Source: a virus
Lineage: Duplodnaviria > Heunggongvirae > Uroviricota > Caudoviricetes
Strand: one strand, 5' to 3'
Length of the DNA: 36,127 nucleotides
Virus record (IMG/VR): IMGVR_UViG_2627854066_000004
Location: 1 to 36,127 of that record
Part shown: piece by piece, positions 1-36,127 of the stretch
How the letters are laid out: the number at the start of each line of letters is the position of its first letter
Position numbering within the stretch: the stretch's first letter is position 1
Translations under genes and position numbers: made by a program
The notes under the pieces: generated by a model
What the model saw: only the letters and a program-made list of their open reading frames with translations
What the model was told of the DNA's origin: nothing
Database searches by the model: none

Positions 1-1023
1 TTATGTGGATGAAATGTGGATGCCTCCTTTTAACGGATTAAGTGAAATTGCATCCTGGAGGAAATCAGGAGCGAGGTGCGCATAGGTCATAGTTTGCTGG
101 ATCGTGGCGTGCCCCATAATTCGCTGGAGCGTAAGTATATTTCCTCCATTAATCATAAAGTGAGCAGCAAAGGTATGGCGTAGAACATGTACAGCCTGTC
201 CTTTTGGTAGGTCTGGCTTAACACTGCGAAGCACCTTGCGATATTCCTCATAATTGACGTCAAACAAAAGGCCGGATTTCTTTGTTTTGATCTCACTAAC
301 AACTTCATCAGAGACAGGAATAATTCGAACTTTTCCGTTTTTAGTTTTGTTAAACGTCACGCGATTATTGATGATGTGTTCCGCGCGCAGATTTTTCGCT
401 TCTCCCCATCTCGCACCAGTACTGAGACAAAGTAGCGTAATCCGCCGGGCATCACCGCTTACTGCATCCAGTAATTTGGCGATTTCTTCCGTGGTGAGAT
501 ACGTCATTTCGGGTGATTTTCGTTTCAAAGAGGGGAGGGCGCGGAGCGGATTTTCTCCGTGAAATTCCCCGGCATTTGCCAAGAGTGTAAACATTCCTCC
601 GAGATCCGACTCATCACGCCGAACAGTAGACTCTTTTACTCCCAAAGATAAACGGGAGCTTCGATAAGCAGCCATGAAACGAGCATTAATCTGGCTAACC
701 CTTGGATCATTCATTTCTTTGATGATTTTTTTCAACCTGGTTAGAACGCCGTTAGCATATGGCTTATTGCGTCCACCCAATTCCCACCATAACGGAAGCA
801 GATCTGAGAGATGACGTTGCTCTGTTGGCTTTTCAAGCCATTCCTTATCGTGCATGTGGCTGAGAACATAACGCTCAAAGGCCACTGCATCTGCCTTTTT
901 CTTAAAAATCCGCTGAATCCGACGTCCACTTCGGCCACGCGGTCTAACATCCACTTTATACCGTCCACCATCGAGTGCTTTAATTGCCATTGGCAAGCCC
1001 TCCGGTGAAACGAGGAAAGACAT
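1..1023 (-). CDS. int: phage integrase, tyrosine recombinase
   Basis: 340-aa ORF with C-terminal HVLRHTFAAHF and GHATIQQTMTYAHL motifs typical of tyrosine recombinases; sits next to the repressor as in P2. Stop codon at 1-3. Confidence 0.9.
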   Translation of the reverse strand: MSFLVSPEGLPMAIKALDGGRYKVDVRPRGRSGRRIQRIFKKKADAVAFERYVLSHMHDKEWLEKPTEQRHLSDLLPLWWELGGRNKPYANGVLTRLKKIIKEMNDPRVSQINARFMAAYRSSRLSLGVKESTVRRDESDLGGMFTLLANAGEFHGENPLRALPSLKRKSPEMTYLTTEEIAKLLDAVSGDARRITLLCLSTGARWGEAKNLRAEHIINNRVTFNKTKNGKVRIIPVSDEVVSEIKTKKSGLLFDVNYEEYRKVLRSVKPDLPKGQAVHVLRHTFAAHFMINGGNILTLQRIMGHATIQQTMTYAHLAPDFLQDAISLNPLKGGIHISST

Positions 1024-1056
1024 TTCCAGTTTGTAAAACGTAAGAATAATAAAGGG

Positions 1057-1359
1057 TTAACCAATTTTCCTTTCGGATGGGGGTAAATCCGTTGGCTCTT
1101 GCCCATAGTGTGCGAGAGCCGGAGCTATCTGCCCGGATTCAGGCGCAATTTTCCCAGTCATAAACCACAAGGCATATTTTTCGAACCGCGGGCAATTTAA
1201 GATTTTCATCATTACATCCCCTTTGGGTATGGATTCGCCAGTCTCATAACGCCATAGCGCGTTATGCGGAATACCTATTAACTCAGCAGCCTCATTGCGA
1301 CTTGTAATGCGCTCACTTTCACGCATTAGTTTTAGTTTTTCACCAATCTCCAAAATCAT
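1057..1359 (-). CDS. C: immunity repressor, P2 C-like
   Basis: About 100 aa from the internal Met (MILEIGEKLKLMRESE...), which has a GGAGA RBS; the segment VMMKIL...KYALWFMTGKIAPESGQIAPALAH resembles P2 repressor C as I recall it. An alternative upstream start at 1386 has no good RBS. Confidence 0.75.
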   Translation of the reverse strand: MILEIGEKLKLMRESERITSRNEAAELIGIPHNALWRYETGESIPKGDVMMKILNCPRFEKYALWFMTGKIAPESGQIAPALAHYGQEPTDLPPSERKIG

Positions 1360-1453
1360 ATTGCATTCTCCAAATATGTAGTGCATTATGCAAACAATGA
1401 GTTGAACTATGGGGTAAATATCTCACCTATACCCCAAACAGGGAGATTATCAC
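1360..1453. promoter_or_regulatory. immunity switch region between C and cox (expected Pe/Pc promoters and operators)
   Basis: 94-bp AT-rich gap between divergently oriented C and cox starts; contains TGCATT direct repeats and an imperfect palindrome TATGGGGTA...TACCCCA. Promoter elements were not mapped. Confidence 0.4.
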
Positions 1454-1780
1454 ATGAATGAAGAACTATTGAGGGCATTGTTTAAGATCCCAGACCCCAT
1501 CACCGTCGATGAATTTGCCCGCCGCACGGGCAAGACCGAATCAGCCGTAAGAAAGTTGGTGGAACGTCGGCTCATCCCTCTGGCCACTGAGCGTGAAGTT
1601 TTAGGCGAGGAAGGAAGTTCACGCCGCCTTCTCATCCTATGGAACGAGTGGCTCGAAATGGTCTATGACGCAACGAAACAGCTTCCTCCTGAGCGTAAAG
1701 ATTGGCGCAACCACTGGCTTAATAAAGCCAAGAAGCTGGCGGAAGATTTGGGATTAGGCTTCCTTAATTTTGCTGCATGA
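1454..1780 (+). CDS. cox: Cox-like excisionase / transcriptional regulator
   Basis: 108 aa, first gene of the rightward early operon opposite the repressor; HTH-like segment FARRTGKTESAVRKLVERRLIP resembles P2 Cox. Confidence 0.65.
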   Translation: MNEELLRALFKIPDPITVDEFARRTGKTESAVRKLVERRLIPLATEREVLGEEGSSRRLLILWNEWLEMVYDATKQLPPERKDWRNHWLNKAKKLAEDLGLGFLNFAA

Positions 1781-1798
1781 GATGCAGGGAGTTTTGAT

Positions 1799-2140
1799 AT
1801 GAAACAGCAACGTAATTCACGCTTTCGTAATGGTGCTGAACGCCACGCTAACCGTTTCGCTACCAGTGCATCACGCAGCAACATCCGCTACAGCCTGAGT
1901 GATACACACGCAACGCCGGATGGCTACCCAGTAAAACAAATCGGCGAGCATGCCTGGCTGATTGAGAAAGCTGGAATCGTGGTTCACAAATGCCCACGCA
2001 ATCCGTTTACCGGAAACCGCATTTTTGCATTGAGCTGCGGCGACAATCAGTTCGGGCAGGATTTCACATTATACGAAGCACTACGCACGGTTGATCGTCT
2101 GCTTCGCGGGCAAAGTTTTATTAAACAGGCTGATTTATAA
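1799..2140 (+). CDS. hypothetical early protein
   Basis: 113-aa ORF with an AGGGAG RBS 7 nt upstream; position corresponds to the P2 early region. Confidence 0.5.
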   Translation: MKQQRNSRFRNGAERHANRFATSASRSNIRYSLSDTHATPDGYPVKQIGEHAWLIEKAGIVVHKCPRNPFTGNRIFALSCGDNQFGQDFTLYEALRTVDRLLRGQSFIKQADL

Positions 2141-2150
2141 CAGGTGCTTT

Positions 2151-2429
2151 ATGACCAAAGAGCATGCACAAGGTGTATTTATCCGTTTTATTGATTTTCG
2201 CGGTGAACTGTTATTACGCGCATCGGCTATTGATGCTGTAGTCCCGGCAGCAAAAGATGTGGCTACTTACCTTTATCTGAACGGCACGCGATTGTTTGTG
2301 GAACTTCCGTACCAGACCGTGCGCGAAATTATTAGCGAAGCTGAAAAAGCACGTCAGGTTAATGGCGATGAACCCTATATCGAAATTATCTGCATGGATT
2401 CAGAAGCTGAAATTCAAAAGGCAGATTAA
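2151..2429 (+). CDS. hypothetical early protein
   Basis: 92 aa from the ATG at 2151; the longer six-frame ORF starting at 2091 overlaps the preceding gene. Confidence 0.5.
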   Translation: MTKEHAQGVFIRFIDFRGELLLRASAIDAVVPAAKDVATYLYLNGTRLFVELPYQTVREIISEAEKARQVNGDEPYIEIICMDSEAEIQKAD

Positions 2430-2440
2430 AGGGCGTTGCG

Positions 2441-2683
2441 ATGGATAAAGAATATAAAACTCTCGTCAATAAAGCACTTGAGCGCTTTCATTTTCGCATA
2501 AGCGCATCAGGCACTCATGCTGAACTCGCAGCCCGAGAGTCATTGACCAGGGCCATCAAGAGTATATACGACACAGCTTTTTACATTGACGACCCGGACG
2601 CGCTCGACGAGCTTTCCATACTCGTCTGCGCCGCAGAAAACGGGGACCATATTGAGCCATATAAACTGGGGAATATTGCATGA
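2441..2683 (+). CDS. hypothetical early protein
   Basis: 80-aa ORF in the same operon orientation. Confidence 0.5.
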   Translation: MDKEYKTLVNKALERFHFRISASGTHAELAARESLTRAIKSIYDTAFYIDDPDALDELSILVCAAENGDHIEPYKLGNIA

Positions 2684-2793
2684 GTATATTTATCTCATGG
2701 CTTGTTCTGATTATTTCGGTGGCCTGCGCCATTGGGATTATGCGAATTATTCATTCAGTAAAAAAGATTGAACGCTTTTTCACTGGCGAATAA
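2680..2793 (+). CDS. small hydrophobic peptide (37 aa, one predicted TM helix)
   Basis: ATG at 2680 overlaps the upstream stop (ATGA) and has a GGGGA RBS; product MSIFISWLVLIISVACAIGIMRIIHSVKKIERFFTGE. Below the 60-aa cut-off of the ORF track. Confidence 0.35.
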   Translation: MSIFISWLVLIISVACAIGIMRIIHSVKKIERFFTGE

Positions 2794-2879
2794 CAGAGCA
2801 AATAAAACCACTGGTTAAATAAGAAAATGTAAAAACAATCCGCATTCGCGGAGGTATTCGCACACGCCAAGGAGGCGTA

Positions 2880-3083
2880 ATGGCAATTAAGCGATTTACC
2901 GTCGTTCGTTTCACTTCCAGAGGACGTGAATACGAAGTTGACGAACGGCTGATTAAAACGCTCGACCGTCACCGTTCGCAACCTGACGCGCATCACATTT
3001 ATCTCACCGACGACACTTACTTCTGCGCCACCAACGTGGTGCAGGTGAACCTTATCCGACAGGTACAGGAGTCACGCAGATGA
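2880..3083 (+). CDS. hypothetical early protein
   Basis: 67 aa with a strong AGGAGG RBS. Confidence 0.55.
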   Translation: MAIKRFTVVRFTSRGREYEVDERLIKTLDRHRSQPDAHHIYLTDDTYFCATNVVQVNLIRQVQESRR

Positions 3084-3325
3084 CCATTCTGGACTACATC
3101 ACAGCCAATCCGGGCTGTAGCGGTGGAGAAATCGCCGCAGCACTGAATACCCCAACTACAGCCATTAATGCGGAGTTACGCCGACTCTGGCGCAGCGGTT
3201 CAGTCGTAAGAAAAGAGCGCAAAACAGGTGGTCGGTTCTCTTACCAGGTAAACCCGATGCCGTTCGGGTGTGGTAACCCACTAACCCACATGTTTAACCA
3301 GCTACTGAAGGAAGCCAGAGCATGA
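3080..3325 (+). CDS. hypothetical protein, possible winged-helix DNA-binding
   Basis: 81 aa, ATGA overlap with the upstream gene; helix-turn-helix-like segment GEIAAALNTPTTAINAELRRL. Confidence 0.5.
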   Translation: MTILDYITANPGCSGGEIAAALNTPTTAINAELRRLWRSGSVVRKERKTGGRFSYQVNPMPFGCGNPLTHMFNQLLKEARA

Positions 3326-3621
3326 GCACCATCAACCACCAGGAATTACGCGAACTGGCGACTGACCTGCAACGAATGGCAACACATCAAAAATTACTGG
3401 CGTTTCGCGCAATGCTCTCACCATCTGCTGTGCTGGCACTGCTGGATGAGCTGGAGCACGCCAGAACTACGGCGCCTGCCATTCGCCTGACGCTCCATCA
3501 TGAAATCACTGATTTCTGCGCAACACTGGGGGCACCTGGTGAACCGGAAACACCGGAAGCAATACAGCGCGAGCTATTACAACGCATCGACAACGTTTTC
3601 GATTTTTTCCTTAACCAGTAA
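3322..3621 (+). CDS. hypothetical early protein
   Basis: 99 aa, ATGA coupling to the upstream gene. Confidence 0.5.
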   Translation: MSTINHQELRELATDLQRMATHQKLLAFRAMLSPSAVLALLDELEHARTTAPAIRLTLHHEITDFCATLGAPGEPETPEAIQRELLQRIDNVFDFFLNQ

Positions 3622-3635
3622 GGGAGCAAATCACA

Positions 3636-4187
3636 ATGAAACTCAAACCCATGGGCATCCCCGGTCAGGCACCAAGACACGTTAAACAATGGACGAAACA
3701 GGAAGATGCGTTGCTGATAAGCATGTACCCGAAACACAGCATCAGGGAAATGACATCCAGACTTAATCGCTCATTTCATGCAACGGGGCAGCGCCTTATC
3801 ACCTTGCGCAAGCGAGGGCTGATTGGGCGGAAACGCCAGCGGCTGGATGAAAAGGCAATAGCAGAAATAATCAGCAACCGCCACCGAAAAAGTAAGAGGG
3901 ATATGGCGCGGGAAATGAAATGTAGCAAATGCACCATACAAAAAATACTCCGCGATCGTGGTTACAGCGCAATGAAGTGTGGAGGCATACATCATGCTGC
4001 TAAATACGACGATCATATTGTTCATCTGGTAACTGAATTGCGTGATGGGCACGGCATGCCATTCAGGGAAATAAGCAGACATATACACAAAATCACAGGG
4101 ATACAGGTGGCATACAGCACAGTATGGTGGCTTTACAACCGCCGAACCGCCGCCGACGCCGTGCTGTACGAGCTATTACCAAACTGA
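3636..4187 (+). CDS. hypothetical protein with basic HTH-like regions
   Basis: 183 aa, AGGGAG RBS; followed by a terminator at 4308-4328. Confidence 0.55.
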   Translation: MKLKPMGIPGQAPRHVKQWTKQEDALLISMYPKHSIREMTSRLNRSFHATGQRLITLRKRGLIGRKRQRLDEKAIAEIISNRHRKSKRDMAREMKCSKCTIQKILRDRGYSAMKCGGIHHAAKYDDHIVHLVTELRDGHGMPFREISRHIHKITGIQVAYSTVWWLYNRRTAADAVLYELLPN

Positions 4188-4307
4188 GTAATCATCATGC
4201 ACACACAAAAAAACCGCTTGCCATGCCGCAATCAGTCAGGTTACATTTCTGCTGCACCTCATAAAACGGGTGCCGGGATTCTCAACCTGCTGACAAACGA
4301 AGCGCAC

Positions 4308-4328
4308 AACCGCGCCAGCGGTTTTTTT
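4308..4328 (+). terminator. rho-independent terminator
   Basis: AACCGC-GCCA-GCGGTT stem-loop followed by TTTTTTT. Confidence 0.55.
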
Positions 4329-4340
4329 GTGCGTACTGTA

Positions 4341-4448
4341 TTGCCACGTCTTTTTCGCACACGAATTATGGTGGGGCGTACGGGGCCGACTTCGGTCGGG
4401 CCGGTTTCTTCGTTTGCCGGTGTTGAGAACCCCGTACGTCTCGCCACC
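4341..4448 (+). promoter_or_regulatory. promoter-like element plus structured leader or small RNA upstream of the 4511 ORF
   Basis: TTGCCA-N17-AATTAT at 4341-4369, then a long hairpin at 4371-4447: CGTACGGGG (4377-4385) pairs with CCCCGTACG (4430-4438) and encloses a UUCG-capped stem CCGAC-TTCG-GTCGG (4386-4399). Confidence 0.3.
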
Positions 4449-4510
4449 CCGAGATTCTCAACTCTGGTTGGTGAGTATCCAAAAACTCACAAACGAAGAG
4501 GCCAAACACC

Positions 4511-4741
4511 ATGGCAAACCGCAAACAGCACCGCGCTATCGCGGAGCGTCGTCACATCCAGACTGAAATCAACCGCAGACTTTCCCGCGCATTCCGCGTC
4601 GCTAAAATCATGCACATCAATATGCTGCATGAGCGTAGCTGCGAACTTTCAAACCTCTATTCATCCGCTGTTTTCAGCTATCTGGCGGATGATCTGCGCG
4701 AGCTTCAGCAGCTCATCCAGCAGCAAAACAAACTCCATTAA
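4511..4741 (+). CDS. hypothetical basic protein
   Basis: 76 aa, AAGAGG RBS 9 nt upstream. Confidence 0.45.
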   Translation: MANRKQHRAIAERRHIQTEINRRLSRAFRVAKIMHINMLHERSCELSNLYSSAVFSYLADDLRELQQLIQQQNKLH

Positions 4742-4813
4742 TTCCTGTTCCGGGCCTTTCCTGCACCTTGCGGCGGGAGGCCTTCGCACATCTGTAGTAA
4801 AGAGAATTGCAGC

Positions 4814-5203
4814 ATGATTGACGCTCATGACTTCACAGGATGGGTGCGCACACAGGACACCCGTCTGGCTCCCGTTCTTCAGGGATTATTTGATCTTTAC
4901 ATCCGTGGTCGTGACAACAGAGCACGCACCACAAAACCGGAGAACGCGGACACCCTTTATTTCACAGTAGACGACTGCTACCGCGTGGACTTCACACCAC
5001 ACGGGCTGGCGTTGCACTGCCTGACACCACACGGCGAATCACTGCTGGCGTATTACGACTCCCCGGCCTCCGCATTTGCGGCAATGCTGGCGCATCGCAC
5101 TGCTGGCGGGTGTGCCTCGCTGAGTGAATACACCGCTGAATTTAACCGCCTTTCCGCCATCTTTTCGCAGGAGTGGCAGCGCGTGACGGGATACCAGCCA
5201 TGA
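4814..5203 (+). CDS. hypothetical protein, coupled to A
   Basis: 129 aa; its stop overlaps the gene A start (ATGA at 5200-5203). Confidence 0.55.
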   Translation: MIDAHDFTGWVRTQDTRLAPVLQGLFDLYIRGRDNRARTTKPENADTLYFTVDDCYRVDFTPHGLALHCLTPHGESLLAYYDSPASAFAAMLAHRTAGGCASLSEYTAEFNRLSAIFSQEWQRVTGYQP

Positions 5204-8052
5204 GTGAGTTTGCATGGAGCTGGAATGAGCCACGGCCAGCCATTGATCCGGCCAGATTTACGGAGCACAGGCAGGAAACTGAAACCGACCTGCAACGCGC
5301 CATCCGTTACTACCTTGAGGCAGACAAAAAGGCTCTGGAAGAACAGGAAGCGAAGGAGGAAGCCTTTTTCGCACAATCCACCGTGGGTAAAAAACTCATG
5401 GCATCCCTTGAGGAAGCCGGACAGCGTGAAAAGCTGGCACAAAGCATCATCAGCAAGCGTCAGGCAACAGAACAAGACCCGGTGGCCCGTGCTTTTGCCA
5501 CACTGAAGGTGCTTCCCGTTTATCTGCGTGAACCTCTGAGCCGCCACCTCTCTTTCCTGCGCAAAAAACAGGAAGCCGATCGTCAGAAAGGCAAAAAGAG
5601 CTGGCAGGCGGAACGCTACGCGCGCGGAACCCTGCGCAAAATATTCGAACGTCTGGACCGCACCGACAGCCGCTGGCTGACACCGGGTTATCGCTCCATT
5701 GCCGGACGCGAACGCCTGGACGATTTGCTTTACCTGCCGCAGCTCAACAAACACCAGATACAGACGCTGGCCACCATGACGGCGGCGATGTTCAGCAGCA
5801 CCTTCGAAAAGCTCTGCGATGGCTTTGGTGCGACTGATGGCGAGCTGACCATGGATGTAACGCTGAAGGCGTATCAGATGCTGGCCCGCATGGCGTTACA
5901 CCTGCACGCCATGCCTCCGCATTATGACGCACTGACAACAGACAAAGACCGGAGGAACGAACCGGACACGGAGCTGCTGCCGGGCGCAATCCTTCGCCTG
6001 ACCTGTGCAGAATGGTGGAAACGCAAACTGTGGCTGTTACGTTGCGAGTGGAGAGAAGAACAACTCCGCGCCGCCTGTCTGGTTTCCAGAAAAACATCGC
6101 CCTATCTGAGCCAGGACGCGTTAAGCGAGTTTCGCGCACAGCGCGAGAAAACACGCGATTTCCTGAAAAGTTTCATGCTGGAAAATGAAGACGGGTTCAC
6201 GATTGATCTCGAGACGGTGTATTACGCGGGAGTAAGTAACCCGGTTCACCGTAAGGCAGAAATGATGGCCACCATGAAGGGGCTGGAACTTCTGGCCGAA
6301 GCCCGTGGCGACAAAGCGGTGTTTCTGACTGTCACCTGCCCGTCAAAATACCACGCCACAACAGAGAACGGTCATCCGAATCCCAAATGGAACGGGGCCA
6401 CCATGCGCGACTCCAGCGATTATCTGGTTAACACGTTTTTTGCGGCGGTCCGCAAAAAACTGAACCGCGACGGCCTGCGCTGGTATGGCATCCGCACGGT
6501 GGAGCCTCACCATGACGGCACCGTGCACTGGCATATGATGGTCTTTGCTCATCCGGAAGAAATCGACAGCATCGTGGCCATCACCCGCGATATTGCCATT
6601 CAGGAAGACCGCCACGAGCTGGGCAATGATATTACTCCGCGCTTTAAGGTGGAGTATGTCGACGGCTCCAAAGGCACGCCAACCAGCTACATCGCCACCT
6701 ACATCGGAAAAAATCTGGACAGCCGCGCCGTGGATGGAATCGACCCGAAAACGGGCAAACCACGCGTTGACCACGAAACCGGAAAATCAATGGCCGAGAG
6801 CGTGGAGCGCGCCATCGGCTGGGCGCGCCTTCACCGCGTCCGCCAGTTCCAGTTCTTTGGCATCCCCTCCCGTCAGGTGTGGCGTGAACTGCGCCGCCTC
6901 GCCAGCCAGATGGCACGCAACCCGGAAGGCCCGCAACGGCTGAAGGATGACGCAATGGATGCGGTTCTTGCTGCCGCTGATGCCGGGTGTTTTGCCTCCT
7001 ACATTGAAAAACAGGGTGGCGTACTTGTTCCACGCAAGGACTACCTGATTCGCACCGCCTACGACCTCGCAGATGAGCTGAACGATTACGGCGAGCAGGG
7101 CGTACAGATTTACGGGATCTGGTCACCACTCATCGGGGAATCCTCCCGTGTGTGCACGCATCCGGATAACTGGAAGCTGGTAAGACGCAAACCGGAAGCG
7201 GAAGACAGCGCCCGCGAAAATGGTTTTGACCTTCAGGGCGGCCCTGCCGCCCCTTGGACTCGTGGCAATAACTGTCCCCGTGTACAGGAAACGGACAACA
7301 ACGGGACAGAACAGCCGGAAGAACGGCCAGCACCGTGGCCGCAGATCCCTGACGGTGTTGAAGTGAACGAATGGCTGCACTCACTGAAACGGCACGAACG
7401 CCGGGCGCTGATGCGTTCGCTGCGTGACAAACAGGCAAAAAACAACAGTGATGAAATGCAGAGCTGGACACAGAGCCGCAAACAGCAGCGGCCTTTGCCT
7501 GATAACCACGAATTACTCGCTAAAGAATGGCGGGAGTCTGCTGAATCCCTTGGCCTGCATATCGGTGAACAACAGATGCAGCACCTGTTACGGGGCGGCA
7601 GTCTGTACGTTGACGGCAGCATCATTGCACCGCAGGGATTTGAAATTGTACGCAAACCGGATACCCGCCCGGACAGCCGAATCACGCAGCTCTGGCAGCG
7701 CCTGAGCCGTAATCACGATGTAAGCAGCACGGAGATCCGCCATAACCCGGTCGCCAGCTATCTGGCACAGCTGGGGGCATCAGACCCTGAAGCCGCCGCA
7801 CGCCTGGCATCCACACTTCAGCAGGACCAGAACACCATGAAAACACCCGTTACCGTGCTTTCTGACATGCTGCGCGCCATCCGCGACGCAGAGCACGCAC
7901 AGAGAATCAGTGAAACCACTGAACGCGCCCGCCGCAAAGCAGACCTGCTGCGGGGTGGCCTGACCAGTGGAAACAAAAAACAGACAGAAACGGGATTCAC
8001 AAATCCCATAAATGAGCAAAAAAACGCGCCGCGATATATGAAGCGCGCATAA
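5200..8052 (+). CDS. A: rolling-circle replication initiator, P2 gpA family
   Basis: Contains an HUH-type motif GTVHWHMMVF and paired tyrosines YIATYIGK as in the P2 A family. Start set at ATG 5200; the six-frame ORF begins at 5173. Confidence 0.85.
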   Translation: MSEFAWSWNEPRPAIDPARFTEHRQETETDLQRAIRYYLEADKKALEEQEAKEEAFFAQSTVGKKLMASLEEAGQREKLAQSIISKRQATEQDPVARAFATLKVLPVYLREPLSRHLSFLRKKQEADRQKGKKSWQAERYARGTLRKIFERLDRTDSRWLTPGYRSIAGRERLDDLLYLPQLNKHQIQTLATMTAAMFSSTFEKLCDGFGATDGELTMDVTLKAYQMLARMALHLHAMPPHYDALTTDKDRRNEPDTELLPGAILRLTCAEWWKRKLWLLRCEWREEQLRAACLVSRKTSPYLSQDALSEFRAQREKTRDFLKSFMLENEDGFTIDLETVYYAGVSNPVHRKAEMMATMKGLELLAEARGDKAVFLTVTCPSKYHATTENGHPNPKWNGATMRDSSDYLVNTFFAAVRKKLNRDGLRWYGIRTVEPHHDGTVHWHMMVFAHPEEIDSIVAITRDIAIQEDRHELGNDITPRFKVEYVDGSKGTPTSYIATYIGKNLDSRAVDGIDPKTGKPRVDHETGKSMAESVERAIGWARLHRVRQFQFFGIPSRQVWRELRRLASQMARNPEGPQRLKDDAMDAVLAAADAGCFASYIEKQGGVLVPRKDYLIRTAYDLADELNDYGEQGVQIYGIWSPLIGESSRVCTHPDNWKLVRRKPEAEDSARENGFDLQGGPAAPWTRGNNCPRVQETDNNGTEQPEERPAPWPQIPDGVEVNEWLHSLKRHERRALMRSLRDKQAKNNSDEMQSWTQSRKQQRPLPDNHELLAKEWRESAESLGLHIGEQQMQHLLRGGSLYVDGSIIAPQGFEIVRKPDTRPDSRITQLWQRLSRNHDVSSTEIRHNPVASYLAQLGASDPEAAARLASTLQQDQNTMKTPVTVLSDMLRAIRDAEHAQRISETTERARRKADLLRGGLTSGNKKQTETGFTNPINEQKNAPRYMKRA

Positions 8053-8089
8053 AACAGGCAAAAACGGGATTTCAGAATCCCGTAAACGA
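7977..8089. repeat. two 39-bp imperfect direct repeats, each with a GGGATT-N4-AATCCC palindrome
   Basis: Copies at 7977-8015 and 8051-8089 are 31/39 identical, straddle the gene A stop and lie just upstream of the StbA-like gene. Confidence 0.5.
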
Positions 8090-8117
8090 TTAATTAATCA
8101 ACATAAGGAAAAGCGAC

Positions 8118-9077
8118 ATGAAAATTTGTATCGACGACGGCTCCACCAACATCAAGCTGGCATGGACTGAGAACGGCGAACGCCGCAACGCCATCAGCCC
8201 GAACAGCTTCAAGTCGGAATGGTCTGCGCCGTTCGGTGGCTCGCAGCCTGCGAACTACATGCTTGATGGCGTGCGCTATGGTTTTGATCCGGTCAGCGAT
8301 CGCTTTGTCCAGACGACCGACACGCAATACCAGTACAGCGATGTGAATGTCATTGCCATTCATCACGCGCTGGTCAAATCAGGCATCACGCCACAGGAGG
8401 TGGATGTGGTTGTCACCCTGCCACTGAGCGAGTATTTCGACACAAACGCACAGCCGGACATGGCCAACATCAACCGCAAAAAAGCGAACGTTATGCGCCC
8501 GGTGGAGTACCAGAACGGCGAAGCATTCACTATCCGTAACGTGCGGGTTATGCCTGAATCCATTCCGGCTGGCTTTAAGGCACTGGCTGACATGAGTCCG
8601 TTTGAATCCCTGCTGATTGTAGATTTGGGCGGAACCACGCTGGATGTGGCAAAGGTTCAGGGGCAACTGGCAGGTATCAGCCAGGTGTTTTGCGATCCAC
8701 ACGTAGGCGTTTCTCTGATGGCCGATGCCGTACTGTCGGTGATGGCCACTAACGGTATGCGCACCAGTCACCACATCGCCAATACCATTATCGAACATCG
8801 CCATAATGAAGCCTGGCTGCGCCAGCACATCCACAATGACGCGCATTACGCCAGCCTGATGGAGGTTATTCGTGAAAAGGAAGAAACACTGAAACAACGC
8901 GTGATCCGCGCGCTGGCGGGTTTTTCGGGTTACGGGCGGGTGATGGTTGTCGGTGGAGGGGCGGAGATTGTGGCACCCGCTATCCGCGAAGCCTGCGGAG
9001 TTAATGCGACTTTCATCGCGGACGGGGTGCCACAGTTTGCTCTGGTTAATGGGCTGTACGCAATGGACAAGGAGTAA
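8118..9077 (+). CDS. actin-like segregation ATPase, StbA/ParM family
   Basis: 319 aa; N-terminus MKICIDDGSTNIKLAW and the LIVDLGGTTLDVA phosphate-binding motif match the StbA/ParM family of plasmid R100/R1. Confidence 0.8.
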   Translation: MKICIDDGSTNIKLAWTENGERRNAISPNSFKSEWSAPFGGSQPANYMLDGVRYGFDPVSDRFVQTTDTQYQYSDVNVIAIHHALVKSGITPQEVDVVVTLPLSEYFDTNAQPDMANINRKKANVMRPVEYQNGEAFTIRNVRVMPESIPAGFKALADMSPFESLLIVDLGGTTLDVAKVQGQLAGISQVFCDPHVGVSLMADAVLSVMATNGMRTSHHIANTIIEHRHNEAWLRQHIHNDAHYASLMEVIREKEETLKQRVIRALAGFSGYGRVMVVGGGAEIVAPAIREACGVNATFIADGVPQFALVNGLYAMDKE

Positions 9078-9081
9078 ACCA

Positions 9082-9393
9082 ATGACGACACCAACCAGAC
9101 GGATAAGTTTCTATCTGAAGCCCGCCGCCGTCAAGAACGAAGGCGAAGCATGCGCCTGGCTGGACAGCCTTACACCAGAAGCCCGCAAAAGCGGCCAACG
9201 CGTGGCTTTTCTGGCCGGGCTGGCACTTCTGAAAATGAATCCGGCAGAGGCTTACCGACTGGCTGCATGGGCTGACGATGAGGCGTTATCGGTGACACAA
9301 ACCAGGACAGAACGCCCCGCGTCACAGCCAGTATCAACCGCACAGATAACCAGTCAGATGGCCAGAAATATCCGGGCGTTATTTCCCGAATAA
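9082..9393 (+). CDS. StbB/ParR-like small DNA-binding partner (putative ribbon-helix-helix)
   Basis: 104 aa directly downstream of the StbA-like gene, AAGGAG RBS overlapping its 3' end; N-terminal beta-strand-like RRISFYLKP and C-terminal NIRALFPE resemble StbB as I recall it. Confidence 0.5.
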   Translation: MTTPTRRISFYLKPAAVKNEGEACAWLDSLTPEARKSGQRVAFLAGLALLKMNPAEAYRLAAWADDEALSVTQTRTERPASQPVSTAQITSQMARNIRALFPE

Positions 9394-9399
9394 CACAAC

Positions 9400-9421
9400 A
9401 TCAGGGCGCATCCGCCCTGAT
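9400..9421 (+). terminator. stem-loop after the stbAB-like unit
   Basis: ATCAGGGCG-CATC-CGCCCTGAT, a 9-bp perfect stem; the downstream T-tract is weak (GACTTT). Confidence 0.4.
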
Positions 9422-9456
9422 GACTTTAATCCGGGAACATAAACAAGGGGGACACA

Positions 9457-9792
9457 ATGCAACACATTGACAGAGAAAAAGAGCAGCGACTGATTGAGCG
9501 AATGGAAGCGCTGGCGAAAGAAGAAAATGTCAACATCCAAAAAATAGCTGAATGTGGCCAGATAGTTCTTCGTCGTGAAAAAGACATCAAGCAACTGATG
9601 TCTGGCGAAATCAGCAAAACATGGACTTCAGGCAAGAAGACGATTTATTGCAGCTTCTGCAATAAATCCCAGCACGAAGTCATAAAGGTGATTGCCGGAC
9701 CGTCTGTTTACATCTGCAATGAGTGCGTGGATTTGTGCAATGAAATTATCAGAGGAGAAGTGACAGACCATGAAGAAAAAACGCATGAATGA
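9457..9792 (+). CDS. small protein with C-terminal ClpX-type zinc-binding domain
   Basis: 111 aa; the C-terminal segment [38 protein letters not shown] is almost identical in pattern to the N-terminal C4 zinc-binding domain of ClpX (recalled as [38 protein letters not shown]). The N-terminal 60 aa are unrelated. Confidence 0.7.
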
Positions 9793-9857
9793 CGAATTTG
9801 ACGGCTTTTAATTTTATCGGGGCGCACTGTCTCCCCCCCCCGCACGAGGAAAACACG

Positions 9858-10382
9858 ATGAAAAAATACGAATACATGCTAATGAAAGAAGCACTGCGGG
9901 CTGGTCTGGCTCCCTGTCCTGTATCCGTAGAAGCTGTTGTTGGGAACACGATTTTCCGAACGCTGCGAAATCGCGTATCCGTGAAGATGATTCACCAACC
10001 ACCCAAATCTACCAGCATGATCTATCTGCCGCTGCCCGAGGCTATCAAACTTATGCGTTCGCTGAAATTTGCGATTTGGATGCAGACACAACTCAACAAA
10101 GCGGTGCAAAACACCTTCGTTAAGAAACTGATGCCGGAGCTTGCTGCCAGATGTGCAAAATGTACCAGACCCGCACTTCAATTTGATCTGTCATTGATTC
10201 AACAAGCTACGGAGGCAGAACTGTACCGCCTGTCACCTCTCCATGATGTTCACACGGAAGCCTCAGAAATGTTCCGGCTCATGTTTCAATTTAATTTTGC
10301 CGTTCGACGCACACGCGTTCAGGTCAATCGCATGATGCAGGCGCAGGAAGAGCTGACGCAACACAAAGGAGGCAACCAGTGA
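9858..10382 (+). CDS. hypothetical protein
   Basis: 174 aa from ATG 9858 with a GAGGA RBS; no domain recognised. Confidence 0.55.
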   Translation: MKKYEYMLMKEALRAGLAPCPVSVEAVVGNTIFRTLRNRVSVKMIHQPPKSTSMIYLPLPEAIKLMRSLKFAIWMQTQLNKAVQNTFVKKLMPELAARCAKCTRPALQFDLSLIQQATEAELYRLSPLHDVHTEASEMFRLMFQFNFAVRRTRVQVNRMMQAQEELTQHKGGNQ

Positions 10383-10903
10383 GCAAGATTGACTATCAGG
10401 CATTACGCGAACGCTATTCACCTGCGCCAGTACCGAAATGCCCTATTTGCGGCGAGGAAATGTCAATTCAGCGAATATCTGGAGCACAGGTTGTTTATGC
10501 CTGCTCCGGTTATGGTGATGATGGAGATTTCAAAATTGGTCGAACTCTTGCCGACGAACATTATGAAAAATCGCGCGTAACAGTGTTGGATGTCGGGGAT
10601 CCTGAAGTATTGGCGCTACTTGATTGGCTGGAAACTAAAGACAACCGAATCGCTGAACTGGAAAAAATCGCCACTGACTATGCACTTAAATTCCAGAAAG
10701 CACAGGACGCATTAAAGCATGCCGCTTTGCTGCATAGCCGGACGGCGCAACAAACAAATAATTTTGCAGTATCGCTTCCGGACATAAGCGAATATTTCAT
10801 TAATGACGTATTTCAGCCCTTGCGATACGAGCGGGATGTTGAAAGAGCCATCATAAAGGCTGGCGGAAAAGCATTGTGGCAGGAGAAACACGACGACAGA
10901 TAA
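10379..10903 (+). CDS. hypothetical protein with N-terminal zinc-ribbon-like motif
   Basis: 174 aa; GTG start overlaps the upstream stop (GTGA) with an AAAGGAGG RBS; CPICGEEM...YACSGYG. Confidence 0.55.
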   Translation: MSKIDYQALRERYSPAPVPKCPICGEEMSIQRISGAQVVYACSGYGDDGDFKIGRTLADEHYEKSRVTVLDVGDPEVLALLDWLETKDNRIAELEKIATDYALKFQKAQDALKHAALLHSRTAQQTNNFAVSLPDISEYFINDVFQPLRYERDVERAIIKAGGKALWQEKHDDR

Positions 10904-10928
10904 AAATAACACCTGATCTCCCTCAAAC

Positions 10929-10954
10929 CAGGGCGATAATCGCGCATCGCCCTG
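10929..10954 (+). terminator. stem-loop after the three-gene unit
   Basis: CAGGGCGAT-AATCGCGC-ATCGCCCTG, a 9-bp stem; no clean T-tract immediately after. Confidence 0.35.
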
Positions 10955-10955
10955 C

Positions 10956-10982
10956 TGCACAATAGTGCACAAATTTGCACAA
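10956..10982. repeat. three TGCACAA repeats with 10-bp phasing
   Basis: TGCACAA at 10956, 10966 and 10976, followed by a T7 run. Confidence 0.5.
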
Positions 10983-11406
10983 TTTTTTTGAACGACTTTT
11001 TGCCCTTCCGGCCCGCGTGGCGGCTGGATCCGTCAAGGATCCGTGCGTGCACAAAAAAACGCGTTTTTTCTGCGCGCAGGTGACGGGGGAACAGCCCGCG
11101 TTTCAGGGGGTAAATAGCATCCCCTGAACGATGTCGCAGCAACACAACAGAATGGCTGTATTTCTCACGCTGAGCGTGAAAAAGACGTGAGGGCTTTTGA
11201 TTTGATGGGGTGGCAGATAAGGCCGTCAAAATCGCACTGAGGCGGCGAGAACATGCAGTCAGCGCGATGGGATTGCGTAAGAGCCTGACCGTCGATGATG
11301 GCAATAAGCTGGAAGACGTCGTGAAATTATCTGATTGATACAGGAGCTGGAGAGTCGGGGCATAAATTTTTTATGCCCCGGCGAAGCAGCAGACAAGCGA
11401 AGCGCG

Positions 11407-12453
11407 TCAGGATGTGGGCTGGGTGTCCAGCAGTGCGTAAGGGTTAAAGCGGATCACCTCTTCGCCAAGCCAGTCATTGATGTGCTTCATAGCCTCCATG
11501 ACGGGCATCAGCTCGTTAATTGCGTAAACCCGCGCGGCCTTCTCCACATCACCAAACGCACTTTTTTCGCCCGGCATTGCCCCCATCAGTTGCGGCGGAA
11601 CGCGGTGCGCAGCCAGCACATCATCACGGGATGCCGCCTTAACATTCATGAACTCATCCTTTGCGGTGATCTGCTGGAACGGCAAAATTTGCACCCCCTC
11701 TTTGCCCCCGTTGGGCGCGTGGATGAGCACGTTTTTAAACGCACCACCACCACGCGCACCCTGTAACGTTTCTTTCAGGGAGTCCATGCTTTCGCGGTTT
11801 ACCTGCGCTGCACCGATGTAGATGATGCACCCGGCGTGGGATCCGTTGTCGTAATACAGTTTTCTGAACATGTCCGCCGAATGAGACAGGCTGGCCGAGA
11901 GTAATGCGCCAAGATATTCCGGCATGCCGTAAATTTCCTGGTTAATGTCCGGATTCATCAGGTGGCACACTTTGCCAGGGCAAAACTGAAACGCGTCCTT
12001 GCCATCCTGCACATACCACCATGATTCAAGATCGCTTCCGCGTCGCATGTATTTCGCCAGTGCGTGCCGTAATTTAAGTGGTTCGCCGAGCATATTGCTC
12101 CGAAGCTCAAGGAATGCGTTACCGAACACAAACCAGTCCAGCGCCAGCGCCGAGAAATCCTGCCGGGAAAGCAGCGGGTGCGGGATGTAGCAACCGAGCA
12201 ATACATTGCGCTTAAAGTAAAGCGCAGACTGATGCCAGGACGTTTGCCGGGCGGCTCTTGCCAGACCGTACCAGTCCACCGGGGTTTCATACCACCGCCC
12301 GTTATCAGCACAGTACATATTGTCCAGCAGGTCATGCCCGGTCAGGCGATAAGGACCATCAAATGTGAATGCACTGAGCGATGATTCTTTCCTGAGCGCA
12401 TCAGCGAGATCAATGCGTGAACTCATGCGCACTTTTTTATTTTTTCTGCTCAT
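11407..12453 (-). CDS. Q: portal vertex protein, P2 gpQ family
   Basis: 348 aa, size and position as P2 Q, leftward and adjacent to terminase P. Confidence 0.85.
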   Translation of the reverse strand: MSRKNKKVRMSSRIDLADALRKESSLSAFTFDGPYRLTGHDLLDNMYCADNGRWYETPVDWYGLARAARQTSWHQSALYFKRNVLLGCYIPHPLLSRQDFSALALDWFVFGNAFLELRSNMLGEPLKLRHALAKYMRRGSDLESWWYVQDGKDAFQFCPGKVCHLMNPDINQEIYGMPEYLGALLSASLSHSADMFRKLYYDNGSHAGCIIYIGAAQVNRESMDSLKETLQGARGGGAFKNVLIHAPNGGKEGVQILPFQQITAKDEFMNVKAASRDDVLAAHRVPPQLMGAMPGEKSAFGDVEKAARVYAINELMPVMEAMKHINDWLGEEVIRFNPYALLDTQPTS

Positions 12454-14203
12454 CAGAACTCCATAACCGTGAAACGCTCGTTTTCTCCTTCGCCGCCAAT
12501 TGGTTCGTTAATGACAGCAAGCATGGTTGCCCACGCAAGGTCGCCGTGGCTGATCCCCCTCGCGCGGTCCGTTTCGTAAGTGATAAAGCCGCCCGGTGTT
12601 TTCACCTTACGCACGGCGTTAAAGGCCGCGACCAGCTCGCGTTCGGCGCGATCGTATTCCCACCGTCCGGCACGCATTATTTGCAGCATTTTCAGTACCA
12701 GCGACCGTTTGGATGACAGCGTGAAGGTGTACGGAATAGCAGCAGGGAAAAACCGCTTCACTATCTGATAAACAGCCTCCCCGTTCCCGCCCGTCACATC
12801 AATGCCGATGTGTTCCACGTTGTAGCGACACGTGAACTCTTCAATGACTCTGGCCTGTTCTTCAAACTCCAGCCCCTGAACGCGTCGCGTCTCCACCGTT
12901 CGAAAACGGCCACCAGGAACAGCCGGAGGAACCACCACGGACACAGCGCCGCTGTCGCCGTTGCCACTGCTGCCGTTTGCGTCATACCCAATCCATACCG
13001 GACGATTCCCCATCGGGCGGGGAGCAAAAGGTTTCCAGTCTTTCCAGTCGTCGTATCCGTCAACACCGCAGCCAATCAGGATATTCAGGTTAAATGCCGA
13101 TTCCCCTTCGCGGACAAACTCACACATATAGAGATTGCGGAACTCGTCTTCGGTGTTTTCATCACGAATTTCGTCAATATCGGTGTGTTTCCAGCCGTGA
13201 TTAACCACATCTTCCAGCGTGACAATTTGCCGCCACGTCCGGTCAGGGCAGATAAGCCCGTTATGCAGCGTTTTCCAGTCCACAGAAAAACGCTGGCGTT
13301 TATGCGTGGCCTTTTTCTCGTTCCAGCGGTCGCCGTTCCAGTAGGCGTATGCCTCGTGCGTTTCGGTGGATGGCGTGGAGAAGTAGGTGCGCCGCAGTCC
13401 GCTGAGGGTTGCCATAGCGCCAGCCACCTTGCGCAGTTCAGCAAAGCGGCTGACCCAGAAAAATTCATCAAAATAAAAATTGCCCGTGTAGGACTGTGCC
13501 GTCGCAGCAGAAGTACCAAGAAAATGCAGCTCTGCACCGTTGGAGAGGATGATTTTATCGCCCCCTTTCAGCTCCACATCAACTTCAGATGCAGCCTTCT
13601 GAATAATGCTTTTAAACTGGAACGCCTGACGACGCGACGCAGACAAAAAAATCTGGTTACGCTGGTAAGGTTGTGCCACATCGTCACGCAGTGCCATCAG
13701 CAGTGCTTCCTGTGCAAAATACCAGGTCGCCCCAATCTGTCGGGATTTCAGGATCATCCTGTTACGTATCCCGGCTTCCCTGCAAAGGGTCAGAGAGTCA
13801 AACCAGCCCCGCTGATGCCACTCCAGCCTGCTGATGATTTTTTCCCGCAGTGCGGCAATCTGTTCCGGCGTGAAATGATTTTTGAGTTTTTCGCCCGGCT
13901 TTTCTTTCCTGTGGCCGTCGCATCCGGCTGGCCATCATGCAGTTTTTTAAGCTGCCGGGTCAGCAGGTCTATTTCCTTGAAGTCACCACCTGTTTTACTC
14001 TGTTTTTCAGTAAGCTGGATGAGGCGCGCATCGATGGACTGCGTGACACGCTGCACGGGTGGTGTTTCATCCCACTGGTCGCGTTTTTTCCACGCATAAA
14101 TCGTGTTCGGGTTTATTCCCATCAGACGTGATATTTCTGCGGGCGGATAACCCTGCCAGTAAAGTTGCCGCGCACGCTGGCGCACAAAAGCGTCCTGAAT
14201 CAT
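12453..14203 (-). pseudogene. P: terminase large subunit (P2 gpP family), interrupted by an apparent -1 frameshift
   Basis: The N-terminal piece (ORF 13790-14203) and the C-terminal piece (ORF 12453-13757, whose frame stays open upstream) are in different frames. The switch lies in a T-run at about 13899-13909: GGAAAG where GGAAAAG would give a continuous ...ATATGKEKPGEKLKNHF... Confidence 0.75.
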
Positions 14204-14357
14204 TGCTCCCCCTGAGTAATTACAGGAAGATTACCCGCGCGCGAAACCGTTCTCCTTAACCCCCTGTTCTGGCCGTTTTCTTACAACAAAAGCCCTTTGT
14301 ATCAGCCTGTTACGCTTTGCCATCATGACTGAAGAACCAGTCAGAGGGGCAAAAACT
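14204..14357. promoter_or_regulatory. divergent late-promoter region between P and O
   Basis: 154-bp gap between divergently transcribed packaging and head operons; promoter elements were not resolved. Confidence 0.35.
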
Positions 14358-15194
14358 ATGACTAATGAAAAAAAGACATCCCGCAAAAAGTTTCGCGTGG
14401 CTGTCTCCGGTGTGACGGCAGACGGGCGCGAAATCAACGGCGACATGCTGAAAGCTGCCGCCACCAGTTATAACCCGTCCGTTTATGGTGCACGTGTGAA
14501 TATTGAGCACATCCTGTCACCACTCCCCGGCAGCGAGTTTTCCGCTATGGGCGATGTTGTGGGGTTGAGCACCGAAGACATAACCGATGGCCCGCTGGCA
14601 GGCCGCACGGCACTGTATGCCGAAATTGAGCCGACCGCTCGCATGATGTCCCTGCTTAACGATGGTAAAAAAATTTACTCCAGTATTGAGCTGGAACCAC
14701 AGTCAACCATCACGGGAGGCCCTTACCTGCGCGGGCTGGCAATGACCGACACCCCCGCCAGCCTGGGCACGGAACGTCTGGCCTTTGCGGCACAACAACG
14801 TATGCAACTGATGACATTCAACTGTCAGCAGGGAGACGTGGCGATGTTTACCGCCGCTATGGAGTCAGAACTTATCGAACTCACCGAACAACGTCAGGAA
14901 GAAGGCACCCAGTGGTTTAACCGCGTTATGGGGATTATTGGCCGTGGCCGCAAAGCGGATGACGCCAGTTTCTCCCGTATTCAGGAAGCGGTGGAAGGTG
15001 TCGCAACATCACAGGCCGACATTATCGACCGTTTTAATGCACTGGAAACCCGCCATCAGCAGGACAGCCAGAAAATCACTTCGCTGACCACAGAGCTGAC
15101 AGCACTGAAGGAAAAACTGCGCACGCAGGACGGCGATCCGCAGAACCGGTTCACCGCAACGGGCGCAGCCTCCGACCAGCTGGCTGACTTCTGA
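14358..15194 (+). CDS. O: capsid scaffolding protein, P2 gpO family
   Basis: 278 aa from ATG 14358 with a GAGGGG RBS; first gene of the rightward head operon. Confidence 0.8.
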   Translation: MTNEKKTSRKKFRVAVSGVTADGREINGDMLKAAATSYNPSVYGARVNIEHILSPLPGSEFSAMGDVVGLSTEDITDGPLAGRTALYAEIEPTARMMSLLNDGKKIYSSIELEPQSTITGGPYLRGLAMTDTPASLGTERLAFAAQQRMQLMTFNCQQGDVAMFTAAMESELIELTEQRQEEGTQWFNRVMGIIGRGRKADDASFSRIQEAVEGVATSQADIIDRFNALETRHQQDSQKITSLTTELTALKEKLRTQDGDPQNRFTATGAASDQLADF

Positions 15195-15217
15195 TAAGAC
15201 AAAGGAGCAAATTTTTT

Positions 15218-16270
15218 ATGAATCTGGTGATGTCAGATAATGCCCGTAACAAGCTGGGCTGCTACATGACGCGACAGGCGTCGATTAACAATATCCCGGT
15301 TTCTGGACTGGTATCGCGATTTACCGTGGAACCCGCGGTGCAGCAGCGTTTTGAAAACGCCTCAAAGGATAGCACCGAACTTACAAAAAAAATTAACGTG
15401 ATCGGTGTGACCGACCAGAAAGGCGAAAAAGTCCTCATGGACACCACCGGGCCGATTGCGCGCACAAATACCAGTTATGACGGCACAGATCGCCGCAACC
15501 CGATTAACGCTGTCGACCTGAAGTCCCGTCAGTACCAGTGTGAGCAGGTGAACTACGACACGTTTATTTCGTATCCGCAGCTTGATGCCTGGGCGGCGCA
15601 CAATGACTTCCAGACCCGCATCAGCGCACAGATTGCCCGACAGGTGGCGCTTGACCGCATCATGATCGGCTTTAACGGCACGTCACACGCGGAAAAATCC
15701 AACTTCAGCACCAACAAGCTGCTTCAGGACGTTAACGTGGGGTGGCTGGAGCACATCAGAACCAATGCCAGCGCGCGCGTAATGAATGACGTGACGCTGA
15801 CCTCCCGCAACATGGACAACACCGTGGCGCACGCGGGTAAGTATGCGAATGCTGATGCACTGGTTCAGGACGCACGCTCATCCCTGCTGGATGAATGGCA
15901 CAAGGAAGCTGACGACCTCGTGGTGATTATGGGGCGCAACCTGTTTAACTCGCTGCGTCTGCCCGTGCTGAACAGCATCAGCGGCCAGAATCCCAATGCG
16001 GAATTACTCGCCGGGCAGCTCATCCTGTCATCGCGCACCATTGGCGGGCTGGGTGTGTTCCTTGCGCCGTTCTTCCCGGATGCAACGATGCTGATCACCT
16101 CGTTCAACAACCTGTCGATTTACTGGCAGAAAGGTTCAATGCGTCGCCTGATGAAAGACGAGCCGGAATACAACCGCATCGCCACCTACCAGTCCATCAA
16201 TGACGCTTATGTCGTTGAAGACTATGGCAAGTGCGCGATGGTCACTGGCCTGAAGTTCGCCGACAGCTAA
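15218..16270 (+). CDS. N: major capsid protein, P2 gpN family
   Basis: 350 aa with an AAGGAG RBS, between the scaffold and small terminase genes. Confidence 0.85.
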   Translation: MNLVMSDNARNKLGCYMTRQASINNIPVSGLVSRFTVEPAVQQRFENASKDSTELTKKINVIGVTDQKGEKVLMDTTGPIARTNTSYDGTDRRNPINAVDLKSRQYQCEQVNYDTFISYPQLDAWAAHNDFQTRISAQIARQVALDRIMIGFNGTSHAEKSNFSTNKLLQDVNVGWLEHIRTNASARVMNDVTLTSRNMDNTVAHAGKYANADALVQDARSSLLDEWHKEADDLVVIMGRNLFNSLRLPVLNSISGQNPNAELLAGQLILSSRTIGGLGVFLAPFFPDATMLITSFNNLSIYWQKGSMRRLMKDEPEYNRIATYQSINDAYVVEDYGKCAMVTGLKFADS

Positions 16271-16315
16271 TCAACTCACGGCGGGCATCATGCCCGCCTG
16301 TAACGGAGAGAAACA

Positions 16316-17116
16316 ATGATTACTCCTGCACAGCAACACTGGCAGAACGTGATGGCACAGCGCGCAGGCCGGGCGAATGAAGGCGTGGACCACGCCGCGC
16401 GTACCGCGCATGAAGAGGTGCTGTATCGTCTGCGTCTGGCACAGGCCCGGCTTAAGGGCGTACAGGCCAGAAGCGCGAAAGCCGCCATCAAAAAAGAGTT
16501 GTTGCCGGATTTTTCCGGCTGGATTGAGGGAACGCTGGAGGCTGACGGCGGGCAGCAGGATGAAGTGATTGCCACGCTGATGGTGTGGGCGATTGACTGC
16601 GGCGATCTTCCGCTGGCGTTGCGTATTGGTGCGTATGTGGTCCGTCATAACCTCATTATGCCGGATAACTTTGGCCGTACTGCTGCCACAGTGCTGACCG
16701 AAGAAATCTGCAACCCGGTACTGACGCAGGCCGGGACGGATGCCGACGCGGATTTGTCCGCCTTTATCGAACCACTGGATACCCTCCGGGAGATTGTCAC
16801 CGACCAGGACATGCCGGACGAAGTGCGCGCCAAATTATGCAAGGCGTGCGCCTTTGCCCGCCGTGGCCTGAGCGATGCGGACAGCATGGCACTGTCACTG
16901 AAGCTGCTGCGCGAAGCAATGCACCTGAACCCGAACGCAGGTGTGAAACGCGAGATTGCAACCCTTTCCCGCGCCCTGAAAAAAGCCGATTCCGCAGCCG
17001 CACCAGAAGACGCCAGCGCACAGCAGGCGCAGGACGAAAGCAGCAAAAGTAAAAAGACAACGCGGAAGCCTGCAACACGAAAAACCACCGCGACGCAGAA
17101 GGCGAAGCGCGGTTAA
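16316..17116 (+). CDS. M: terminase small (endonuclease) subunit, P2 gpM family
   Basis: 266 aa with a lysine/arginine-rich C-terminal tail. Confidence 0.8.
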   Translation: MITPAQQHWQNVMAQRAGRANEGVDHAARTAHEEVLYRLRLAQARLKGVQARSAKAAIKKELLPDFSGWIEGTLEADGGQQDEVIATLMVWAIDCGDLPLALRIGAYVVRHNLIMPDNFGRTAATVLTEEICNPVLTQAGTDADADLSAFIEPLDTLREIVTDQDMPDEVRAKLCKACAFARRGLSDADSMALSLKLLREAMHLNPNAGVKREIATLSRALKKADSAAAPEDASAQQAQDESSKSKKTTRKPATRKTTATQKAKRG

Positions 17117-17217
17117 CGACTGACCCCGTCAGCGGGCGGCGTGCGCGGTGTTCCGGTCTGACTCCGTGACCGTTTACACCGCGCACCCACCGCCCGATTT
17201 TTTCAGGAGTGAACCCC

Positions 17218-17712
17218 ATGAGTATGGTTGCCAGAACCAACCCCGGACCCGCAGAGGACGACATCACCGATACCGATGATGGTGATACCCGTATTTCAGC
17301 AGGTGCATTCTGGCCGGATATTGTGCTGCGTGAGCTGCGTCTGGCGGTACGACTGCCGGGGCGCGTGACCACCTCCCGCCTGCTGCATACCGCCACCGGG
17401 GCCGTGGCACACGTTACCCGCGAGCTGGAAGCGTGGCAGCAGGAACAGCAGGCGGCTGGCCATCAGACGCTGGCCGATGTTCCGGCACCCGTAATTAACG
17501 GAGAAAGCGTCAATCTCTGGCACTGGCGCAATGCGGTTTACACCGCCACACGCGCCCTGATTCTGGAGCGTTACCGCGATGCGGACACAACGGACAAGGG
17601 CGACCGCCGGGCGGACGCACTGGATATACAGACATCGGATTTGTGGCGCGATGTGAGCTGGGCCATCTCTGACATTCTGTGCCGCCCGCGAATCTTTGCG
17701 GAGTTGTGCTGA
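17218..17712 (+). CDS. L: head completion/stabilisation protein, P2 gpL family
   Basis: 164 aa from ATG 17218 with a CAGGAG RBS. Confidence 0.8.
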   Translation: MSMVARTNPGPAEDDITDTDDGDTRISAGAFWPDIVLRELRLAVRLPGRVTTSRLLHTATGAVAHVTRELEAWQQEQQAAGHQTLADVPAPVINGESVNLWHWRNAVYTATRALILERYRDADTTDKGDRRADALDIQTSDLWRDVSWAISDILCRPRIFAELC

Positions 17713-17912
17713 TGAAAGTGAAGGCACTGGAAGGCGACACCGTGGATTCGCTCTGTTTCCGGTACTACGGCACGACGCAGGGCGTCACCGAAAAGGTGCT
17801 GGATGCCAACCCCGGACTCTGTCAGCAGGTATTTCTGGACGCCGGGCAGGAGGTGGAGATGCCGGAGCCGGAGAAGAAGAAACGAGAAATGATTCAGTTG
17901 TGGGGGGAGTAG
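17712..17912 (+). CDS. X: tail protein X
   Basis: 66 aa; start overlaps the L stop (TGATG). Confidence 0.7.
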   Translation: MKVKALEGDTVDSLCFRYYGTTQGVTEKVLDANPGLCQQVFLDAGQEVEMPEPEKKKREMIQLWGE

Positions 17913-17914
17913 CA

Positions 17915-18238
17915 GTGAGCACCATTCAAACAGGGATCACAGAGCAGGTTATTGCGTGGCTCTTTGACCACCTGCCAACGGTGTATGCAGTAGGCGCGGC
18001 GGTCAGCATTTCCGCGCTGATGAGTCTTTATGACGGACGAACACTGGTTCAGACCGTAACGGGATCGCTGGCGTGCGGCGTTCTTGCCATGGCCGTGGCC
18101 GGGTCGTTGCGCTTCTTCGGGTTTCCTGAAGATGCCGTGACGTTTATCGGCGCATCAATCGGTTTTATGGGTGCAGAGAAAGCACGCGACAAGGTTATTG
18201 CGGCCTTTAATCGCAGGGTGAAGGAGAAGGACGAATGA
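17915..18238 (+). CDS. holin
   Basis: 107 aa from a GTG start with a GGGGGGAG RBS; hydrophobic segments; located immediately upstream of the endolysin. Confidence 0.6.
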   Translation: MSTIQTGITEQVIAWLFDHLPTVYAVGAAVSISALMSLYDGRTLVQTVTGSLACGVLAMAVAGSLRFFGFPEDAVTFIGASIGFMGAEKARDKVIAAFNRRVKEKDE

Positions 18239-18627
18239 GCAACACATTTAAATTCAGCAGCCGGAGCGAAAAGAATTTGCAGGGCGTAAATCCTGATCTG
18301 GTGAAAGTGACCCGACGGGCACTGGAAATCTCGGAAGTGGATTTTGGTATCACCGAAGGGTTGCGCAGCCGTTACCGCCAGAAGCAACTGGTGGCCACGG
18401 GTAAGAGCCAGACCATGAACAGCCGCCACCTTACGGGACATGCCGTGGATGTTGTGGCTTATATCGGCAGCCAGGTGTCATGGGAATGGCCGCTGTACGA
18501 AAAAATCGCAGCAGCATTCAGACAGGCCAGCCGGCAACTGAATATTCCGGTGGAATGGGGCGGCGACTGGAAGACCCTGAAAGACGGACCGCATTTTCAG
18601 TTACCACACGGAGCCTATCCGGCATGA
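18235..18627 (+). CDS. endolysin, peptidase M15-type (L-alanyl-D-glutamate peptidase)
   Basis: 130 aa with the zinc-ligand motif SRHLTGHAVD and a downstream His; ATGA coupling with the holin. Confidence 0.7.
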   Translation: MSNTFKFSSRSEKNLQGVNPDLVKVTRRALEISEVDFGITEGLRSRYRQKQLVATGKSQTMNSRHLTGHAVDVVAYIGSQVSWEWPLYEKIAAAFRQASRQLNIPVEWGGDWKTLKDGPHFQLPHGAYPA

Positions 18628-19031
18628 AGCTCTGGCCCACGCTGGGCGTCGCTTTCCTTCTGATTGCCGCATGGGGAACATCCATGCGTCTGTCGTGGTC
18701 GCTGGGCCGGGAGAACGCCAGAAACGAAGCGCAGGCCAGCGCCCTGAAAAGTACCGTCGACACCCTGAATATCATCAGCACCGGGGTACAGGATATGCAG
18801 CAGGTGCTGGCGCAACTCCGCGTGGAAAATCAACAGCGAAATCAGGACGGAGAGGCCAGACGTGAACAGCTACGCAACGATATTGCAAAAGATGAATGCG
18901 CCCACGCTTTGCCTGACGCTCGTTTTACTGACAGGTTGCGCAGGCACGCAGAACGCGCCACGGCCAGCGCCGTCAGTCCGGCTTATACCGCAGACGCTGA
19001 CCATACCAGTAATGCCTCCCCCCTTCCCTGA
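18624..19031 (+). CDS. i-spanin (Rz/LysB-like)
   Basis: 136 aa; N-terminal TM segment LWPTLGVAFLLIAAWG followed by a charged coiled region. Confidence 0.6.
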   Translation: MKLWPTLGVAFLLIAAWGTSMRLSWSLGRENARNEAQASALKSTVDTLNIISTGVQDMQQVLAQLRVENQQRNQDGEARREQLRNDIAKDECAHALPDARFTDRLRRHAERATASAVSPAYTADADHTSNASPLP

Positions 19032-19182
19032 TACTCCCACATGGGGAAATCTCGGTATATGGGGCGACCGCCTTCTGGATGCACTGGAAACCTGTAACGC
19101 GGATAAACGGGCCATTGAATTACTGGAACAGCGCAGACTGCAACGACTGAACAACGAGGACAACAACCATGCTGAAAACTGA
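18892..19182 (+). CDS. o-spanin lipoprotein (Rz1/LysC-like), starting in the +1 frame inside the i-spanin gene
   Basis: Signal peptide with lipobox LLTGC (MNAPTLCLTLVLLTGCAG); proline-rich mature part. An alternative GTG start lies at 18862. Confidence 0.6.
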   Translation: MNAPTLCLTLVLLTGCAGTQNAPRPAPSVRLIPQTLTIPVMPPPFPDTPTWGNLGIWGDRLLDALETCNADKRAIELLEQRRLQRLNNEDNNHAEN

Positions 19183-19636
19183 TTCCCTGCGTGAAGCCAT
19201 GACCCGTTCATGCCGATGGTGTCAGGCCAACCCGGAAAAATTCACCATTTTCGTGGAGAGCGGCAACATTGAAACGACCGGAGAAACGCCCTCGTTTGTT
19301 TACCACTATCAGATGGTGATGTTTGTCATGGATTACGCCGGGGAGCTGGACGACCTCACGCTGCCGCTGCTGGCGTGGTTATCCGAAAATCAGCCACAGT
19401 TGTTGCTCAACCCTGAGCGTAATCAGGACATCAAATTCTCCGCCGTTATCAATGACGATGACAGCGCCGATCTCCTGTTTACGCTCCCCCTGCGGGAACG
19501 CGTTCGCATCACGCGCAGCAGTCAGGGCACACCGCAGGCAGAACACCTGCCGGAGCCAAAACCCCGCCTGCCATCTTCCGAAGGCGACTGGTCGCATGTA
19601 TTCCAGGATGTGACGTGGGGTGAAAGCGATGGATAA
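19169..19636 (+). CDS. R: tail completion protein, P2 gpR family
   Basis: 155 aa, the same length as P2 R. Confidence 0.8.
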   Translation: MLKTDSLREAMTRSCRWCQANPEKFTIFVESGNIETTGETPSFVYHYQMVMFVMDYAGELDDLTLPLLAWLSENQPQLLLNPERNQDIKFSAVINDDDSADLLFTLPLRERVRITRSSQGTPQAEHLPEPKPRLPSSEGDWSHVFQDVTWGESDG

Positions 19637-20264
19637 GGCATTCACCCGCGTGGATGAAACCTTTGAGGCCATCCGCGACAGCCTGAATCAGCAGGCCATC
19701 AATAACATCGCCAGAAAGCTGGCACAGGATTTACGCCGCGCCCAGCAGGCGCGTATCCGGTCACAGAAAGCGCCGGACGGGACCGCGTGGACACCACGCA
19801 GACGCCGCGTAACCCGGATACAGGAGCGCATTCGCTTTATCTGGAATAACGAAGCACGCACGCTGAAAAACTGGCATCACGACACGGGGAAATACGGGCG
19901 AACCATTACCGGGTGGGATGAGGATAAAAATAATATCCGCACGTTTTACCGGGATGACATCGACCGTTTTCTGGAAATACGCACCCGGCGCATCAACCAG
20001 GACAGCACAAAGCGCGTCCCCATGTTCGTAAAACTGCGCACCGCCCGCTACCTGAAAGCCCGTGCAGATGCTTCCGGTGTGACGGTGGGTTACAGCGGCG
20101 TGGCCGCACGTATTGCCCGCGTTCATCAGTTCGGTGAGCGCGATCAGGTTGCGCCGGGCATTTTCACCGATTACCCGGTACGTGAGCTGTTGGGTATCAG
20201 CCAGGCAGATGAGCGCCTGATTTATAACACGGTGCTGGGCCGGATTGCGGAGGCTGTACGGTGA
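19629..20264 (+). CDS. S: tail completion / virion morphogenesis protein, P2 gpS family
   Basis: About 211 aa; start may be the GTG at 19620 or the ATG at 19629. Confidence 0.7.
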   Translation: MDKAFTRVDETFEAIRDSLNQQAINNIARKLAQDLRRAQQARIRSQKAPDGTAWTPRRRRVTRIQERIRFIWNNEARTLKNWHHDTGKYGRTITGWDEDKNNIRTFYRDDIDRFLEIRTRRINQDSTKRVPMFVKLRTARYLKARADASGVTVGYSGVAARIARVHQFGERDQVAPGIFTDYPVRELLGISQADERLIYNTVLGRIAEAVR

Positions 20265-20842
20265 GCGCAGAACTCATGCGACTGCTGAGCAATATCATCC
20301 GCACCGGGATCATCTCTGAAGTTGATGAGAAGTCCTGGCGCGTGCGCGTTCGCAGCGGCGAACTGGAAACAGGCTGGCTGCGCTGGAACACCACGCGCGC
20401 GGGAGCCTTCAATGTGTGGCTGCCGCCATCACCAGGCGAACAGGTGGTAATTGCCTGCATTGGCGGCAACCCGGAAACCGCCATGATAATTGGCAGCCTG
20501 TGGAGTGATGCCAATCCGGCACCCGGCAAAAGCCTGAAAGAAATCGTGATCAGCGCGCCGGACGGCGCGGTGTTCCGCTACGACGCGGACGCTGGCGCAC
20601 TGAGCGCCAGCGGCATGAAAACGGCCACTTTACAGGCATCCGTCAGCGTGAAACTGGATACGCCCGTCGTGGAATGCACAAACCTTCTGAGAACGGCGAC
20701 GCTTGACGTCACAAAAGGAGGAAAGATGAGCGGCAATATCACGCACAGCGGCGGCAACTTCACCTCAAACGGCATTACCGTGCATACGCATAAACACGGT
20801 GGCGTGAAAGGCGGCAGCGATTCGACAGGAGGCCCGCAGTGA
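20261..20842 (+). CDS. V: baseplate spike/assembly protein, P2 gpV family
   Basis: 193 aa from a GTG start with stop/start overlap. Confidence 0.8.
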   Translation: MSAELMRLLSNIIRTGIISEVDEKSWRVRVRSGELETGWLRWNTTRAGAFNVWLPPSPGEQVVIACIGGNPETAMIIGSLWSDANPAPGKSLKEIVISAPDGAVFRYDADAGALSASGMKTATLQASVSVKLDTPVVECTNLLRTATLDVTKGGKMSGNITHSGGNFTSNGITVHTHKHGGVKGGSDSTGGPQ

Positions 20843-21189
20843 CAACCCGCTACACAGGAATGAATCCGGACGGGACGGGAAACCTGAACGATATGGAGCA
20901 CCTGAAACAGTCAGTCAGGGATATCCTGACCACCCCGCTGGCAAGCCGGGTTATGCGACGGGAATATGGCAGCCTTGTGCCTGATTTGATTGACGAACCC
21001 ATGAATAACACCACGCGTCTGCAATGCATGAGTGCTGCCGTGATTGCGCTGACACGATGGGAACCCCGCATTGCCCTGGATGCCATCGACGTTGTCTGGA
21101 AAGCGGGAGGCCGCGCCGGGGTGACGCTGTCGGGCACTGTCATGCAGACCATGCAAAATGTTGAATTAACCATCACGCTGAGGGAGTAA
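20839..21189 (+). CDS. W: baseplate wedge protein, P2 gpW family
   Basis: 116 aa between V and J. Confidence 0.8.
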   Translation: MTTRYTGMNPDGTGNLNDMEHLKQSVRDILTTPLASRVMRREYGSLVPDLIDEPMNNTTRLQCMSAAVIALTRWEPRIALDAIDVVWKAGGRAGVTLSGTVMQTMQNVELTITLRE

Positions 21190-21192
21190 ATC

Positions 21193-22088
21193 ATGCCTGC
21201 CGTTGACCTTTCCCAGTTACCGGAACCCGCCATCATCGCGGAGCCTGACTTTGAGGCAATTCTGGCTGACACAAAGGCCATGATGATTGCGGCTTATCCC
21301 GCCGAACAGCGTGAAGCCGTCTCCGCCGCGCTGGAGCTGGAATCGGAACCCCTGAACGTTATCGCCCAGACAACAGCGTTTCGTGAAATGCTGTTACGCC
21401 AGCGGGTCAATGAGGGGGCACGCGCCTGCATGTTAAGCCACAGCGCCGGGACAGACCTGGACAACCTCGCGGGCAATATGAACACAAAGCGCCTGACCAT
21501 CACTCCGGCAACGGATACCACCGACGCGGTGATGGAGAGCGACACCTCGCTGAGACTGCGGGCGCAGCGGGCGTACGACGGCCTGAGTGTTGCTGGCCCG
21601 TCAGGTGCATACGAGTATTTTGCCCGCAGCGCCAGCGGTCTGGTGCGTGATGCGCGGGCTATCAGCCCGTCTCCGGCAAATGTGACGGTTTCCATCCTGT
21701 CCACTGAGGGCGACGGCACAGCAACGGAGGCGTTGCTTAATACCGTTCGCGCCGTTCTGAATGCAGAGGATACCCGCCCGGTGGCCGACCGCCTGACCGT
21801 ACAGAGCGCCAGAATCGTGACATGGCGGCTGAATGCAAAACTGTACTTTTACCCGGCCCGGAATCCGAACCTATTCTGGCCGCGGCTGAATCGTCGTTCA
21901 GGAAGTGGCTGGCTGAGCAGGGGCTTATCGGTCAGGACGTGGCGTTGTCCGCCATTGCTGCCGCACTGCATGTGCACGGTGTGCAACGCGTGGAGATAAT
22001 CGAACCCACACAGAATATGACCATCAGCGACATACAGGCGGCGCGCTGTGAGTCATTCACCATCAGCGAAGGTGGACGCAATGAGTAA
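21193..22088 (+). pseudogene. J: baseplate protein (P2 gpJ family), interrupted by an apparent 1-nt deletion
   Basis: ORF 21193-21999 loses its protein-like character after ...LYFYP, while the frame of ORF 21822-22088 continues with GPESEPILAAAE... The sequence reads CCCGGCCCGG at 21852-21861 where CCCGGGCCCGG would restore the frame. Confidence 0.75.
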
Positions 22089-22689
22089 TTCACTGTTACC
22101 ACCATCAGCCAGCAATTTCATGCGTTGTGCCGAAGCCGTCGGAACACGCATTACAGACATTCCGGTAGACCTCAACACGCTGTGGTCGCCGGACACCTGC
22201 CCGGTGCATCTGCTGCCTTATCTCGCCTGGGCGTTTTCCGTTGACCGCTGGGATCGCAACTGGCCGGAAGAGACAAAGCGACAGGTAATTCGTGATGCAT
22301 GGCTGATACACCGACACAAAGGGACCATCAGCGCACTGCGAAGAGCCGTGGAGCCTCTCGGCTACCTGATTGAAGTAAAGGAGTGGTGGCAACTCAACGA
22401 GGAGCCAGGAACATTTCGCATTGTTGTCGGAGTACTTGATCAGGGCATCACCGATGAAATGTATCAGGAACTTGAGCGCCTTATTGCGGATGCAAAACCA
22501 GTAAGTCGCCATCTGACGGGGCTGGCGATCAGCCTGAGTGTGAACGGAAAGATTTTCGTTGGTACGGGATGCTATCACGGCGATGCCCTGACGGTTTATC
22601 CCTACACCCCGGAGTCCATTATTGTCGAAGGGGATTATTTCCCTGCCCCGGCCATTCATTTAATTGATAATCTGAGAGTAAACGCATGA
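22081..22689 (+). CDS. I: baseplate protein, P2 gpI family
   Basis: 202 aa from ATG 22081, overlapping the J stop. Confidence 0.8.
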   Translation: MSNSLLPPSASNFMRCAEAVGTRITDIPVDLNTLWSPDTCPVHLLPYLAWAFSVDRWDRNWPEETKRQVIRDAWLIHRHKGTISALRRAVEPLGYLIEVKEWWQLNEEPGTFRIVVGVLDQGITDEMYQELERLIADAKPVSRHLTGLAISLSVNGKIFVGTGCYHGDALTVYPYTPESIIVEGDYFPAPAIHLIDNLRVNA

Positions 22690-24299
22690 CAGTGAAATAC
22701 TACGCCATTCTGACTAATCAGGGCGCAGCACGACTGGCTAACGCGACGATGCTCGGCAGTAAGCTGAATCTGACGCAAATGGCCGTTGGTGATGCAAATG
22801 GTGTGTTACCAACACCAGACCCTGCACAAACAAAACTGATTAACCAGAAACGCATTGCACCGCTGAATCTTCTGAGTGTTGACCCTAACAATCAGAGCCA
22901 GATTATTGCGGAGCAAATCATCCCTGAAAACGAGGGAGGATTCTGGATCCGTGAGATTGGTCTTTATGATGATGAAGGTGTACTCATTGCGGTGGCAAAC
23001 TGCCCGGAAACGTACAAACCGCAGTTGCAGGAAGGCAGTGGACGCACCCAGACTATCCGCATGATTCTGGTTGTCACGAACACCGAAGCCATCACGCTGA
23101 AAATCGACCCGTCTGTGGTTCTGGCAACCCGCAAATATGTGGATGATAAAATCTCAGAGCACGAACAGTCACGACGTCACCCAGACGCCTCGCTGACCGT
23201 AAAAGGTTTTACTCAGTTAAGCAGTGCAATTAACAGTGAATCAGAAACACTGGCCGCAACACCGAAAGCGGTTAAGGCTGCATATGACCTGGCTAACGAG
23301 AAATATACCGCCCAGAACGCCACCACTACACAAAAAGGGATTGTTCAGCTCAGTAGCGCCACGAACAGCACGTCTGAAACACTGGCAGCGACACCAAAAG
23401 CTGTTAAGGCGGTAATGGATGAAACGAACAAGAAAGCACCATTAAACAGCCCGGCACTGACCGGAACGCCAACAACACCAACAGCGGCACAGGGGACTAA
23501 TAGTACCCAGATCGCAAGCACGGCTTTCGTTATGGCCGCGATTGCCGCACTTGTAGACTCGTCACCTGATGCACTGAACACGCTGAACGAACTGGCTGCG
23601 GCGCTGGGCAATGACCCGAATTTTGCGACCACCATGACTAACGCGCTTGCGGGTAAGCAACCGAAGGATGCCACCCTGACGGCGCTGGCGGAGCTTGCTA
23701 CATCAGCAGATAAACTCCCATATTTTACAGGGGCAGATCGTGCCGCGTTAACCGCGTTGACAAGTGTTGGACGTGCCATTCTTGGCAAAACCAGCACTCA
23801 GGGAGTTCTTGATTACCTTGGTTTAGGAGAAGGCTCTGCACTGCCCGTTGGTGTGCCCGTTCCGTGGCCCTTAGCAACACCACCAACGGGCTGGCTGAAA
23901 TGTAACGGTGCAGCATTTTCTTCTGAAATGTACCCCAATCTGGCAAAAGCCTACCCCACCAATAAATTACCGGATTTACGGGGCGAATTTATTCGTGGCT
24001 GGGATGATGGGCGAGGAATTGATGCAGCACGCGCTTTATTGAGCATTCAAACCGGGATGTTGGAAAAACACCGCCATATTGTTGTAGCTAACGATGGATA
24101 TGACACAAAGGATGAATGGGAGTTGGCCACGATTTTCAAAAAAACATATACACAAGGCAGGGGGCTTGATGCCACAAATACAGGAGGGAGTTTGATTCCA
24201 TCACCAACGCTTCATTCACGAGGAAGTATTGGTAACACAGGTGGTAGTGAAACCCGCCCCCGCAATATTGCATTTAACTATATCGTGAGGGCGGCTTAG
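22686..24299 (+). CDS. H: tail fibre protein, P2 gpH / Mu S family, with a constant N-terminal part and an exchangeable C-terminal segment
   Basis: 537 aa; the C-terminal part from ...LGLGEGSALPVGVPVPWP... onward is shared at its start with three inverted downstream cassettes; conserved C-terminus RPRNIAFNYIVRAA. Confidence 0.85.
   Translation: MTVKYYAILTNQGAARLANATMLGSKLNLTQMAVGDANGVLPTPDPAQTKLINQKRIAPLNLLSVDPNNQSQIIAEQIIPENEGGFWIREIGLYDDEGVLIAVANCPETYKPQLQEGSGRTQTIRMILVVTNTEAITLKIDPSVVLATRKYVDDKISEHEQSRRHPDASLTVKGFTQLSSAINSESETLAATPKAVKAAYDLANEKYTAQNATTTQKGIVQLSSATNSTSETLAATPKAVKAVMDETNKKAPLNSPALTGTPTTPTAAQGTNSTQIASTAFVMAAIAALVDSSPDALNTLNELAAALGNDPNFATTMTNALAGKQPKDATLTALAELATSADKLPYFTGADRAALTALTSVGRAILGKTSTQGVLDYLGLGEGSALPVGVPVPWPLATPPTGWLKCNGAAFSSEMYPNLAKAYPTNKLPDLRGEFIRGWDDGRGIDAARALLSIQTGMLEKHRHIVVANDGYDTKDEWELATIFKKTYTQGRGLDATNTGGSLIPSPTLHSRGSIGNTGGSETRPRNIAFNYIVRAA
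23806..23831 (+). repeat. recombination site for the DNA invertase (gix/hix-like) inside H
   Basis: TTCTTGATTACC-TT-GGTTTAGGAGAA, 26 bp with a central TT dinucleotide and half-sites resembling Hin/Gin sites; the inner arm and about 200 bp downstream are repeated in inverted orientation at 25367-25392, 25884-25909 and 26362-26387. Confidence 0.6.
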
Positions 24300-24305
24300 T
24301 TATAT

Positions 24306-24917
24306 TCAACTGGCTGCTGCCAGTGGTATTTCCGGCAAGTTGATATCTGGTGCCATGTTTATATCCATTGCGTTCAGCGCGTCTATATAATCCAGCACGG
24401 CGTTAAGCCGGGTGGTTTCTGCCTGCGTCAACTTCCGCCCGGCCTGCAACTTCAACTGAATCAGACTTATGGAAGCCATTGCCGCATCAGCCAGTGACTG
24501 GCGCTTGGTTTCTGCCGCTTCTACTGCGGCACTATGTTGTGCCTCAGTATCTGTCACCCATTTTTCACCATCCCATTTATCGTATGGTGTTGACGGGGAG
24601 ATAGTGGTTGTATTTTTCGGGTAGTCACCTAGCGTCGTGATTTCTTCGGTGTTTCCCGTGTCAGTGTTATAGACGGTTTCACCACGATGATCTGGCGTAT
24701 ACTCCCATGAATTTAAATTCTCCGAACGGCGGATAGCATAGCCCGCTTTATGTGCGCCCGGGGCATCTAAACAGGAATTTGCCGGAATACCGACACCCGC
24801 AGCAAGATATTCAGTTGATTCGGAAATATATTCCCGTGTCTCACCATCATAGTTATAAACGACGATGTTTCCTGCCTGTACGGCAATAAGGTCATCATTT
24901 AATATCGCGTTATTCAT
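24306..24917 (-). CDS. tail fibre assembly protein (P2 gpG / Mu U family)
   Basis: 203 aa on the minus strand, translationally coupled to cassette 1 and convergent with the current H C-terminus. Confidence 0.8.
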   Translation of the reverse strand: MNNAILNDDLIAVQAGNIVVYNYDGETREYISESTEYLAAGVGIPANSCLDAPGAHKAGYAIRRSENLNSWEYTPDHRGETVYNTDTGNTEEITTLGDYPKNTTTISPSTPYDKWDGEKWVTDTEAQHSAAVEAAETKRQSLADAAMASISLIQLKLQAGRKLTQAETTRLNAVLDYIDALNAMDINMAPDINLPEIPLAAAS

Positions 24918-25392
24918 TATGCGGTTCTCACAATATAATTGAAGGCAATATTGCGTGGGCGGGTTTCATTCCCCTCTGAGGATTCCGTTCTGTATTGACT
25001 GGTAAATCTACCGTTAATTGCACCTTGCCGGACGGCGTTATCTGTCGACAACAGACTATCCCCGCCTTTGTCATTTGGCACCAGTACCGTGTTATCCCAC
25101 GCATCCCATGACCGAATATTATGATAATGACTTCCTGTTAACCACCCCTGCATGCTTAAGATGACCCTTCCGGCATCCACCCCGCGCCCATCATCCCAGC
25201 CACGGATAAATTCACCGCGTAAGTCTGGTAATTTATTGGTGGGGTAAGCCATTGCCAGTCTGGGATACATTTCAGAAGAAAATGCTGCGCCGTTACATTT
25301 CAGCCACCCCGTTGGCGGCGTGGCTGAGGGCCATGGAACAGGTACACCAACGGGCAGTGCAGAGCCTTCCCCCAAACCAACGTTTTCATGCT
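24917..25392 (-). other. promoterless alternative tail-fibre C-terminal cassette 1 with its crossover site
   Basis: Minus-strand reading frame starting in the crossover sequence (GEGSALPVGVPVPWPSATPPTGWLKCNGAAFSSEMYP...) and ending ...NIAFNYIVRTA; no start codon or RBS of its own. Confidence 0.7.
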
Positions 25393-25909
25393 GCTCTTAC
25401 GATGTAATTAAACGCAATGTTGCGTGGGCGGTTTTCGTTTGCAGTTGGAACAATTCTTGAAGCATCAAGGCCAATCACTTTTGGGTAAACAGTGCCATCT
25501 GTTCTTTCAGTCACCATACTTCTGATTAAGGAGAAATAACTATTGTTCGTTGAGGGACTCAAAGGCACCACTGCCCCCTTAAATGAGCCTACTGATTCCC
25601 ATATTGAATAATTTTCGGTGTTTACAGTCTTGAACTCACCATAGATATTACGTATGGCATCACCTTGAGCGGATAATATTGTTCTCCCCGCATCCACACC
25701 ACGTCCGTCATCCCAACCACGGATAAATTCACCGCGTAAATCCGGTAATTTATTGGTGGGATAAGCCTTTGCCAGTTTTGGGTACTTTTCAGAAGAAAAT
25801 GCTGCTCCGTTGCATTTCAGCCATCCCGTTGGCGGTGTTTCTAAGGGCCACGGAACGGGTACACCAACGGGCAGTGCAGAGCCTTCCCCCAAACCAACGT
25901 TTTCATGCT
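25386..25909 (-). other. promoterless alternative tail-fibre C-terminal cassette 2 with its crossover site
   Basis: Same conserved 5' block and 3' end (...NIAFNYIVRAA) with a different middle; its stop codon lies inside the crossover site of cassette 1. Confidence 0.7.
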
Positions 25910-26387
25910 GCCCTTACGATGTAATTAAACGCAATGTTATGGGGGCGTGTTTCAGATGCTGTGCGAACTGAGCGAGAGGCGTCGAATGTCCATACAGAAG
26001 CACCATATCCTTCAATGATCTCAGTTGGTTGTAAGCCTACTGATAATATAGAGTCAGTTTGACTAAATGGTCCTGAATTAAGCGCATCTTTAAAAAGCTG
26101 AGTACGCCCAAAAGTGCCAACTATATTCTGAATAGCGTCAGACTGTGCAGACAGTAGGTTGCGCCCATTATCAACGCCCCGTCCGTCATCCCAGCCGCGA
26201 ATAAATTCGCCCCGTAAATCCGGTAATTTATTGGTGGGGTAGGCCTTTGCCAGATTGGGGTACATTTCAGAAGAAAATGCTGCGCCGTTACATTTCAGCC
26301 ACCCCGTTGGCAGCGTGGCTGAGGGCCATGGAACGGGCACACCAACGGGCAGCGCAGAGCCTTCCCCCAAACCAACGTTTTCGTCTT
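25903..26387 (-). other. promoterless alternative tail-fibre C-terminal cassette 3 with its crossover site
   Basis: Same conserved ends with a third variable middle; its crossover site 26362-26387 is next to the invertase gene. Confidence 0.7.
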
Positions 26388-26441
26388 TATCCCTACCTAT
26401 ACCAACTATGTATTTTTCACGAAACAAAAAGGATGTTTTTT

Positions 26442-27041
26442 ATGCAAATTGGCTATATTCGTGTGTCAACAAATGACCAGAACACGGATTTACAACGCAA
26501 TGCACTGAACTGCGCAGGATGTGAACTGATTTTTGAAGATAAAATCAGCGGAACGAAATCAGCCAGACCGGGATTGAAAAAACTGCTCAGAACGCTATCA
26601 GAAGGAGATACGCTGGTTGTCTGGAAGCTGGACAGACTGGGCAGAAGTATGAAACACCTGATCACGTTTATTGAGGAATTGCGGAAAAAAGGTGTTAATT
26701 TCCGTAGTCTGACGGACAGCATTGACACATCAACACCCATGGGGCGTTTCTTTTTTCACGTCATGGGGGCTTTAGCCGAAATGGAACGTGAATTAATTGT
26801 AGAGCGTACACTGGCCGGGCTGGCAGCAGCACGCGCACAAGGACGCATTGGCGGACGTCGCCCGAAGTTGACAAAAGAACAACACGAGCAAATAGCGAGG
26901 CTGATTAAAAACGGTCATGACAGGAAACAACTGGCGATCATTTACGACATCGGCATATCGACGATTTATCGTTATCACCCTGTAGGCGATATACAGGCTG
27001 AAGAAACAACCAGGCAGACTCAGGAAAATGAAAACCGCTAA
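26442..27041 (+). CDS. site-specific DNA invertase, serine recombinase of the Hin/Gin/Cin/Pin family
   Basis: 199 aa; N-terminus MQIGYIRVSTNDQNTDLQ with the catalytic Ser, and a C-terminal HTH (GISTIYRY); AAGGA RBS. Confidence 0.9.
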   Translation: MQIGYIRVSTNDQNTDLQRNALNCAGCELIFEDKISGTKSARPGLKKLLRTLSEGDTLVVWKLDRLGRSMKHLITFIEELRKKGVNFRSLTDSIDTSTPMGRFFFHVMGALAEMERELIVERTLAGLAAARAQGRIGGRRPKLTKEQHEQIARLIKNGHDRKQLAIIYDIGISTIYRYHPVGDIQAEETTRQTQENENR

Positions 27042-27059
27042 TCTGACCATTAGCGGTTT
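27032..27059. terminator. bidirectional stem-loop between the convergent invertase and U genes
   Basis: AAACCGCTA-N10-TAGCGGTTT with T-runs on both strands. Confidence 0.5.
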
Positions 27060-27067
27060 TGCGTTAA

Positions 27068-27562
27068 TCAAAACAGCCCTTTAACGGAGCTGGCCGCGCT
27101 GTTAAGGGATGATGTGACCTTATCTTTGAAGCCGGACAGCATATCACTGAACGATGAGGATTGCAGGCGCTCCCGCAAATCCTCATCACAGCGTTCAAGA
27201 GTCAGTGAAAATTCTATCTTTTTCGCCTTACCGTAGCGATCAAACTCGGAGCGGGTCGTATTCGTTTCAGTCAGTACATACATGCCGTAAATCTGCCCGA
27301 CACCATCAATCAGAGGCCAGGGGCGTCCTGTATATGCCTGCGTGGTCAGCAGCGAAAGCGACACTTCGCCACCTGTAATTTCAGGATAAAGCACGCCAGA
27401 AAGCACGATGCGATCATCACCTGCACCGATATACTGCCAGCTTGCTGAGCGGTTTACGCGCTCATTTTTCACATGCCGCCAGCTTTTGTTTTGCTGTAAC
27501 TGCTGATGCGGCAGTGTGCGCAGCTCAAAAACAAACATGCCGTAGATCATCATCATGGCCAT
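27068..27562 (-). CDS. U: tail protein, P2 gpU family
   Basis: 164 aa, last gene of the minus-strand tail block. Confidence 0.75.
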   Translation of the reverse strand: MAMMMIYGMFVFELRTLPHQQLQQNKSWRHVKNERVNRSASWQYIGAGDDRIVLSGVLYPEITGGEVSLSLLTTQAYTGRPWPLIDGVGQIYGMYVLTETNTTRSEFDRYGKAKKIEFSLTLERCDEDLRERLQSSSFSDMLSGFKDKVTSSLNSAASSVKGLF

Positions 27563-27568
27563 GACTCC

Positions 27569-30412
27569 TCAATCTTTATCGTAAAAACTGCCACGCCCGG
27601 CACGGGCGCGCCGTTCCGTTTCTGCCCTGACCATTTCACCGACCAGTTTCGCCAGTTCGCGGGGATTCTGCGTAACAACGTTATGCAGATGAACATGAAT
27701 TTCACCACCAAATCCGGAGGCAACAGGCTCCCGGTTACGGGAAGTTACAGGAACTGATGCCACTGGAGATCGTATGGCCTCCGCCACCGGGCGGGAGCTG
27801 GCCGCAACAACAGGGACCAGCGCCGGAGGCAGCGGAGCCGGGACCACGGGGGTGATATTAATTGCGGGGGCAGGCTTACCGACCTGCGCAATCTTCCGCT
27901 CCTGCCACTCCCCACGAACAGCAAGTGCGCGGGGCAGGTTCTTAAAGACAATATCGCCGGGGCCAATGCGTTTTTTCGTCTCATCAACCAGCTTACCTGT
28001 GTTATCAGCAATTTTGCTGAGTCTGCGTAGTGTACCGGTATTGCTGTCTGTGAGCGGTTTGTTGTCTTTGGGTTTATCACCTCCGGTGCCATTGCCATTT
28101 TCCACAGGCTTCGGCGGATTGATTTTCGCCAGGTCCCCCTGAAGCAAGGCAACCTTGTCCTGAAGAATGGCCGCACGCTGTGCGTCTTCGATTTTCTTTC
28201 TCGCCCTTTCCGCTTCATCCGGAAGCACACCGAGTTTTTCAAGTATCCACGCCAGCGTATCCAGCAACATTTTTGCGGGCGTCAGAACAAGCTGTAACGC
28301 ACCGCCAAGAACGTTACCGAATATCTCGCCAGCACTGGTACATTTATCCAGCGTTTCCTTGCTGGACTCCATCGGTGACAGCAGCGATTTAAACCAGTTA
28401 AACACCTGACTTATCCCGCTTCCGATTGCGTCAAAAACAGGACCAAACCGTTCAAAGGTTTCGCGCAACGGAGCCAGCCGTTCCATAATCCCACTGAACA
28501 CCCCGGCATAAAACGCCTTGATGGGTTCCCAGTATTTCCAGATGAGAACCGCCGCAGCCACAAACGCGGCAACAATCAATCCGACCGGACTGAACAGCGC
28601 CCCGATAGCGCCACCCAGCAACGAGATGGAACCTGTTACCATTCCCCATAGTGCTGGCAGCACCCTGACGACATTCATTGATCCTGTCAGGAGGGAAAAA
28701 CCAAGACGCAGTTTTGCCAGCGGACCAGCAAGCACACCAATAGCCAGCGACAACGAGCCAATCGTTGCAGTCATTGCCAGCAACGCACCGCCTGCAATCA
28801 GTAGCTGGCGCGTCAGTGCAGGATGCGCCTGCGCCAGCGCCGTCACCTTTGAGACCACCTTCGTCAGCCACTGCGTGACAGAACGCAGCGGACCGTCAAT
28901 CAGATCGGCAATGCGGATACGCAGCCCTTCCCATGCACTGCCGAGTGATTTCAGATCGCCGTCAAGGTTGTTGGCCATAACCTTTGCCGTGCGTTCAGCC
29001 TCACCGCGCGCGCCTTCAAGTTCTTTTCTCAGTTTAGGTAAGGAGCCGTCACCTGCCGCATCAACGAGGGCCATAAATGATGTGAAAGCCTCTTCTCCGG
29101 CAATGTCCTTAAAGAACGATACCCGGTCAACTTCCCCGTATTTGCGGGTGGCTTTATAAAGGTCGGCCAGCAAATCCTCCATCGGGCGCATTTTGCCGTT
29201 CGCATCAGAGACGGACACGCCCAGCTCTTTCAGAGCTTCTGCCGCCGCCTTTGGCGGTGATGCCAGACGAGCCAGGCTGGCACGCATTGCCGTCCCGGCA
29301 TCACTCCCTCTGATACCCATATTCGCCAACACGCCAGCCATCGCTGCGGCCTGCTCCAGCGATATTCCCAGCTTACCCGCTACCGGACCTGCATATTTCA
29401 TGGTTTCGCCCAGTGCGCGAAGGTCAGTGTTGGTACGGGTAAACGCTGCGGTGAGTGTGTCACCGACCCGGTCCATCTGGTCAGCAGAAAGGCCGAACTG
29501 CGTCAGGATGTTTGAGCCAATATCCGCCGTCTCGCCGAGATCCATACCGCCAGCCGTTGCCATGCTCAGCACACCGGGAAGCGCAGCCTGAATGGCCTGT
29601 GGTGTGAAGCCAGCCATTGCAAGAAATGCCTGTCCACTGGCGGCATCTCCAGCGGTGAACTGCGTTTCAGAGCCAAGTTTTAACGCCTGCTCACGCAGCG
29701 CCTTAAACTGCGGGCTGTTCTGGTCGATTCGCGTCAGCGCCTGAACGCGGGACATCTCTTTCCCGAACCCGATCGCAGGCTGCAAAAAACGCCCGGCAGC
29801 ATAGCCGCCCGCCGCTACCGCACCAATTGCCAGCGCACCACCTGTTTTCAGTTTTTCCGCTGTTTCCTGCGCGCGCGAATACCGCTCACGCGCCCGCGTT
29901 ACACGCGCAAGCGCCTGCCGTTCGCGTTCAAGCTGGTTGTTGTATTGTTCGGTGCGTCTGATGGCCTGCTGGATGGTGTTATCGCTGCCTGTCAGGGAAA
30001 TGCCGTGGCGTTTCAGCTCTCCGCCAAGCTCCCGCATTTTCTGAATTTCCCGTGTGCGCGATTCATTCAGGCGTTCAAGCCGGGTGCTTAACTGCTGCAT
30101 CAGCTTTTGTTGTTTTTCGCTGAGCACTGTCCCCGTGCGTTGTAACTGATTAAGGGCGTTAAGCTGGCGTCGTGCTTTCACGATGCCCGCATCCGCTTTA
30201 CTGACAGCGTCACGGGCGCGCTCAAATGAACGCGCCTGACGCTCGAGATTTTTGATCGCCCCCTGCGTTCGCTGGATGGAGTCACCAAACTGCCCCATCA
30301 GGCGGCGGGCGTTTTCGGCAGGCCGGGTCAGCCTGTCAACGGCGCTGAAAGCGACCCGGATATCAAGAGTCTTCATTGTCTGCATTCCCGCTGCGAAGTG
30401 CCGCCCGCTCAC
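27569..30412 (-). CDS. T: tail tape measure protein, P2 gpT family
   Basis: 947 aa, Ala/Gly-rich with coiled regions and hydrophobic segments; start uncertain (GTG at 30412 or internal ATGs at 30385 or 30376). Confidence 0.85.
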   Translation of the reverse strand: MSGRHFAAGMQTMKTLDIRVAFSAVDRLTRPAENARRLMGQFGDSIQRTQGAIKNLERQARSFERARDAVSKADAGIVKARRQLNALNQLQRTGTVLSEKQQKLMQQLSTRLERLNESRTREIQKMRELGGELKRHGISLTGSDNTIQQAIRRTEQYNNQLERERQALARVTRARERYSRAQETAEKLKTGGALAIGAVAAGGYAAGRFLQPAIGFGKEMSRVQALTRIDQNSPQFKALREQALKLGSETQFTAGDAASGQAFLAMAGFTPQAIQAALPGVLSMATAGGMDLGETADIGSNILTQFGLSADQMDRVGDTLTAAFTRTNTDLRALGETMKYAGPVAGKLGISLEQAAAMAGVLANMGIRGSDAGTAMRASLARLASPPKAAAEALKELGVSVSDANGKMRPMEDLLADLYKATRKYGEVDRVSFFKDIAGEEAFTSFMALVDAAGDGSLPKLRKELEGARGEAERTAKVMANNLDGDLKSLGSAWEGLRIRIADLIDGPLRSVTQWLTKVVSKVTALAQAHPALTRQLLIAGGALLAMTATIGSLSLAIGVLAGPLAKLRLGFSLLTGSMNVVRVLPALWGMVTGSISLLGGAIGALFSPVGLIVAAFVAAAVLIWKYWEPIKAFYAGVFSGIMERLAPLRETFERFGPVFDAIGSGISQVFNWFKSLLSPMESSKETLDKCTSAGEIFGNVLGGALQLVLTPAKMLLDTLAWILEKLGVLPDEAERARKKIEDAQRAAILQDKVALLQGDLAKINPPKPVENGNGTGGDKPKDNKPLTDSNTGTLRRLSKIADNTGKLVDETKKRIGPGDIVFKNLPRALAVRGEWQERKIAQVGKPAPAINITPVVPAPLPPALVPVVAASSRPVAEAIRSPVASVPVTSRNREPVASGFGGEIHVHLHNVVTQNPRELAKLVGEMVRAETERRARAGRGSFYDKD

Positions 30413-30901
30413 GCCAGCTAACCACTTCGCCGGGCGTCATCATGAAGATTTCGGCGGGCGACCAGTTAAAAATGGCGGCGATATCTGCCACCAGATCTTC
30501 GATGTGCTCAAAGCACACCAGGGTGATTACGCTGCCGTCTCCTGCACGCTCTTCGCGCCAGAGTCTGGCTCGCTCATAAAATTTACAGCCACAGCGCACA
30601 ACTGAATAAAATCGCGTGACGACATTTTTTTAATCATCACTTCATCCAGTCGCGGTGATGTCACGCGTGACAGCAGCGTAAACATGGATTCCGCTTTCAG
30701 ATTCAGCACATCAGACAGCGACAGACCACGCAGGGATCCAGCCTGTTCAATAGCCCCGGTGATCTCCACATACGTGATTTTTTCGCCACCACGCTCAATT
30801 GGTCGGGTCAGTTTTACGCCACGTTCGACAGCCATATCCTCACCTGCCGTCACATCATCCACCACGGTGTTATTCCGGGTTTCAGTATCGATGTCTTTCA
30901 T
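30363..30901 (-). CDS. tail assembly chaperone E+E' fusion made by programmed -1 frameshift
   Basis: Seven-A run on the coding strand (plus-strand T-run 30625-30631); the -1 frame continues open to 30363 and overlaps the T start, as for P2 E/E' and lambda G/GT. Confidence 0.6.
30527..30901 (-). CDS. E: tail assembly chaperone, P2 gpE family
   Basis: 124 aa with an AAGGAG RBS; contains the A7 slippery run near its 3' end. Confidence 0.7.
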   Translation of the reverse strand: MKDIDTETRNNTVVDDVTAGEDMAVERGVKLTRPIERGGEKITYVEITGAIEQAGSLRGLSLSDVLNLKAESMFTLLSRVTSPRLDEVMIKKMSSRDFIQLCAVAVNFMSEPDSGAKSVQETAA

Positions 30902-30956
30902 CAGTTTTCTCCTTTTCAGTCAGAGGCGACGCACTGCGCCGCCTGCATATTACTTA

Positions 30957-31469
30957 TCAGCCAAGCCCGAGCGCGGAACGGATACGGTCAGGCACAATGT
31001 CCTTGCCGTCCTTCCGGTAGATGTGGTTCAACAGGTCGATTTCCCACAGCGGGCGATCGTTAACGCTCAGCTTGTAGTAGGTGTTTTTGACAGCGTAAGT
31101 GTGTGATGTGGCTTCGCCCTGTTTGGCTTCCCCCATATCAATTTCCGTCACACGTCCGCGCATCTCGATTTCATACAGATCGCTTTCTGCATCGGTGTAG
31201 TATTCACCCGCAAAACGCAGCAGCGTGCCGTCAATCGTGCCGCCATATTTAAGGAACAGCGCACGAACAGCTCCCCCCATGACAAAACTCGCATCAAGCG
31301 CGGAGTCGTCCAGACCGAGATCAATACTTACCGCCCCCATCATGCCACCACCACGATAGCTGTCGGTTTTGCGCGTCAGTTTGGGCGGCGTGACGGATGT
31401 CACTTTACCCACTTCGTTTTCACCATCCACAAACAACGTAAAAAAGCGAAGATGTTTTGGTACAGCCAT
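30957..31469 (-). CDS. FII: tail tube protein, P2 gpFII family
   Basis: 170 aa immediately downstream of the sheath gene, with ATGA coupling. Confidence 0.85.
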   Translation of the reverse strand: MAVPKHLRFFTLFVDGENEVGKVTSVTPPKLTRKTDSYRGGGMMGAVSIDLGLDDSALDASFVMGGAVRALFLKYGGTIDGTLLRFAGEYYTDAESDLYEIEMRGRVTEIDMGEAKQGEATSHTYAVKNTYYKLSVNDRPLWEIDLLNHIYRKDGKDIVPDRIRSALGLG

Positions 31470-32653
31470 CAGGCACCTCCCAGCACCGCAAATGCGGGAC
31501 CAAAGAATTCATCAGTAAACGTCTGGTAAAGCTCCATGTCTTCCAGCGGGGGAACAGGCGTATATTTGTAGCGAATACGCACACGTCCCTGACGTAAATT
31601 CGTGGTGCCGTTATCCACCACGTCATACCAGCACTCCGCACCAATCAGTTTCCCGGCAGTAACCAGCGAATCCAGTTTTGCCCTGATGGCGCTGATAACA
31701 TCCTTCACGTTCGCAGGTGTCAGTGGACTGTCGATGGTTTCAAACTGCGCTTCCGCAATTGAATCAGCCAGCACCTGTGCGGTTCGGGTATACACCTCAA
31801 AGATGTAGGCGTTCGTTTCCGGTGTGCGGTTGCCCCAGAAGCGGAACCCGTTGCGACGAATAATGGTCGTGATTTCTTTGTTGTTGAGACTGTTGGCATC
31901 GCTGTCTTCGGCCTGCAACGACCAGAACACATGCCTGGACATCCCCAGCACATTTTTAACCGGAACGTTGGACAGCGATTTGTGCCAGCCCTGTTCATGG
32001 TCAATGTACGCACGAAGGCCGCACGCATAGGCAGGCGCGGGGAACGTTTCGTTTTCGCCACTTTTCGGGTTGTAGGCGATGAAGTCCGGCCATAAGAGCA
32101 TCACTTCACGTTCGTTGAATTTCTGGCGGTAGGTAATCGCTTCAGCCATCGTGTTACAGCCGTGACATGAGGCATACACAAATGCGCGCAGTTTACCCGC
32201 AATCACGCACAGGGATTTTGTCACCGCCTCCGTGTCCAGCTCCGGCGCGGCCAGAATACGCGGACGGTATCCGATGCTTTCATCCTGCTCTGCAACAAGC
32301 AGCGCATACATCCCCGTATAGCTGCCGTCATCCTCAGAACCACCGATAACCAGTTGATCCTGCGTCTTTTCGTCTTCTTCTTTGTGTTCAGCCACGCGAA
32401 CGACGATCACCTTTGTGCTCACCTGGTCTGCGATGGCCTTAAGCGCACGATAAAGCGTCCCCGTTGTTCCGCATTTTCCCAGCACGTCATTGACGCGGGT
32501 CAGCAGTGTGGGCTTGTTCAGCGGGAACAGCTTCGCGTCCGCATCATCCGCCGTTGCCACGATACCGATAACGCTGGAATCAACATCGTTAATCGCTGTT
32601 ACCAGGTCGGTATTTTCCGTAACACGGGCACCATGAAAACGAGTTTCACTCAT
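31469..32653 (-). CDS. FI: tail sheath protein, P2 gpFI family
   Basis: 394 aa, first gene of the minus-strand tail block. Confidence 0.9.
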   Translation of the reverse strand: MSETRFHGARVTENTDLVTAINDVDSSVIGIVATADDADAKLFPLNKPTLLTRVNDVLGKCGTTGTLYRALKAIADQVSTKVIVVRVAEHKEEDEKTQDQLVIGGSEDDGSYTGMYALLVAEQDESIGYRPRILAAPELDTEAVTKSLCVIAGKLRAFVYASCHGCNTMAEAITYRQKFNEREVMLLWPDFIAYNPKSGENETFPAPAYACGLRAYIDHEQGWHKSLSNVPVKNVLGMSRHVFWSLQAEDSDANSLNNKEITTIIRRNGFRFWGNRTPETNAYIFEVYTRTAQVLADSIAEAQFETIDSPLTPANVKDVISAIRAKLDSLVTAGKLIGAECWYDVVDNGTTNLRQGRVRIRYKYTPVPPLEDMELYQTFTDEFFGPAFAVLGGA

Positions 32654-32810
32654 AGCTTCAGCCCCTTGTATCCGTTAAATGATTCGGCAACAATCATCAC
32701 CCACCACGCGCGTAATCTCACCCCTGCGCCGTTCTCCCGCCACGGCGACAACAAAAAGCAGTAACCCCCTCCGCACGCACATGCGACCATGCCACACAGG
32801 GAGGGAGCAG

Positions 32811-33920
32811 ATGACCGACACCACCATGCAATTGCTCAGTCAAGGCACAGACCCTGTAAAAATGCCGGATTTTGATATTCTCGCGGAGGGTAAAACGCTG
32901 TCCGGCGTGGCAGAGCGCCTGATGAGCCTGTCGCTGACCGACAACCGGGGATTTGAGGCAGACCAGCTCACCATCACGCTGGATGATGCGGATGGTCAGT
33001 TGCAGCTACCGCCACGGGGCGCGCGCCTGAAGGTTCTCATTGGCTGGAAAGGCGAACCGCTGACAGAAAAAGGCACTTACATTGTTGATGAAATCGCTCA
33101 CGAAGGACCGCCGGACAGGCTGACTGTTTCGGCCAGAAGCGCAGATTTTCGGGATGAATTTAACGTTAAACGTGAGGTGTCCTGGCATGATGTGACCGTT
33201 GAGCGTGTGGTATCCGCCATCGCTCATCGGTATGGTCTGAAACCGCAAATCAGCGAAATGCTGATGGATATCGAAATCGACCACGCCGACCAGACCGAAG
33301 AAAGCGACATGTCCTTCCTTACGCGCATGGCGGAAATGCTGGGCGCAATCACCACGGTAAAAAGCGGCAATCTGTTATTCATCATGCCAGGTGGTGGCGT
33401 GAACGCACAGGGCCAGCCGTTGCCCTCGTTCGCCATTACACGCAGCAGCGGCGATCGCCATCAGTTCCGTATTGCTGACCGCGAGGCTTATACGGGGGTA
33501 CGCGCCTACTGGCTTGATCTTAATTACGGGAAAAAGAAAAAAGTCAGCGTAAAACGCCGTAAACCGCCAAAACCCAAAAAGGAGAAAAGCAGCAGCCGTG
33601 AAGGTGATTATATGGAAGGCGCGGAAGGCAATGTGTTTGTGTTACGCAAGACTTATCAGAACGAGCAGGCAGCAAGACGCGCAGCGGCGGCAAAGTGGCA
33701 GCAGCTACAACGCGGAGCCGCAGCGTTCTCCATCACGCTGGCGCGTGGACGTGCAGAACTCTACCCCGAAATGCATGGCACGGTAACAGGATTTAAAAGC
33801 GAGATTGATAATCAGGACTGGATTATTGCAAAAGCGGAGCACTCTATTGATAACAGTGGCTTTACCACGCAGCTTGAGCTTGAAGCAAAAATCCCGGAAT
33901 GGATAGCAGAAACAGAGTGA
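32811..33920 (+). CDS. D: tail protein D (P2 gpD family)
   Basis: 369 aa from ATG 32811 with a GGGAGGGAG RBS; followed by ogr as in P2. Confidence 0.8.
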   Translation: MTDTTMQLLSQGTDPVKMPDFDILAEGKTLSGVAERLMSLSLTDNRGFEADQLTITLDDADGQLQLPPRGARLKVLIGWKGEPLTEKGTYIVDEIAHEGPPDRLTVSARSADFRDEFNVKREVSWHDVTVERVVSAIAHRYGLKPQISEMLMDIEIDHADQTEESDMSFLTRMAEMLGAITTVKSGNLLFIMPGGGVNAQGQPLPSFAITRSSGDRHQFRIADREAYTGVRAYWLDLNYGKKKKVSVKRRKPPKPKKEKSSSREGDYMEGAEGNVFVLRKTYQNEQAARRAAAAKWQQLQRGAAAFSITLARGRAELYPEMHGTVTGFKSEIDNQDWIIAKAEHSIDNSGFTTQLELEAKIPEWIAETE

Positions 33921-33962
33921 GCAACTTAGAATAGCGGCAGCACCACGTTAAGGGAGGTCGCT

Positions 33963-34223
33963 ATGTTCCGTTGTCCGCTTTGTGGCGCATCTGCCCGTAT
34001 CCGCACCAGTCGTCCGGAAAATGATTCAAACACCGTGCGGCAAAAGTATTACCAGTGTAACAATCTGGAATGCGGCGTATGCTTCTCAACACTGGAAGCT
34101 TTCCATAAATTCACATCGAAACATGCCTCCGGCGTTCACTCTTCAGAAGGTATCCCGTGGCATGAGCTGCCAGCTTCACACAGGGGAAACAATCAGATGA
34201 GCTTGCCTTTATCTCAGAATTAA
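33963..34223 (+). CDS. ogr: late-gene transcription activator, Ogr/Delta zinc-finger family
   Basis: N-terminus MFRCPLCGASARIRTSR...YYQCNNLECGVCF with four Cys in the Ogr arrangement. Confidence 0.8.
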   Translation: MFRCPLCGASARIRTSRPENDSNTVRQKYYQCNNLECGVCFSTLEAFHKFTSKHASGVHSSEGIPWHELPASHRGNNQMSLPLSQN

Positions 34224-34413
34224 CAGGCAGAATTGCCGGAGTAACAAAAAAGCGATAGATTACGCGCGGGTGCCTTTCGGCTGATGGTCGGAGGGAATAC
34301 CCGAAGGCCGGATGTGGAAAGGCCCCGGAAAACATTTCTGTTTAACCGAGGCCCTAACCGCATTACCTTGACAAGTGAAAGGTTAGCGCCTCTCCGGAAA
34401 AGGAGCAAGTGCT

Positions 34414-34554
34414 ATGTCGCAAAAATCGCTTACGGCCATCACGTTCTGCGTGACGGCAATCCTCATCATCTGGATGCTGCATGGTTCGCTGTGCGAAATA
34501 CGGATGAGCTTCTGGGGAGCGGAGTTTGCGGCGTTCTTACAGTGTAAGCAGTAA
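34414..34554 (+). CDS. Hok/Gef-family type I toxin-like small membrane protein
   Basis: 46 aa (MSQKSLTAITFCVTAILIIWMLHGSLCEIRMSFWGAEFAAFLQCKQ): N-terminal TM helix, then the SLCEIR and AAF motifs seen in Hok/Gef; AAAGGAG RBS. A longer out-of-frame ORF (34284-34547) overlaps it in a mok-like manner. Confidence 0.55.
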   Translation: MSQKSLTAITFCVTAILIIWMLHGSLCEIRMSFWGAEFAAFLQCKQ

Positions 34555-34689
34555 GGAAACCGCGACGGGGGAGCAATCCCCCGTCAATCGGTTGCCAGGG
34601 TATGGTCGAAGTGGCACCCAAATTTAAATTGAGGCCCACCAGTAAGAGTGGTGGGTTTAACGCTTATTTAAATTTGAAAGGAACTCTTT

Positions 34690-34986
34690 ATGAGTGAAAT
34701 GGTATTTTGTCGCGGATGCGGCAAGGAAATACATAAAGATGCCACATCCTGCCCCAATTGTGGAGCACCTCAAAGAACAGCAAGTTCAAAAAGCAGAATG
34801 ACAGCCGCACTACTGGCTTTCTTTTTAGGTGGTCTTGGTGCACACAAATTTTATTTAGGTAAAGTGGGGCAAGGATTCCTTTACCTTATTTTTTGCTGGA
34901 CATTCATTCCGGCAATCGTGGCATTTATTGAGTTTTTTATCTATCTATGCACCTCTGATGAAGACTTTGCCCGCAAATATGGCTAA
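34690..34986 (+). CDS. zinc-ribbon plus TM2-domain membrane protein
   Basis: 98 aa; CRGCG...CPNCG zinc ribbon followed by two hydrophobic helices (AALLAFFLGGLGAHKFYLG...). Confidence 0.6.
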   Translation: MSEMVFCRGCGKEIHKDATSCPNCGAPQRTASSKSRMTAALLAFFLGGLGAHKFYLGKVGQGFLYLIFCWTFIPAIVAFIEFFIYLCTSDEDFARKYG

Positions 34987-35012
34987 TGCCTAGTGGGCGA
35001 ATCAGAATGACA

Positions 35013-35047
35013 AACCCGCAGCGTAAAAACTGCGGGTTTTCTTTTTG
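35013..35047 (+). terminator. rho-independent terminator
   Basis: ACCCGCAG-CGTAAAAA-CTGCGGGT followed by TTTTCTTTTTG. Confidence 0.65.
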
Positions 35048-35096
35048 TCACCCTCACAAATGAGGGTAACACCACTCATAAGTAATAGGCATAACA

Positions 35097-35131
35097 GATC
35101 GATGCAATAAATCCGATCGATAAAAACGATC
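35097..35131. promoter_or_regulatory. cluster of three GATC (Dam) sites within GATCGAT repeats upstream of the com-like gene
   Basis: GATC at 35097, 35115 and 35128, each in the context CGATCGAT, 50-80 bp upstream of the com-like start. Confidence 0.45.
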
Positions 35132-35178
35132 GATTTGTTATCATATCGGCAGCAGTAACCACACAAGAGGTGCCGCAA

Positions 35179-35376
35179 ATGACGCAAAATGTACGATGCA
35201 AAAATTGCAACAAACTACTTGCCCGCGCCTCATTTCACTACATTGAAATAAAATGTCCGCGCTGCAAAACACTTAACCAGATAACGAGAGCCATCGAGCA
35301 CCCCACACACATGAGGAGTTATGACCGTGGGGATCGCAATCCAGCACCAACCAGCACATACACCGGAACACACTAA
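35179..35376 (+). CDS. com: Com-like zinc-finger protein (phage Mu Com family translational regulator)
   Basis: 65 aa; RCKNCNKLL...IEIKCPRCK matches the Mu Com zinc finger nearly residue for residue as recalled; AGAGG RBS; the 3' end overlaps the downstream methyltransferase start. Confidence 0.7.
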   Translation: MTQNVRCKNCNKLLARASFHYIEIKCPRCKTLNQITRAIEHPTHMRSYDRGDRNPAPTSTYTGTH

Positions 35377-36127
35377 GGTTTATCAGACTGACAATGCCAC
35401 GCTCTGTCGTGGGAATGCGCTGGAAATATTGCCGCTGATTGAGCCAGAAAGCATTGATGCCTTAATCACTGACCCGCCTTACAGTTCGGGTGCGACACAC
35501 AAGGCCGGACGCACCAACCAAGGCAGCCATGCAAAATATCTGAACGGCGAGAACCTTCACCGCTTTGATGGGTTCGCGGGTGAAAACATGGACGCCCGTT
35601 CGTGGGCTTACTGGACACAATTATGGATGGCACAGGCACACCGCGCAGTCAGGCCGGGCGGTTATGCCCTGGTATTTACTGACTGGCGACAACTACCAGC
35701 TTTAACCGATGCGTTTCAGGCCAGCGGCTTTACATGGCGCGGCATCATTGCGTGGAACAAGGGGAGGGGGTCACGAACACCCCATACGGGGTATTTCAGG
35801 CATCAGTGCGAATACATCGTCTGGGGCAGCAAAGGCCATTTAGATAAATCGCCTTCGGGGCCGTTCGACGGCTGCATGACGTACCCGGTTATCCCGTCAA
35901 AGAAAATGCACCCGACCGGAAAACCAGAAGAACTAATGGCGGAACTGGTCAGGACTGTGAATAGTGGCGGAACAGTCCTTGATCCTTTTATGGGGTCAGG
36001 GACAACGGGTGTGGCTGCACTGAAAGCAGGGCGAAAATTTATTGGTATAGAAACCAGTGATCATTATTTTGAGGTAGCAGCGCAGCGGCTTCGGGGGACT
36101 ATTACCACAACCATTTCGGCTACATAA
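35321..36127 (+). CDS. DNA methyltransferase, beta-class amino-MTase (N6-adenine or N4-cytosine)
   Basis: 268 aa; catalytic motif ITDPPYS near the N-terminus and the AdoMet-binding motif DPFMGSGTTGVAA near the C-terminus (motif IV before motif I). Stop codon is the last three bases of the window. Confidence 0.85.
   Translation: MTVGIAIQHQPAHTPEHTKVYQTDNATLCRGNALEILPLIEPESIDALITDPPYSSGATHKAGRTNQGSHAKYLNGENLHRFDGFAGENMDARSWAYWTQLWMAQAHRAVRPGGYALVFTDWRQLPALTDAFQASGFTWRGIIAWNKGRGSRTPHTGYFRHQCEYIVWGSKGHLDKSPSGPFDGCMTYPVIPSKKMHPTGKPEELMAELVRTVNSGGTVLDPFMGSGTTGVAALKAGRKFIGIETSDHYFEVAAQRLRGTITTTISAT

What the first reader, a model, noticed from the sequence alone, without database searches (positions are those of the whole stretch)
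27042..32810. Tail gene block FI-FII-E-T-U is inverted relative to H, D and ogr
In P2, as I recall it, FI, FII, E, T, U, D and ogr are all transcribed in the same direction as the baseplate and fibre genes. Here FI through U are on the minus strand, so FI starts divergently from D (32653 versus 32811) and U ends convergently with the invertase gene (27068 versus 27041), while D and ogr keep the canonical orientation. The block is internally intact (including the E/E' frameshift site) and sits right next to the invertase and its recombination sites. This could be a large inversion (invertase-mediated at a secondary site, or otherwise), a lineage-specific arrangement, or an assembly artefact. 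If real, FI and D need separate promoters.
Basis: partly seen in the sequence, partly recalled or inferred. Interest (0 to 1): 0.6.

Follow-up and report, generated by a model that had tools for sequence, protein, structure and literature searches.

The report
Normal gene order of P88-like phages
The "inverted" tail-gene block is real, but it is the fixed, normal gene order of a large and very common group of P2-related phages (the P88 / Xuanwuvirus group), not a flip by the neighbouring invertase or an assembly error. The sheath operon and gene D probably share one two-way late promoter, as P2's P and O genes do.

Summary
Observation confirmed. U, T, E/E', FII and FI lie on the minus strand (27068-32653). 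The invertase, D and ogr lie on the plus strand.

The arrangement here is the normal state of a lineage:
- It is collinear in the plaque-forming phages P88 and Citrobacter phiSM.
- It is collinear in 1349-1358 of 5426 complete E. coli genomes.
- It occurs in all 29 sampled species genomes, across several Enterobacterales genera, whose D protein is at least 61% identical to this one. Only 3 of those 29 have an invertase nearby.
- All 51 loci with a more distant D (54% or less) show no reversed gene.

The block junctions carry no inverted repeats and no invertase sites. Those sites occur only in the tail-fibre cassettes.

New inference: the 157-bp FI-D spacer holds one Ogr-type dyad (32733-32750). 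A -10-like hexamer sits exactly 34 nt from each edge of the dyad. This copies the mapped geometry of P2's shared P/O late promoter. The D-side hexamer is conserved in 14 of 16 diverged relatives, against 3 of 23 at the equivalent position in canonical phages.

Verdict: an ordinary, lineage-typical arrangement. The promoter model is modestly interesting and untested.

The parts
26443..27041 (+). Serine DNA invertase (Gin/Hin/Cin type). It is convergent with U and is not involved in the orientation of the tail block.
   Evidence: Pfam Resolvase 7.2e-51 + HTH_7; start read from the sequence. Its recombination sites are only in the fibre region.
27031..27060 (.). 12-bp-stem hairpin (AAAACCGCTAAT / ATTAGCGGTTTT) with T-runs on both strands. 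It is a candidate two-way terminator between the invertase stop (27041) and the U stop (27068).
   Evidence: Terminator scan. RNA folds: -16.9 kcal/mol (z -3.0) on the + strand and -18.5 kcal/mol (z -2.2) on the - strand. In many E. coli relatives homology begins just right of it, at about 27062-27066.
27068..27562 (-). gpU tail protein, the last gene of the minus-strand operon
   Evidence: Pfam Phage_P2_GpU 5.5e-39
27569..30412 (-). gpT tape-measure protein (exact start uncertain)
   Evidence: Pfam PhageMin_Tail 7.2e-59
30363..30901 (-). gpE (30527-30901) and the -1-frame E' extension (open 30629-30363). Candidate slippery heptamer A_AAT_TTT at 30584-30578.
   Evidence: Sequence and frames read; weak Phage_TAC_7 hit. 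P88 annotates both ORFs.
30957..31469 (-). gpFII tail tube
   Evidence: Pfam Phage_tube 2.1e-45
31469..32653 (-). gpFI tail sheath, the first gene of the minus-strand operon
   Evidence: Pfam sheath domains
32693..32698 (-). Predicted -10 hexamer of the FI (PF) late promoter, GATGAT. It lies 34 nt beyond the dyad edge. Predicted start site is about 32686.
   Evidence: The same offset carries xAxxxT in 16/16 relatives with this gene order and 23/23 canonical PF promoters. Geometry calibrated on P2's mapped start sites.
32733..32750 (.). Single Ogr/Delta-type activator dyad, TCT-N12-ACA (extended GTTCT-N12-ACAAC, 32731-32752). Its centre is 88.5 nt from the FI ATG and 69.5 nt from the D ATG.
   Evidence: The only other exact GTTCT-N12-ACAAC in the window is in the P/O spacer, 14266-14287. 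Relatives carry TGT-N12-ACA at the same place. The spacing to FI equals that of canonical PF promoters.
32785..32790 (+). Predicted -10 hexamer of a D promoter, GACCAT. It lies 34 nt beyond the other edge of the dyad. Predicted start site is about 32797.
   Evidence: xAxxxT sits at exactly this offset in 14/16 diverged relatives and in 0-3 at the other offsets scored. At the equivalent far side of canonical PF dyads it is 3/23.
32811..33920 (+). gpD (baseplate hub / late control D), separated from the rest of the F operon
   Evidence: Pfam Phage_GPD; 98% identical to P88 D, which is annotated from the equivalent ATG
33963..34223 (+). ogr-type zinc-finger late activator, the presumed protein that binds the dyad
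   Evidence: Pfam Ogr_Delta 5e-14

Best explanation
This is the fixed ancestral gene order of a deep clade of P2-like phages: genus Xuanwuvirus (P88-like) and its relatives across Enterobacterales. At some point the segment [PF promoter-FI-FII-E/E'-T-U] was inverted relative to D-ogr, and the clade has inherited that order ever since. It does not switch, and the adjacent invertase only shuffles the tail-fibre cassettes.

How it is probably expressed is inferred, not shown. The 157-bp FI-D spacer appears to work like P2's P/O control region. One dyad-symmetric Ogr binding site sits about 55 nt upstream of two divergent start sites. Ogr bound there would activate the FI-FII-E-T-U operon leftwards (ending at the hairpin by the invertase stop) and D rightwards (possibly reading on into ogr).
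For: Shown:
- The region from the invertase gene to ogr is collinear at 94-96% identity, with the same strands, in P88, Xuanwuvirus P884B11 and Citrobacter phiSM. P88 and phiSM form plaques (PMC5285337, PMC6456863).
- 1349 of 5426 complete E. coli genomes hold at least 80% of 26480-33920 in one collinear place. The FI/D junction is intact in 1358 of the 1380 genomes with any match.
- In 80 species-representative loci found with a D-protein profile, all 29 with D at least 61% identical have U-T-E-FII-FI reversed relative to D-ogr. The genera include Salmonella, Kluyvera, Kosakonia, Klebsiella, Xenorhabdus, Photorhabdus, Providencia, Morganella, Hafnia, Yersinia and Pectobacterium. None of the 51 with D at 54% or less has any reversed gene. 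Only 3 of the 29 have an invertase hit in the 10 kb upstream of D.
- P2, Fels-2, SEN8 and P. magyaro are canonical.

Supporting the promoter model:
- There is one dyad per FI-D spacer, with its centre 80.5-88.5 nt from the FI ATG. Canonical PF promoters have 79.5-86.5 nt.
- An xAxxxT hexamer lies exactly 34 nt beyond the dyad edge in 23/23 canonical PF promoters, 16/16 on the FI side and 14/16 on the D side. On the unused far side of canonical PF dyads it is only 3/23.
- The P2 RefSeq record annotates one 'activator binding site; pO, pP promoters'. Its dyad centre is 55.5 nt from both mapped start sites.
Against: - No transcript data were available, so the D-side promoter and its dependence on Ogr are inferred from sequence conservation only.
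- The window's dyad has one mismatch to TGT-N12-ACA (TCT), as does its P/O dyad.
- Two of the 16 relatives lack the D-side hexamer at the exact offset. One of them has it 1 nt away.
- The 16 representatives share ancestry, so the counts are not independent trials.
- The 80 loci are the best-scoring of 425, not a full survey. A single origin of the inversion is inferred from the clean split by protein identity, not from a tree.
Confidence: 0.85

Rival explanations
1. The gene order is lineage-typical, but D is not driven by the shared dyad. It has an independent promoter (constitutive sigma-70, or one using an unrecognised site), and the D-side conservation reflects something else, such as a leader or ribosome-binding context.
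For: The sigma-70 consensus scan finds nothing in the spacer, so any promoter there is weak and non-canonical. The window hexamer GACCAT is a poor -10. No expression data exist.
Against: The conserved hexamer sits at exactly the offset used by mapped P2 late promoters. Canonical phages, where nothing is transcribed in that direction, lack it. GACCAT is itself used at that offset in canonical PF promoters (L066, L078, L081). Activator-dependent late promoters are expected to fail a sigma-70 scan.
Confidence: 0.12
2. The block is, or recently was, flipped by the adjacent serine invertase acting at secondary sites, so its orientation is switchable.
For: The invertase gene abuts the block. Such enzymes can use degenerate sites.
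Against: There are no inverted repeats at the junctions. The best 26-mer matches to the four real sites are 13-14 of 26 at both junctions, within the background of 12-17. The junction is invariant in 1358 of 1380 E. coli genomes. The same order is found in 26 of 29 relatives without an invertase. The reported flipping in P88-like prophages concerns only the fibre genes (bioRxiv 10.1101/2022.05.07.487787).
Confidence: 0.02
3. Misassembly of this window.
For: None beyond the difference from P2.
Against: Both junctions are reproduced in independent phage genomes and more than 1300 complete genomes.
Confidence: 0.01

Closest known systems
Escherichia phage P88 and genus Xuanwuvirus (Peduoviridae), including Xuanwuvirus P884B11 and Citrobacter phage phiSM
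   Same: Same gene order and strands from H through the invertase, U-T-E'-E-FII-FI (reversed), D and ogr. DNA identity is 94-96% over the region from the invertase gene to ogr, and about 95% over about 78% of the rest of the genome.
   Different: The fibre C-terminal cassettes, the immunity end and the cargo after ogr differ. This copy has a 1-bp deletion in the terminase gene.
Phage P2 F operon (PF: FI-FII-E-E'-T-U-D, then ogr)
   Same: Same genes, same internal order FI to U, same E/E' -1 overlap, and the same PF-type promoter geometry upstream of FI.
   Different: In P2 the D gene is the last gene of the same transcript, and the U stop abuts the D start. Here D is on the other strand, divergent from FI, so it cannot be part of that transcript.
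Phage P2 PP/PO divergent late promoters with one shared Ogr binding site
   Same: One dyad lies midway between two divergent genes. A -10-like hexamer lies 34 nt beyond each dyad edge, which implies start sites about 55.5 nt from the centre on both sides (for P2; for the window).
   Different: In P2 the start sites are mapped experimentally. Here they are predicted. This second copy of the architecture controls tail genes and exists only in the clade with the reversed block.
Gin/Hin/Cin invertible segments (Mu G, P1 C, Salmonella H)
   Same: A serine invertase next to tail-fibre C-terminal cassettes, with hix/gix-like sites.
   Different: The FI-U block is not part of any invertible segment: it has no flanking sites and no alternative orientation.

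Membership tests
P2-type F tail operon | Homologues of FI, FII, E, T, U and D are present and intact | tested here: met
   Pfam hits for all six. E is weak (E = 9e-4) but in the right position.
P2-type F tail operon | All seven products, including D, are encoded co-directionally in one transcript from PF | tested here: not met
   FI to U are on the minus strand and D on the plus strand. In P2 the operon is annotated as including D.
P2-type F tail operon | E/E' programmed -1 frameshift | tested here: inconclusive
   A -1-frame ORF overlaps the 3' end of E and runs to the T start, and an A_AAT_TTT heptamer is in frame. The slip itself is not testable here.
Genus Xuanwuvirus (P88-like) | High nucleotide identity over most of the genome to P88 (genus level is about 70% identity times coverage) | tested here: met
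   95.2% identity over 78% of bases 1-24000 and 93.8% over 76% of 24000-34400. That is about 0.73 overall by my arithmetic.
Genus Xuanwuvirus (P88-like) | Same module order, including the reversed FI-U block | tested here: met
   Annotated P88 and phiSM regions.
Invertase-controlled invertible segment (applied to the FI-U block) | Inverted recombination sites flanking the segment | tested here: not met
   No inverted repeats at the junctions. Site-like scores at the junctions are at background.
Invertase-controlled invertible segment (applied to the FI-U block) | Both orientations are found among near-identical copies | tested here: not met
   The junction is intact in 1358 of 1380 E. coli genomes with a match.
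P2 PP/PO-type shared-site divergent late promoter | A single TGT-N12-ACA-like dyad lies between divergent late genes | tested here: met
   TCT-N12-ACA at 32733-32750. Relatives have exact TGT-N12-ACA at the same place.
P2 PP/PO-type shared-site divergent late promoter | -10 elements on both sides place start sites about 55 nt from the dyad centre | tested here: met
   GATGAT and GACCAT lie at +35 from either edge. This is conserved 16/16 and 14/16 in relatives, with a control of 3/23.
P2 PP/PO-type shared-site divergent late promoter | An Ogr/Delta-family activator is encoded | tested here: met
   Ogr_Delta zinc finger at 33963-34223.
P2 PP/PO-type shared-site divergent late promoter | Ogr-dependent transcription starts in both directions | not testable with these tools
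   Needs 5'-end mapping or reporter assays.

The most novel reading that the evidence does not exclude
After an ancient inversion split D from the sheath operon, this clade built a mirror-image -10 element on the unused face of the PF activator site. That would create a second P/O-style two-way Ogr-dependent promoter. One activator site would then control both halves of the former F operon, with D-ogr forming a short transcript of its own.
Probability: 0.6. Interest if true: 0.35.

Novelty: new member of a known kind. Interest (0 to 1): 0.2.

Why it matters
It matters little as a rearrangement: this is simply how P88-like phages are built, and they sit in about a quarter of complete E. coli genomes.

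It has two practical uses. The FI/D orientation is a clean synteny marker that separates this clade from other P2-like phages. Annotators and prophage callers should also not treat the arrangement as a rearrangement or a misassembly.

The small biological point is regulatory. The clade seems to show how a symmetric activator site lets an operon be split by inversion with little rewiring, since only a -10 element had to arise on the other side. This is directly testable in P88 or phiSM.

Tried and rejected
- An exact TGT-N12-ACA search found no site in the FI-D spacer. The site is a one-mismatch variant (TCT), found by comparing the spacer with the P/O spacer and with relatives.
- The sigma-70 consensus scan found nothing in the spacer. 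It did find one match at 33783-33812, inside the 3' end of D, which may be an ogr promoter. I did not follow this up.
- Searches for inverted repeats and for hix/gix-like sites at the block junctions were negative.
- The longer D ORF from ATG 32679 was rejected. It has no ribosome-binding site, relatives start at the equivalent of 32811, and it would overlap the promoter region.
- The literature searches (Xuanwuvirus, phage P88, FETUD, bidirectional late promoter, Peduoviridae synteny) found no paper that discusses this inversion. The two P88/phiSM papers do not mention it.
- I did not use the structure, protein-database or RNA tools. Gene identities were unambiguous and the question was one of synteny and regulation.

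Full report
**What is there**

The window is a P2-like prophage or phage genome. It runs from int (1-1023, minus strand) through the replication, head, lysis and baseplate genes to ogr (33963-34223), with some cargo beyond.

In the region of the finding, Pfam identifies these minus-strand genes:
- gpU, 27068-27562
- the tape-measure protein T, 27569-30412
- E, 30527-30901
- the tube protein FII, 30957-31469
- the sheath protein FI, 31469-32653

On the plus strand it identifies a serine invertase (ORF 26247-27041, likely start 26443), gpD (ORF 32679-33920, real start 32811) and ogr.

The E/E' arrangement is intact. A -1-frame ORF is open from 30629 to 30363 and overlaps the end of E, with an A_AAT_TTT heptamer in the E frame at 30584-30578.

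**Is the comparison with P2 right?**

Yes. The P2 RefSeq record annotates a start site 'for F operon; encodes FI, FII, E, E', T, U, D'. All of these genes are on one strand, and ogr and a common terminator follow them. PMC3931495 says the same.

Fels-2, SEN8 and Peduovirus magyaro carry an invertase next to the fibre cassettes, as this window does. They still have invertase, FI-FII-E-E'-T-U-D and ogr all co-directional.

**Is the arrangement a local event?**

No. The region from the invertase gene to ogr aligns in a single collinear piece at 94-96% identity with Xuanwuvirus P884B11, Citrobacter phage phiSM and Escherichia phage P88. Their annotations show the same strands.
- P88 was induced and lyses indicator strains (PMC5285337).
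- phiSM is spontaneously released, forms plaques and lysogenises K-12 (PMC6456863).

The order is therefore compatible with a working phage.

Among 5426 complete E. coli genomes, 1349 hold at least 80% of 26480-33920 in one collinear place. An 801-bp probe across the FI/D junction is intact in 1358 of the 1380 genomes that match it at all. I found no sign of the block in the other orientation.

**How deep does it go?**

I used a profile of four D proteins to fetch 80 loci from species-representative genomes. I then located the window's tail proteins in them by tblastn. The split is clean.
- All 29 loci with D 61-98% identical to the window have U-T-E-FII-FI reversed relative to D-ogr. The genera are Salmonella, Kluyvera, Kosakonia, Enterobacter, Klebsiella, Citrobacter, Xenorhabdus, Photorhabdus, Providencia, Morganella, Rouxiella, Dryocola, Hafnia, Yersinia and Pectobacterium.
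- None of the 51 loci with D 47-54% identical has a reversed gene. Forty show FI to U to D all co-directional. Nine are on short contigs and show U directly upstream of D on the same strand. Two are uninformative.
- FI and U identities split the same way.
- Only 3 of the 29 reversed loci have an invertase hit in the 10 kb upstream of D.

This points to one old inversion inherited by a whole clade. The single origin is my inference, because I built no tree.

**Invertase involvement**

The invertase sites are recognisable. A hix/gix-like sequence (TTCTTGATTACCTTGGTTTAGGAGAA) lies in H at about 23806-23831. Three inverted copies (..GAAAACGTTGGTTTGGGGGAA) head three silent fibre cassettes at about 25380, 25897 and 26375.

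At the two junctions of the FI-U block, the best 26-mer matches to these sites score 13 and 14 of 26. Random 200-bp windows score 12-17. No inverted repeat pairs the two junctions. A preprint on ST131 reports flipping in a P88-like prophage, but only of the fibre genes. The invertase is a neighbour of the block, not the cause of its orientation.

**How FI and D are probably expressed (inferred)**

The exact TGT-N12-ACA motif of P2 late promoters is absent from the spacer. However, the spacer and the P/O spacer share the only two exact copies in the window of GTTCT-N12-ACAAC, at 32731-32752 and 14266-14287. This is TGT-N12-ACA with one mismatch. I derived that pattern from these two sites, so the count is descriptive and not a test.

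The independent test comes from the relatives:
- In 27 of the 29 fetched loci with the reversed order that could be analysed (L015 could not), the FI-D spacer (140-177 bp) holds an exact TGT-N12-ACA. The two Providencia loci have TCT-N12-AGA at the same place. The closest relatives, L006 and L007, carry the window's TCT variant, as do P88 and phiSM. In every case the dyad centre is 80.5-88.5 nt from the FI ATG.
- Canonical PF promoters have their dyad 79.5-86.5 nt from FI. PF therefore travelled with FI when the block was inverted.
- Anchoring on the dyad, a -10-like hexamer xAxxxT begins exactly 35 nt after the dyad edge in 23/23 canonical PF promoters. It does so in 16/16 FI sides and 14/16 D sides of diverged representatives of the reversed clade. 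Other offsets score 0-6.
- As a control, the unused far side of canonical PF dyads shows 3/23 at that offset, which is background.

In the window the hexamers are GATGAT (32693-32698, minus strand) and GACCAT (32785-32790, plus strand).

**Calibration on P2**

The P2 record annotates one 'activator binding site; pO, pP promoters' between the divergent P and O genes. Its dyad (3063-3080) is centred 55.5 nt from both mapped start sites, 3016 and 3127. xAxxxT hexamers lie at +35 on both sides.

A shared-site, two-way, Ogr-dependent promoter is thus the established P/O design. The FI-D spacer of this clade has the same geometry. Applying it gives predicted start sites near 32686 for FI (32-nt leader) and 32797 for D (13-nt leader that contains GGGAGGGAG).

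The minus-strand operon would end at the hairpin at 27031-27060, which overlaps the invertase stop. A weaker candidate lies at 27092-27074.

What remains unshown is that these start sites exist and that they depend on Ogr.

**Verdict**

The feature is real but ordinary. It is the normal architecture of P88-like phages, which are already in RefSeq and extremely common in E. coli. The papers I could search do not comment on the inversion. The promoter inference may therefore be new, but it is a modest variation on a known P2 theme.

Noticed in passing
window 12453-14203 (minus strand), indel near 13886: The terminase large-subunit gene P is split into two ORFs (13790-14203 and 12453-13757). The cause is a 1-bp deletion in a homopolymer run relative to P88. 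This prophage copy may be defective, or the base may be a sequencing error.
   Followed up: partly
window 23806-26440: The invertible fibre region has one active H C-terminus and three silent inverted cassettes (24917-25375, 25386-25892, 25903-26427). Each cassette starts with a Collar domain and a hix/gix-like site. There is only one tail-fibre assembly gene (24306-24917), and it currently points the wrong way. The expressed H (22686-24299) therefore has no chaperone gene downstream.
   Followed up: partly
window 14204-14360: The P/O spacer has the same shared-dyad layout as P2 (dyad 14268-14285). The predicted O start site (about 14332) lies after the first ATG (14325). The scaffold gene O therefore probably starts at the ATG near 14358, as P88 annotates it.
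   Followed up: partly
window about 27062-27066: In many E. coli relatives, homology to the tail block begins just right of the hairpin, immediately before the U stop, and the invertase is absent. This point is therefore a module boundary. O157:H7 copies also carry IS30 or IS3 insertions in the tail block (H52-H57).
   Followed up: no
L002 (OR565851, phiSM) 11024-13475: The deposited annotation labels the sheath gene FI as 'late control gene D protein' and gene D as 'ogr/Delta-like zinc finger'. The phiSM paper describes a long non-contractile tail (Siphoviridae), although the genome deposited under that name encodes a sheath and a tube.
   Followed up: no
L007 (NZ_JBQPOM010000071.1, 'Vagococcus sp. 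WN89Y'): A contig assigned to a Gram-positive genus carries this enterobacterial prophage, with proteins 91-99% identical to the window's. This is probably contamination or a mislabelled assembly.
   Followed up: no
window 34284-36127: The cargo after ogr differs from P88, which has a hok/gef gene there. It comprises an 87-aa ORF with no family, a zinc-ribbon plus TM2-domain protein (34690-34986) and a DNA methylase (35321-36127).
   Followed up: no

What the first reader, a model, noticed from the sequence alone, without database searches (positions are those of the whole stretch)
30363..30901. Conserved programmed -1 frameshift in the tail assembly chaperone (E/E')
A run of seven A residues near the end of E lets a -1 shift extend into a frame that stays open to 30363 and overlaps the tape measure start, matching the conserved chaperone frameshift of tailed phages (P2 E/E', lambda G/GT). 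It shows the tail module is functional in design despite lesions elsewhere in the element.
Basis: partly seen in the sequence, partly recalled or inferred. Interest (0 to 1): 0.35.

Follow-up and report, generated by a model that had tools for sequence, protein, structure and literature searches.

The report
P2-type tail chaperone frameshift, relocated site

Summary
The window is a P88-like (Xuanwuvirus, Peduoviridae) prophage. On the minus strand, gene E (30901-30527) lies between the tail tube and tape measure genes. A -1 frame is open from 30629 to 30363. It encodes the Pfam 'Phage P2 GpE' domain and overlaps the tape measure start by 14 nt. The E/E' frameshift design is therefore real and conserved: E' is in the -1 frame in 83 of 86 loci, the window included.

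The proposed slippery site is probably wrong. The A7 run (30631-30625) is in the AAA_AAA_A phase, which is not a canonical heptamer. It exists only in two sister clades. A -1-frame stop separates it from E' in the P88 clade and in 4 of 109 window-type sequences.

The site that aligns with P2's mapped T_TTT_TTG is the canonical heptamer A_AAT_TTT (30584-30578), one codon upstream of the P2 position. In this clade TTG has become ATG. Sequence variation among 98 close relatives collapses at this heptamer rather than at A7. Published E. coli reporter data show A_AAU_UUU shifts at least as well as U_UUU_UUG once a stimulator is present.

This is an ordinary, unannotated member of a known recoding family. 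Interest is low.

The parts
30527..30901 (-). Gene E, the tail assembly chaperone short form. 124 aa, ATG at 30901, TAA at 30529-30527. An AGGAG Shine-Dalgarno sequence lies at 30913-30909, just outside this range.
   Evidence: ORF. PHROG phrog_103 'tail protein' E=2e-35. Pfam PF10109 Phage_TAC_7 gives 19.7 bits, below its 25-bit cutoff. 96.8% identical to P884B11 E. Lies between the tube gene (30957-31469) and the tape measure gene.
30578..30584 (-). Most likely slippery heptamer, A_AAT_TTT. Zero-frame codons are GTA AAT TTT ATG (V106 N107 F108 M109). The tRNA-Asn would re-pair AAU to AAA and the tRNA-Phe UUU to UUU.
   Evidence: Only in-phase X_XXY_YYZ heptamer in E. Its Phe codon aligns with F84 of P2's mapped T_TTT_TTG. 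Invariant in 109 of 109 window-type sequences. Reporter values for AAAUUUU are 0.07 / 0.36 / 11.4 % with no, IS911 or IS3 stimulator.
30363..30578 (-). E' coding part in the -1 frame: 71 codons (YERARLW...NADNEDS) plus TGA at 30365-30363. The predicted E+E' fusion is 108 + 71 = 179 aa.
   Evidence: Open frame. BLASTP of the predicted fusion against P2 E+E' gives E=6e-27 and the alignment runs across the junction. 83 of 86 loci, the window included, keep the -1 relation. The slip site to DDLVAD motif distance is 27 codons in 43 of 47 distinct sequences.
30527..30577 (-). Dual-coding overlap: the E tail in frame 0 and the E' N-terminal linker in frame -1 (conserved W..ER.GDG).
   Evidence: Only 1 distinct substitution in 51 nt among 98 close relatives, against 21.9 per 100 nt upstream in E and 25.5 per 100 nt in the E'-only part. 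Fisher p=3e-4 and 7e-5.
30384..30491 (-). Conserved E' C-terminal domain (Pfam PF06528 'Phage P2 GpE').
   Evidence: E=2.9e-12, 46.3 bits against a cutoff of 23, on residues 47-82 of the -1-frame translation from 30629.
30625..30631 (-). It encodes Lys-Lys in ATT AAA AAA ATG. Probably not the programmed site.
   Evidence: Phase AAA_AAA_A, with a -1-frame TAA at 30632-30630. Present in the P88 clade too, but cut off there from E' by TGA. The nonsense variant C>T at 30614 occurs in 4 window-type sequences.
30516..30518 (-). GTG used by RefSeq/PGAP as the start of a free-standing 51-aa 'GpE family phage tail protein'. Probably not a real start.
   Evidence: Annotation. No Shine-Dalgarno sequence upstream. 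37 of 47 distinct homologous sequences have no start codon at all in this stretch.
27569..30376 (-). Tape measure gene T. Its ATG at 30376 overlaps the end of E' by 14 nt.
   Evidence: Pfam PF10145 E=7e-59. P884B11 T residues 1-935 align to 30376-27572.

Best explanation
Proposed mechanism:
1. Ribosomes translating E mostly stop at TAA 30529-30527 and release the 124-aa chaperone.
2. A minority slip back one base on A_AAU_UUU (30584-30578), with tRNA-Asn in the P site and tRNA-Phe in the A site.
3. These ribosomes read on in the -1 frame to TGA 30365-30363.
4. The product is a 179-aa E+E' fusion (...AVAVNF|YERARLW...). Its C-terminal PF06528 domain is the counterpart of P2 E'.

By analogy with P2 E/E+E' and lambda G/GT, both forms would coat the tape measure protein. 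The rarer long form would recruit the tail tube protein, and the fixed ratio of the two would be needed for tail assembly.

What is shown and what is inferred:
- Shown here: gene order, frame relation, homology, position and conservation of the heptamer, and where dual-coding constraint begins.
- Inferred: that slippage happens at this heptamer, its frequency, and the protein functions.
For: - Gene order and domains: sheath, tube, E, -1 ORF, tape measure, gpU.
- The -1 ORF carries PF06528 at E=2.9e-12.
- The predicted fusion aligns with P2 E+E' across the junction, E=6e-27.
- P2's annotated and published site is TTTTTTG (PMC3091744). Its Phe codon aligns with window F108.
- Every one of the 83 surveyed loci with E' in the -1 frame has a canonical heptamer within this 10-nt spot. 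50 have T_TTT_TTN. All 33 that lack it have X_XXT_TTY one codon upstream: 19 C_CCT_TTC and 14 A_AAT_TTT.
- In 41 of 84 loci the -1 frame is closed 10 or fewer codons upstream of the Phe codon, which pins the entry point.
- 37 of 47 distinct homologous sequences have no start codon between the slip site and the E' domain.
- Among 98 window-type sequences the heptamer is invariant, and variation drops to 2 per 100 nt from the heptamer to the E stop.
- Sharma et al. 2014, Table S3, gives percent frameshifting with no stimulator / IS911 stimulators / IS3 pseudoknot. AAAUUUU is 0.07 / 0.36 / 11.4. UUUUUUG is 0.12 / 0.25 / 0.77.
- Phage PhiSM of C. rodentium has an identical overlap zone (L002) and forms plaques (PMC6456863).
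Against: - No fusion protein or junction peptide has been observed for this phage group.
- No conserved downstream RNA structure was found. The local fold is not better than shuffles, z=-1.3. Without a stimulator, AAAUUUU is near background in reporters (0.07%).
- The window clade has lost P2's T_TTT_TTG, so efficiency could differ from P2's roughly 10% (a figure I recall from Christie 2002; that paper was not held).
- The host element carries frameshifts in terL and gpJ, so the gene may no longer be expressed in a productive cycle.
- The loss of T_TTT_TTN paired with an upstream heptamer rests on only two independent lineages.
Confidence: 0.8

Rival explanations
1. One reading: the -1 shift happens on the A7 run (30631-30625). 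This could be P-site slippage of tRNA-Lys on A_AAA, or RNA polymerase adding one A. The fusion would read ...VMIKK|NVVTRFYSVVRCGCKFYER...
For: - The -1 frame is open from 30629 in the window and in most window-type sequences.
- tRNA-Lys is shift-prone, and A-runs support both ribosomal and transcriptional slippage (Sharma 2014).
Against: - The phase is AAA_AAA_A, so only the tetramer A_AAA applies: 0.125% without and 0.256% with a pseudoknot.
- No relative outside the two Xuanwuvirus clades has an A-run here.
- The P88 clade has the same A7, but TGA blocks the -1 frame.
- 4 of 109 window-type sequences carry C>T at 30614. This change is synonymous in E and nonsense in the -1 frame.
- 4 of 5 distinct substitutions in the A7-to-heptamer interval are synonymous in frame 0, and each of those 4 is non-synonymous or nonsense in frame -1.
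- The fusion would lose the segment with the invariant residues D97, L101, V106 and F108.
- A7 runs occur at chance frequency in the window.
Confidence: 0.07
2. E' is a separate small gene translated from its own start. This could be GTG 30518, as RefSeq annotates the 51-aa 'GpE family phage tail protein', or GTG 30599. No frameshift would be needed.
For: PGAP and phage records annotate it this way. PHROG phrog_1756 was built from such ORF calls.
Against: - There is no Shine-Dalgarno sequence before either GTG.
- 37 of 47 distinct homologous sequences have no ATG, GTG or TTG between the slip site and the domain.
- The -1-frame peptide upstream of GTG 30518 is conserved (W..ER.GDG), at a fixed 27-codon spacing.
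- The overlap zone upstream of that GTG is under dual-coding constraint.
- P2 E' is annotated, and reported, as a frameshift extension of E.
Confidence: 0.05
3. The arrangement is a decaying relic. Because the prophage has lesions, the E/E' signal in this copy is no longer functional and its intact look is only recent inheritance.
For: 1-nt deletions split terL and gpJ in this window. The terL deletion is in none of 1082 complete E. coli genomes that hold this segment.
Against: The E/E' region is identical to that of plaque-forming PhiSM over the overlap zone. FI, FII, E, T, U and D are intact. The two lesions sit in homopolymer runs and could be sequencing errors.
Confidence: 0.08

Closest known systems
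Bacteriophage P2 E / E+E' programmed -1 frameshift (FETUD operon; Christie et al. 2002 as cited in PMC3091744; NC_001895 annotation)
   Same: - Homologous proteins: 31% identity, E=6e-27 across the junction.
- Same gene position between FII and T.
- Same -1 direction.
- E' lacks its own start.
- E' overlaps the T start (8 nt in P2, 14 nt here).
- The slip occurs at the same conserved Phe codon region.
- No evident downstream RNA structure.
   Different: - The heptamer is A_AAT_TTT, one codon upstream of P2's T_TTT_TTG. The Leu codon TTG is ATG here.
- E is 124 aa against 91 aa, because of an N-terminal extension.
- The linker between the slip site and the E' domain is 27 codons against 17.
- The overlap with the E tail is 51 nt. 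In P2 the stop codon ends 21 nt after the heptamer.
- The FI-FII-E-T-U block is on the strand opposite to D and ogr.
Phage P88 and other Xuanwuvirus members (P884B11, PhiSM, 503458, 520873)
   Same: 86-98% nucleotide identity over the region. Same genes and the same A_AAT_TTT heptamer. PhiSM and P884B11 share the window's exact site.
   Different: P88 itself keeps the longer A_AAT_TTT_TTG, with both heptamers, and has TGA in the -1 frame after the A7 run. None of these records annotates a frameshift.
Phage lambda G / GT tail assembly chaperone frameshift (Levin 1993; Xu 2004, 2013, 2014, as summarised in PMC5009743)
   Same: Same logic: two overlapping ORFs between the major tail and tape measure genes, and a low-frequency -1 shift that sets a fixed ratio of short to long chaperone.
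   Different: I know of no sequence similarity between the two, and no P2-lambda comparison was run here. The slippery site differs (G_GGA_AAG in lambda). Lambda is a siphovirus. The resemblance is an analogy only.
A-run -1 frameshift and slippage sites of IS elements and dnaX (A_AAA_AAG, A_AAA_AAA, IS1 A6C)
   Same: The window's A7 run looks superficially like these motifs.
   Different: Wrong phase (AAA_AAA_A), no stimulator found, not conserved, and the downstream -1 frame is not under selection.

Membership tests
P2-type E/E' (tailed-phage tail assembly chaperone -1 frameshift) | Two overlapping ORFs located between the tail tube (major tail) gene and the tape measure gene | tested here: met
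   Tube 30957-31469, E 30527-30901, -1 ORF down to 30363, T from 30376.
P2-type E/E' (tailed-phage tail assembly chaperone -1 frameshift) | The downstream ORF is in the -1 frame relative to the upstream ORF, and this is conserved in relatives | tested here: met
   Frame offset computed. 83 of 86 loci, the window included, are -1. Two exceptions are T7 and T8 length variants at the slip run and one (L006) is a mis-assigned match.
P2-type E/E' (tailed-phage tail assembly chaperone -1 frameshift) | An in-phase slippery heptamer X_XXY_YYZ inside the overlap | tested here: met
   A_AAT_TTT at 30584-30578, the only one in E. It is a measured frameshift-prone motif in E. coli.
P2-type E/E' (tailed-phage tail assembly chaperone -1 frameshift) | The downstream ORF has no translation start of its own | tested here: met
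   No Shine-Dalgarno sequence before GTG 30518 or 30599. 37 of 47 distinct homologous sequences lack any start codon there.
P2-type E/E' (tailed-phage tail assembly chaperone -1 frameshift) | Sequence homology to P2 gpE and to the E' extension | tested here: met
   BLASTP against P2 E+E' gives E=6e-27. PF06528 matches at E=2.9e-12, above its cutoff. The E part reaches only 19.7 bits on PF10109 (cutoff 25), but matches phrog_103 at E=2e-35.
P2-type E/E' (tailed-phage tail assembly chaperone -1 frameshift) | The same slippery sequence as P2 (T_TTT_TTG) | tested here: not met
   The window reads AAT TTT ATG. The T6G is lost and replaced functionally by A_AAT_TTT one codon upstream. This feature defines the P2 site, not the family.
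P2-type E/E' (tailed-phage tail assembly chaperone -1 frameshift) | A fusion protein is actually made at a low fixed ratio, and both forms are needed for tail assembly | not testable with these tools
   Only indirect support: phage PhiSM, with the identical site, is viable.
A-run slippage sites (IS element / dnaX type) | An A-run in X_XXZ_ZZN phase (A_AAA_AAN), with a conserved and selected downstream -1 frame | tested here: not met
   Phase AAA_AAA_A. -1-frame stops in the P88 clade and in 4 window-type sequences. The substitution pattern is neutral or deleterious in the -1 frame.

The most novel reading that the evidence does not exclude
In this very common E. coli prophage clade the chaperone frame may have two entry points. 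One is the ancestral spot, now A_AAU_UUU instead of U_UUU_UUG. The other would be a clade-specific A7 run 47 nt upstream that became usable when a synonymous change removed the -1-frame TGA. Two E+E' isoforms would result. The evidence here argues against this second entry but cannot exclude a minor contribution: nonsense variants occur in the interval, the -1 frame shows no selection there, and the A7 phase is wrong.
Probability: 0.05. Interest if true: 0.4.

Novelty: new member of a known kind. Interest (0 to 1): 0.18.

Why it matters
- **Annotation.** The region is present in about a quarter of complete E. coli genomes (1366 of 5426). In the sampled records E' is annotated as a free-standing 51-aa gene, with no frameshift join. 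Placing the slip site correctly gives the real 179-aa product.
- **Plasticity of the slippery heptamer.** Across P2-like phages the heptamer at one fixed spot can be exchanged among U_UUU_UUN, C_CCU_UUC and A_AAU_UUU, while the recoding event itself is kept.
- **Limits.** No new biology is implied. The chaperone frameshift is a textbook feature of tailed phages.

Tried and rejected
- **A7 as the slip site.** Rejected as the main site on phase, lack of conservation, -1-frame stops in relatives and the substitution pattern.
- **Independent initiation of E'.** Rejected.
- **Downstream stimulatory RNA structure.** The window fold has z=-1.3 after the heptamer and z=+0.7 after A7. RNAalifold on 20 diverse homologues predicted no pairs. 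The local hairpin GCCAG-ACU-CUGGC, 8 nt after the heptamer, is not conserved in P88. No upstream Shine-Dalgarno-like stimulator was seen by eye.
- **Solved structures and NCBIfam.** No informative hits.
- **Genome-contig scan with E.** Only 2 loci were returned and they were not used further.
- **Christie 2002.** Not available in the held library. P2 facts come from the NC_001895 annotation and from PMC3091744.
- **Structure prediction.** Not attempted. The fusion is not a contiguous window translation, and the question did not depend on it.
Full report
**What is there.**

On the minus strand the window encodes a P2-like contractile tail block:

| Gene | Coordinates | Evidence |
|---|---|---|
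| Sheath | 31469-32653 | Pfam sheath domains |
| Tube | 30957-31469 | PF04985, E=2e-45 |
| E | 30527-30901 | 124-aa ORF |
| Tape measure | 27569-30376 | PF10145, E=7e-59 |
| gpU | 27068-27562 | Pfam gpU family |

- The region is 97-98% identical to Xuanwuvirus (P88-like Peduoviridae) phages such as P884B11 and Citrobacter phage PhiSM. It is 86% identical to P88 itself.
- E starts at ATG 30901, behind an AGGAG, and stops at TAA 30529-30527.
- The -1 frame is open from 30629 to TGA 30365-30363. It carries Pfam PF06528 'Phage P2 GpE' at E=2.9e-12.
- The tape measure ATG is at 30376, which gives a 14-nt overlap with E'.
- An 88-codon open -1 run is rare in this window's long ORFs, P about 0.006.

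**Is the A7 run the slippery site?**

The A7 run (30631-30625) reads ATT AAA AAA ATG, so its phase is AAA_AAA_A. A -1-frame TAA sits at 30632-30630. This is not the X_XXZ_ZZN phasing for which A_AAA_AAA is efficient. Only the tetramer A_AAA applies, and it gave 0.125% without and 0.256% with a pseudoknot in E. coli reporters (Sharma et al. 2014, Table S2).

- A7 runs occur 13 times in the window against 9.8 expected.
- The 15 codons between A7 and the next candidate site stay open by chance with P about 0.42.

**The homologous site.**

- P2's frameshift is annotated and published at TTTTTTG, in GGT TTT TTG (PMC3091744).
- Fusion proteins from the window, P88, phiT5282H, ST16-OXA48phi5.4 and P2 were aligned. 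P2 F84 falls on window F108, in an invariant V-x-F column.
- The window has GTA AAT TTT ATG at that place. This is the canonical heptamer A_AAT_TTT (30584-30578), and it is the only in-phase heptamer in E.
- I fetched 80 related loci from IMG/VR and five phage records. With the window itself that makes 86 loci, and E' is in the -1 frame in 83 of them.
- Two exceptions carry T7 or T8 instead of T6 exactly at the slip run. The third (L006) was a mis-assigned match.
- Every surveyed locus with E' in the -1 frame has a canonical heptamer within this 10-nt spot. 50 have T_TTT_TTN at the P2 position. All 33 that lack it have a heptamer one codon upstream: 19 C_CCT_TTC in a Klebsiella clade and 14 A_AAT_TTT in the window clade.
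- In 41 of 84 loci the -1 frame is closed within 10 codons upstream of the Phe codon, and in five it is closed immediately before it. The entry point is therefore tightly bounded.

**Direct evidence against A7.**

- An A-run at this position exists only in the window clade and the P88 clade. In the P88 clade, CGT GAC puts a TGA in the -1 frame between A7 and the T-run.
- Of 109 window-type sequences (IMG/VR loci plus E. coli genomes), all keep AAT TTT ATG.
- Four of them, including E. coli strain 8479, have C>T at 30614. This change is synonymous in E and creates TGA in the -1 frame.

Distinct substitutions among 98 ungapped window-type sequences:

| Segment | Substitutions per 100 nt |
|---|---|
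| E upstream of A7 | 21.9 |
| A7-to-heptamer interval | 12.5 |
| Heptamer | 0 |
| Heptamer to E stop (51 nt) | 2.0 |
| E'-only part | 25.5 |

- In the interval, four of five substitutions are synonymous in frame 0. Each of those four is non-synonymous or nonsense in frame -1.
- The overlap is depleted against E upstream (Fisher p=3e-4) and against the E'-only part (p=7e-5). The interval does not differ from E upstream (p=0.21).
- Dual coding therefore starts at the heptamer, not at A7.
- A shift at A7 would also remove the conserved E segment holding the invariant residues D97, L101, V106 and F108.

**Is A_AAU_UUU slippery enough?**

Sharma et al. 2014, Table S3, gives percent -1 frameshifting with no stimulator, IS911 stimulators and the IS3 pseudoknot:

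| Heptamer | No stimulator | IS911 | IS3 pseudoknot |
|---|---|---|---|
| AAAUUUU | 0.070 | 0.355 | 11.4 |
| UUUUUUG | 0.118 | 0.247 | 0.765 |
| CCCUUUC | 0.193 | 1.39 | 23.2 |

- That paper names R_RR.U_UU.Y motifs as frameshift-prone.
- The window's heptamer is thus at least as good as P2's proven one once any stimulator acts.
- I found no conserved downstream structure. This agrees with reports for P2 and its Burkholderia relatives.
- PhiSM has an overlap zone identical to the window's (L002) and is a plaque-forming temperate phage (PMC6456863). The site that lacks T6G is therefore compatible with a working phage.

**Independent initiation.**

- RefSeq annotates E' as a separate 51-aa 'GpE family phage tail protein' that starts at GTG 30518.
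- That GTG has no Shine-Dalgarno sequence.
- 37 of 47 distinct homologous sequences have no start codon anywhere between the slip site and the conserved domain.
- The -1-frame linker (G.W..ERGGDG) is conserved at a fixed 27-codon spacing.
- The frameshift reading is much better supported.

**Mechanism.**

- Shown here: the layout, the homology, the heptamer and the boundary of dual-coding constraint.
- Inferred: a small share of ribosomes slip -1 on A_AAU_UUU and make the 179-aa E+E' (...AVAVNF|YERARLW...).
- Inferred by analogy with P2 and lambda G/GT (PMC5009743): both forms bind the tape measure, and the E' domain recruits the tube protein.

**Context.**

- The FI-FII-E-T-U block faces the opposite way to D and ogr. 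This is the native Xuanwuvirus arrangement.
- FI, FII, E, T, U and D are intact.
- terL and gpJ each carry a 1-nt deletion in a homopolymer run. The terL deletion is found in none of 1082 complete E. coli genomes that hold this segment.

**Verdict.**

This is a real, conserved and unannotated instance of the known P2-type chaperone frameshift, with the slip site reassigned to 30584-30578. It is a new member of a known kind and of low interest.

Noticed in passing
window 12456-14203 (minus strand), deletion between 13886 and 13887: The terminase large subunit gene is split by a 1-nt deletion in a T run (T5 here, T6 in P884B11). None of 1082 complete E. coli genomes holding this segment shares the deletion. 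It could be a private mutation or a sequencing error.
   Followed up: partly
window 21193-22085 (plus strand), deletion between 21851 and 21852: The baseplate gene gpJ is split by a 1-nt deletion (C3 here, C4 in P884B11). One tail gene is therefore damaged, although the FETUD block is intact.
   Followed up: partly
L019:1772-1778 and L035:1742-1749 (IMG/VR relatives): The slippery T run is T7 in L019, which puts E and E' in one frame, and T8 in L035. Homopolymer length varies exactly at the slip site. Whether this is real or an assembly error is unknown.
   Followed up: no
window 30363-30518 and homologous loci L089-L092: RefSeq/PGAP annotates E' as a free-standing 51-aa 'GpE family phage tail protein' (WP_000333503.1), with no frameshift join, in all four E. 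coli genomes fetched and in every row listed. The region is present in 1366 of 5426 complete E. coli genomes.
   Followed up: partly
window 26247-34220: The FI-FII-E-T-U block lies on the strand opposite to D and ogr, next to a Hin/Gin-type DNA invertase gene. The arrangement is the same in P884B11, so it is native to Xuanwuvirus, although inverted relative to P2's FETUD operon.
   Followed up: partly
L088 (NC_049391.1) 4229-5266, against window 15218-16270: The reference phage record P884B11 has a broken major capsid gene: a 173-aa ORF on the wrong strand plus a 162-aa fragment. The window's 350-aa ORF is intact.
   Followed up: no
L002 / OR565851.1 (phage PhiSM of C. rodentium): The PhiSM paper's electron microscopy legend describes a long non-contractile, siphovirus-like tail. 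The genome nevertheless encodes P2-type sheath and tube genes nearly identical to the window's.
   Followed up: no
window 34600-36127: The right end carries cargo that E. coli genome records annotate as a DNA methyltransferase, a TM2-domain protein and a Com-family regulator. It is 100% identical in several E. coli strains.
   Followed up: no
L004, L042-L063 (Klebsiella Reipivirus-like clade): This clade also lost T6G (CCT TTC TTG) but keeps C_CCT_TTC one codon upstream. That motif is among the more efficient XXXUUUN motifs in E. coli reporters: 23% with the IS3 pseudoknot, the highest of that group with that stimulator. Its -1 frame is open for 64-66 codons upstream of the site.
   Followed up: no

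What the first reader, a model, noticed from the sequence alone, without database searches (positions are those of the whole stretch)
34230..34590. Hok/Gef-like type I toxin ORF with an overlapping mok-like frame immediately after ogr
A 46-codon ORF with a good RBS encodes an N-terminal transmembrane helix followed by SLCEIR and AAF motifs characteristic of Hok-family toxins. A longer ORF in another frame (34284-34547) overlaps it as mok overlaps hok, and a strong stem-loop (34564-34585, GACGGGGGA-GCAA-TCCCCCGTC) follows the stop. It is too short to appear in the six-frame track. If functional, it is a post-segregational killing or abortive-infection-type module at the prophage edge, next to the partition-like genes elsewhere in the element.
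Basis: partly seen in the sequence, partly recalled or inferred. Interest (0 to 1): 0.6.

Follow-up and report, generated by a model that had tools for sequence, protein, structure and literature searches.

The report
Hok/Sok toxin cassette in P2-like prophage
The small gene after ogr is a real Hok-family membrane toxin with the usual hok/sok RNA control elements, a common and already annotated cassette in E. coli prophages, so the finding is correct but ordinary.

Summary
ORF 34414-34554 (46 aa) passes the Pfam Hok/Gef threshold and has every residue conserved in the Hok family. It lies in a discrete ~390-bp cassette (about 34233-34619). The cassette holds homologues of the R1 hok/sok RNA elements: a promoter, the 5' tac and 3' fbi boxes that pair in the full-length mRNA, the ucb/anti-SD box, GAGGC with its dcb partner, a protective 3' hairpin (34564-34585), and a predicted ~60-nt antisense Sok RNA shaped like annotated K-12 SokC.

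The window is a P88-like (P2-type) E. coli prophage. The identical gene is annotated "Hok/Gef family protein" in RefSeq, and about a third of complete E. coli genomes carry the cassette, in at least five different contexts.

It is not conserved. The canonical mok ATG is absent, and 20 of 45 cassette variants have no upstream ORF reaching the hok ribosome-binding site.

The most variable segments lie inside the predicted Sok RNA. Toxicity, transcripts and biological role are untested; the likeliest role is element maintenance alongside the prophage's ParMR partition genes. Novelty: already known. Interest: low.

The parts
34233..34238 (+). Predicted hok promoter -35 box (TTGCCG)
   Evidence: Read from the sequence. 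It is 17 nt from the -10 box. TTGC is conserved at the left edge of cassette homology in 12 contexts. Too weak for the consensus scan. Inferred, no transcript data.
34256..34261 (+). Predicted hok promoter -10 box (TAGATT)
   Evidence: The TAnAnT pattern is invariant in A1 and aligns with the -10 region of the hokC and R1-type loci. G34268 lies 7 nt downstream.
34268..34619 (+). Predicted full-length hok mRNA (about 352 nt)
   Evidence: The 5' end is the start of the Rfam RF01794 match. The 3' end is where homology stops in all contexts. MFE -157.6 kcal/mol, z -6.06, with the 5' and 3' ends paired.
34268..34282 (+). tac (translational activator) element, GGGUGCCUUUCGGCU
   Evidence: Pairs with fbi in the full-length fold and with ucb in the truncated fold and the RNAalifold consensus. 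Nearly invariant.
34317..34326 (+). ucb / anti-SD box, GAAAGGCCCC
   Evidence: Pairs with GAGG in the full-length fold and with tac in the truncated fold. Invariant in 37 cassettes. AGCCCCG is shared with hokC and R1-type loci.
34348..34352 (+). GAGGC, homologue of the R1 mok Shine-Dalgarno sequence
   Evidence: CGAGGC is invariant and aligned with hokC and R1-type loci. In the cassette no start codon follows it at the canonical distance.
34355..34379 (+). Variable Sok-target region (apex of the target hairpin)
   Evidence: A peak of variability. There are 16 distinct versions among 37 cassettes, median 6 edits apart. It is complementary to the predicted Sok 5' tail.
34388..34392 (+). dcb (GCCUC), which pairs with GAGGC in the processed mRNA
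   Evidence: Truncated fold and RNAalifold consensus. Corresponds to the 'mok SD/dcb stem' of R1 (PMC9841398).
34400..34405 (+). hok Shine-Dalgarno sequence, AAGGAG
   Evidence: Lies 8 nt before the ATG. Paired with the upstream CUCC (34392-34395) in the full-length fold. Conserved.
34414..34554 (+). hok toxin gene, 46 aa
   Evidence: Annotated as WP_000078916.1 'Hok/Gef family protein'. dN/dS below 1.
34564..34585 (+). 3' hairpin, the likely protective end of the processed hok mRNA
   Evidence: 9-bp stem with a GCAA loop. 99.4% paired, with 4 pairs carrying compensatory changes. Counterpart of the R1 terminal stem G345-C358 (PMC9841398).
34588..34601 (+). 3'-UTR partner of a long-range helix with the Sok-target region (34365-34378)
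   Evidence: Present in the full-length MFE. 5 of its 12 pairs show changes on both sides across homologues (helix 8).
34604..34619 (+). fbi (fold-back inhibition) element, ending in GGCACCC
   Evidence: Pairs with tac. The core helix is 98.4% paired across 36 sequences, with only one-sided changes. It marks the exact right end of the cassette.
34403..34408 (-). Predicted Sok promoter -35 box (TTGCTC), overlapping the hok SD
   Evidence: GCAAG is invariant. Same place and 17-nt spacing as TTGCGC-17-TATCCT in the R1-type locus L216. Below the threshold of the consensus scan.
34380..34385 (-). Predicted Sok promoter -10 box (TAACCT)
   Evidence: Its complement AGGTTA is invariant in 37 cassettes. 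It places a TAG stop in the hok frame.
34310..34374 (-). Predicted Sok antisense RNA (about 60-65 nt)
   Evidence: Folds as an 11-nt 5' tail plus a long hairpin, followed by UUUCC, z -4.5. Same architecture and same hairpin base (GGCCUCGG/CCGGGGCC) as annotated K-12 SokC. Ends are inferred, no transcript data.
34284..34547 (+).
   Evidence: Candidate internal starts are GTG 34314 (AAGG 6 nt upstream) and TTG 34368 (no SD).

Best explanation
This is an intact hok/sok-type type I toxin-antitoxin cassette. It is a self-contained ~390-bp moron (an accessory gene unit with its own promoter) inserted just after ogr in a P88-like (P2-type) E. coli prophage.

Shown here:
- A 46-aa Hok-family membrane peptide is encoded.
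- The sequence homologues of the R1 regulatory boxes are present.
- The predicted folds switch as in R1. In the full-length mRNA, tac pairs with fbi, GAGG pairs with the anti-SD box, and the Sok-target region is locked to the 3' UTR.
- After removal of about 35 nt from the 3' end, down to the conserved hairpin, tac pairs with ucb and a GAGGC/GCCUC-closed target hairpin forms.

Inferred by homology with R1:
- The stable full-length mRNA is inert.
- It is slowly trimmed at the 3' end into a form that can be translated and can bind Sok.
- The short-lived antisense Sok RNA, made from a promoter overlapping the hok ribosome-binding site, pairs with the variable target region and triggers decay.
- When Sok supply stops, through loss of the element or transcription shut-off, Hok is made, inserts in the inner membrane and kills the cell.

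Most likely role (about 45%): addiction or maintenance of the element, working alongside its ParM/ParR partition genes. Phage exclusion and help with lysis on induction are the alternatives.

One departure from R1: no conserved mok leader ORF. Coupling to a leader peptide is doubtful in this subfamily.
For: Toxin identity:
- Pfam HOK_GEF scores above its cut-off and PHROG 251 gives E 1e-22.
- All seven Hok residues reported as more than 80% conserved (M1, C16, T18, L30, C31, E32, E41; bioRxiv 10.1101/2025.08.07.668861) are present, offset by 4 (M1, C12, T14, L26, C27, E28, E37).
- The hok frame has dN/dS of 0.09-0.57.

RNA elements:
- RF01794 matches over its full length at E 1.7e-8, on the strand sense to hok. 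The same model hits an R1-type locus on the sense strand at 87 bits and ends at the hok AUG.
- The leader aligns with K-12 hokC/sokC and the R1-type locus at the -10 box, GGGTGC, AGCCCCG, CGAGGC and the SD.
- The full-length fold has tac-fbi pairing, z -6.1.
- The truncated fold and the RNAalifold consensus both give the tac-ucb stem and the GAGGC/GCCUC hairpin.
- Pair counts: 93.4% paired against 37-43% in slid controls, with 20 pairs changed on both sides. Four of these are in the 3' hairpin and five in the target/3'-UTR helix.
- Predicted Sok RNAs from 7 variants fold like annotated SokC.

Cassette and context:
- Boundaries are discrete and the same in P2-like prophages, Stx phages, lambdoid prophages, a chromosomal site and plasmids.
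- RefSeq annotates the identical gene as Hok/Gef.
- ParM and ParR are present.
- A whole P88-like phage has been recorded as a circular 34.5-kb plasmid.
Against: - There are no transcript, toxicity or stability data for this cassette.
- The Rfam score (46.2) is below the gathering score (59).
- The NCBIfam HokA and Hok-family models score far below their cut-offs (34 against 89; 21.6 against 73).
- Neither promoter reaches the threshold of the consensus scan.
- The tac-fbi helix is conserved but shows no changes on both sides, so covariation does not prove it.
- The tested structure was derived from the window sequence itself, which inflates the percentage paired.
- mok, which is essential for Hok translation in R1 (PMC9841398), is not conserved here. 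The step 'Sok blocks translation' therefore cannot simply be copied from R1.
- An integrated prophage is rarely lost, so classical post-segregational killing may matter only in an episomal state.
Confidence: 0.85

Rival explanations
1. Same cassette, different job: an anti-phage exclusion or abortive-infection module. An infecting phage shuts off host transcription, Sok decays, and Hok kills the cell before the phage completes its cycle, which protects lysogens.
For: R1 hok/sok on a high-copy plasmid reduced T4 plating by 42% and plaque size by about 85%, as summarised in PMC8621323. P2-type phages commonly carry defence cargo near ogr and the attachment site (own knowledge). hok genes are four-fold enriched in prophages (bioRxiv 10.1101/2025.08.07.668861).
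Against: The same preprint found no enrichment of hok next to known defence systems. The T4 effect was modest and needed a high copy number. Nothing in the window tests this role.
Confidence: 0.25
2. Same cassette, different job: a lysis helper. When the prophage is induced, Sok disappears, Hok damages the inner membrane, and this advances or increases phage release, as reported for hokW-sokW of Stx prophage Sp5.
For: In Sp5, mitomycin C removed sokW RNA, HokW accumulated in the membrane in a RecA-dependent way, and deleting the locus halved released phage (PMC8621323). The cassette sits beside late-gene control (ogr) and occurs in many inducible phages (P88, Stx phages).
Against: hokW is a different Hok subfamily (51 aa, with an in-frame mokW). 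The cassette studied here is a separate, unannotated locus in the same Stx phages. The prophage already has a holin, an endolysin and Rz/Rz1-type genes. The reported effect was only two-fold.
Confidence: 0.2
3. A decayed, non-functional hok relic, like several K-12 chromosomal hok loci, kept only by hitch-hiking with the prophage.
For: No conserved mok ORF. Both promoters are weak by consensus. Rfam and NCBIfam scores are below threshold. At least one relative (E. albertii pEA5) is clearly broken.
Against: All regulatory boxes are intact and near-invariant. The structure is kept by compensatory changes. The hok frame is under purifying selection, including in the variants without mok. No IS element or stop codon interrupts it. 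42 of 45 diverse Hok homologues tested in the preprint were toxic.
Confidence: 0.08

Closest known systems
hok/sok (parB) of plasmid R1, the paradigm type I toxin-antitoxin system
   Same: A small Hok membrane toxin. The mRNA has tac, ucb, GAGG, dcb, a 3' hairpin and fbi in the same order. A cis-antisense RNA is made from a promoter overlapping the hok SD. The predicted fold switches between the full-length and 3'-trimmed forms (PMC9841398).
   Different: The toxin is 46 aa, not 52, and scores only 21.6 bits on the NCBIfam Hok-family model, against 126 for R1 Hok. The leader scores 46 bits on RF01794, against 87. There is no ATG where mok starts and no conserved leader ORF. The cassette is in a prophage, not a plasmid.
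E. coli K-12 chromosomal hokA and hokC/mokC/sokC loci
   Same: HokA is the best NCBIfam match. The hokC leader and the annotated SokC share the GGGTGC 5' end, AGCCCCG, CGAGGC and the base of the Sok hairpin with the window cassette.
   Different: The HokA model score (34) is far below its cut-off (89). hokC has an in-frame mokC starting 57 nt upstream. In the cassette the hok frame is closed by the invariant TAG at 34384-34386.
hokW/mokW/sokW of Stx phage 933W / Sp5
   Same: A prophage-borne hok/sok locus, shown experimentally to be a type I TA system (PMC8621323). RefSeq phage records and PHROG 251 label the window-type protein 'MokW-like host killing'.
   Different: It is a different locus and subfamily. 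In 933W, hokW (51 aa) lies at 58460-58615 with mokW and sokW annotated. The window-type cassette (80% DNA identity) sits unannotated between lom and L0129 of the same phage.
Identical or near-identical cassettes in Xuanwuvirus (P88-like) phages and E. coli genomes
   Same: 100% identical over 501 bp in 13 listed genomes. Matches occur in 1750 of 5426 complete E. coli genomes, and at 94-97% identity in phages P88, PhiR44_2, P884B11, 500465-2 and Chuche, always just after ogr.
   Different: Nothing of substance differs. Only the Hok CDS is annotated there, not the RNA elements. P88 lacks the TM2/Com/methylase cargo that follows the cassette in the window.

Membership tests
Hok/Gef toxin family (Pfam PF01848) | Profile match at or above the curated gathering score | tested here: met
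   29.9 bits against a cut-off of 22, E 4.1e-7, covering residues 7-44 and profile positions 5-42 of 42. PHROG 251 scores 80.6 bits.
Hok/Gef toxin family (Pfam PF01848) | About 50-aa peptide with an N-terminal transmembrane helix and the conserved residues M1, C16, T18, L30, C31, E32, E41 (logo numbering of bioRxiv 10.1101/2025.08.07.668861) | tested here: met
   46 aa with a hydrophobic stretch at residues 5-22. M1, C12, T14, L26, C27, E28 and E37 are all present, offset by 4. C44 corresponds to logo position 48.
Hok/Gef toxin family (Pfam PF01848) | NCBIfam subfamily or equivalog models (Hok family NF007279; HokA NF007290) | tested here: not met
   21.6 bits against 73, and 34 bits against 89. 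It is therefore a separate subfamily within Hok/Gef, not HokA or R1-type Hok. RefSeq accordingly names it only 'Hok/Gef family protein'.
Hok/Gef toxin family (Pfam PF01848) | Toxicity (membrane damage) on expression | not testable with these tools
   42 of 45 diverse Hok homologues were toxic in the preprint. Whether this exact peptide was among them could not be established.
hok/sok-type type I TA locus (R1 paradigm) | hok mRNA leader homologous to the family (Rfam RF01794, which models the sense-strand leader) | tested here: inconclusive
   Full-length match to positions 1-157, E 1.7e-8, but 46.2 bits against a gathering score of 59. Relatives score 42-55 bits and the R1-type locus 87 bits. 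Anchor motifs align with hokC and R1-type loci.
hok/sok-type type I TA locus (R1 paradigm) | tac-fbi pairing of the 5' and 3' ends in the full-length mRNA | tested here: met
   A 15-bp end-to-end helix in the MFE structure. It is 98% and 88% paired across 36 cassettes, but with only one-sided changes, so it is conserved rather than covarying.
hok/sok-type type I TA locus (R1 paradigm) | Switch to the tac-ucb stem and SD/dcb stem after 3' trimming | tested here: met
   Seen in silico only: the fold of 34268-34588 and the RNAalifold consensus. The centroid also shows a metastable hairpin between tac and its downstream neighbour.
hok/sok-type type I TA locus (R1 paradigm) | Stable hairpin just after the stop codon that protects the trimmed mRNA | tested here: met
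   34564-34585 is 99.4% paired, and 4 of its 9 pairs have compensatory changes.
hok/sok-type type I TA locus (R1 paradigm) | Cis-encoded antisense Sok RNA (5' tail plus hairpin) with its own promoter | tested here: inconclusive
   The invariant TTGCTC-17-TAACCT lies at the position of the R1-type TTGCGC-17-TATCCT. Predicted RNAs fold like annotated SokC. The promoter scores only 6 of 12 against the consensus, and no transcript data exist.
hok/sok-type type I TA locus (R1 paradigm) | mok leader ORF starting in the Sok-target region and read through the hok translation start | tested here: not met
   There is no start codon at the position of the mok ATG in R1-type and hokC loci. The hok frame is closed by TAG 34384-34386. 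20 of 45 variants have no ATG/GTG/TTG ORF reaching the hok SD. The window itself keeps an open -1 frame with possible starts GTG 34314 and TTG 34368, so for this copy alone the point is not settled.
hok/sok-type type I TA locus (R1 paradigm) | Killing after loss of the antitoxin gene (post-segregational killing) | not testable with these tools
   Needs genetics; see next steps.

The most novel reading that the evidence does not exclude
This widespread 46-aa Hok cassette subfamily may work without a mok leader peptide. Sok binds 30-60 nt upstream of a hok ribosome-binding site that is itself masked by a local CUCC/GGAG hairpin. Repression would then rest on duplex-triggered decay, on blocking a ribosome standby site, or on a non-canonical or three-codon leader. 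That would be a variant of the R1 mechanism. In addition, the Sok tail and loop diversify (16 versions of a 21-nt target among 37 cassettes) while a matching 3'-UTR segment co-varies with the target. This could keep up to nine copies per genome from cross-talking.
Probability: 0.35. Interest if true: 0.35.

Novelty: already known. Interest (0 to 1): 0.15.

Why it matters
As a discovery it matters little. The gene is already annotated as Hok/Gef in more than a thousand complete E. coli genomes and in phage P88. [quoted passage not shown]

Three points have some practical value:
- The RNA parts (Sok, tac/fbi, the 3' hairpin) are not annotated in any of those records and are mapped here.
- The labels 'MokW-like host killing' (on the Hok peptide) and 'sok' (Rfam RF01794, which models the sense-strand hok leader) are misleading.
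- This subfamily lacks the mok reading frame that is essential in R1. It would therefore be a convenient natural case for asking how Sok-type antisense RNAs can control Hok without translational coupling.

The prophage combines hok/sok with ParM/ParR, the two kinds of stability locus found on plasmid R1. This hints that P88-like phages may spend time as episomes.

Tried and rejected
2. The consensus promoter/terminator scan found no promoter. Its only terminator-like site was the 3' hairpin read on the minus strand, no more than shuffles give. Both promoters therefore rest on homology and conservation.
3. The search for related loci in viral contigs kept only loci with 100% identical protein. 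These were useful for leader variants but are biased, so dN/dS was computed on the blastn-derived set instead.
4. Rfam at gathering threshold does not report the locus; only the E-value mode does.
5. I considered an N-terminally extended Hok, as in mokC/hokC and mokW/hokW. It is rejected because an invariant TAG lies 27 nt upstream, in frame.
6. I considered the conserved ATG/GTG at 34312/34314 as a mok start. It lies in the ucb region, and its frame relative to hok flips with 1-nt indels. Only about half of the variants read through, which chance could produce over 33 codons.
7. The weak MicC and BSnc120 hits at 34929-35086 are the terminator after the TM2 gene and are dismissed as chance.
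8. Chance ORF: rejected (profile hits, purifying selection, conserved RNA structure).
Full report
**What is there**

ORF 34414-34554 (+) encodes the 46-aa protein MSQKSLTAITFCVTAILIIWMLHGSLCEIRMSFWGAEFAAFLQCKQ. An AAGGAG ribosome-binding site lies 8 nt upstream. The ORF follows ogr (33963-34223; Pfam Ogr_Delta, 52.4 bits).

**Identity of the protein**

- Pfam HOK_GEF scores 29.9 bits against a cut-off of 22, E 4e-7.
- PHROG 251 scores 80.6 bits, E 1e-22, over the full length.
- The seven residues conserved in more than 80% of 1,264 Hok peptides (M1, C16, T18, L30, C31, E32, E41; bioRxiv 10.1101/2025.08.07.668861) are all present, with an offset of four.
- NCBIfam's narrower models are not reached: HokA scores 34 against 89, and the Hok family model 21.6 against 73. 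R1 Hok scores 126 on the latter.

The peptide is therefore a distinct, HokA-like subfamily inside Hok/Gef.

**Where the window comes from**

The 501 bp around the gene are 100% identical to 13 listed E. coli chromosomes, where the CDS is annotated "Hok/Gef family protein" (WP_000078916.1). 1,750 of 5,426 complete E. coli genomes have a match, with up to nine places per genome. The window is a P88-like (Xuanwuvirus, P2-type) prophage lying between pheA/pheL and raiA. Phages P88, PhiR44_2, P884B11, 500465-2 and Chuche carry the same cassette after ogr at 94-97% identity.

**A discrete cassette**

In every comparison homology starts between about 34225 and 34256. It ends at 34619 in most contexts, and at 34608-34609 in one group of matches. 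The same unit occurs in at least five contexts:

- after ogr in P2-like prophages;
- between lom and L0129 in Stx phages, at 80% identity;
- between gpJ and the tail-fibre gene in lambdoid prophages;
- next to the type-B L31 gene on the chromosome;
- on IncI1 and IncF plasmids.

In phage 933W this copy is unannotated. It is separate from the annotated hokW/mokW/sokW locus at 58460-58734. The label "MokW-like host killing" on the 46-aa protein is therefore a misnomer.

**RNA architecture**

Rfam RF01794 ("sok") matches 34268-34427 on the plus strand over its whole length (E 1.7e-8; 46.2 bits against a gathering score of 59). On an R1-type locus (L216, whose Hok is 100% identical to R1 Hok) the same model hits the sense strand at 87.2 bits and ends at the hok AUG. 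The model therefore describes the hok mRNA leader, not Sok itself. The cassette family is a divergent branch of it, with relatives scoring 42-55 bits.

An alignment with K-12 hokC/sokC and the R1-type locus places these elements in register:

- the -10 box (TAGATT, 34256-34261);
- the GGGTGC 5' end (34268);
- AGCCCCG, the ucb/anti-SD box (34317-34326);
- CGAGGC, the homologue of the mok SD (34348-34352);
- the hok SD.

**Predicted folds**

The predicted full-length mRNA 34268-34619 folds at -157.6 kcal/mol, z -6.06. It has four main features:

- a 15-bp helix between the 5' end (tac, 34268-34282) and the 3' end (fbi, 34604-34619);
- GAGG paired to the anti-SD box;
- the hok SD paired to CUCC;
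- the Sok-target region (34365-34378) paired to a 3'-UTR segment (34588-34601).

Removing the last 31 nt, so that the RNA ends at 34588, changes the fold. [quoted passage not shown] This is also the RNAalifold consensus of 37 cassettes. It corresponds to the "tac/ucb stem and mok SD/dcb stem" described for processed R1 hok mRNA (PMC9841398). The centroid also shows a local hairpin between tac and its downstream neighbour, like the metastable structure of R1.

**Conservation of the structure**

The window's MFE structure was counted on 36 distinct cassettes.

- 93.4% of cells are standard pairs, against 37-43% when partners are slid by 1-3 columns.
- 20 pairs have changes on both sides, against 2-15 in the slid controls.
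- No shuffle out of 500 reaches the observed covariation score.
- The 3' hairpin is 99.4% paired, with four compensatory pairs (G-C to A-U, A-U to C-G or G-C).
- The target/3'-UTR helix has five compensatory pairs.
- The tac-fbi core is 98% paired but varies only G-C to G-U, so it is conserved rather than proven by covariation.

One caveat applies: the structure was derived from one of the sequences counted, which favours it over the controls.

**Sok**

On the minus strand, TTGCTC (34408-34403), a 17-nt spacer and TAACCT (34385-34380) sit where the R1-type locus has TTGCGC-17-TATCCT. Their complements are invariant in 37 cassettes. They match the consensus at only 6 of 12 positions and were not reported by the scan.

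The RNA predicted from about 34374 to 34310 has an 11-nt free 5' tail and a long hairpin (GGCCUCGG...CCGGGGCC) followed by UUUCC, with z -4.5. Predicted Sok RNAs of six other variants, and the annotated 59-nt K-12 SokC, have the same shape and the same hairpin base. The apical stem differs between variants but stays paired.

The two peaks of variability in the leader (34328-34345 and 34355-34377) both fall inside this RNA. tac, ucb, the Sok -10 box and the Hok C-terminus are nearly invariant. The 21-nt tail target has 16 versions among 37 cassettes, a median of six edits apart.

Diversification to avoid cross-talk between copies is an inference. It is in line with the report that none of the five chromosomal Sok RNAs protected against R1 hok (PMC9841398).

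**mok**

The 87-codon ORF is in the same relative frame as R1 mok, one nucleotide ahead of hok. It is nevertheless not a conserved gene.

- Its ATG lies 17 nt from the mRNA 5' end and has no SD.
- In 7 of the 11 other homologues examined, a synonymous TGC-to-TGT change in the Hok Cys codon closes the frame with TGA. Most have no start codon between the upstream stop and hok.
- In K-12 mokC/hokC, 933W mokW/hokW and the R1-type locus, the mok ATG lies 57 nt upstream of hok. In R1 proper it is 58 nt (PMC9841398).
- At the aligned position the cassette has TAACCG, TAACAT or TAACCA.
- The hok frame itself is closed by the invariant TAG inside AGGTTAG.
- Among 45 distinct variants, 20 have no ATG/GTG/TTG ORF in any frame that reaches the hok SD. 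These include phage P88, the Stx-phage copies and the lambdoid copies.
- Hok is nevertheless under purifying selection in those variants too (dN/dS 0.09-0.57).

In R1, translation of mok up to the hok SD is mandatory. This subfamily therefore either uses a non-canonical leader or controls Hok without coupling. The recent Hok survey explicitly left mok unanalysed. This is the only mildly new point, and it remains an inference from sequence.

**Function**

Mechanism by homology: the full-length mRNA is stable and inert, and is slowly trimmed at the 3' end. Sok binds the trimmed form and causes its decay. Hok is made when Sok is no longer supplied.

The role is untested. I rank maintenance or addiction first, at about 45%. 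The same prophage encodes ParM (8118-9077; 275 and 229 bits) and a ParR/StbB-like protein (9082-9393; 86 bits). These are the other stability system of plasmid R1. In addition, a whole P88-like phage exists as a circular 34,461-bp "plasmid" record.

The alternatives are phage exclusion, as with R1 hok/sok against T4, and help with lysis on induction, as with hokW-sokW in Sp5 (PMC8621323). A decayed relic is unlikely.

**Verdict**

The mok reading is not supported. The cassette is common, already annotated and covered by recent literature, so novelty is "already known" and interest is low.

Noticed in passing
window 8118-9393: ParM (8118-9077; Pfam StbA_N 275 bits and ParM C-terminal domain 229 bits) and a ParR/StbB-like protein (9082-9393; Plasmid_stab_B 86 bits) lie just after the gpA replication gene. 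Together with hok/sok, the prophage carries both kinds of stability locus known from plasmid R1.
   Followed up: partly
L217 (NZ_CP148288.1, 1-34461): A circular 34,461-bp record deposited as an E. coli plasmid is a complete P88-like phage genome (int, cox, gpA, parMR, structural genes, ogr, hok, com and methylase). This suggests an episomal state, or packaged or induced DNA in the assembly.
   Followed up: partly
window 4254-4451: Two Rfam matches score above their gathering thresholds: isrK Hfq-binding RNA (4254-4328, 62 bits) and C4 antisense RNA (4364-4451, 79 bits). They lie in the early region of the prophage.
   Followed up: no
window 34620-36127: Cargo lies downstream of the hok cassette and is absent from phage P88: a zinc-ribbon plus TM2-domain membrane protein (34690-34986), a Com-like zinc-ribbon protein (35170-35376) overlapping an N6/N4 DNA methyltransferase (35321-36127). 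The junction begins right after fbi with a 10-bp inverted repeat, AAATTTAAAT (34620-34629) and ATTTAAATTT (34666-34675). The repeat flanks a hairpin at 34635-34655 followed by TTT, which could end the hok transcript in this context.
   Followed up: partly
L015 (AF125520, phage 933W) about 1511-1872 of the locus, between lom and L0129: 933W and other Stx phages carry an unannotated copy of this cassette (80% identity) in addition to the annotated hokW/mokW/sokW locus at 58460-58734. The RefSeq and PHROG name 'MokW-like host killing' on the 46-aa Hok is a mis-transferred label.
   Followed up: partly
window 34268-34427; L216 232-403: Rfam RF01794, named 'sok antitoxin', matches the strand that is sense to hok and ends at the hok AUG, both here and in an R1-type locus. 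The model describes the hok mRNA leader, so its strand call should not be read as the Sok gene.
   Followed up: yes
L216 344-403; L219 (K-12 mokC/hokC); L015 (mokW/hokW): In these three canonical loci the mok ATG is 57 nt upstream of hok and in frame with it, so 'Mok' is an N-terminally extended Hok. In R1 proper the distance is 58 nt and the frames differ. The mok frame is thus not fixed even among classical loci.
   Followed up: partly
L014 (CP061270.1) 1-603: Two Hok genes lie in tandem about 330 bp apart next to serS, in a record labelled as a 1.2-Mb plasmid. The record is probably a chromosome fragment.
   Followed up: no
window 34312-34371: A conserved ATG (34312), with AAGG 4 nt upstream, opens a 19-codon frame that ends at TGA inside the variable Sok-target region. 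In variants with a 1-nt indel the same ATG reads through into hok. Its significance is unknown.
   Followed up: partly

Follow-up and report, generated by a model that had tools for sequence, protein, structure and literature searches.

The last two genes of the DNA analyzed here, a stretch of 36,127 nucleotides that we refer to as the window, encode a Com protein and a DNA methyltransferase, and they constitute the accessory operon at the end of a P2-like (Peduoviridae) prophage of E. coli. This operon is, with a probability of about 80%, a cargo-swapped version of the com-mom cassette of phage Mu, in which Mom has been replaced by an orphan beta-class methyltransferase and which operates by the mechanism proposed below. 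Direct support comes from the homology of Com and of the methyltransferase, from cis elements that are both present and conserved, and from the orphan status of the methyltransferase. The features of the locus are as follows.

35012-35039, + strand: intrinsic terminator of the TM2-domain gene upstream of com (10-pair GC-rich stem followed by a T-run)
35094-35130, no strand assigned: OxyR-like tetramer site containing three Dam sites (from OxyR consensus score and GATC spacing)
35097-35100, 35115-35118, and 35128-35131: GATC I, II, and III, within the OxyR-like site
35117-35144, + strand: predicted sigma-70 extended -10 promoter (-35 TCGATA at 35117-35122, TG at 35136-35137, -10 TATCAT at 35139-35144)
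35165-35170, + strand: Shine-Dalgarno sequence of com, AAGAGG
35179-35376, + strand: com, encoding a 65-amino acid CCCC zinc-ribbon protein, a predicted RNA-binding translational activator (from PF10122 and identity to Mu Com)
35286-35302, + strand: predicted Com-binding RNA site, GAGAGCC-AUC-GAGCACC (from SELEX motif match)
35301-35332, + strand: translation-inhibition hairpin (CCCCAC at 35301-35306 paired with GUGGGG at 35327-35332)
35313-35318, + strand: Shine-Dalgarno sequence of the methyltransferase gene, GAGGAG, in the loop region of the hairpin
35327-36127, + strand: orphan beta-class DNA amino-methyltransferase (PF01555), from the conserved GTG (from 35321 if the ATG called by RefSeq is used)

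The gene layout and coordinates proposed in an earlier sequence-only reading of the window were all recovered. That reading had placed the module just beyond ogr (33963-34223); the two are not directly adjacent, as hok/gef-sok and the TM2-domain gene intervene. The TM2-domain gene, located between ogr and com, has its own terminator, which makes com and the methyltransferase gene a separate transcription unit. The methyltransferase gene is the last gene of the window, which ends at its TAA stop codon.

The com product contains MTQNVRCKNCNKLL and, further on, IEIKCPRCK. It matches the Pfam family Zn_ribbon_Com (PF10122; E 9.5e-12) and is 60% identical to Mu Com over 42 amino acids (E 1e-15), in agreement with the initial identification of this small protein as a Mu Com homologue. 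Residues R6, C7, C10, C26, P27, R28, and C29 are invariant among 16 homologues. As in Mu, com lies directly 5' of a modification gene and overlaps it, here by 50-56 nt, and the overlap with the methyltransferase start described earlier is thereby confirmed. RefSeq names the product 'Com family DNA-binding transcriptional regulator', and a role for Com at this locus as a DNA-binding transcriptional regulator, rather than a translational activator, would fit that name. We consider this very unlikely, since published biochemistry has Com binding mom mRNA and activating its translation, the literature on Com that was examined gave no sign of DNA binding, and the locus carries both the exact RNA motif and a start-codon hairpin (see below).

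The cargo gene product matches PF01555 (N6_N4_Mtase; E 2e-33) and no other family, and is thus not Mom, the acetamido-adenine enzyme (PF25680) encoded at the equivalent position in Mu. DPPY occurs at about amino acids 51-54 and FMGSGTT near amino acid 222 (ATG numbering), such that motif IV precedes motif I. This is the order of beta-class AdoMet methyltransferases, and the class assigned on the basis of the two motifs is confirmed. The likely start, to judge from the alleles, is GTG 35327 rather than the ATG at 35321 used by RefSeq; one allele (L012) lacks the ATG, and its methyltransferase starts at the GTG. Phage homologues align to the methyltransferase only from amino acids 14-28, which indicates that its N-terminus is a junction-specific extension.

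The DPPY motif suggests that the methyltransferase is probably N6-adenine specific. Its closest solved structures are the small beta-class adenine methyltransferases 5hek and 5hfj (E 1e-20), which are too distant for a target site to be transferred, and no close homologue that has been characterized was found. Membership in the Hia5/Hin1523 subfamily was rejected, as the Hia5 family is Dam-related and has motif I before DPPY. Membership in the M.EcoGII subfamily was rejected as well; an M.EcoGII-like protein (352 amino acids, compared with 266 here) has 22-33% identity to the window methyltransferase in two motif blocks only. The literature offered nothing usable on target specificity by way of Bpm of Bordetella BPP-1 (53% identical) or of the RefSeq product name, and the E. 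coli methylome papers on ST131, O111, and O145 do not mention the gene.

The window ends at the stop codon of the methyltransferase gene, and so whatever follows was invisible to the sequence-only reading. A cognate endonuclease past this point, with the methyltransferase serving as the modification half of a restriction-modification system, would be consistent with such an end, but is extremely unlikely given the downstream sequence. In E. coli DSM 103246, the methyltransferase gene is followed by host raiA after about 150 bp. Four other integration sites have other host genes in this place: flk; a GGACT-domain gene and tamB; an HU-family gene and pheT; and a sulfatase gene. In the free phage Chuche, a 30-amino acid hypothetical ORF and then the integrase gene follow. 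No cognate endonuclease or nuclease domain was found beside the methyltransferase in these six contexts, which consist of host genes or attP/int. The absence of an adjacent restriction endonuclease that had been noted for the window therefore extends beyond its end.

The three GATC sites upstream of com were present as reported, at 35097, 35115, and 35128. Each lies in a GATCGAT heptamer, and no other GATCGAT occurs in the 36-kb window. A group of three within 31 bp among the 84 GATC sites of the window is in itself not unusual (P about 0.17); three random heptamer sites this close together have a P of about 2.5e-6. The spacing of 18 and 13 bp is exactly that of the three GATC sites upstream of Mu com-mom (P about 5e-4 by chance), and is nearly that of agn43 (19 and 13 bp). 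Scored against the OxyR consensus ATAGnTnnnAnCTAT-N7-ATAGnTnnnAnCTAT, the cluster has 15 of 20 matches, the top score in the window; two validated sites, those of Mu mom and agn43, score 13 and 14 of 20, respectively. A layout resembling the control of Mu mom by GATC methylation, as had been suggested, is thus supported in the spacing and the OxyR match, and we infer that the operon depends on Dam, OxyR, and Com.

GATC II and III are located at -64 and -51 with respect to the com ATG, and are positioned within a few nucleotides of this in related loci, including independent lineages in which the cargo is Mom, a C5-methyltransferase (C5-MTase), or a beta-class methyltransferase (beta-MTase). 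An allele with 92% identity retains all three GATC sites though its flanks differ, which may reflect selection on GATC. The entire GATC/OxyR site is absent from five alleles of E. albertii and some E. coli drafts (L009, L020, L010, L011, and L032). Dam/OxyR control is thus dispensable, as the -10 element, com, hairpin, and methyltransferase gene are all retained in these alleles.

That some alleles do without the cluster is compatible with its having a function other than OxyR binding. It might constitute a directly Dam-sensitive promoter of the IS10/traJ type, a SeqA site, or an operator for another phage-encoded regulator; GATC II and III fall within the predicted promoter, in its -35 hexamer and its spacer, and the CGATCGAT repeats are both direct and inverted, as could suit an operator. 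These possibilities are rather improbable, since the spacing is identical to that of a cluster shown experimentally to be bound by OxyR (Mu mom) and near-identical to that of agn43, since the top OxyR score of the window falls here, and since the 13-bp pair agrees with the OxyR half site established for gtr, in which a GATC pair 13 bp apart sits inside one half site.

The predicted promoter is the sole promoter-like site in positions 34300-36127, having 9 of 12 matches plus the TG, and transcription is inferred to start near 35151. All P2-type alleles share its -10 element, even the ones that lack the GATC sites. The OxyR-like site overlaps the predicted -35 and covers roughly -57 to -21. In Mu, transcription is controlled by Dam and OxyR and by the activator C, and Com activates translation by acting through a translation-inhibition hairpin. 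This locus lacks the Mu segment of roughly 27 bp in which the weak Pmom and the C-binding site are located; there is neither a TTAT-N6-ATAA nor a T6 run upstream of com, and GATC III is 51 nt from the com ATG, compared with 78 nt in Mu. In place of the C box and weak Pmom of Mu (19-bp spacer) stands a TGnTATCAT promoter, which the OxyR-like site overlaps directly. An Ogr-type late promoter was considered and rejected, as TGT-N12-ACA occurs four times in the window but nowhere upstream of com, and the copy at 35254 is inside the com coding sequence. The sequence 'TAACCACAC' is common to this region and the Mu -35 region; it cannot be a -35 element, being just 14 nt before the com ATG, and we regard it as a remnant or a coincidence.

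The promoter thus seems to be activator-independent, and together with the agn43-like overlap of OxyR site and three GATC sites this means that the operon could flip heritably. The operon might then be a phase-variable epigenetic switch in lysogens, OFF when unmethylated and bound by OxyR and ON when methylated, rather than being expressed only late in the lytic cycle. The lack of both a C box and an Ogr box at the extended -10 promoter, the location of the OxyR-like site at the promoter, and GATC spacings like those of phase-varying agn43 would fit such a switch, and the literature leaves the phase variation of Mu mom itself undecided. We nevertheless judge it unlikely, as the comparable prophage enzymes M.EcoGI/II and M.EcoMIV/V stay silent in lysogens and are toxic upon expression, as the transcription start is a prediction, and as the translational lock by Com suggests tight shut-off over routine expression. 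A switch of this kind would give rise to lysogen subpopulations with an extra methylation pattern.

The second layer of control proposed for the operon is located within the 3' part of com. The Com motif defined by SELEX is bipartite, NGAGNNCC(N)2-3GAGNNCCNN, and its CC(N)2-3GAG occupies a 6-nt loop that a C-G pair closes. The sequence GAGAGCCAUCGAGCACC at 35286-35302 matches this motif perfectly, and is the one match in the window (0.02 expected by chance). The stem would be formed by GAGC/GCAC (35288-35291 paired with 35298-35301, with an A.A mismatch), closing the 6-nt loop CAUCGA by C-G. The minimum free energy (MFE) fold does not draw this hairpin in the window. One match per locus was found in 14 of the 20 com loci fetched, and the stem pairs, counted by script, covary across phages.

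The Com motif abuts, on the 5' side, an inhibitory hairpin that contains the GUG start of the methyltransferase gene. The hairpin has an MFE of -17.5 kcal/mol (z -2.6), its CCCCAC/GUGGGG pairing occurs in MFE and centroid folds, and the AUG at 35321 is paired in its inner stem. Four lineages have the GUG start inside the hairpin in their MFE folds. The CCCAC...GUGGG pairing also occurs in Mu, whose stem includes the mom GUG start, and in four further enteric lineages, the cargo being Mom, C5-MTase, or beta-MTase. No covariation was seen in the arms of the hairpin among enteric com loci, as the arms are invariant there. The 5' arm also codes for the conserved Com peptide EHPT, such that conservation at the RNA level and at the protein level are confounded. 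No Rfam family covers the com/hairpin RNA; a sub-threshold sok match and noise were the only results. Folding of the region around the methyltransferase start, which had been suggested as a check for a Com-binding stem-loop, thus yielded a start-codon hairpin and an adjoining predicted Com site.

The proposed mechanism is as follows. Transcription would proceed from the extended -10 promoter, whose -35 and upstream region are overlapped by the OxyR-type site with its three Dam targets. With the GATC sites unmethylated, OxyR would bind and occlude the promoter; Dam methylation would exclude OxyR and turn transcription on. The bicistronic mRNA would yield Com first, the GUG start at 35327 being locked in the hairpin until Com acts. 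Binding of Com to the small adjoining hairpin (CC-AUC-GAG loop) would open the inhibitory structure, and the methyltransferase would then be translated. The enzyme would modify replicating phage DNA, and unavoidably host DNA as well, and methylated progeny would be protected from restriction in the next host.

The operon resembles Mu com-mom in the Com protein, in the three GATC sites within an OxyR-type site, in the CC(N)3GAG hairpin adjoining a CCCAC/GUGGG hairpin with a GUG start, in the overlap of com with the cargo gene, and in its location at the phage's right end. The proposal that the control logic of Mu is wired here to a conventional methyltransferase is supported at the sequence level by Com, the GATC/OxyR site, the RNA motif, and the hairpin. 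The logic is the same with respect to the Dam/OxyR-type site, the Com RNA site, and the hairpin, but not the C activator box, which is absent. The phage differs too, being P2-like rather than Mu-like.

The combination of com and a methyltransferase had been taken as unusual, which was not borne out; it is already known from FluMu/Hia5, phage B3, and the P2-like phages KS5 and Smp131. In the Mu-like prophages FluMu, Pnm1, and that of H. aegyptius, a com homologue is followed by the methyltransferase Hin1523, Nme1821, or Hia5 in the position of mom, and regulation by Com was proposed (Drozdz et al. 2012, PMC3299994). These enzymes, like that of the window prophage, replace Mom, but are Dam-related, with motif I before DPPY and the DPPY aspartate at D191/D194, and methylate adenine near-nonspecifically (PMC3299994). 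Closer in phage type are Burkholderia KS5 (gp21 Com and gp20 N4/N6 methylase; PMC3091744), compared by its published description, and Stenotrophomonas Smp131 (gp05 and gp04), both of which are P2-like and have an overlapping Com and PF01555 pair; identity between the methyltransferases of Smp131 and the window is 47%. Neither host is an enterobacterium, and the module is among tail genes in KS5 and beside portal/terminase genes in Smp131. Smp131 showed no GATC/OxyR-type cluster, and the CCCAC/GUGGG hairpin of the enteric loci was not seen there either.

The promoter region has parallels in agn43 (flu) and Salmonella/P22 gtr, in which OxyR half sites likewise contain GATC sites, two of them 13 bp apart and the third 18-19 bp upstream, and the site overlaps or abuts the promoter. 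These promoters drive surface-antigen genes without Com or a translational layer, and their phase variation is demonstrated, whereas here it is hypothesized. Like the window methyltransferase, M.EcoGI and M.EcoGII are orphan enzymes of the beta class that are carried by E. coli prophages. They come from lambdoid prophages, methylate adenine non-specifically, are silent in lysogens, and have a presumed role in anti-restriction (PMC5778455). No description of a com gene, hairpin, or GATC cassette for them was found in that paper. The similarity to the window methyltransferase is at the level of motifs only, and non-specificity is therefore not transferable to it.

Of 5426 complete E. coli genomes, 173 (about 3%) already have the locus annotated in RefSeq, and the full region is present in all 173 that carry the module. 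In IMG/VR, the 80 com loci with the best matches have Mom, D12, beta-class, and C5 methyltransferases as partners of com. Mom accounted for just 14 of the 45 distinct cargo proteins in this sample, and is thus no requirement of the wider com family. The locus is a further case of a known com-controlled modification operon, and not a new kind of system.

Several consequences follow for annotation and experiment. The start codon of the methyltransferase gene is likely misassigned, and the label 'DNA-binding transcriptional regulator' for Com is to be corrected. The natural sequence variants of the locus may be used for studies of Com-RNA recognition. A methyltransferase that is predicted to be silent and potentially toxic, and that is an orphan, could confound the reading of methylomes or aid the escape of phage and DNA from restriction. 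More speculatively, and improbably at present, P2-like prophages may have freed the cassette of a phage activator, such that an agn43-type Dam/OxyR switch and a Com threshold alone produce a heritable ON/OFF orphan methyltransferase; this would be a 'phasevarion' driven by DNA methylation and not by simple-sequence repeats.

The locus shows the complete control cassette of Mu mom behaving as a portable unit made up of Dam/OxyR site, com, Com RNA site, and start-codon hairpin; the cargo is joined to it immediately after the GUG-GG(G/A) start. Enteric phages fuse this one cassette to three unrelated enzymes: Mom, a C5-cytosine methyltransferase, and a beta-class methyltransferase.

The com-methyltransferase (MTase) module is best explained as a Mu com-mom cassette whose cargo, the modification gene that overlaps or follows com, has been swapped. 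Its features in the window are as follows.

35012–35039, + strand: intrinsic terminator, separating the com operon from the upstream gene
35097, 35115, and 35128: GATC I, II, and III, each inside GATCGAT; the sole three GATCGAT heptamers in 36 kb
35117–35144, + strand: predicted sigma-70 promoter, TCGATA-16-TATCAT with a TG extended -10; the sole sigma-70-like promoter in the region
35179–35376, + strand: com, 65 amino acids, two CxxC pairs (RCKNCNKLL...IEIKCPRCK)
overlapping com in another frame and ending at the last base of the window, + strand: MTase ORF, 266–268 amino acids, DPPY near the N-terminus and FMGSGTT near the C-terminus

The small protein, proposed in the sequence-only reading to be Com-like, matches Zn_ribbon_Com in Pfam (E = 9.5e-12) and shares 60% identity with Mu Com in a 42-residue alignment. 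Its RefSeq entry (WP_001353016.1, window 35179–35376) is named 'Com family DNA-binding transcriptional regulator', which conflicts with the published RNA-binding role of Com; the name is probably misleading, as the experimental literature describes an RNA-binding translational activator. The overlapping beta-class MTase is likewise as that reading described, in ORF and in DPPY and FMGSGTT motifs, and matches N6_N4_Mtase (PF01555, E = 2e-33); the closest solved structures are small beta-class adenine methyltransferases. Judging from DPPY, the enzyme is probably N6-adenine specific. It falls outside the Hia5 family and has M.EcoGII-like enzymes only as distant relatives, and thus nonspecific methylation cannot be assumed.

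The target RNA of Com presents CC(N)2-3GAG within a six-nucleotide hairpin loop that has a C-G closing pair, and the SELEX-derived bipartite motif is NGAGNNCC(N)2-3GAGNNCCNN (Nowacka et al. 2019). A perfect match to this motif (GAGAGCCAUCGAGCACC, 35286–35302) occurs at a single place in the window, against a chance expectation of 0.02. It directly adjoins CCCCAC (35301–35306), which pairs with GUGGGG (35327–35332). Folding of the RNA around the MTase start, a check suggested earlier, returned this hairpin as both the MFE and the centroid structure (-17.5 kcal/mol, z = -2.6), with the AUG at 35321 paired in its inner stem. Mu com-mom has an equivalent CCCAC...GUGGG pairing.

Diverged Com homologues were followed to their contigs and aligned. 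In all enteric loci CCCAC/GUGGG is kept and the cargo gene opens with the codons GUG GG(G/A), whether the cargo is a beta-class MTase, Mom (L015–L017), or a C5-cytosine methyltransferase (L006). The last of these loci (1950–3207), from a Mu-like phage within Stx2c phage JNE082796, encodes a Com 65% identical to that of the window, the hairpin CCCCAC...GUGGGG, two upstream GATCs 13 bp apart, and an enzyme with a GTPCQ motif (PF00145). Com is also paired with a C5-cytosine methyltransferase in L040 and L046–L048, giving the cassette a third type of cargo, unrelated to the other two. The com-mom loci L015–L017 (E. coli) follow a SASA-domain esterase gene, DUF1378, and DUF826 (typical of Stx/lambdoid prophages) rather than lying in an evident Mu-like genome; they may be a nested Mu-like insertion.

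One allele (L012) lacks an AUG, leaving GUG as the sole possible start. In Salmonella enterica locus L013 (1897–1938), the called MTase start at 1938 reads ATT, and an in-frame GTG lies upstream at ~1897 within the conserved hairpin (CCCCACA...UGUGGGG); the annotation probably misplaces the start, and the true gene would overlap com as at other loci. Together with the conserved GUG in the hairpin, these alleles point to GTG 35327, and not the annotated ATG 35321, as the most likely MTase start in the window.

The three GATCs noted earlier upstream of com, in GATCGAT repeats, lie at 35097, 35115, and 35128, and their intervals of 18 and 13 bp are identical to those in Mu com-mom. GATC is rarer than expected in the window (84 observed versus 131 expected). 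In simulations, 3 of 84 random sites falling inside 31 bp was not rare (P ~0.17); the exact 18/13 spacing had P ~5e-4, and three heptamer sites as close as the GATCGAT trio P ~2.5e-6. In the P22 gtr switch, a single OxyR half site, ATAGxTxxxAxCTAT, holds a GATC pair 13 bp apart (Broadbent et al. 2010), and ATCGATAAAAACGAT at 35116–35130 matches this pattern. Against the full OxyR tetramer consensus, 35094–35130 scores 15 of 20, the best of all window positions on both strands, as compared to 13 and 14 for the validated sites of Mu mom and agn43. This OxyR-like site overlaps the predicted promoter. Past the terminator and before the GATC cluster comes a perfect 6-bp inverted repeat, CCCTCA-caaa-TGAGGG (35051–35066), which several alleles keep (L009, L012, L020) and which is replaced in phage Chuche and L010.

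Unlike Mu, the window lacks the segment carrying the C-activator site and the weak Pmom with its 19-bp spacer, and GATC III lies 51 nt from the com ATG rather than 78 nt. No Ogr-type TGT-N12-ACA box was found upstream of com. The main alternative, a less likely one, is phase variation in lysogens: if neither C nor Ogr is required, an agn43-like switch could turn the com-MTase operon on and off; the three GATCs of agn43 are 19 and 13 bp apart, as against 18 and 13 in the window.

GATC II and III lie at -64 and -51 from the com ATG, with related loci within a few nucleotides, and this placement recurs in lineages carrying each of the three types of cargo. The three GATCs all persist in an E. coli allele of 92% identity whose flanking bases have changed, and each of the 173 complete E. 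coli genomes that carry the module has the full regulatory region. The ~35-bp GATC/OxyR-like cluster has been lost, by deletion or mutation (GATC to GATA), in two E. albertii loci (L009 and L020), two E. coli drafts (L010/L011), and an IMG/VR locus (L032), deletion end-points falling in the GATCGAT repeats. The OxyR score drops to 10 of 20 in these alleles, while the -10, com, hairpin, and MTase are intact, which argues that the Dam/OxyR layer is optional.

The genes 5' of the module (gpD, an Ogr/Delta zinc-finger gene, a hok/gef toxin, and a TM2-domain gene) identify the element as a P2-like prophage. The 1.1-kb module segment has 100% identical copies in many E. coli chromosomes, annotated in RefSeq as 'Com family DNA-binding transcriptional regulator' and 'DNA-methyltransferase'. 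The next gene is host raiA in E. coli DSM 103246 and, in other genomes, flk, a GGACT-domain gene and tamB, an HU-family gene and pheT, or a sulfatase gene; in free phage Chuche, the integrase comes next but for a 30-aa hypothetical ORF in between. These contexts place the MTase as the last prophage gene, beside attR. The sequence-only reading had found no adjacent endonuclease, and this holds for what follows the MTase in these genomes, excluding a restriction-modification system.

The hok/gef-type ORF (34414–34554; HOK_GEF, E = 4e-7), located after ogr and before the com operon, overlaps a sok-like antisense RNA region (Rfam RF01794, 46 bits, E = 1e-8, short of the gathering score of 59); this stretch (34268–34554) also occurs in Chuche and other alleles. 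Within 34690–35039, a gene for a 98-aa protein with an N-terminal zinc ribbon and a TM2 domain (PF05154, E = 5e-19) has a strong terminator of its own behind it (35012–35039). Chuche and several further alleles lack this gene, which has the look of a moron acquired independently.

At least 517 com loci occur in IMG/VR. The best 80 yielded 45 distinct downstream proteins; Pfam classes 14 of these as Mom, 14 as D12 methyltransferases (10 of them nearest by BLAST to the phage B3 enzyme), 9 as N6_N4 methyltransferases, and 4 as C5 methyltransferases. The bipartite Com motif occurs in about half of the surveyed loci, spanning 36–66% GC, with compensatory changes in its 4-bp stem (GCAC/GUGC, GUGC/GCAC, GCGC/GCGC, and GGGC/GCCC). 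Natural hairpins with such changes that fit the SELEX motif are found among L061–L095 (e.g., L082, L065, L085), and in enteric Com-site hairpins the second stem pair is instead mismatched (A.A, A.C, or C.A).

The proposal of Mu mom-like control wired to an MTase is upheld at the sequence level by the Com homologue, by GATCs spaced 18/13, and by the presence of both the Com RNA motif and the GUG hairpin. Homology and cis elements are what the sequence shows; binding, dependence, timing, and target are predictions. With the GATCs unmethylated, OxyR would repress the promoter, and their methylation by Dam would lift repression. The transcript would yield Com, which would bind its own hairpin and open the start-codon hairpin, allowing MTase synthesis; the orphan MTase may then modify phage DNA against restriction.

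Replacement of Mom by a methyltransferase next to com is already published or annotated. It occurs in FluMu (Hin1523), Pnm1 (Nme1821), and H. aegyptius (Hia5), whose enzymes are Dam-related and nearly nonspecific (Drozdz et al. 2012, PMC3299994), and P2-like Burkholderia phage KS5 encodes a methylase of the PF01555 family together with a 'Com translational regulator' (Lynch et al. 2010, PMC3091744). Phage B3 shares the pairing (Drozdz et al. 2012), and annotations show it in E. coli phage Chuche and in P2-like Stenotrophomonas phage Smp131, whose MTase is 47% identical to that of the window. What is new here is that the E. coli P2-type version keeps the whole Mu cis cassette (exact GATC spacing, Com RNA motif, and GUG hairpin), that an extended -10 promoter under an OxyR-like site replaces the C box, and that in enterics the hairpin is directly followed by the junction with the cargo.
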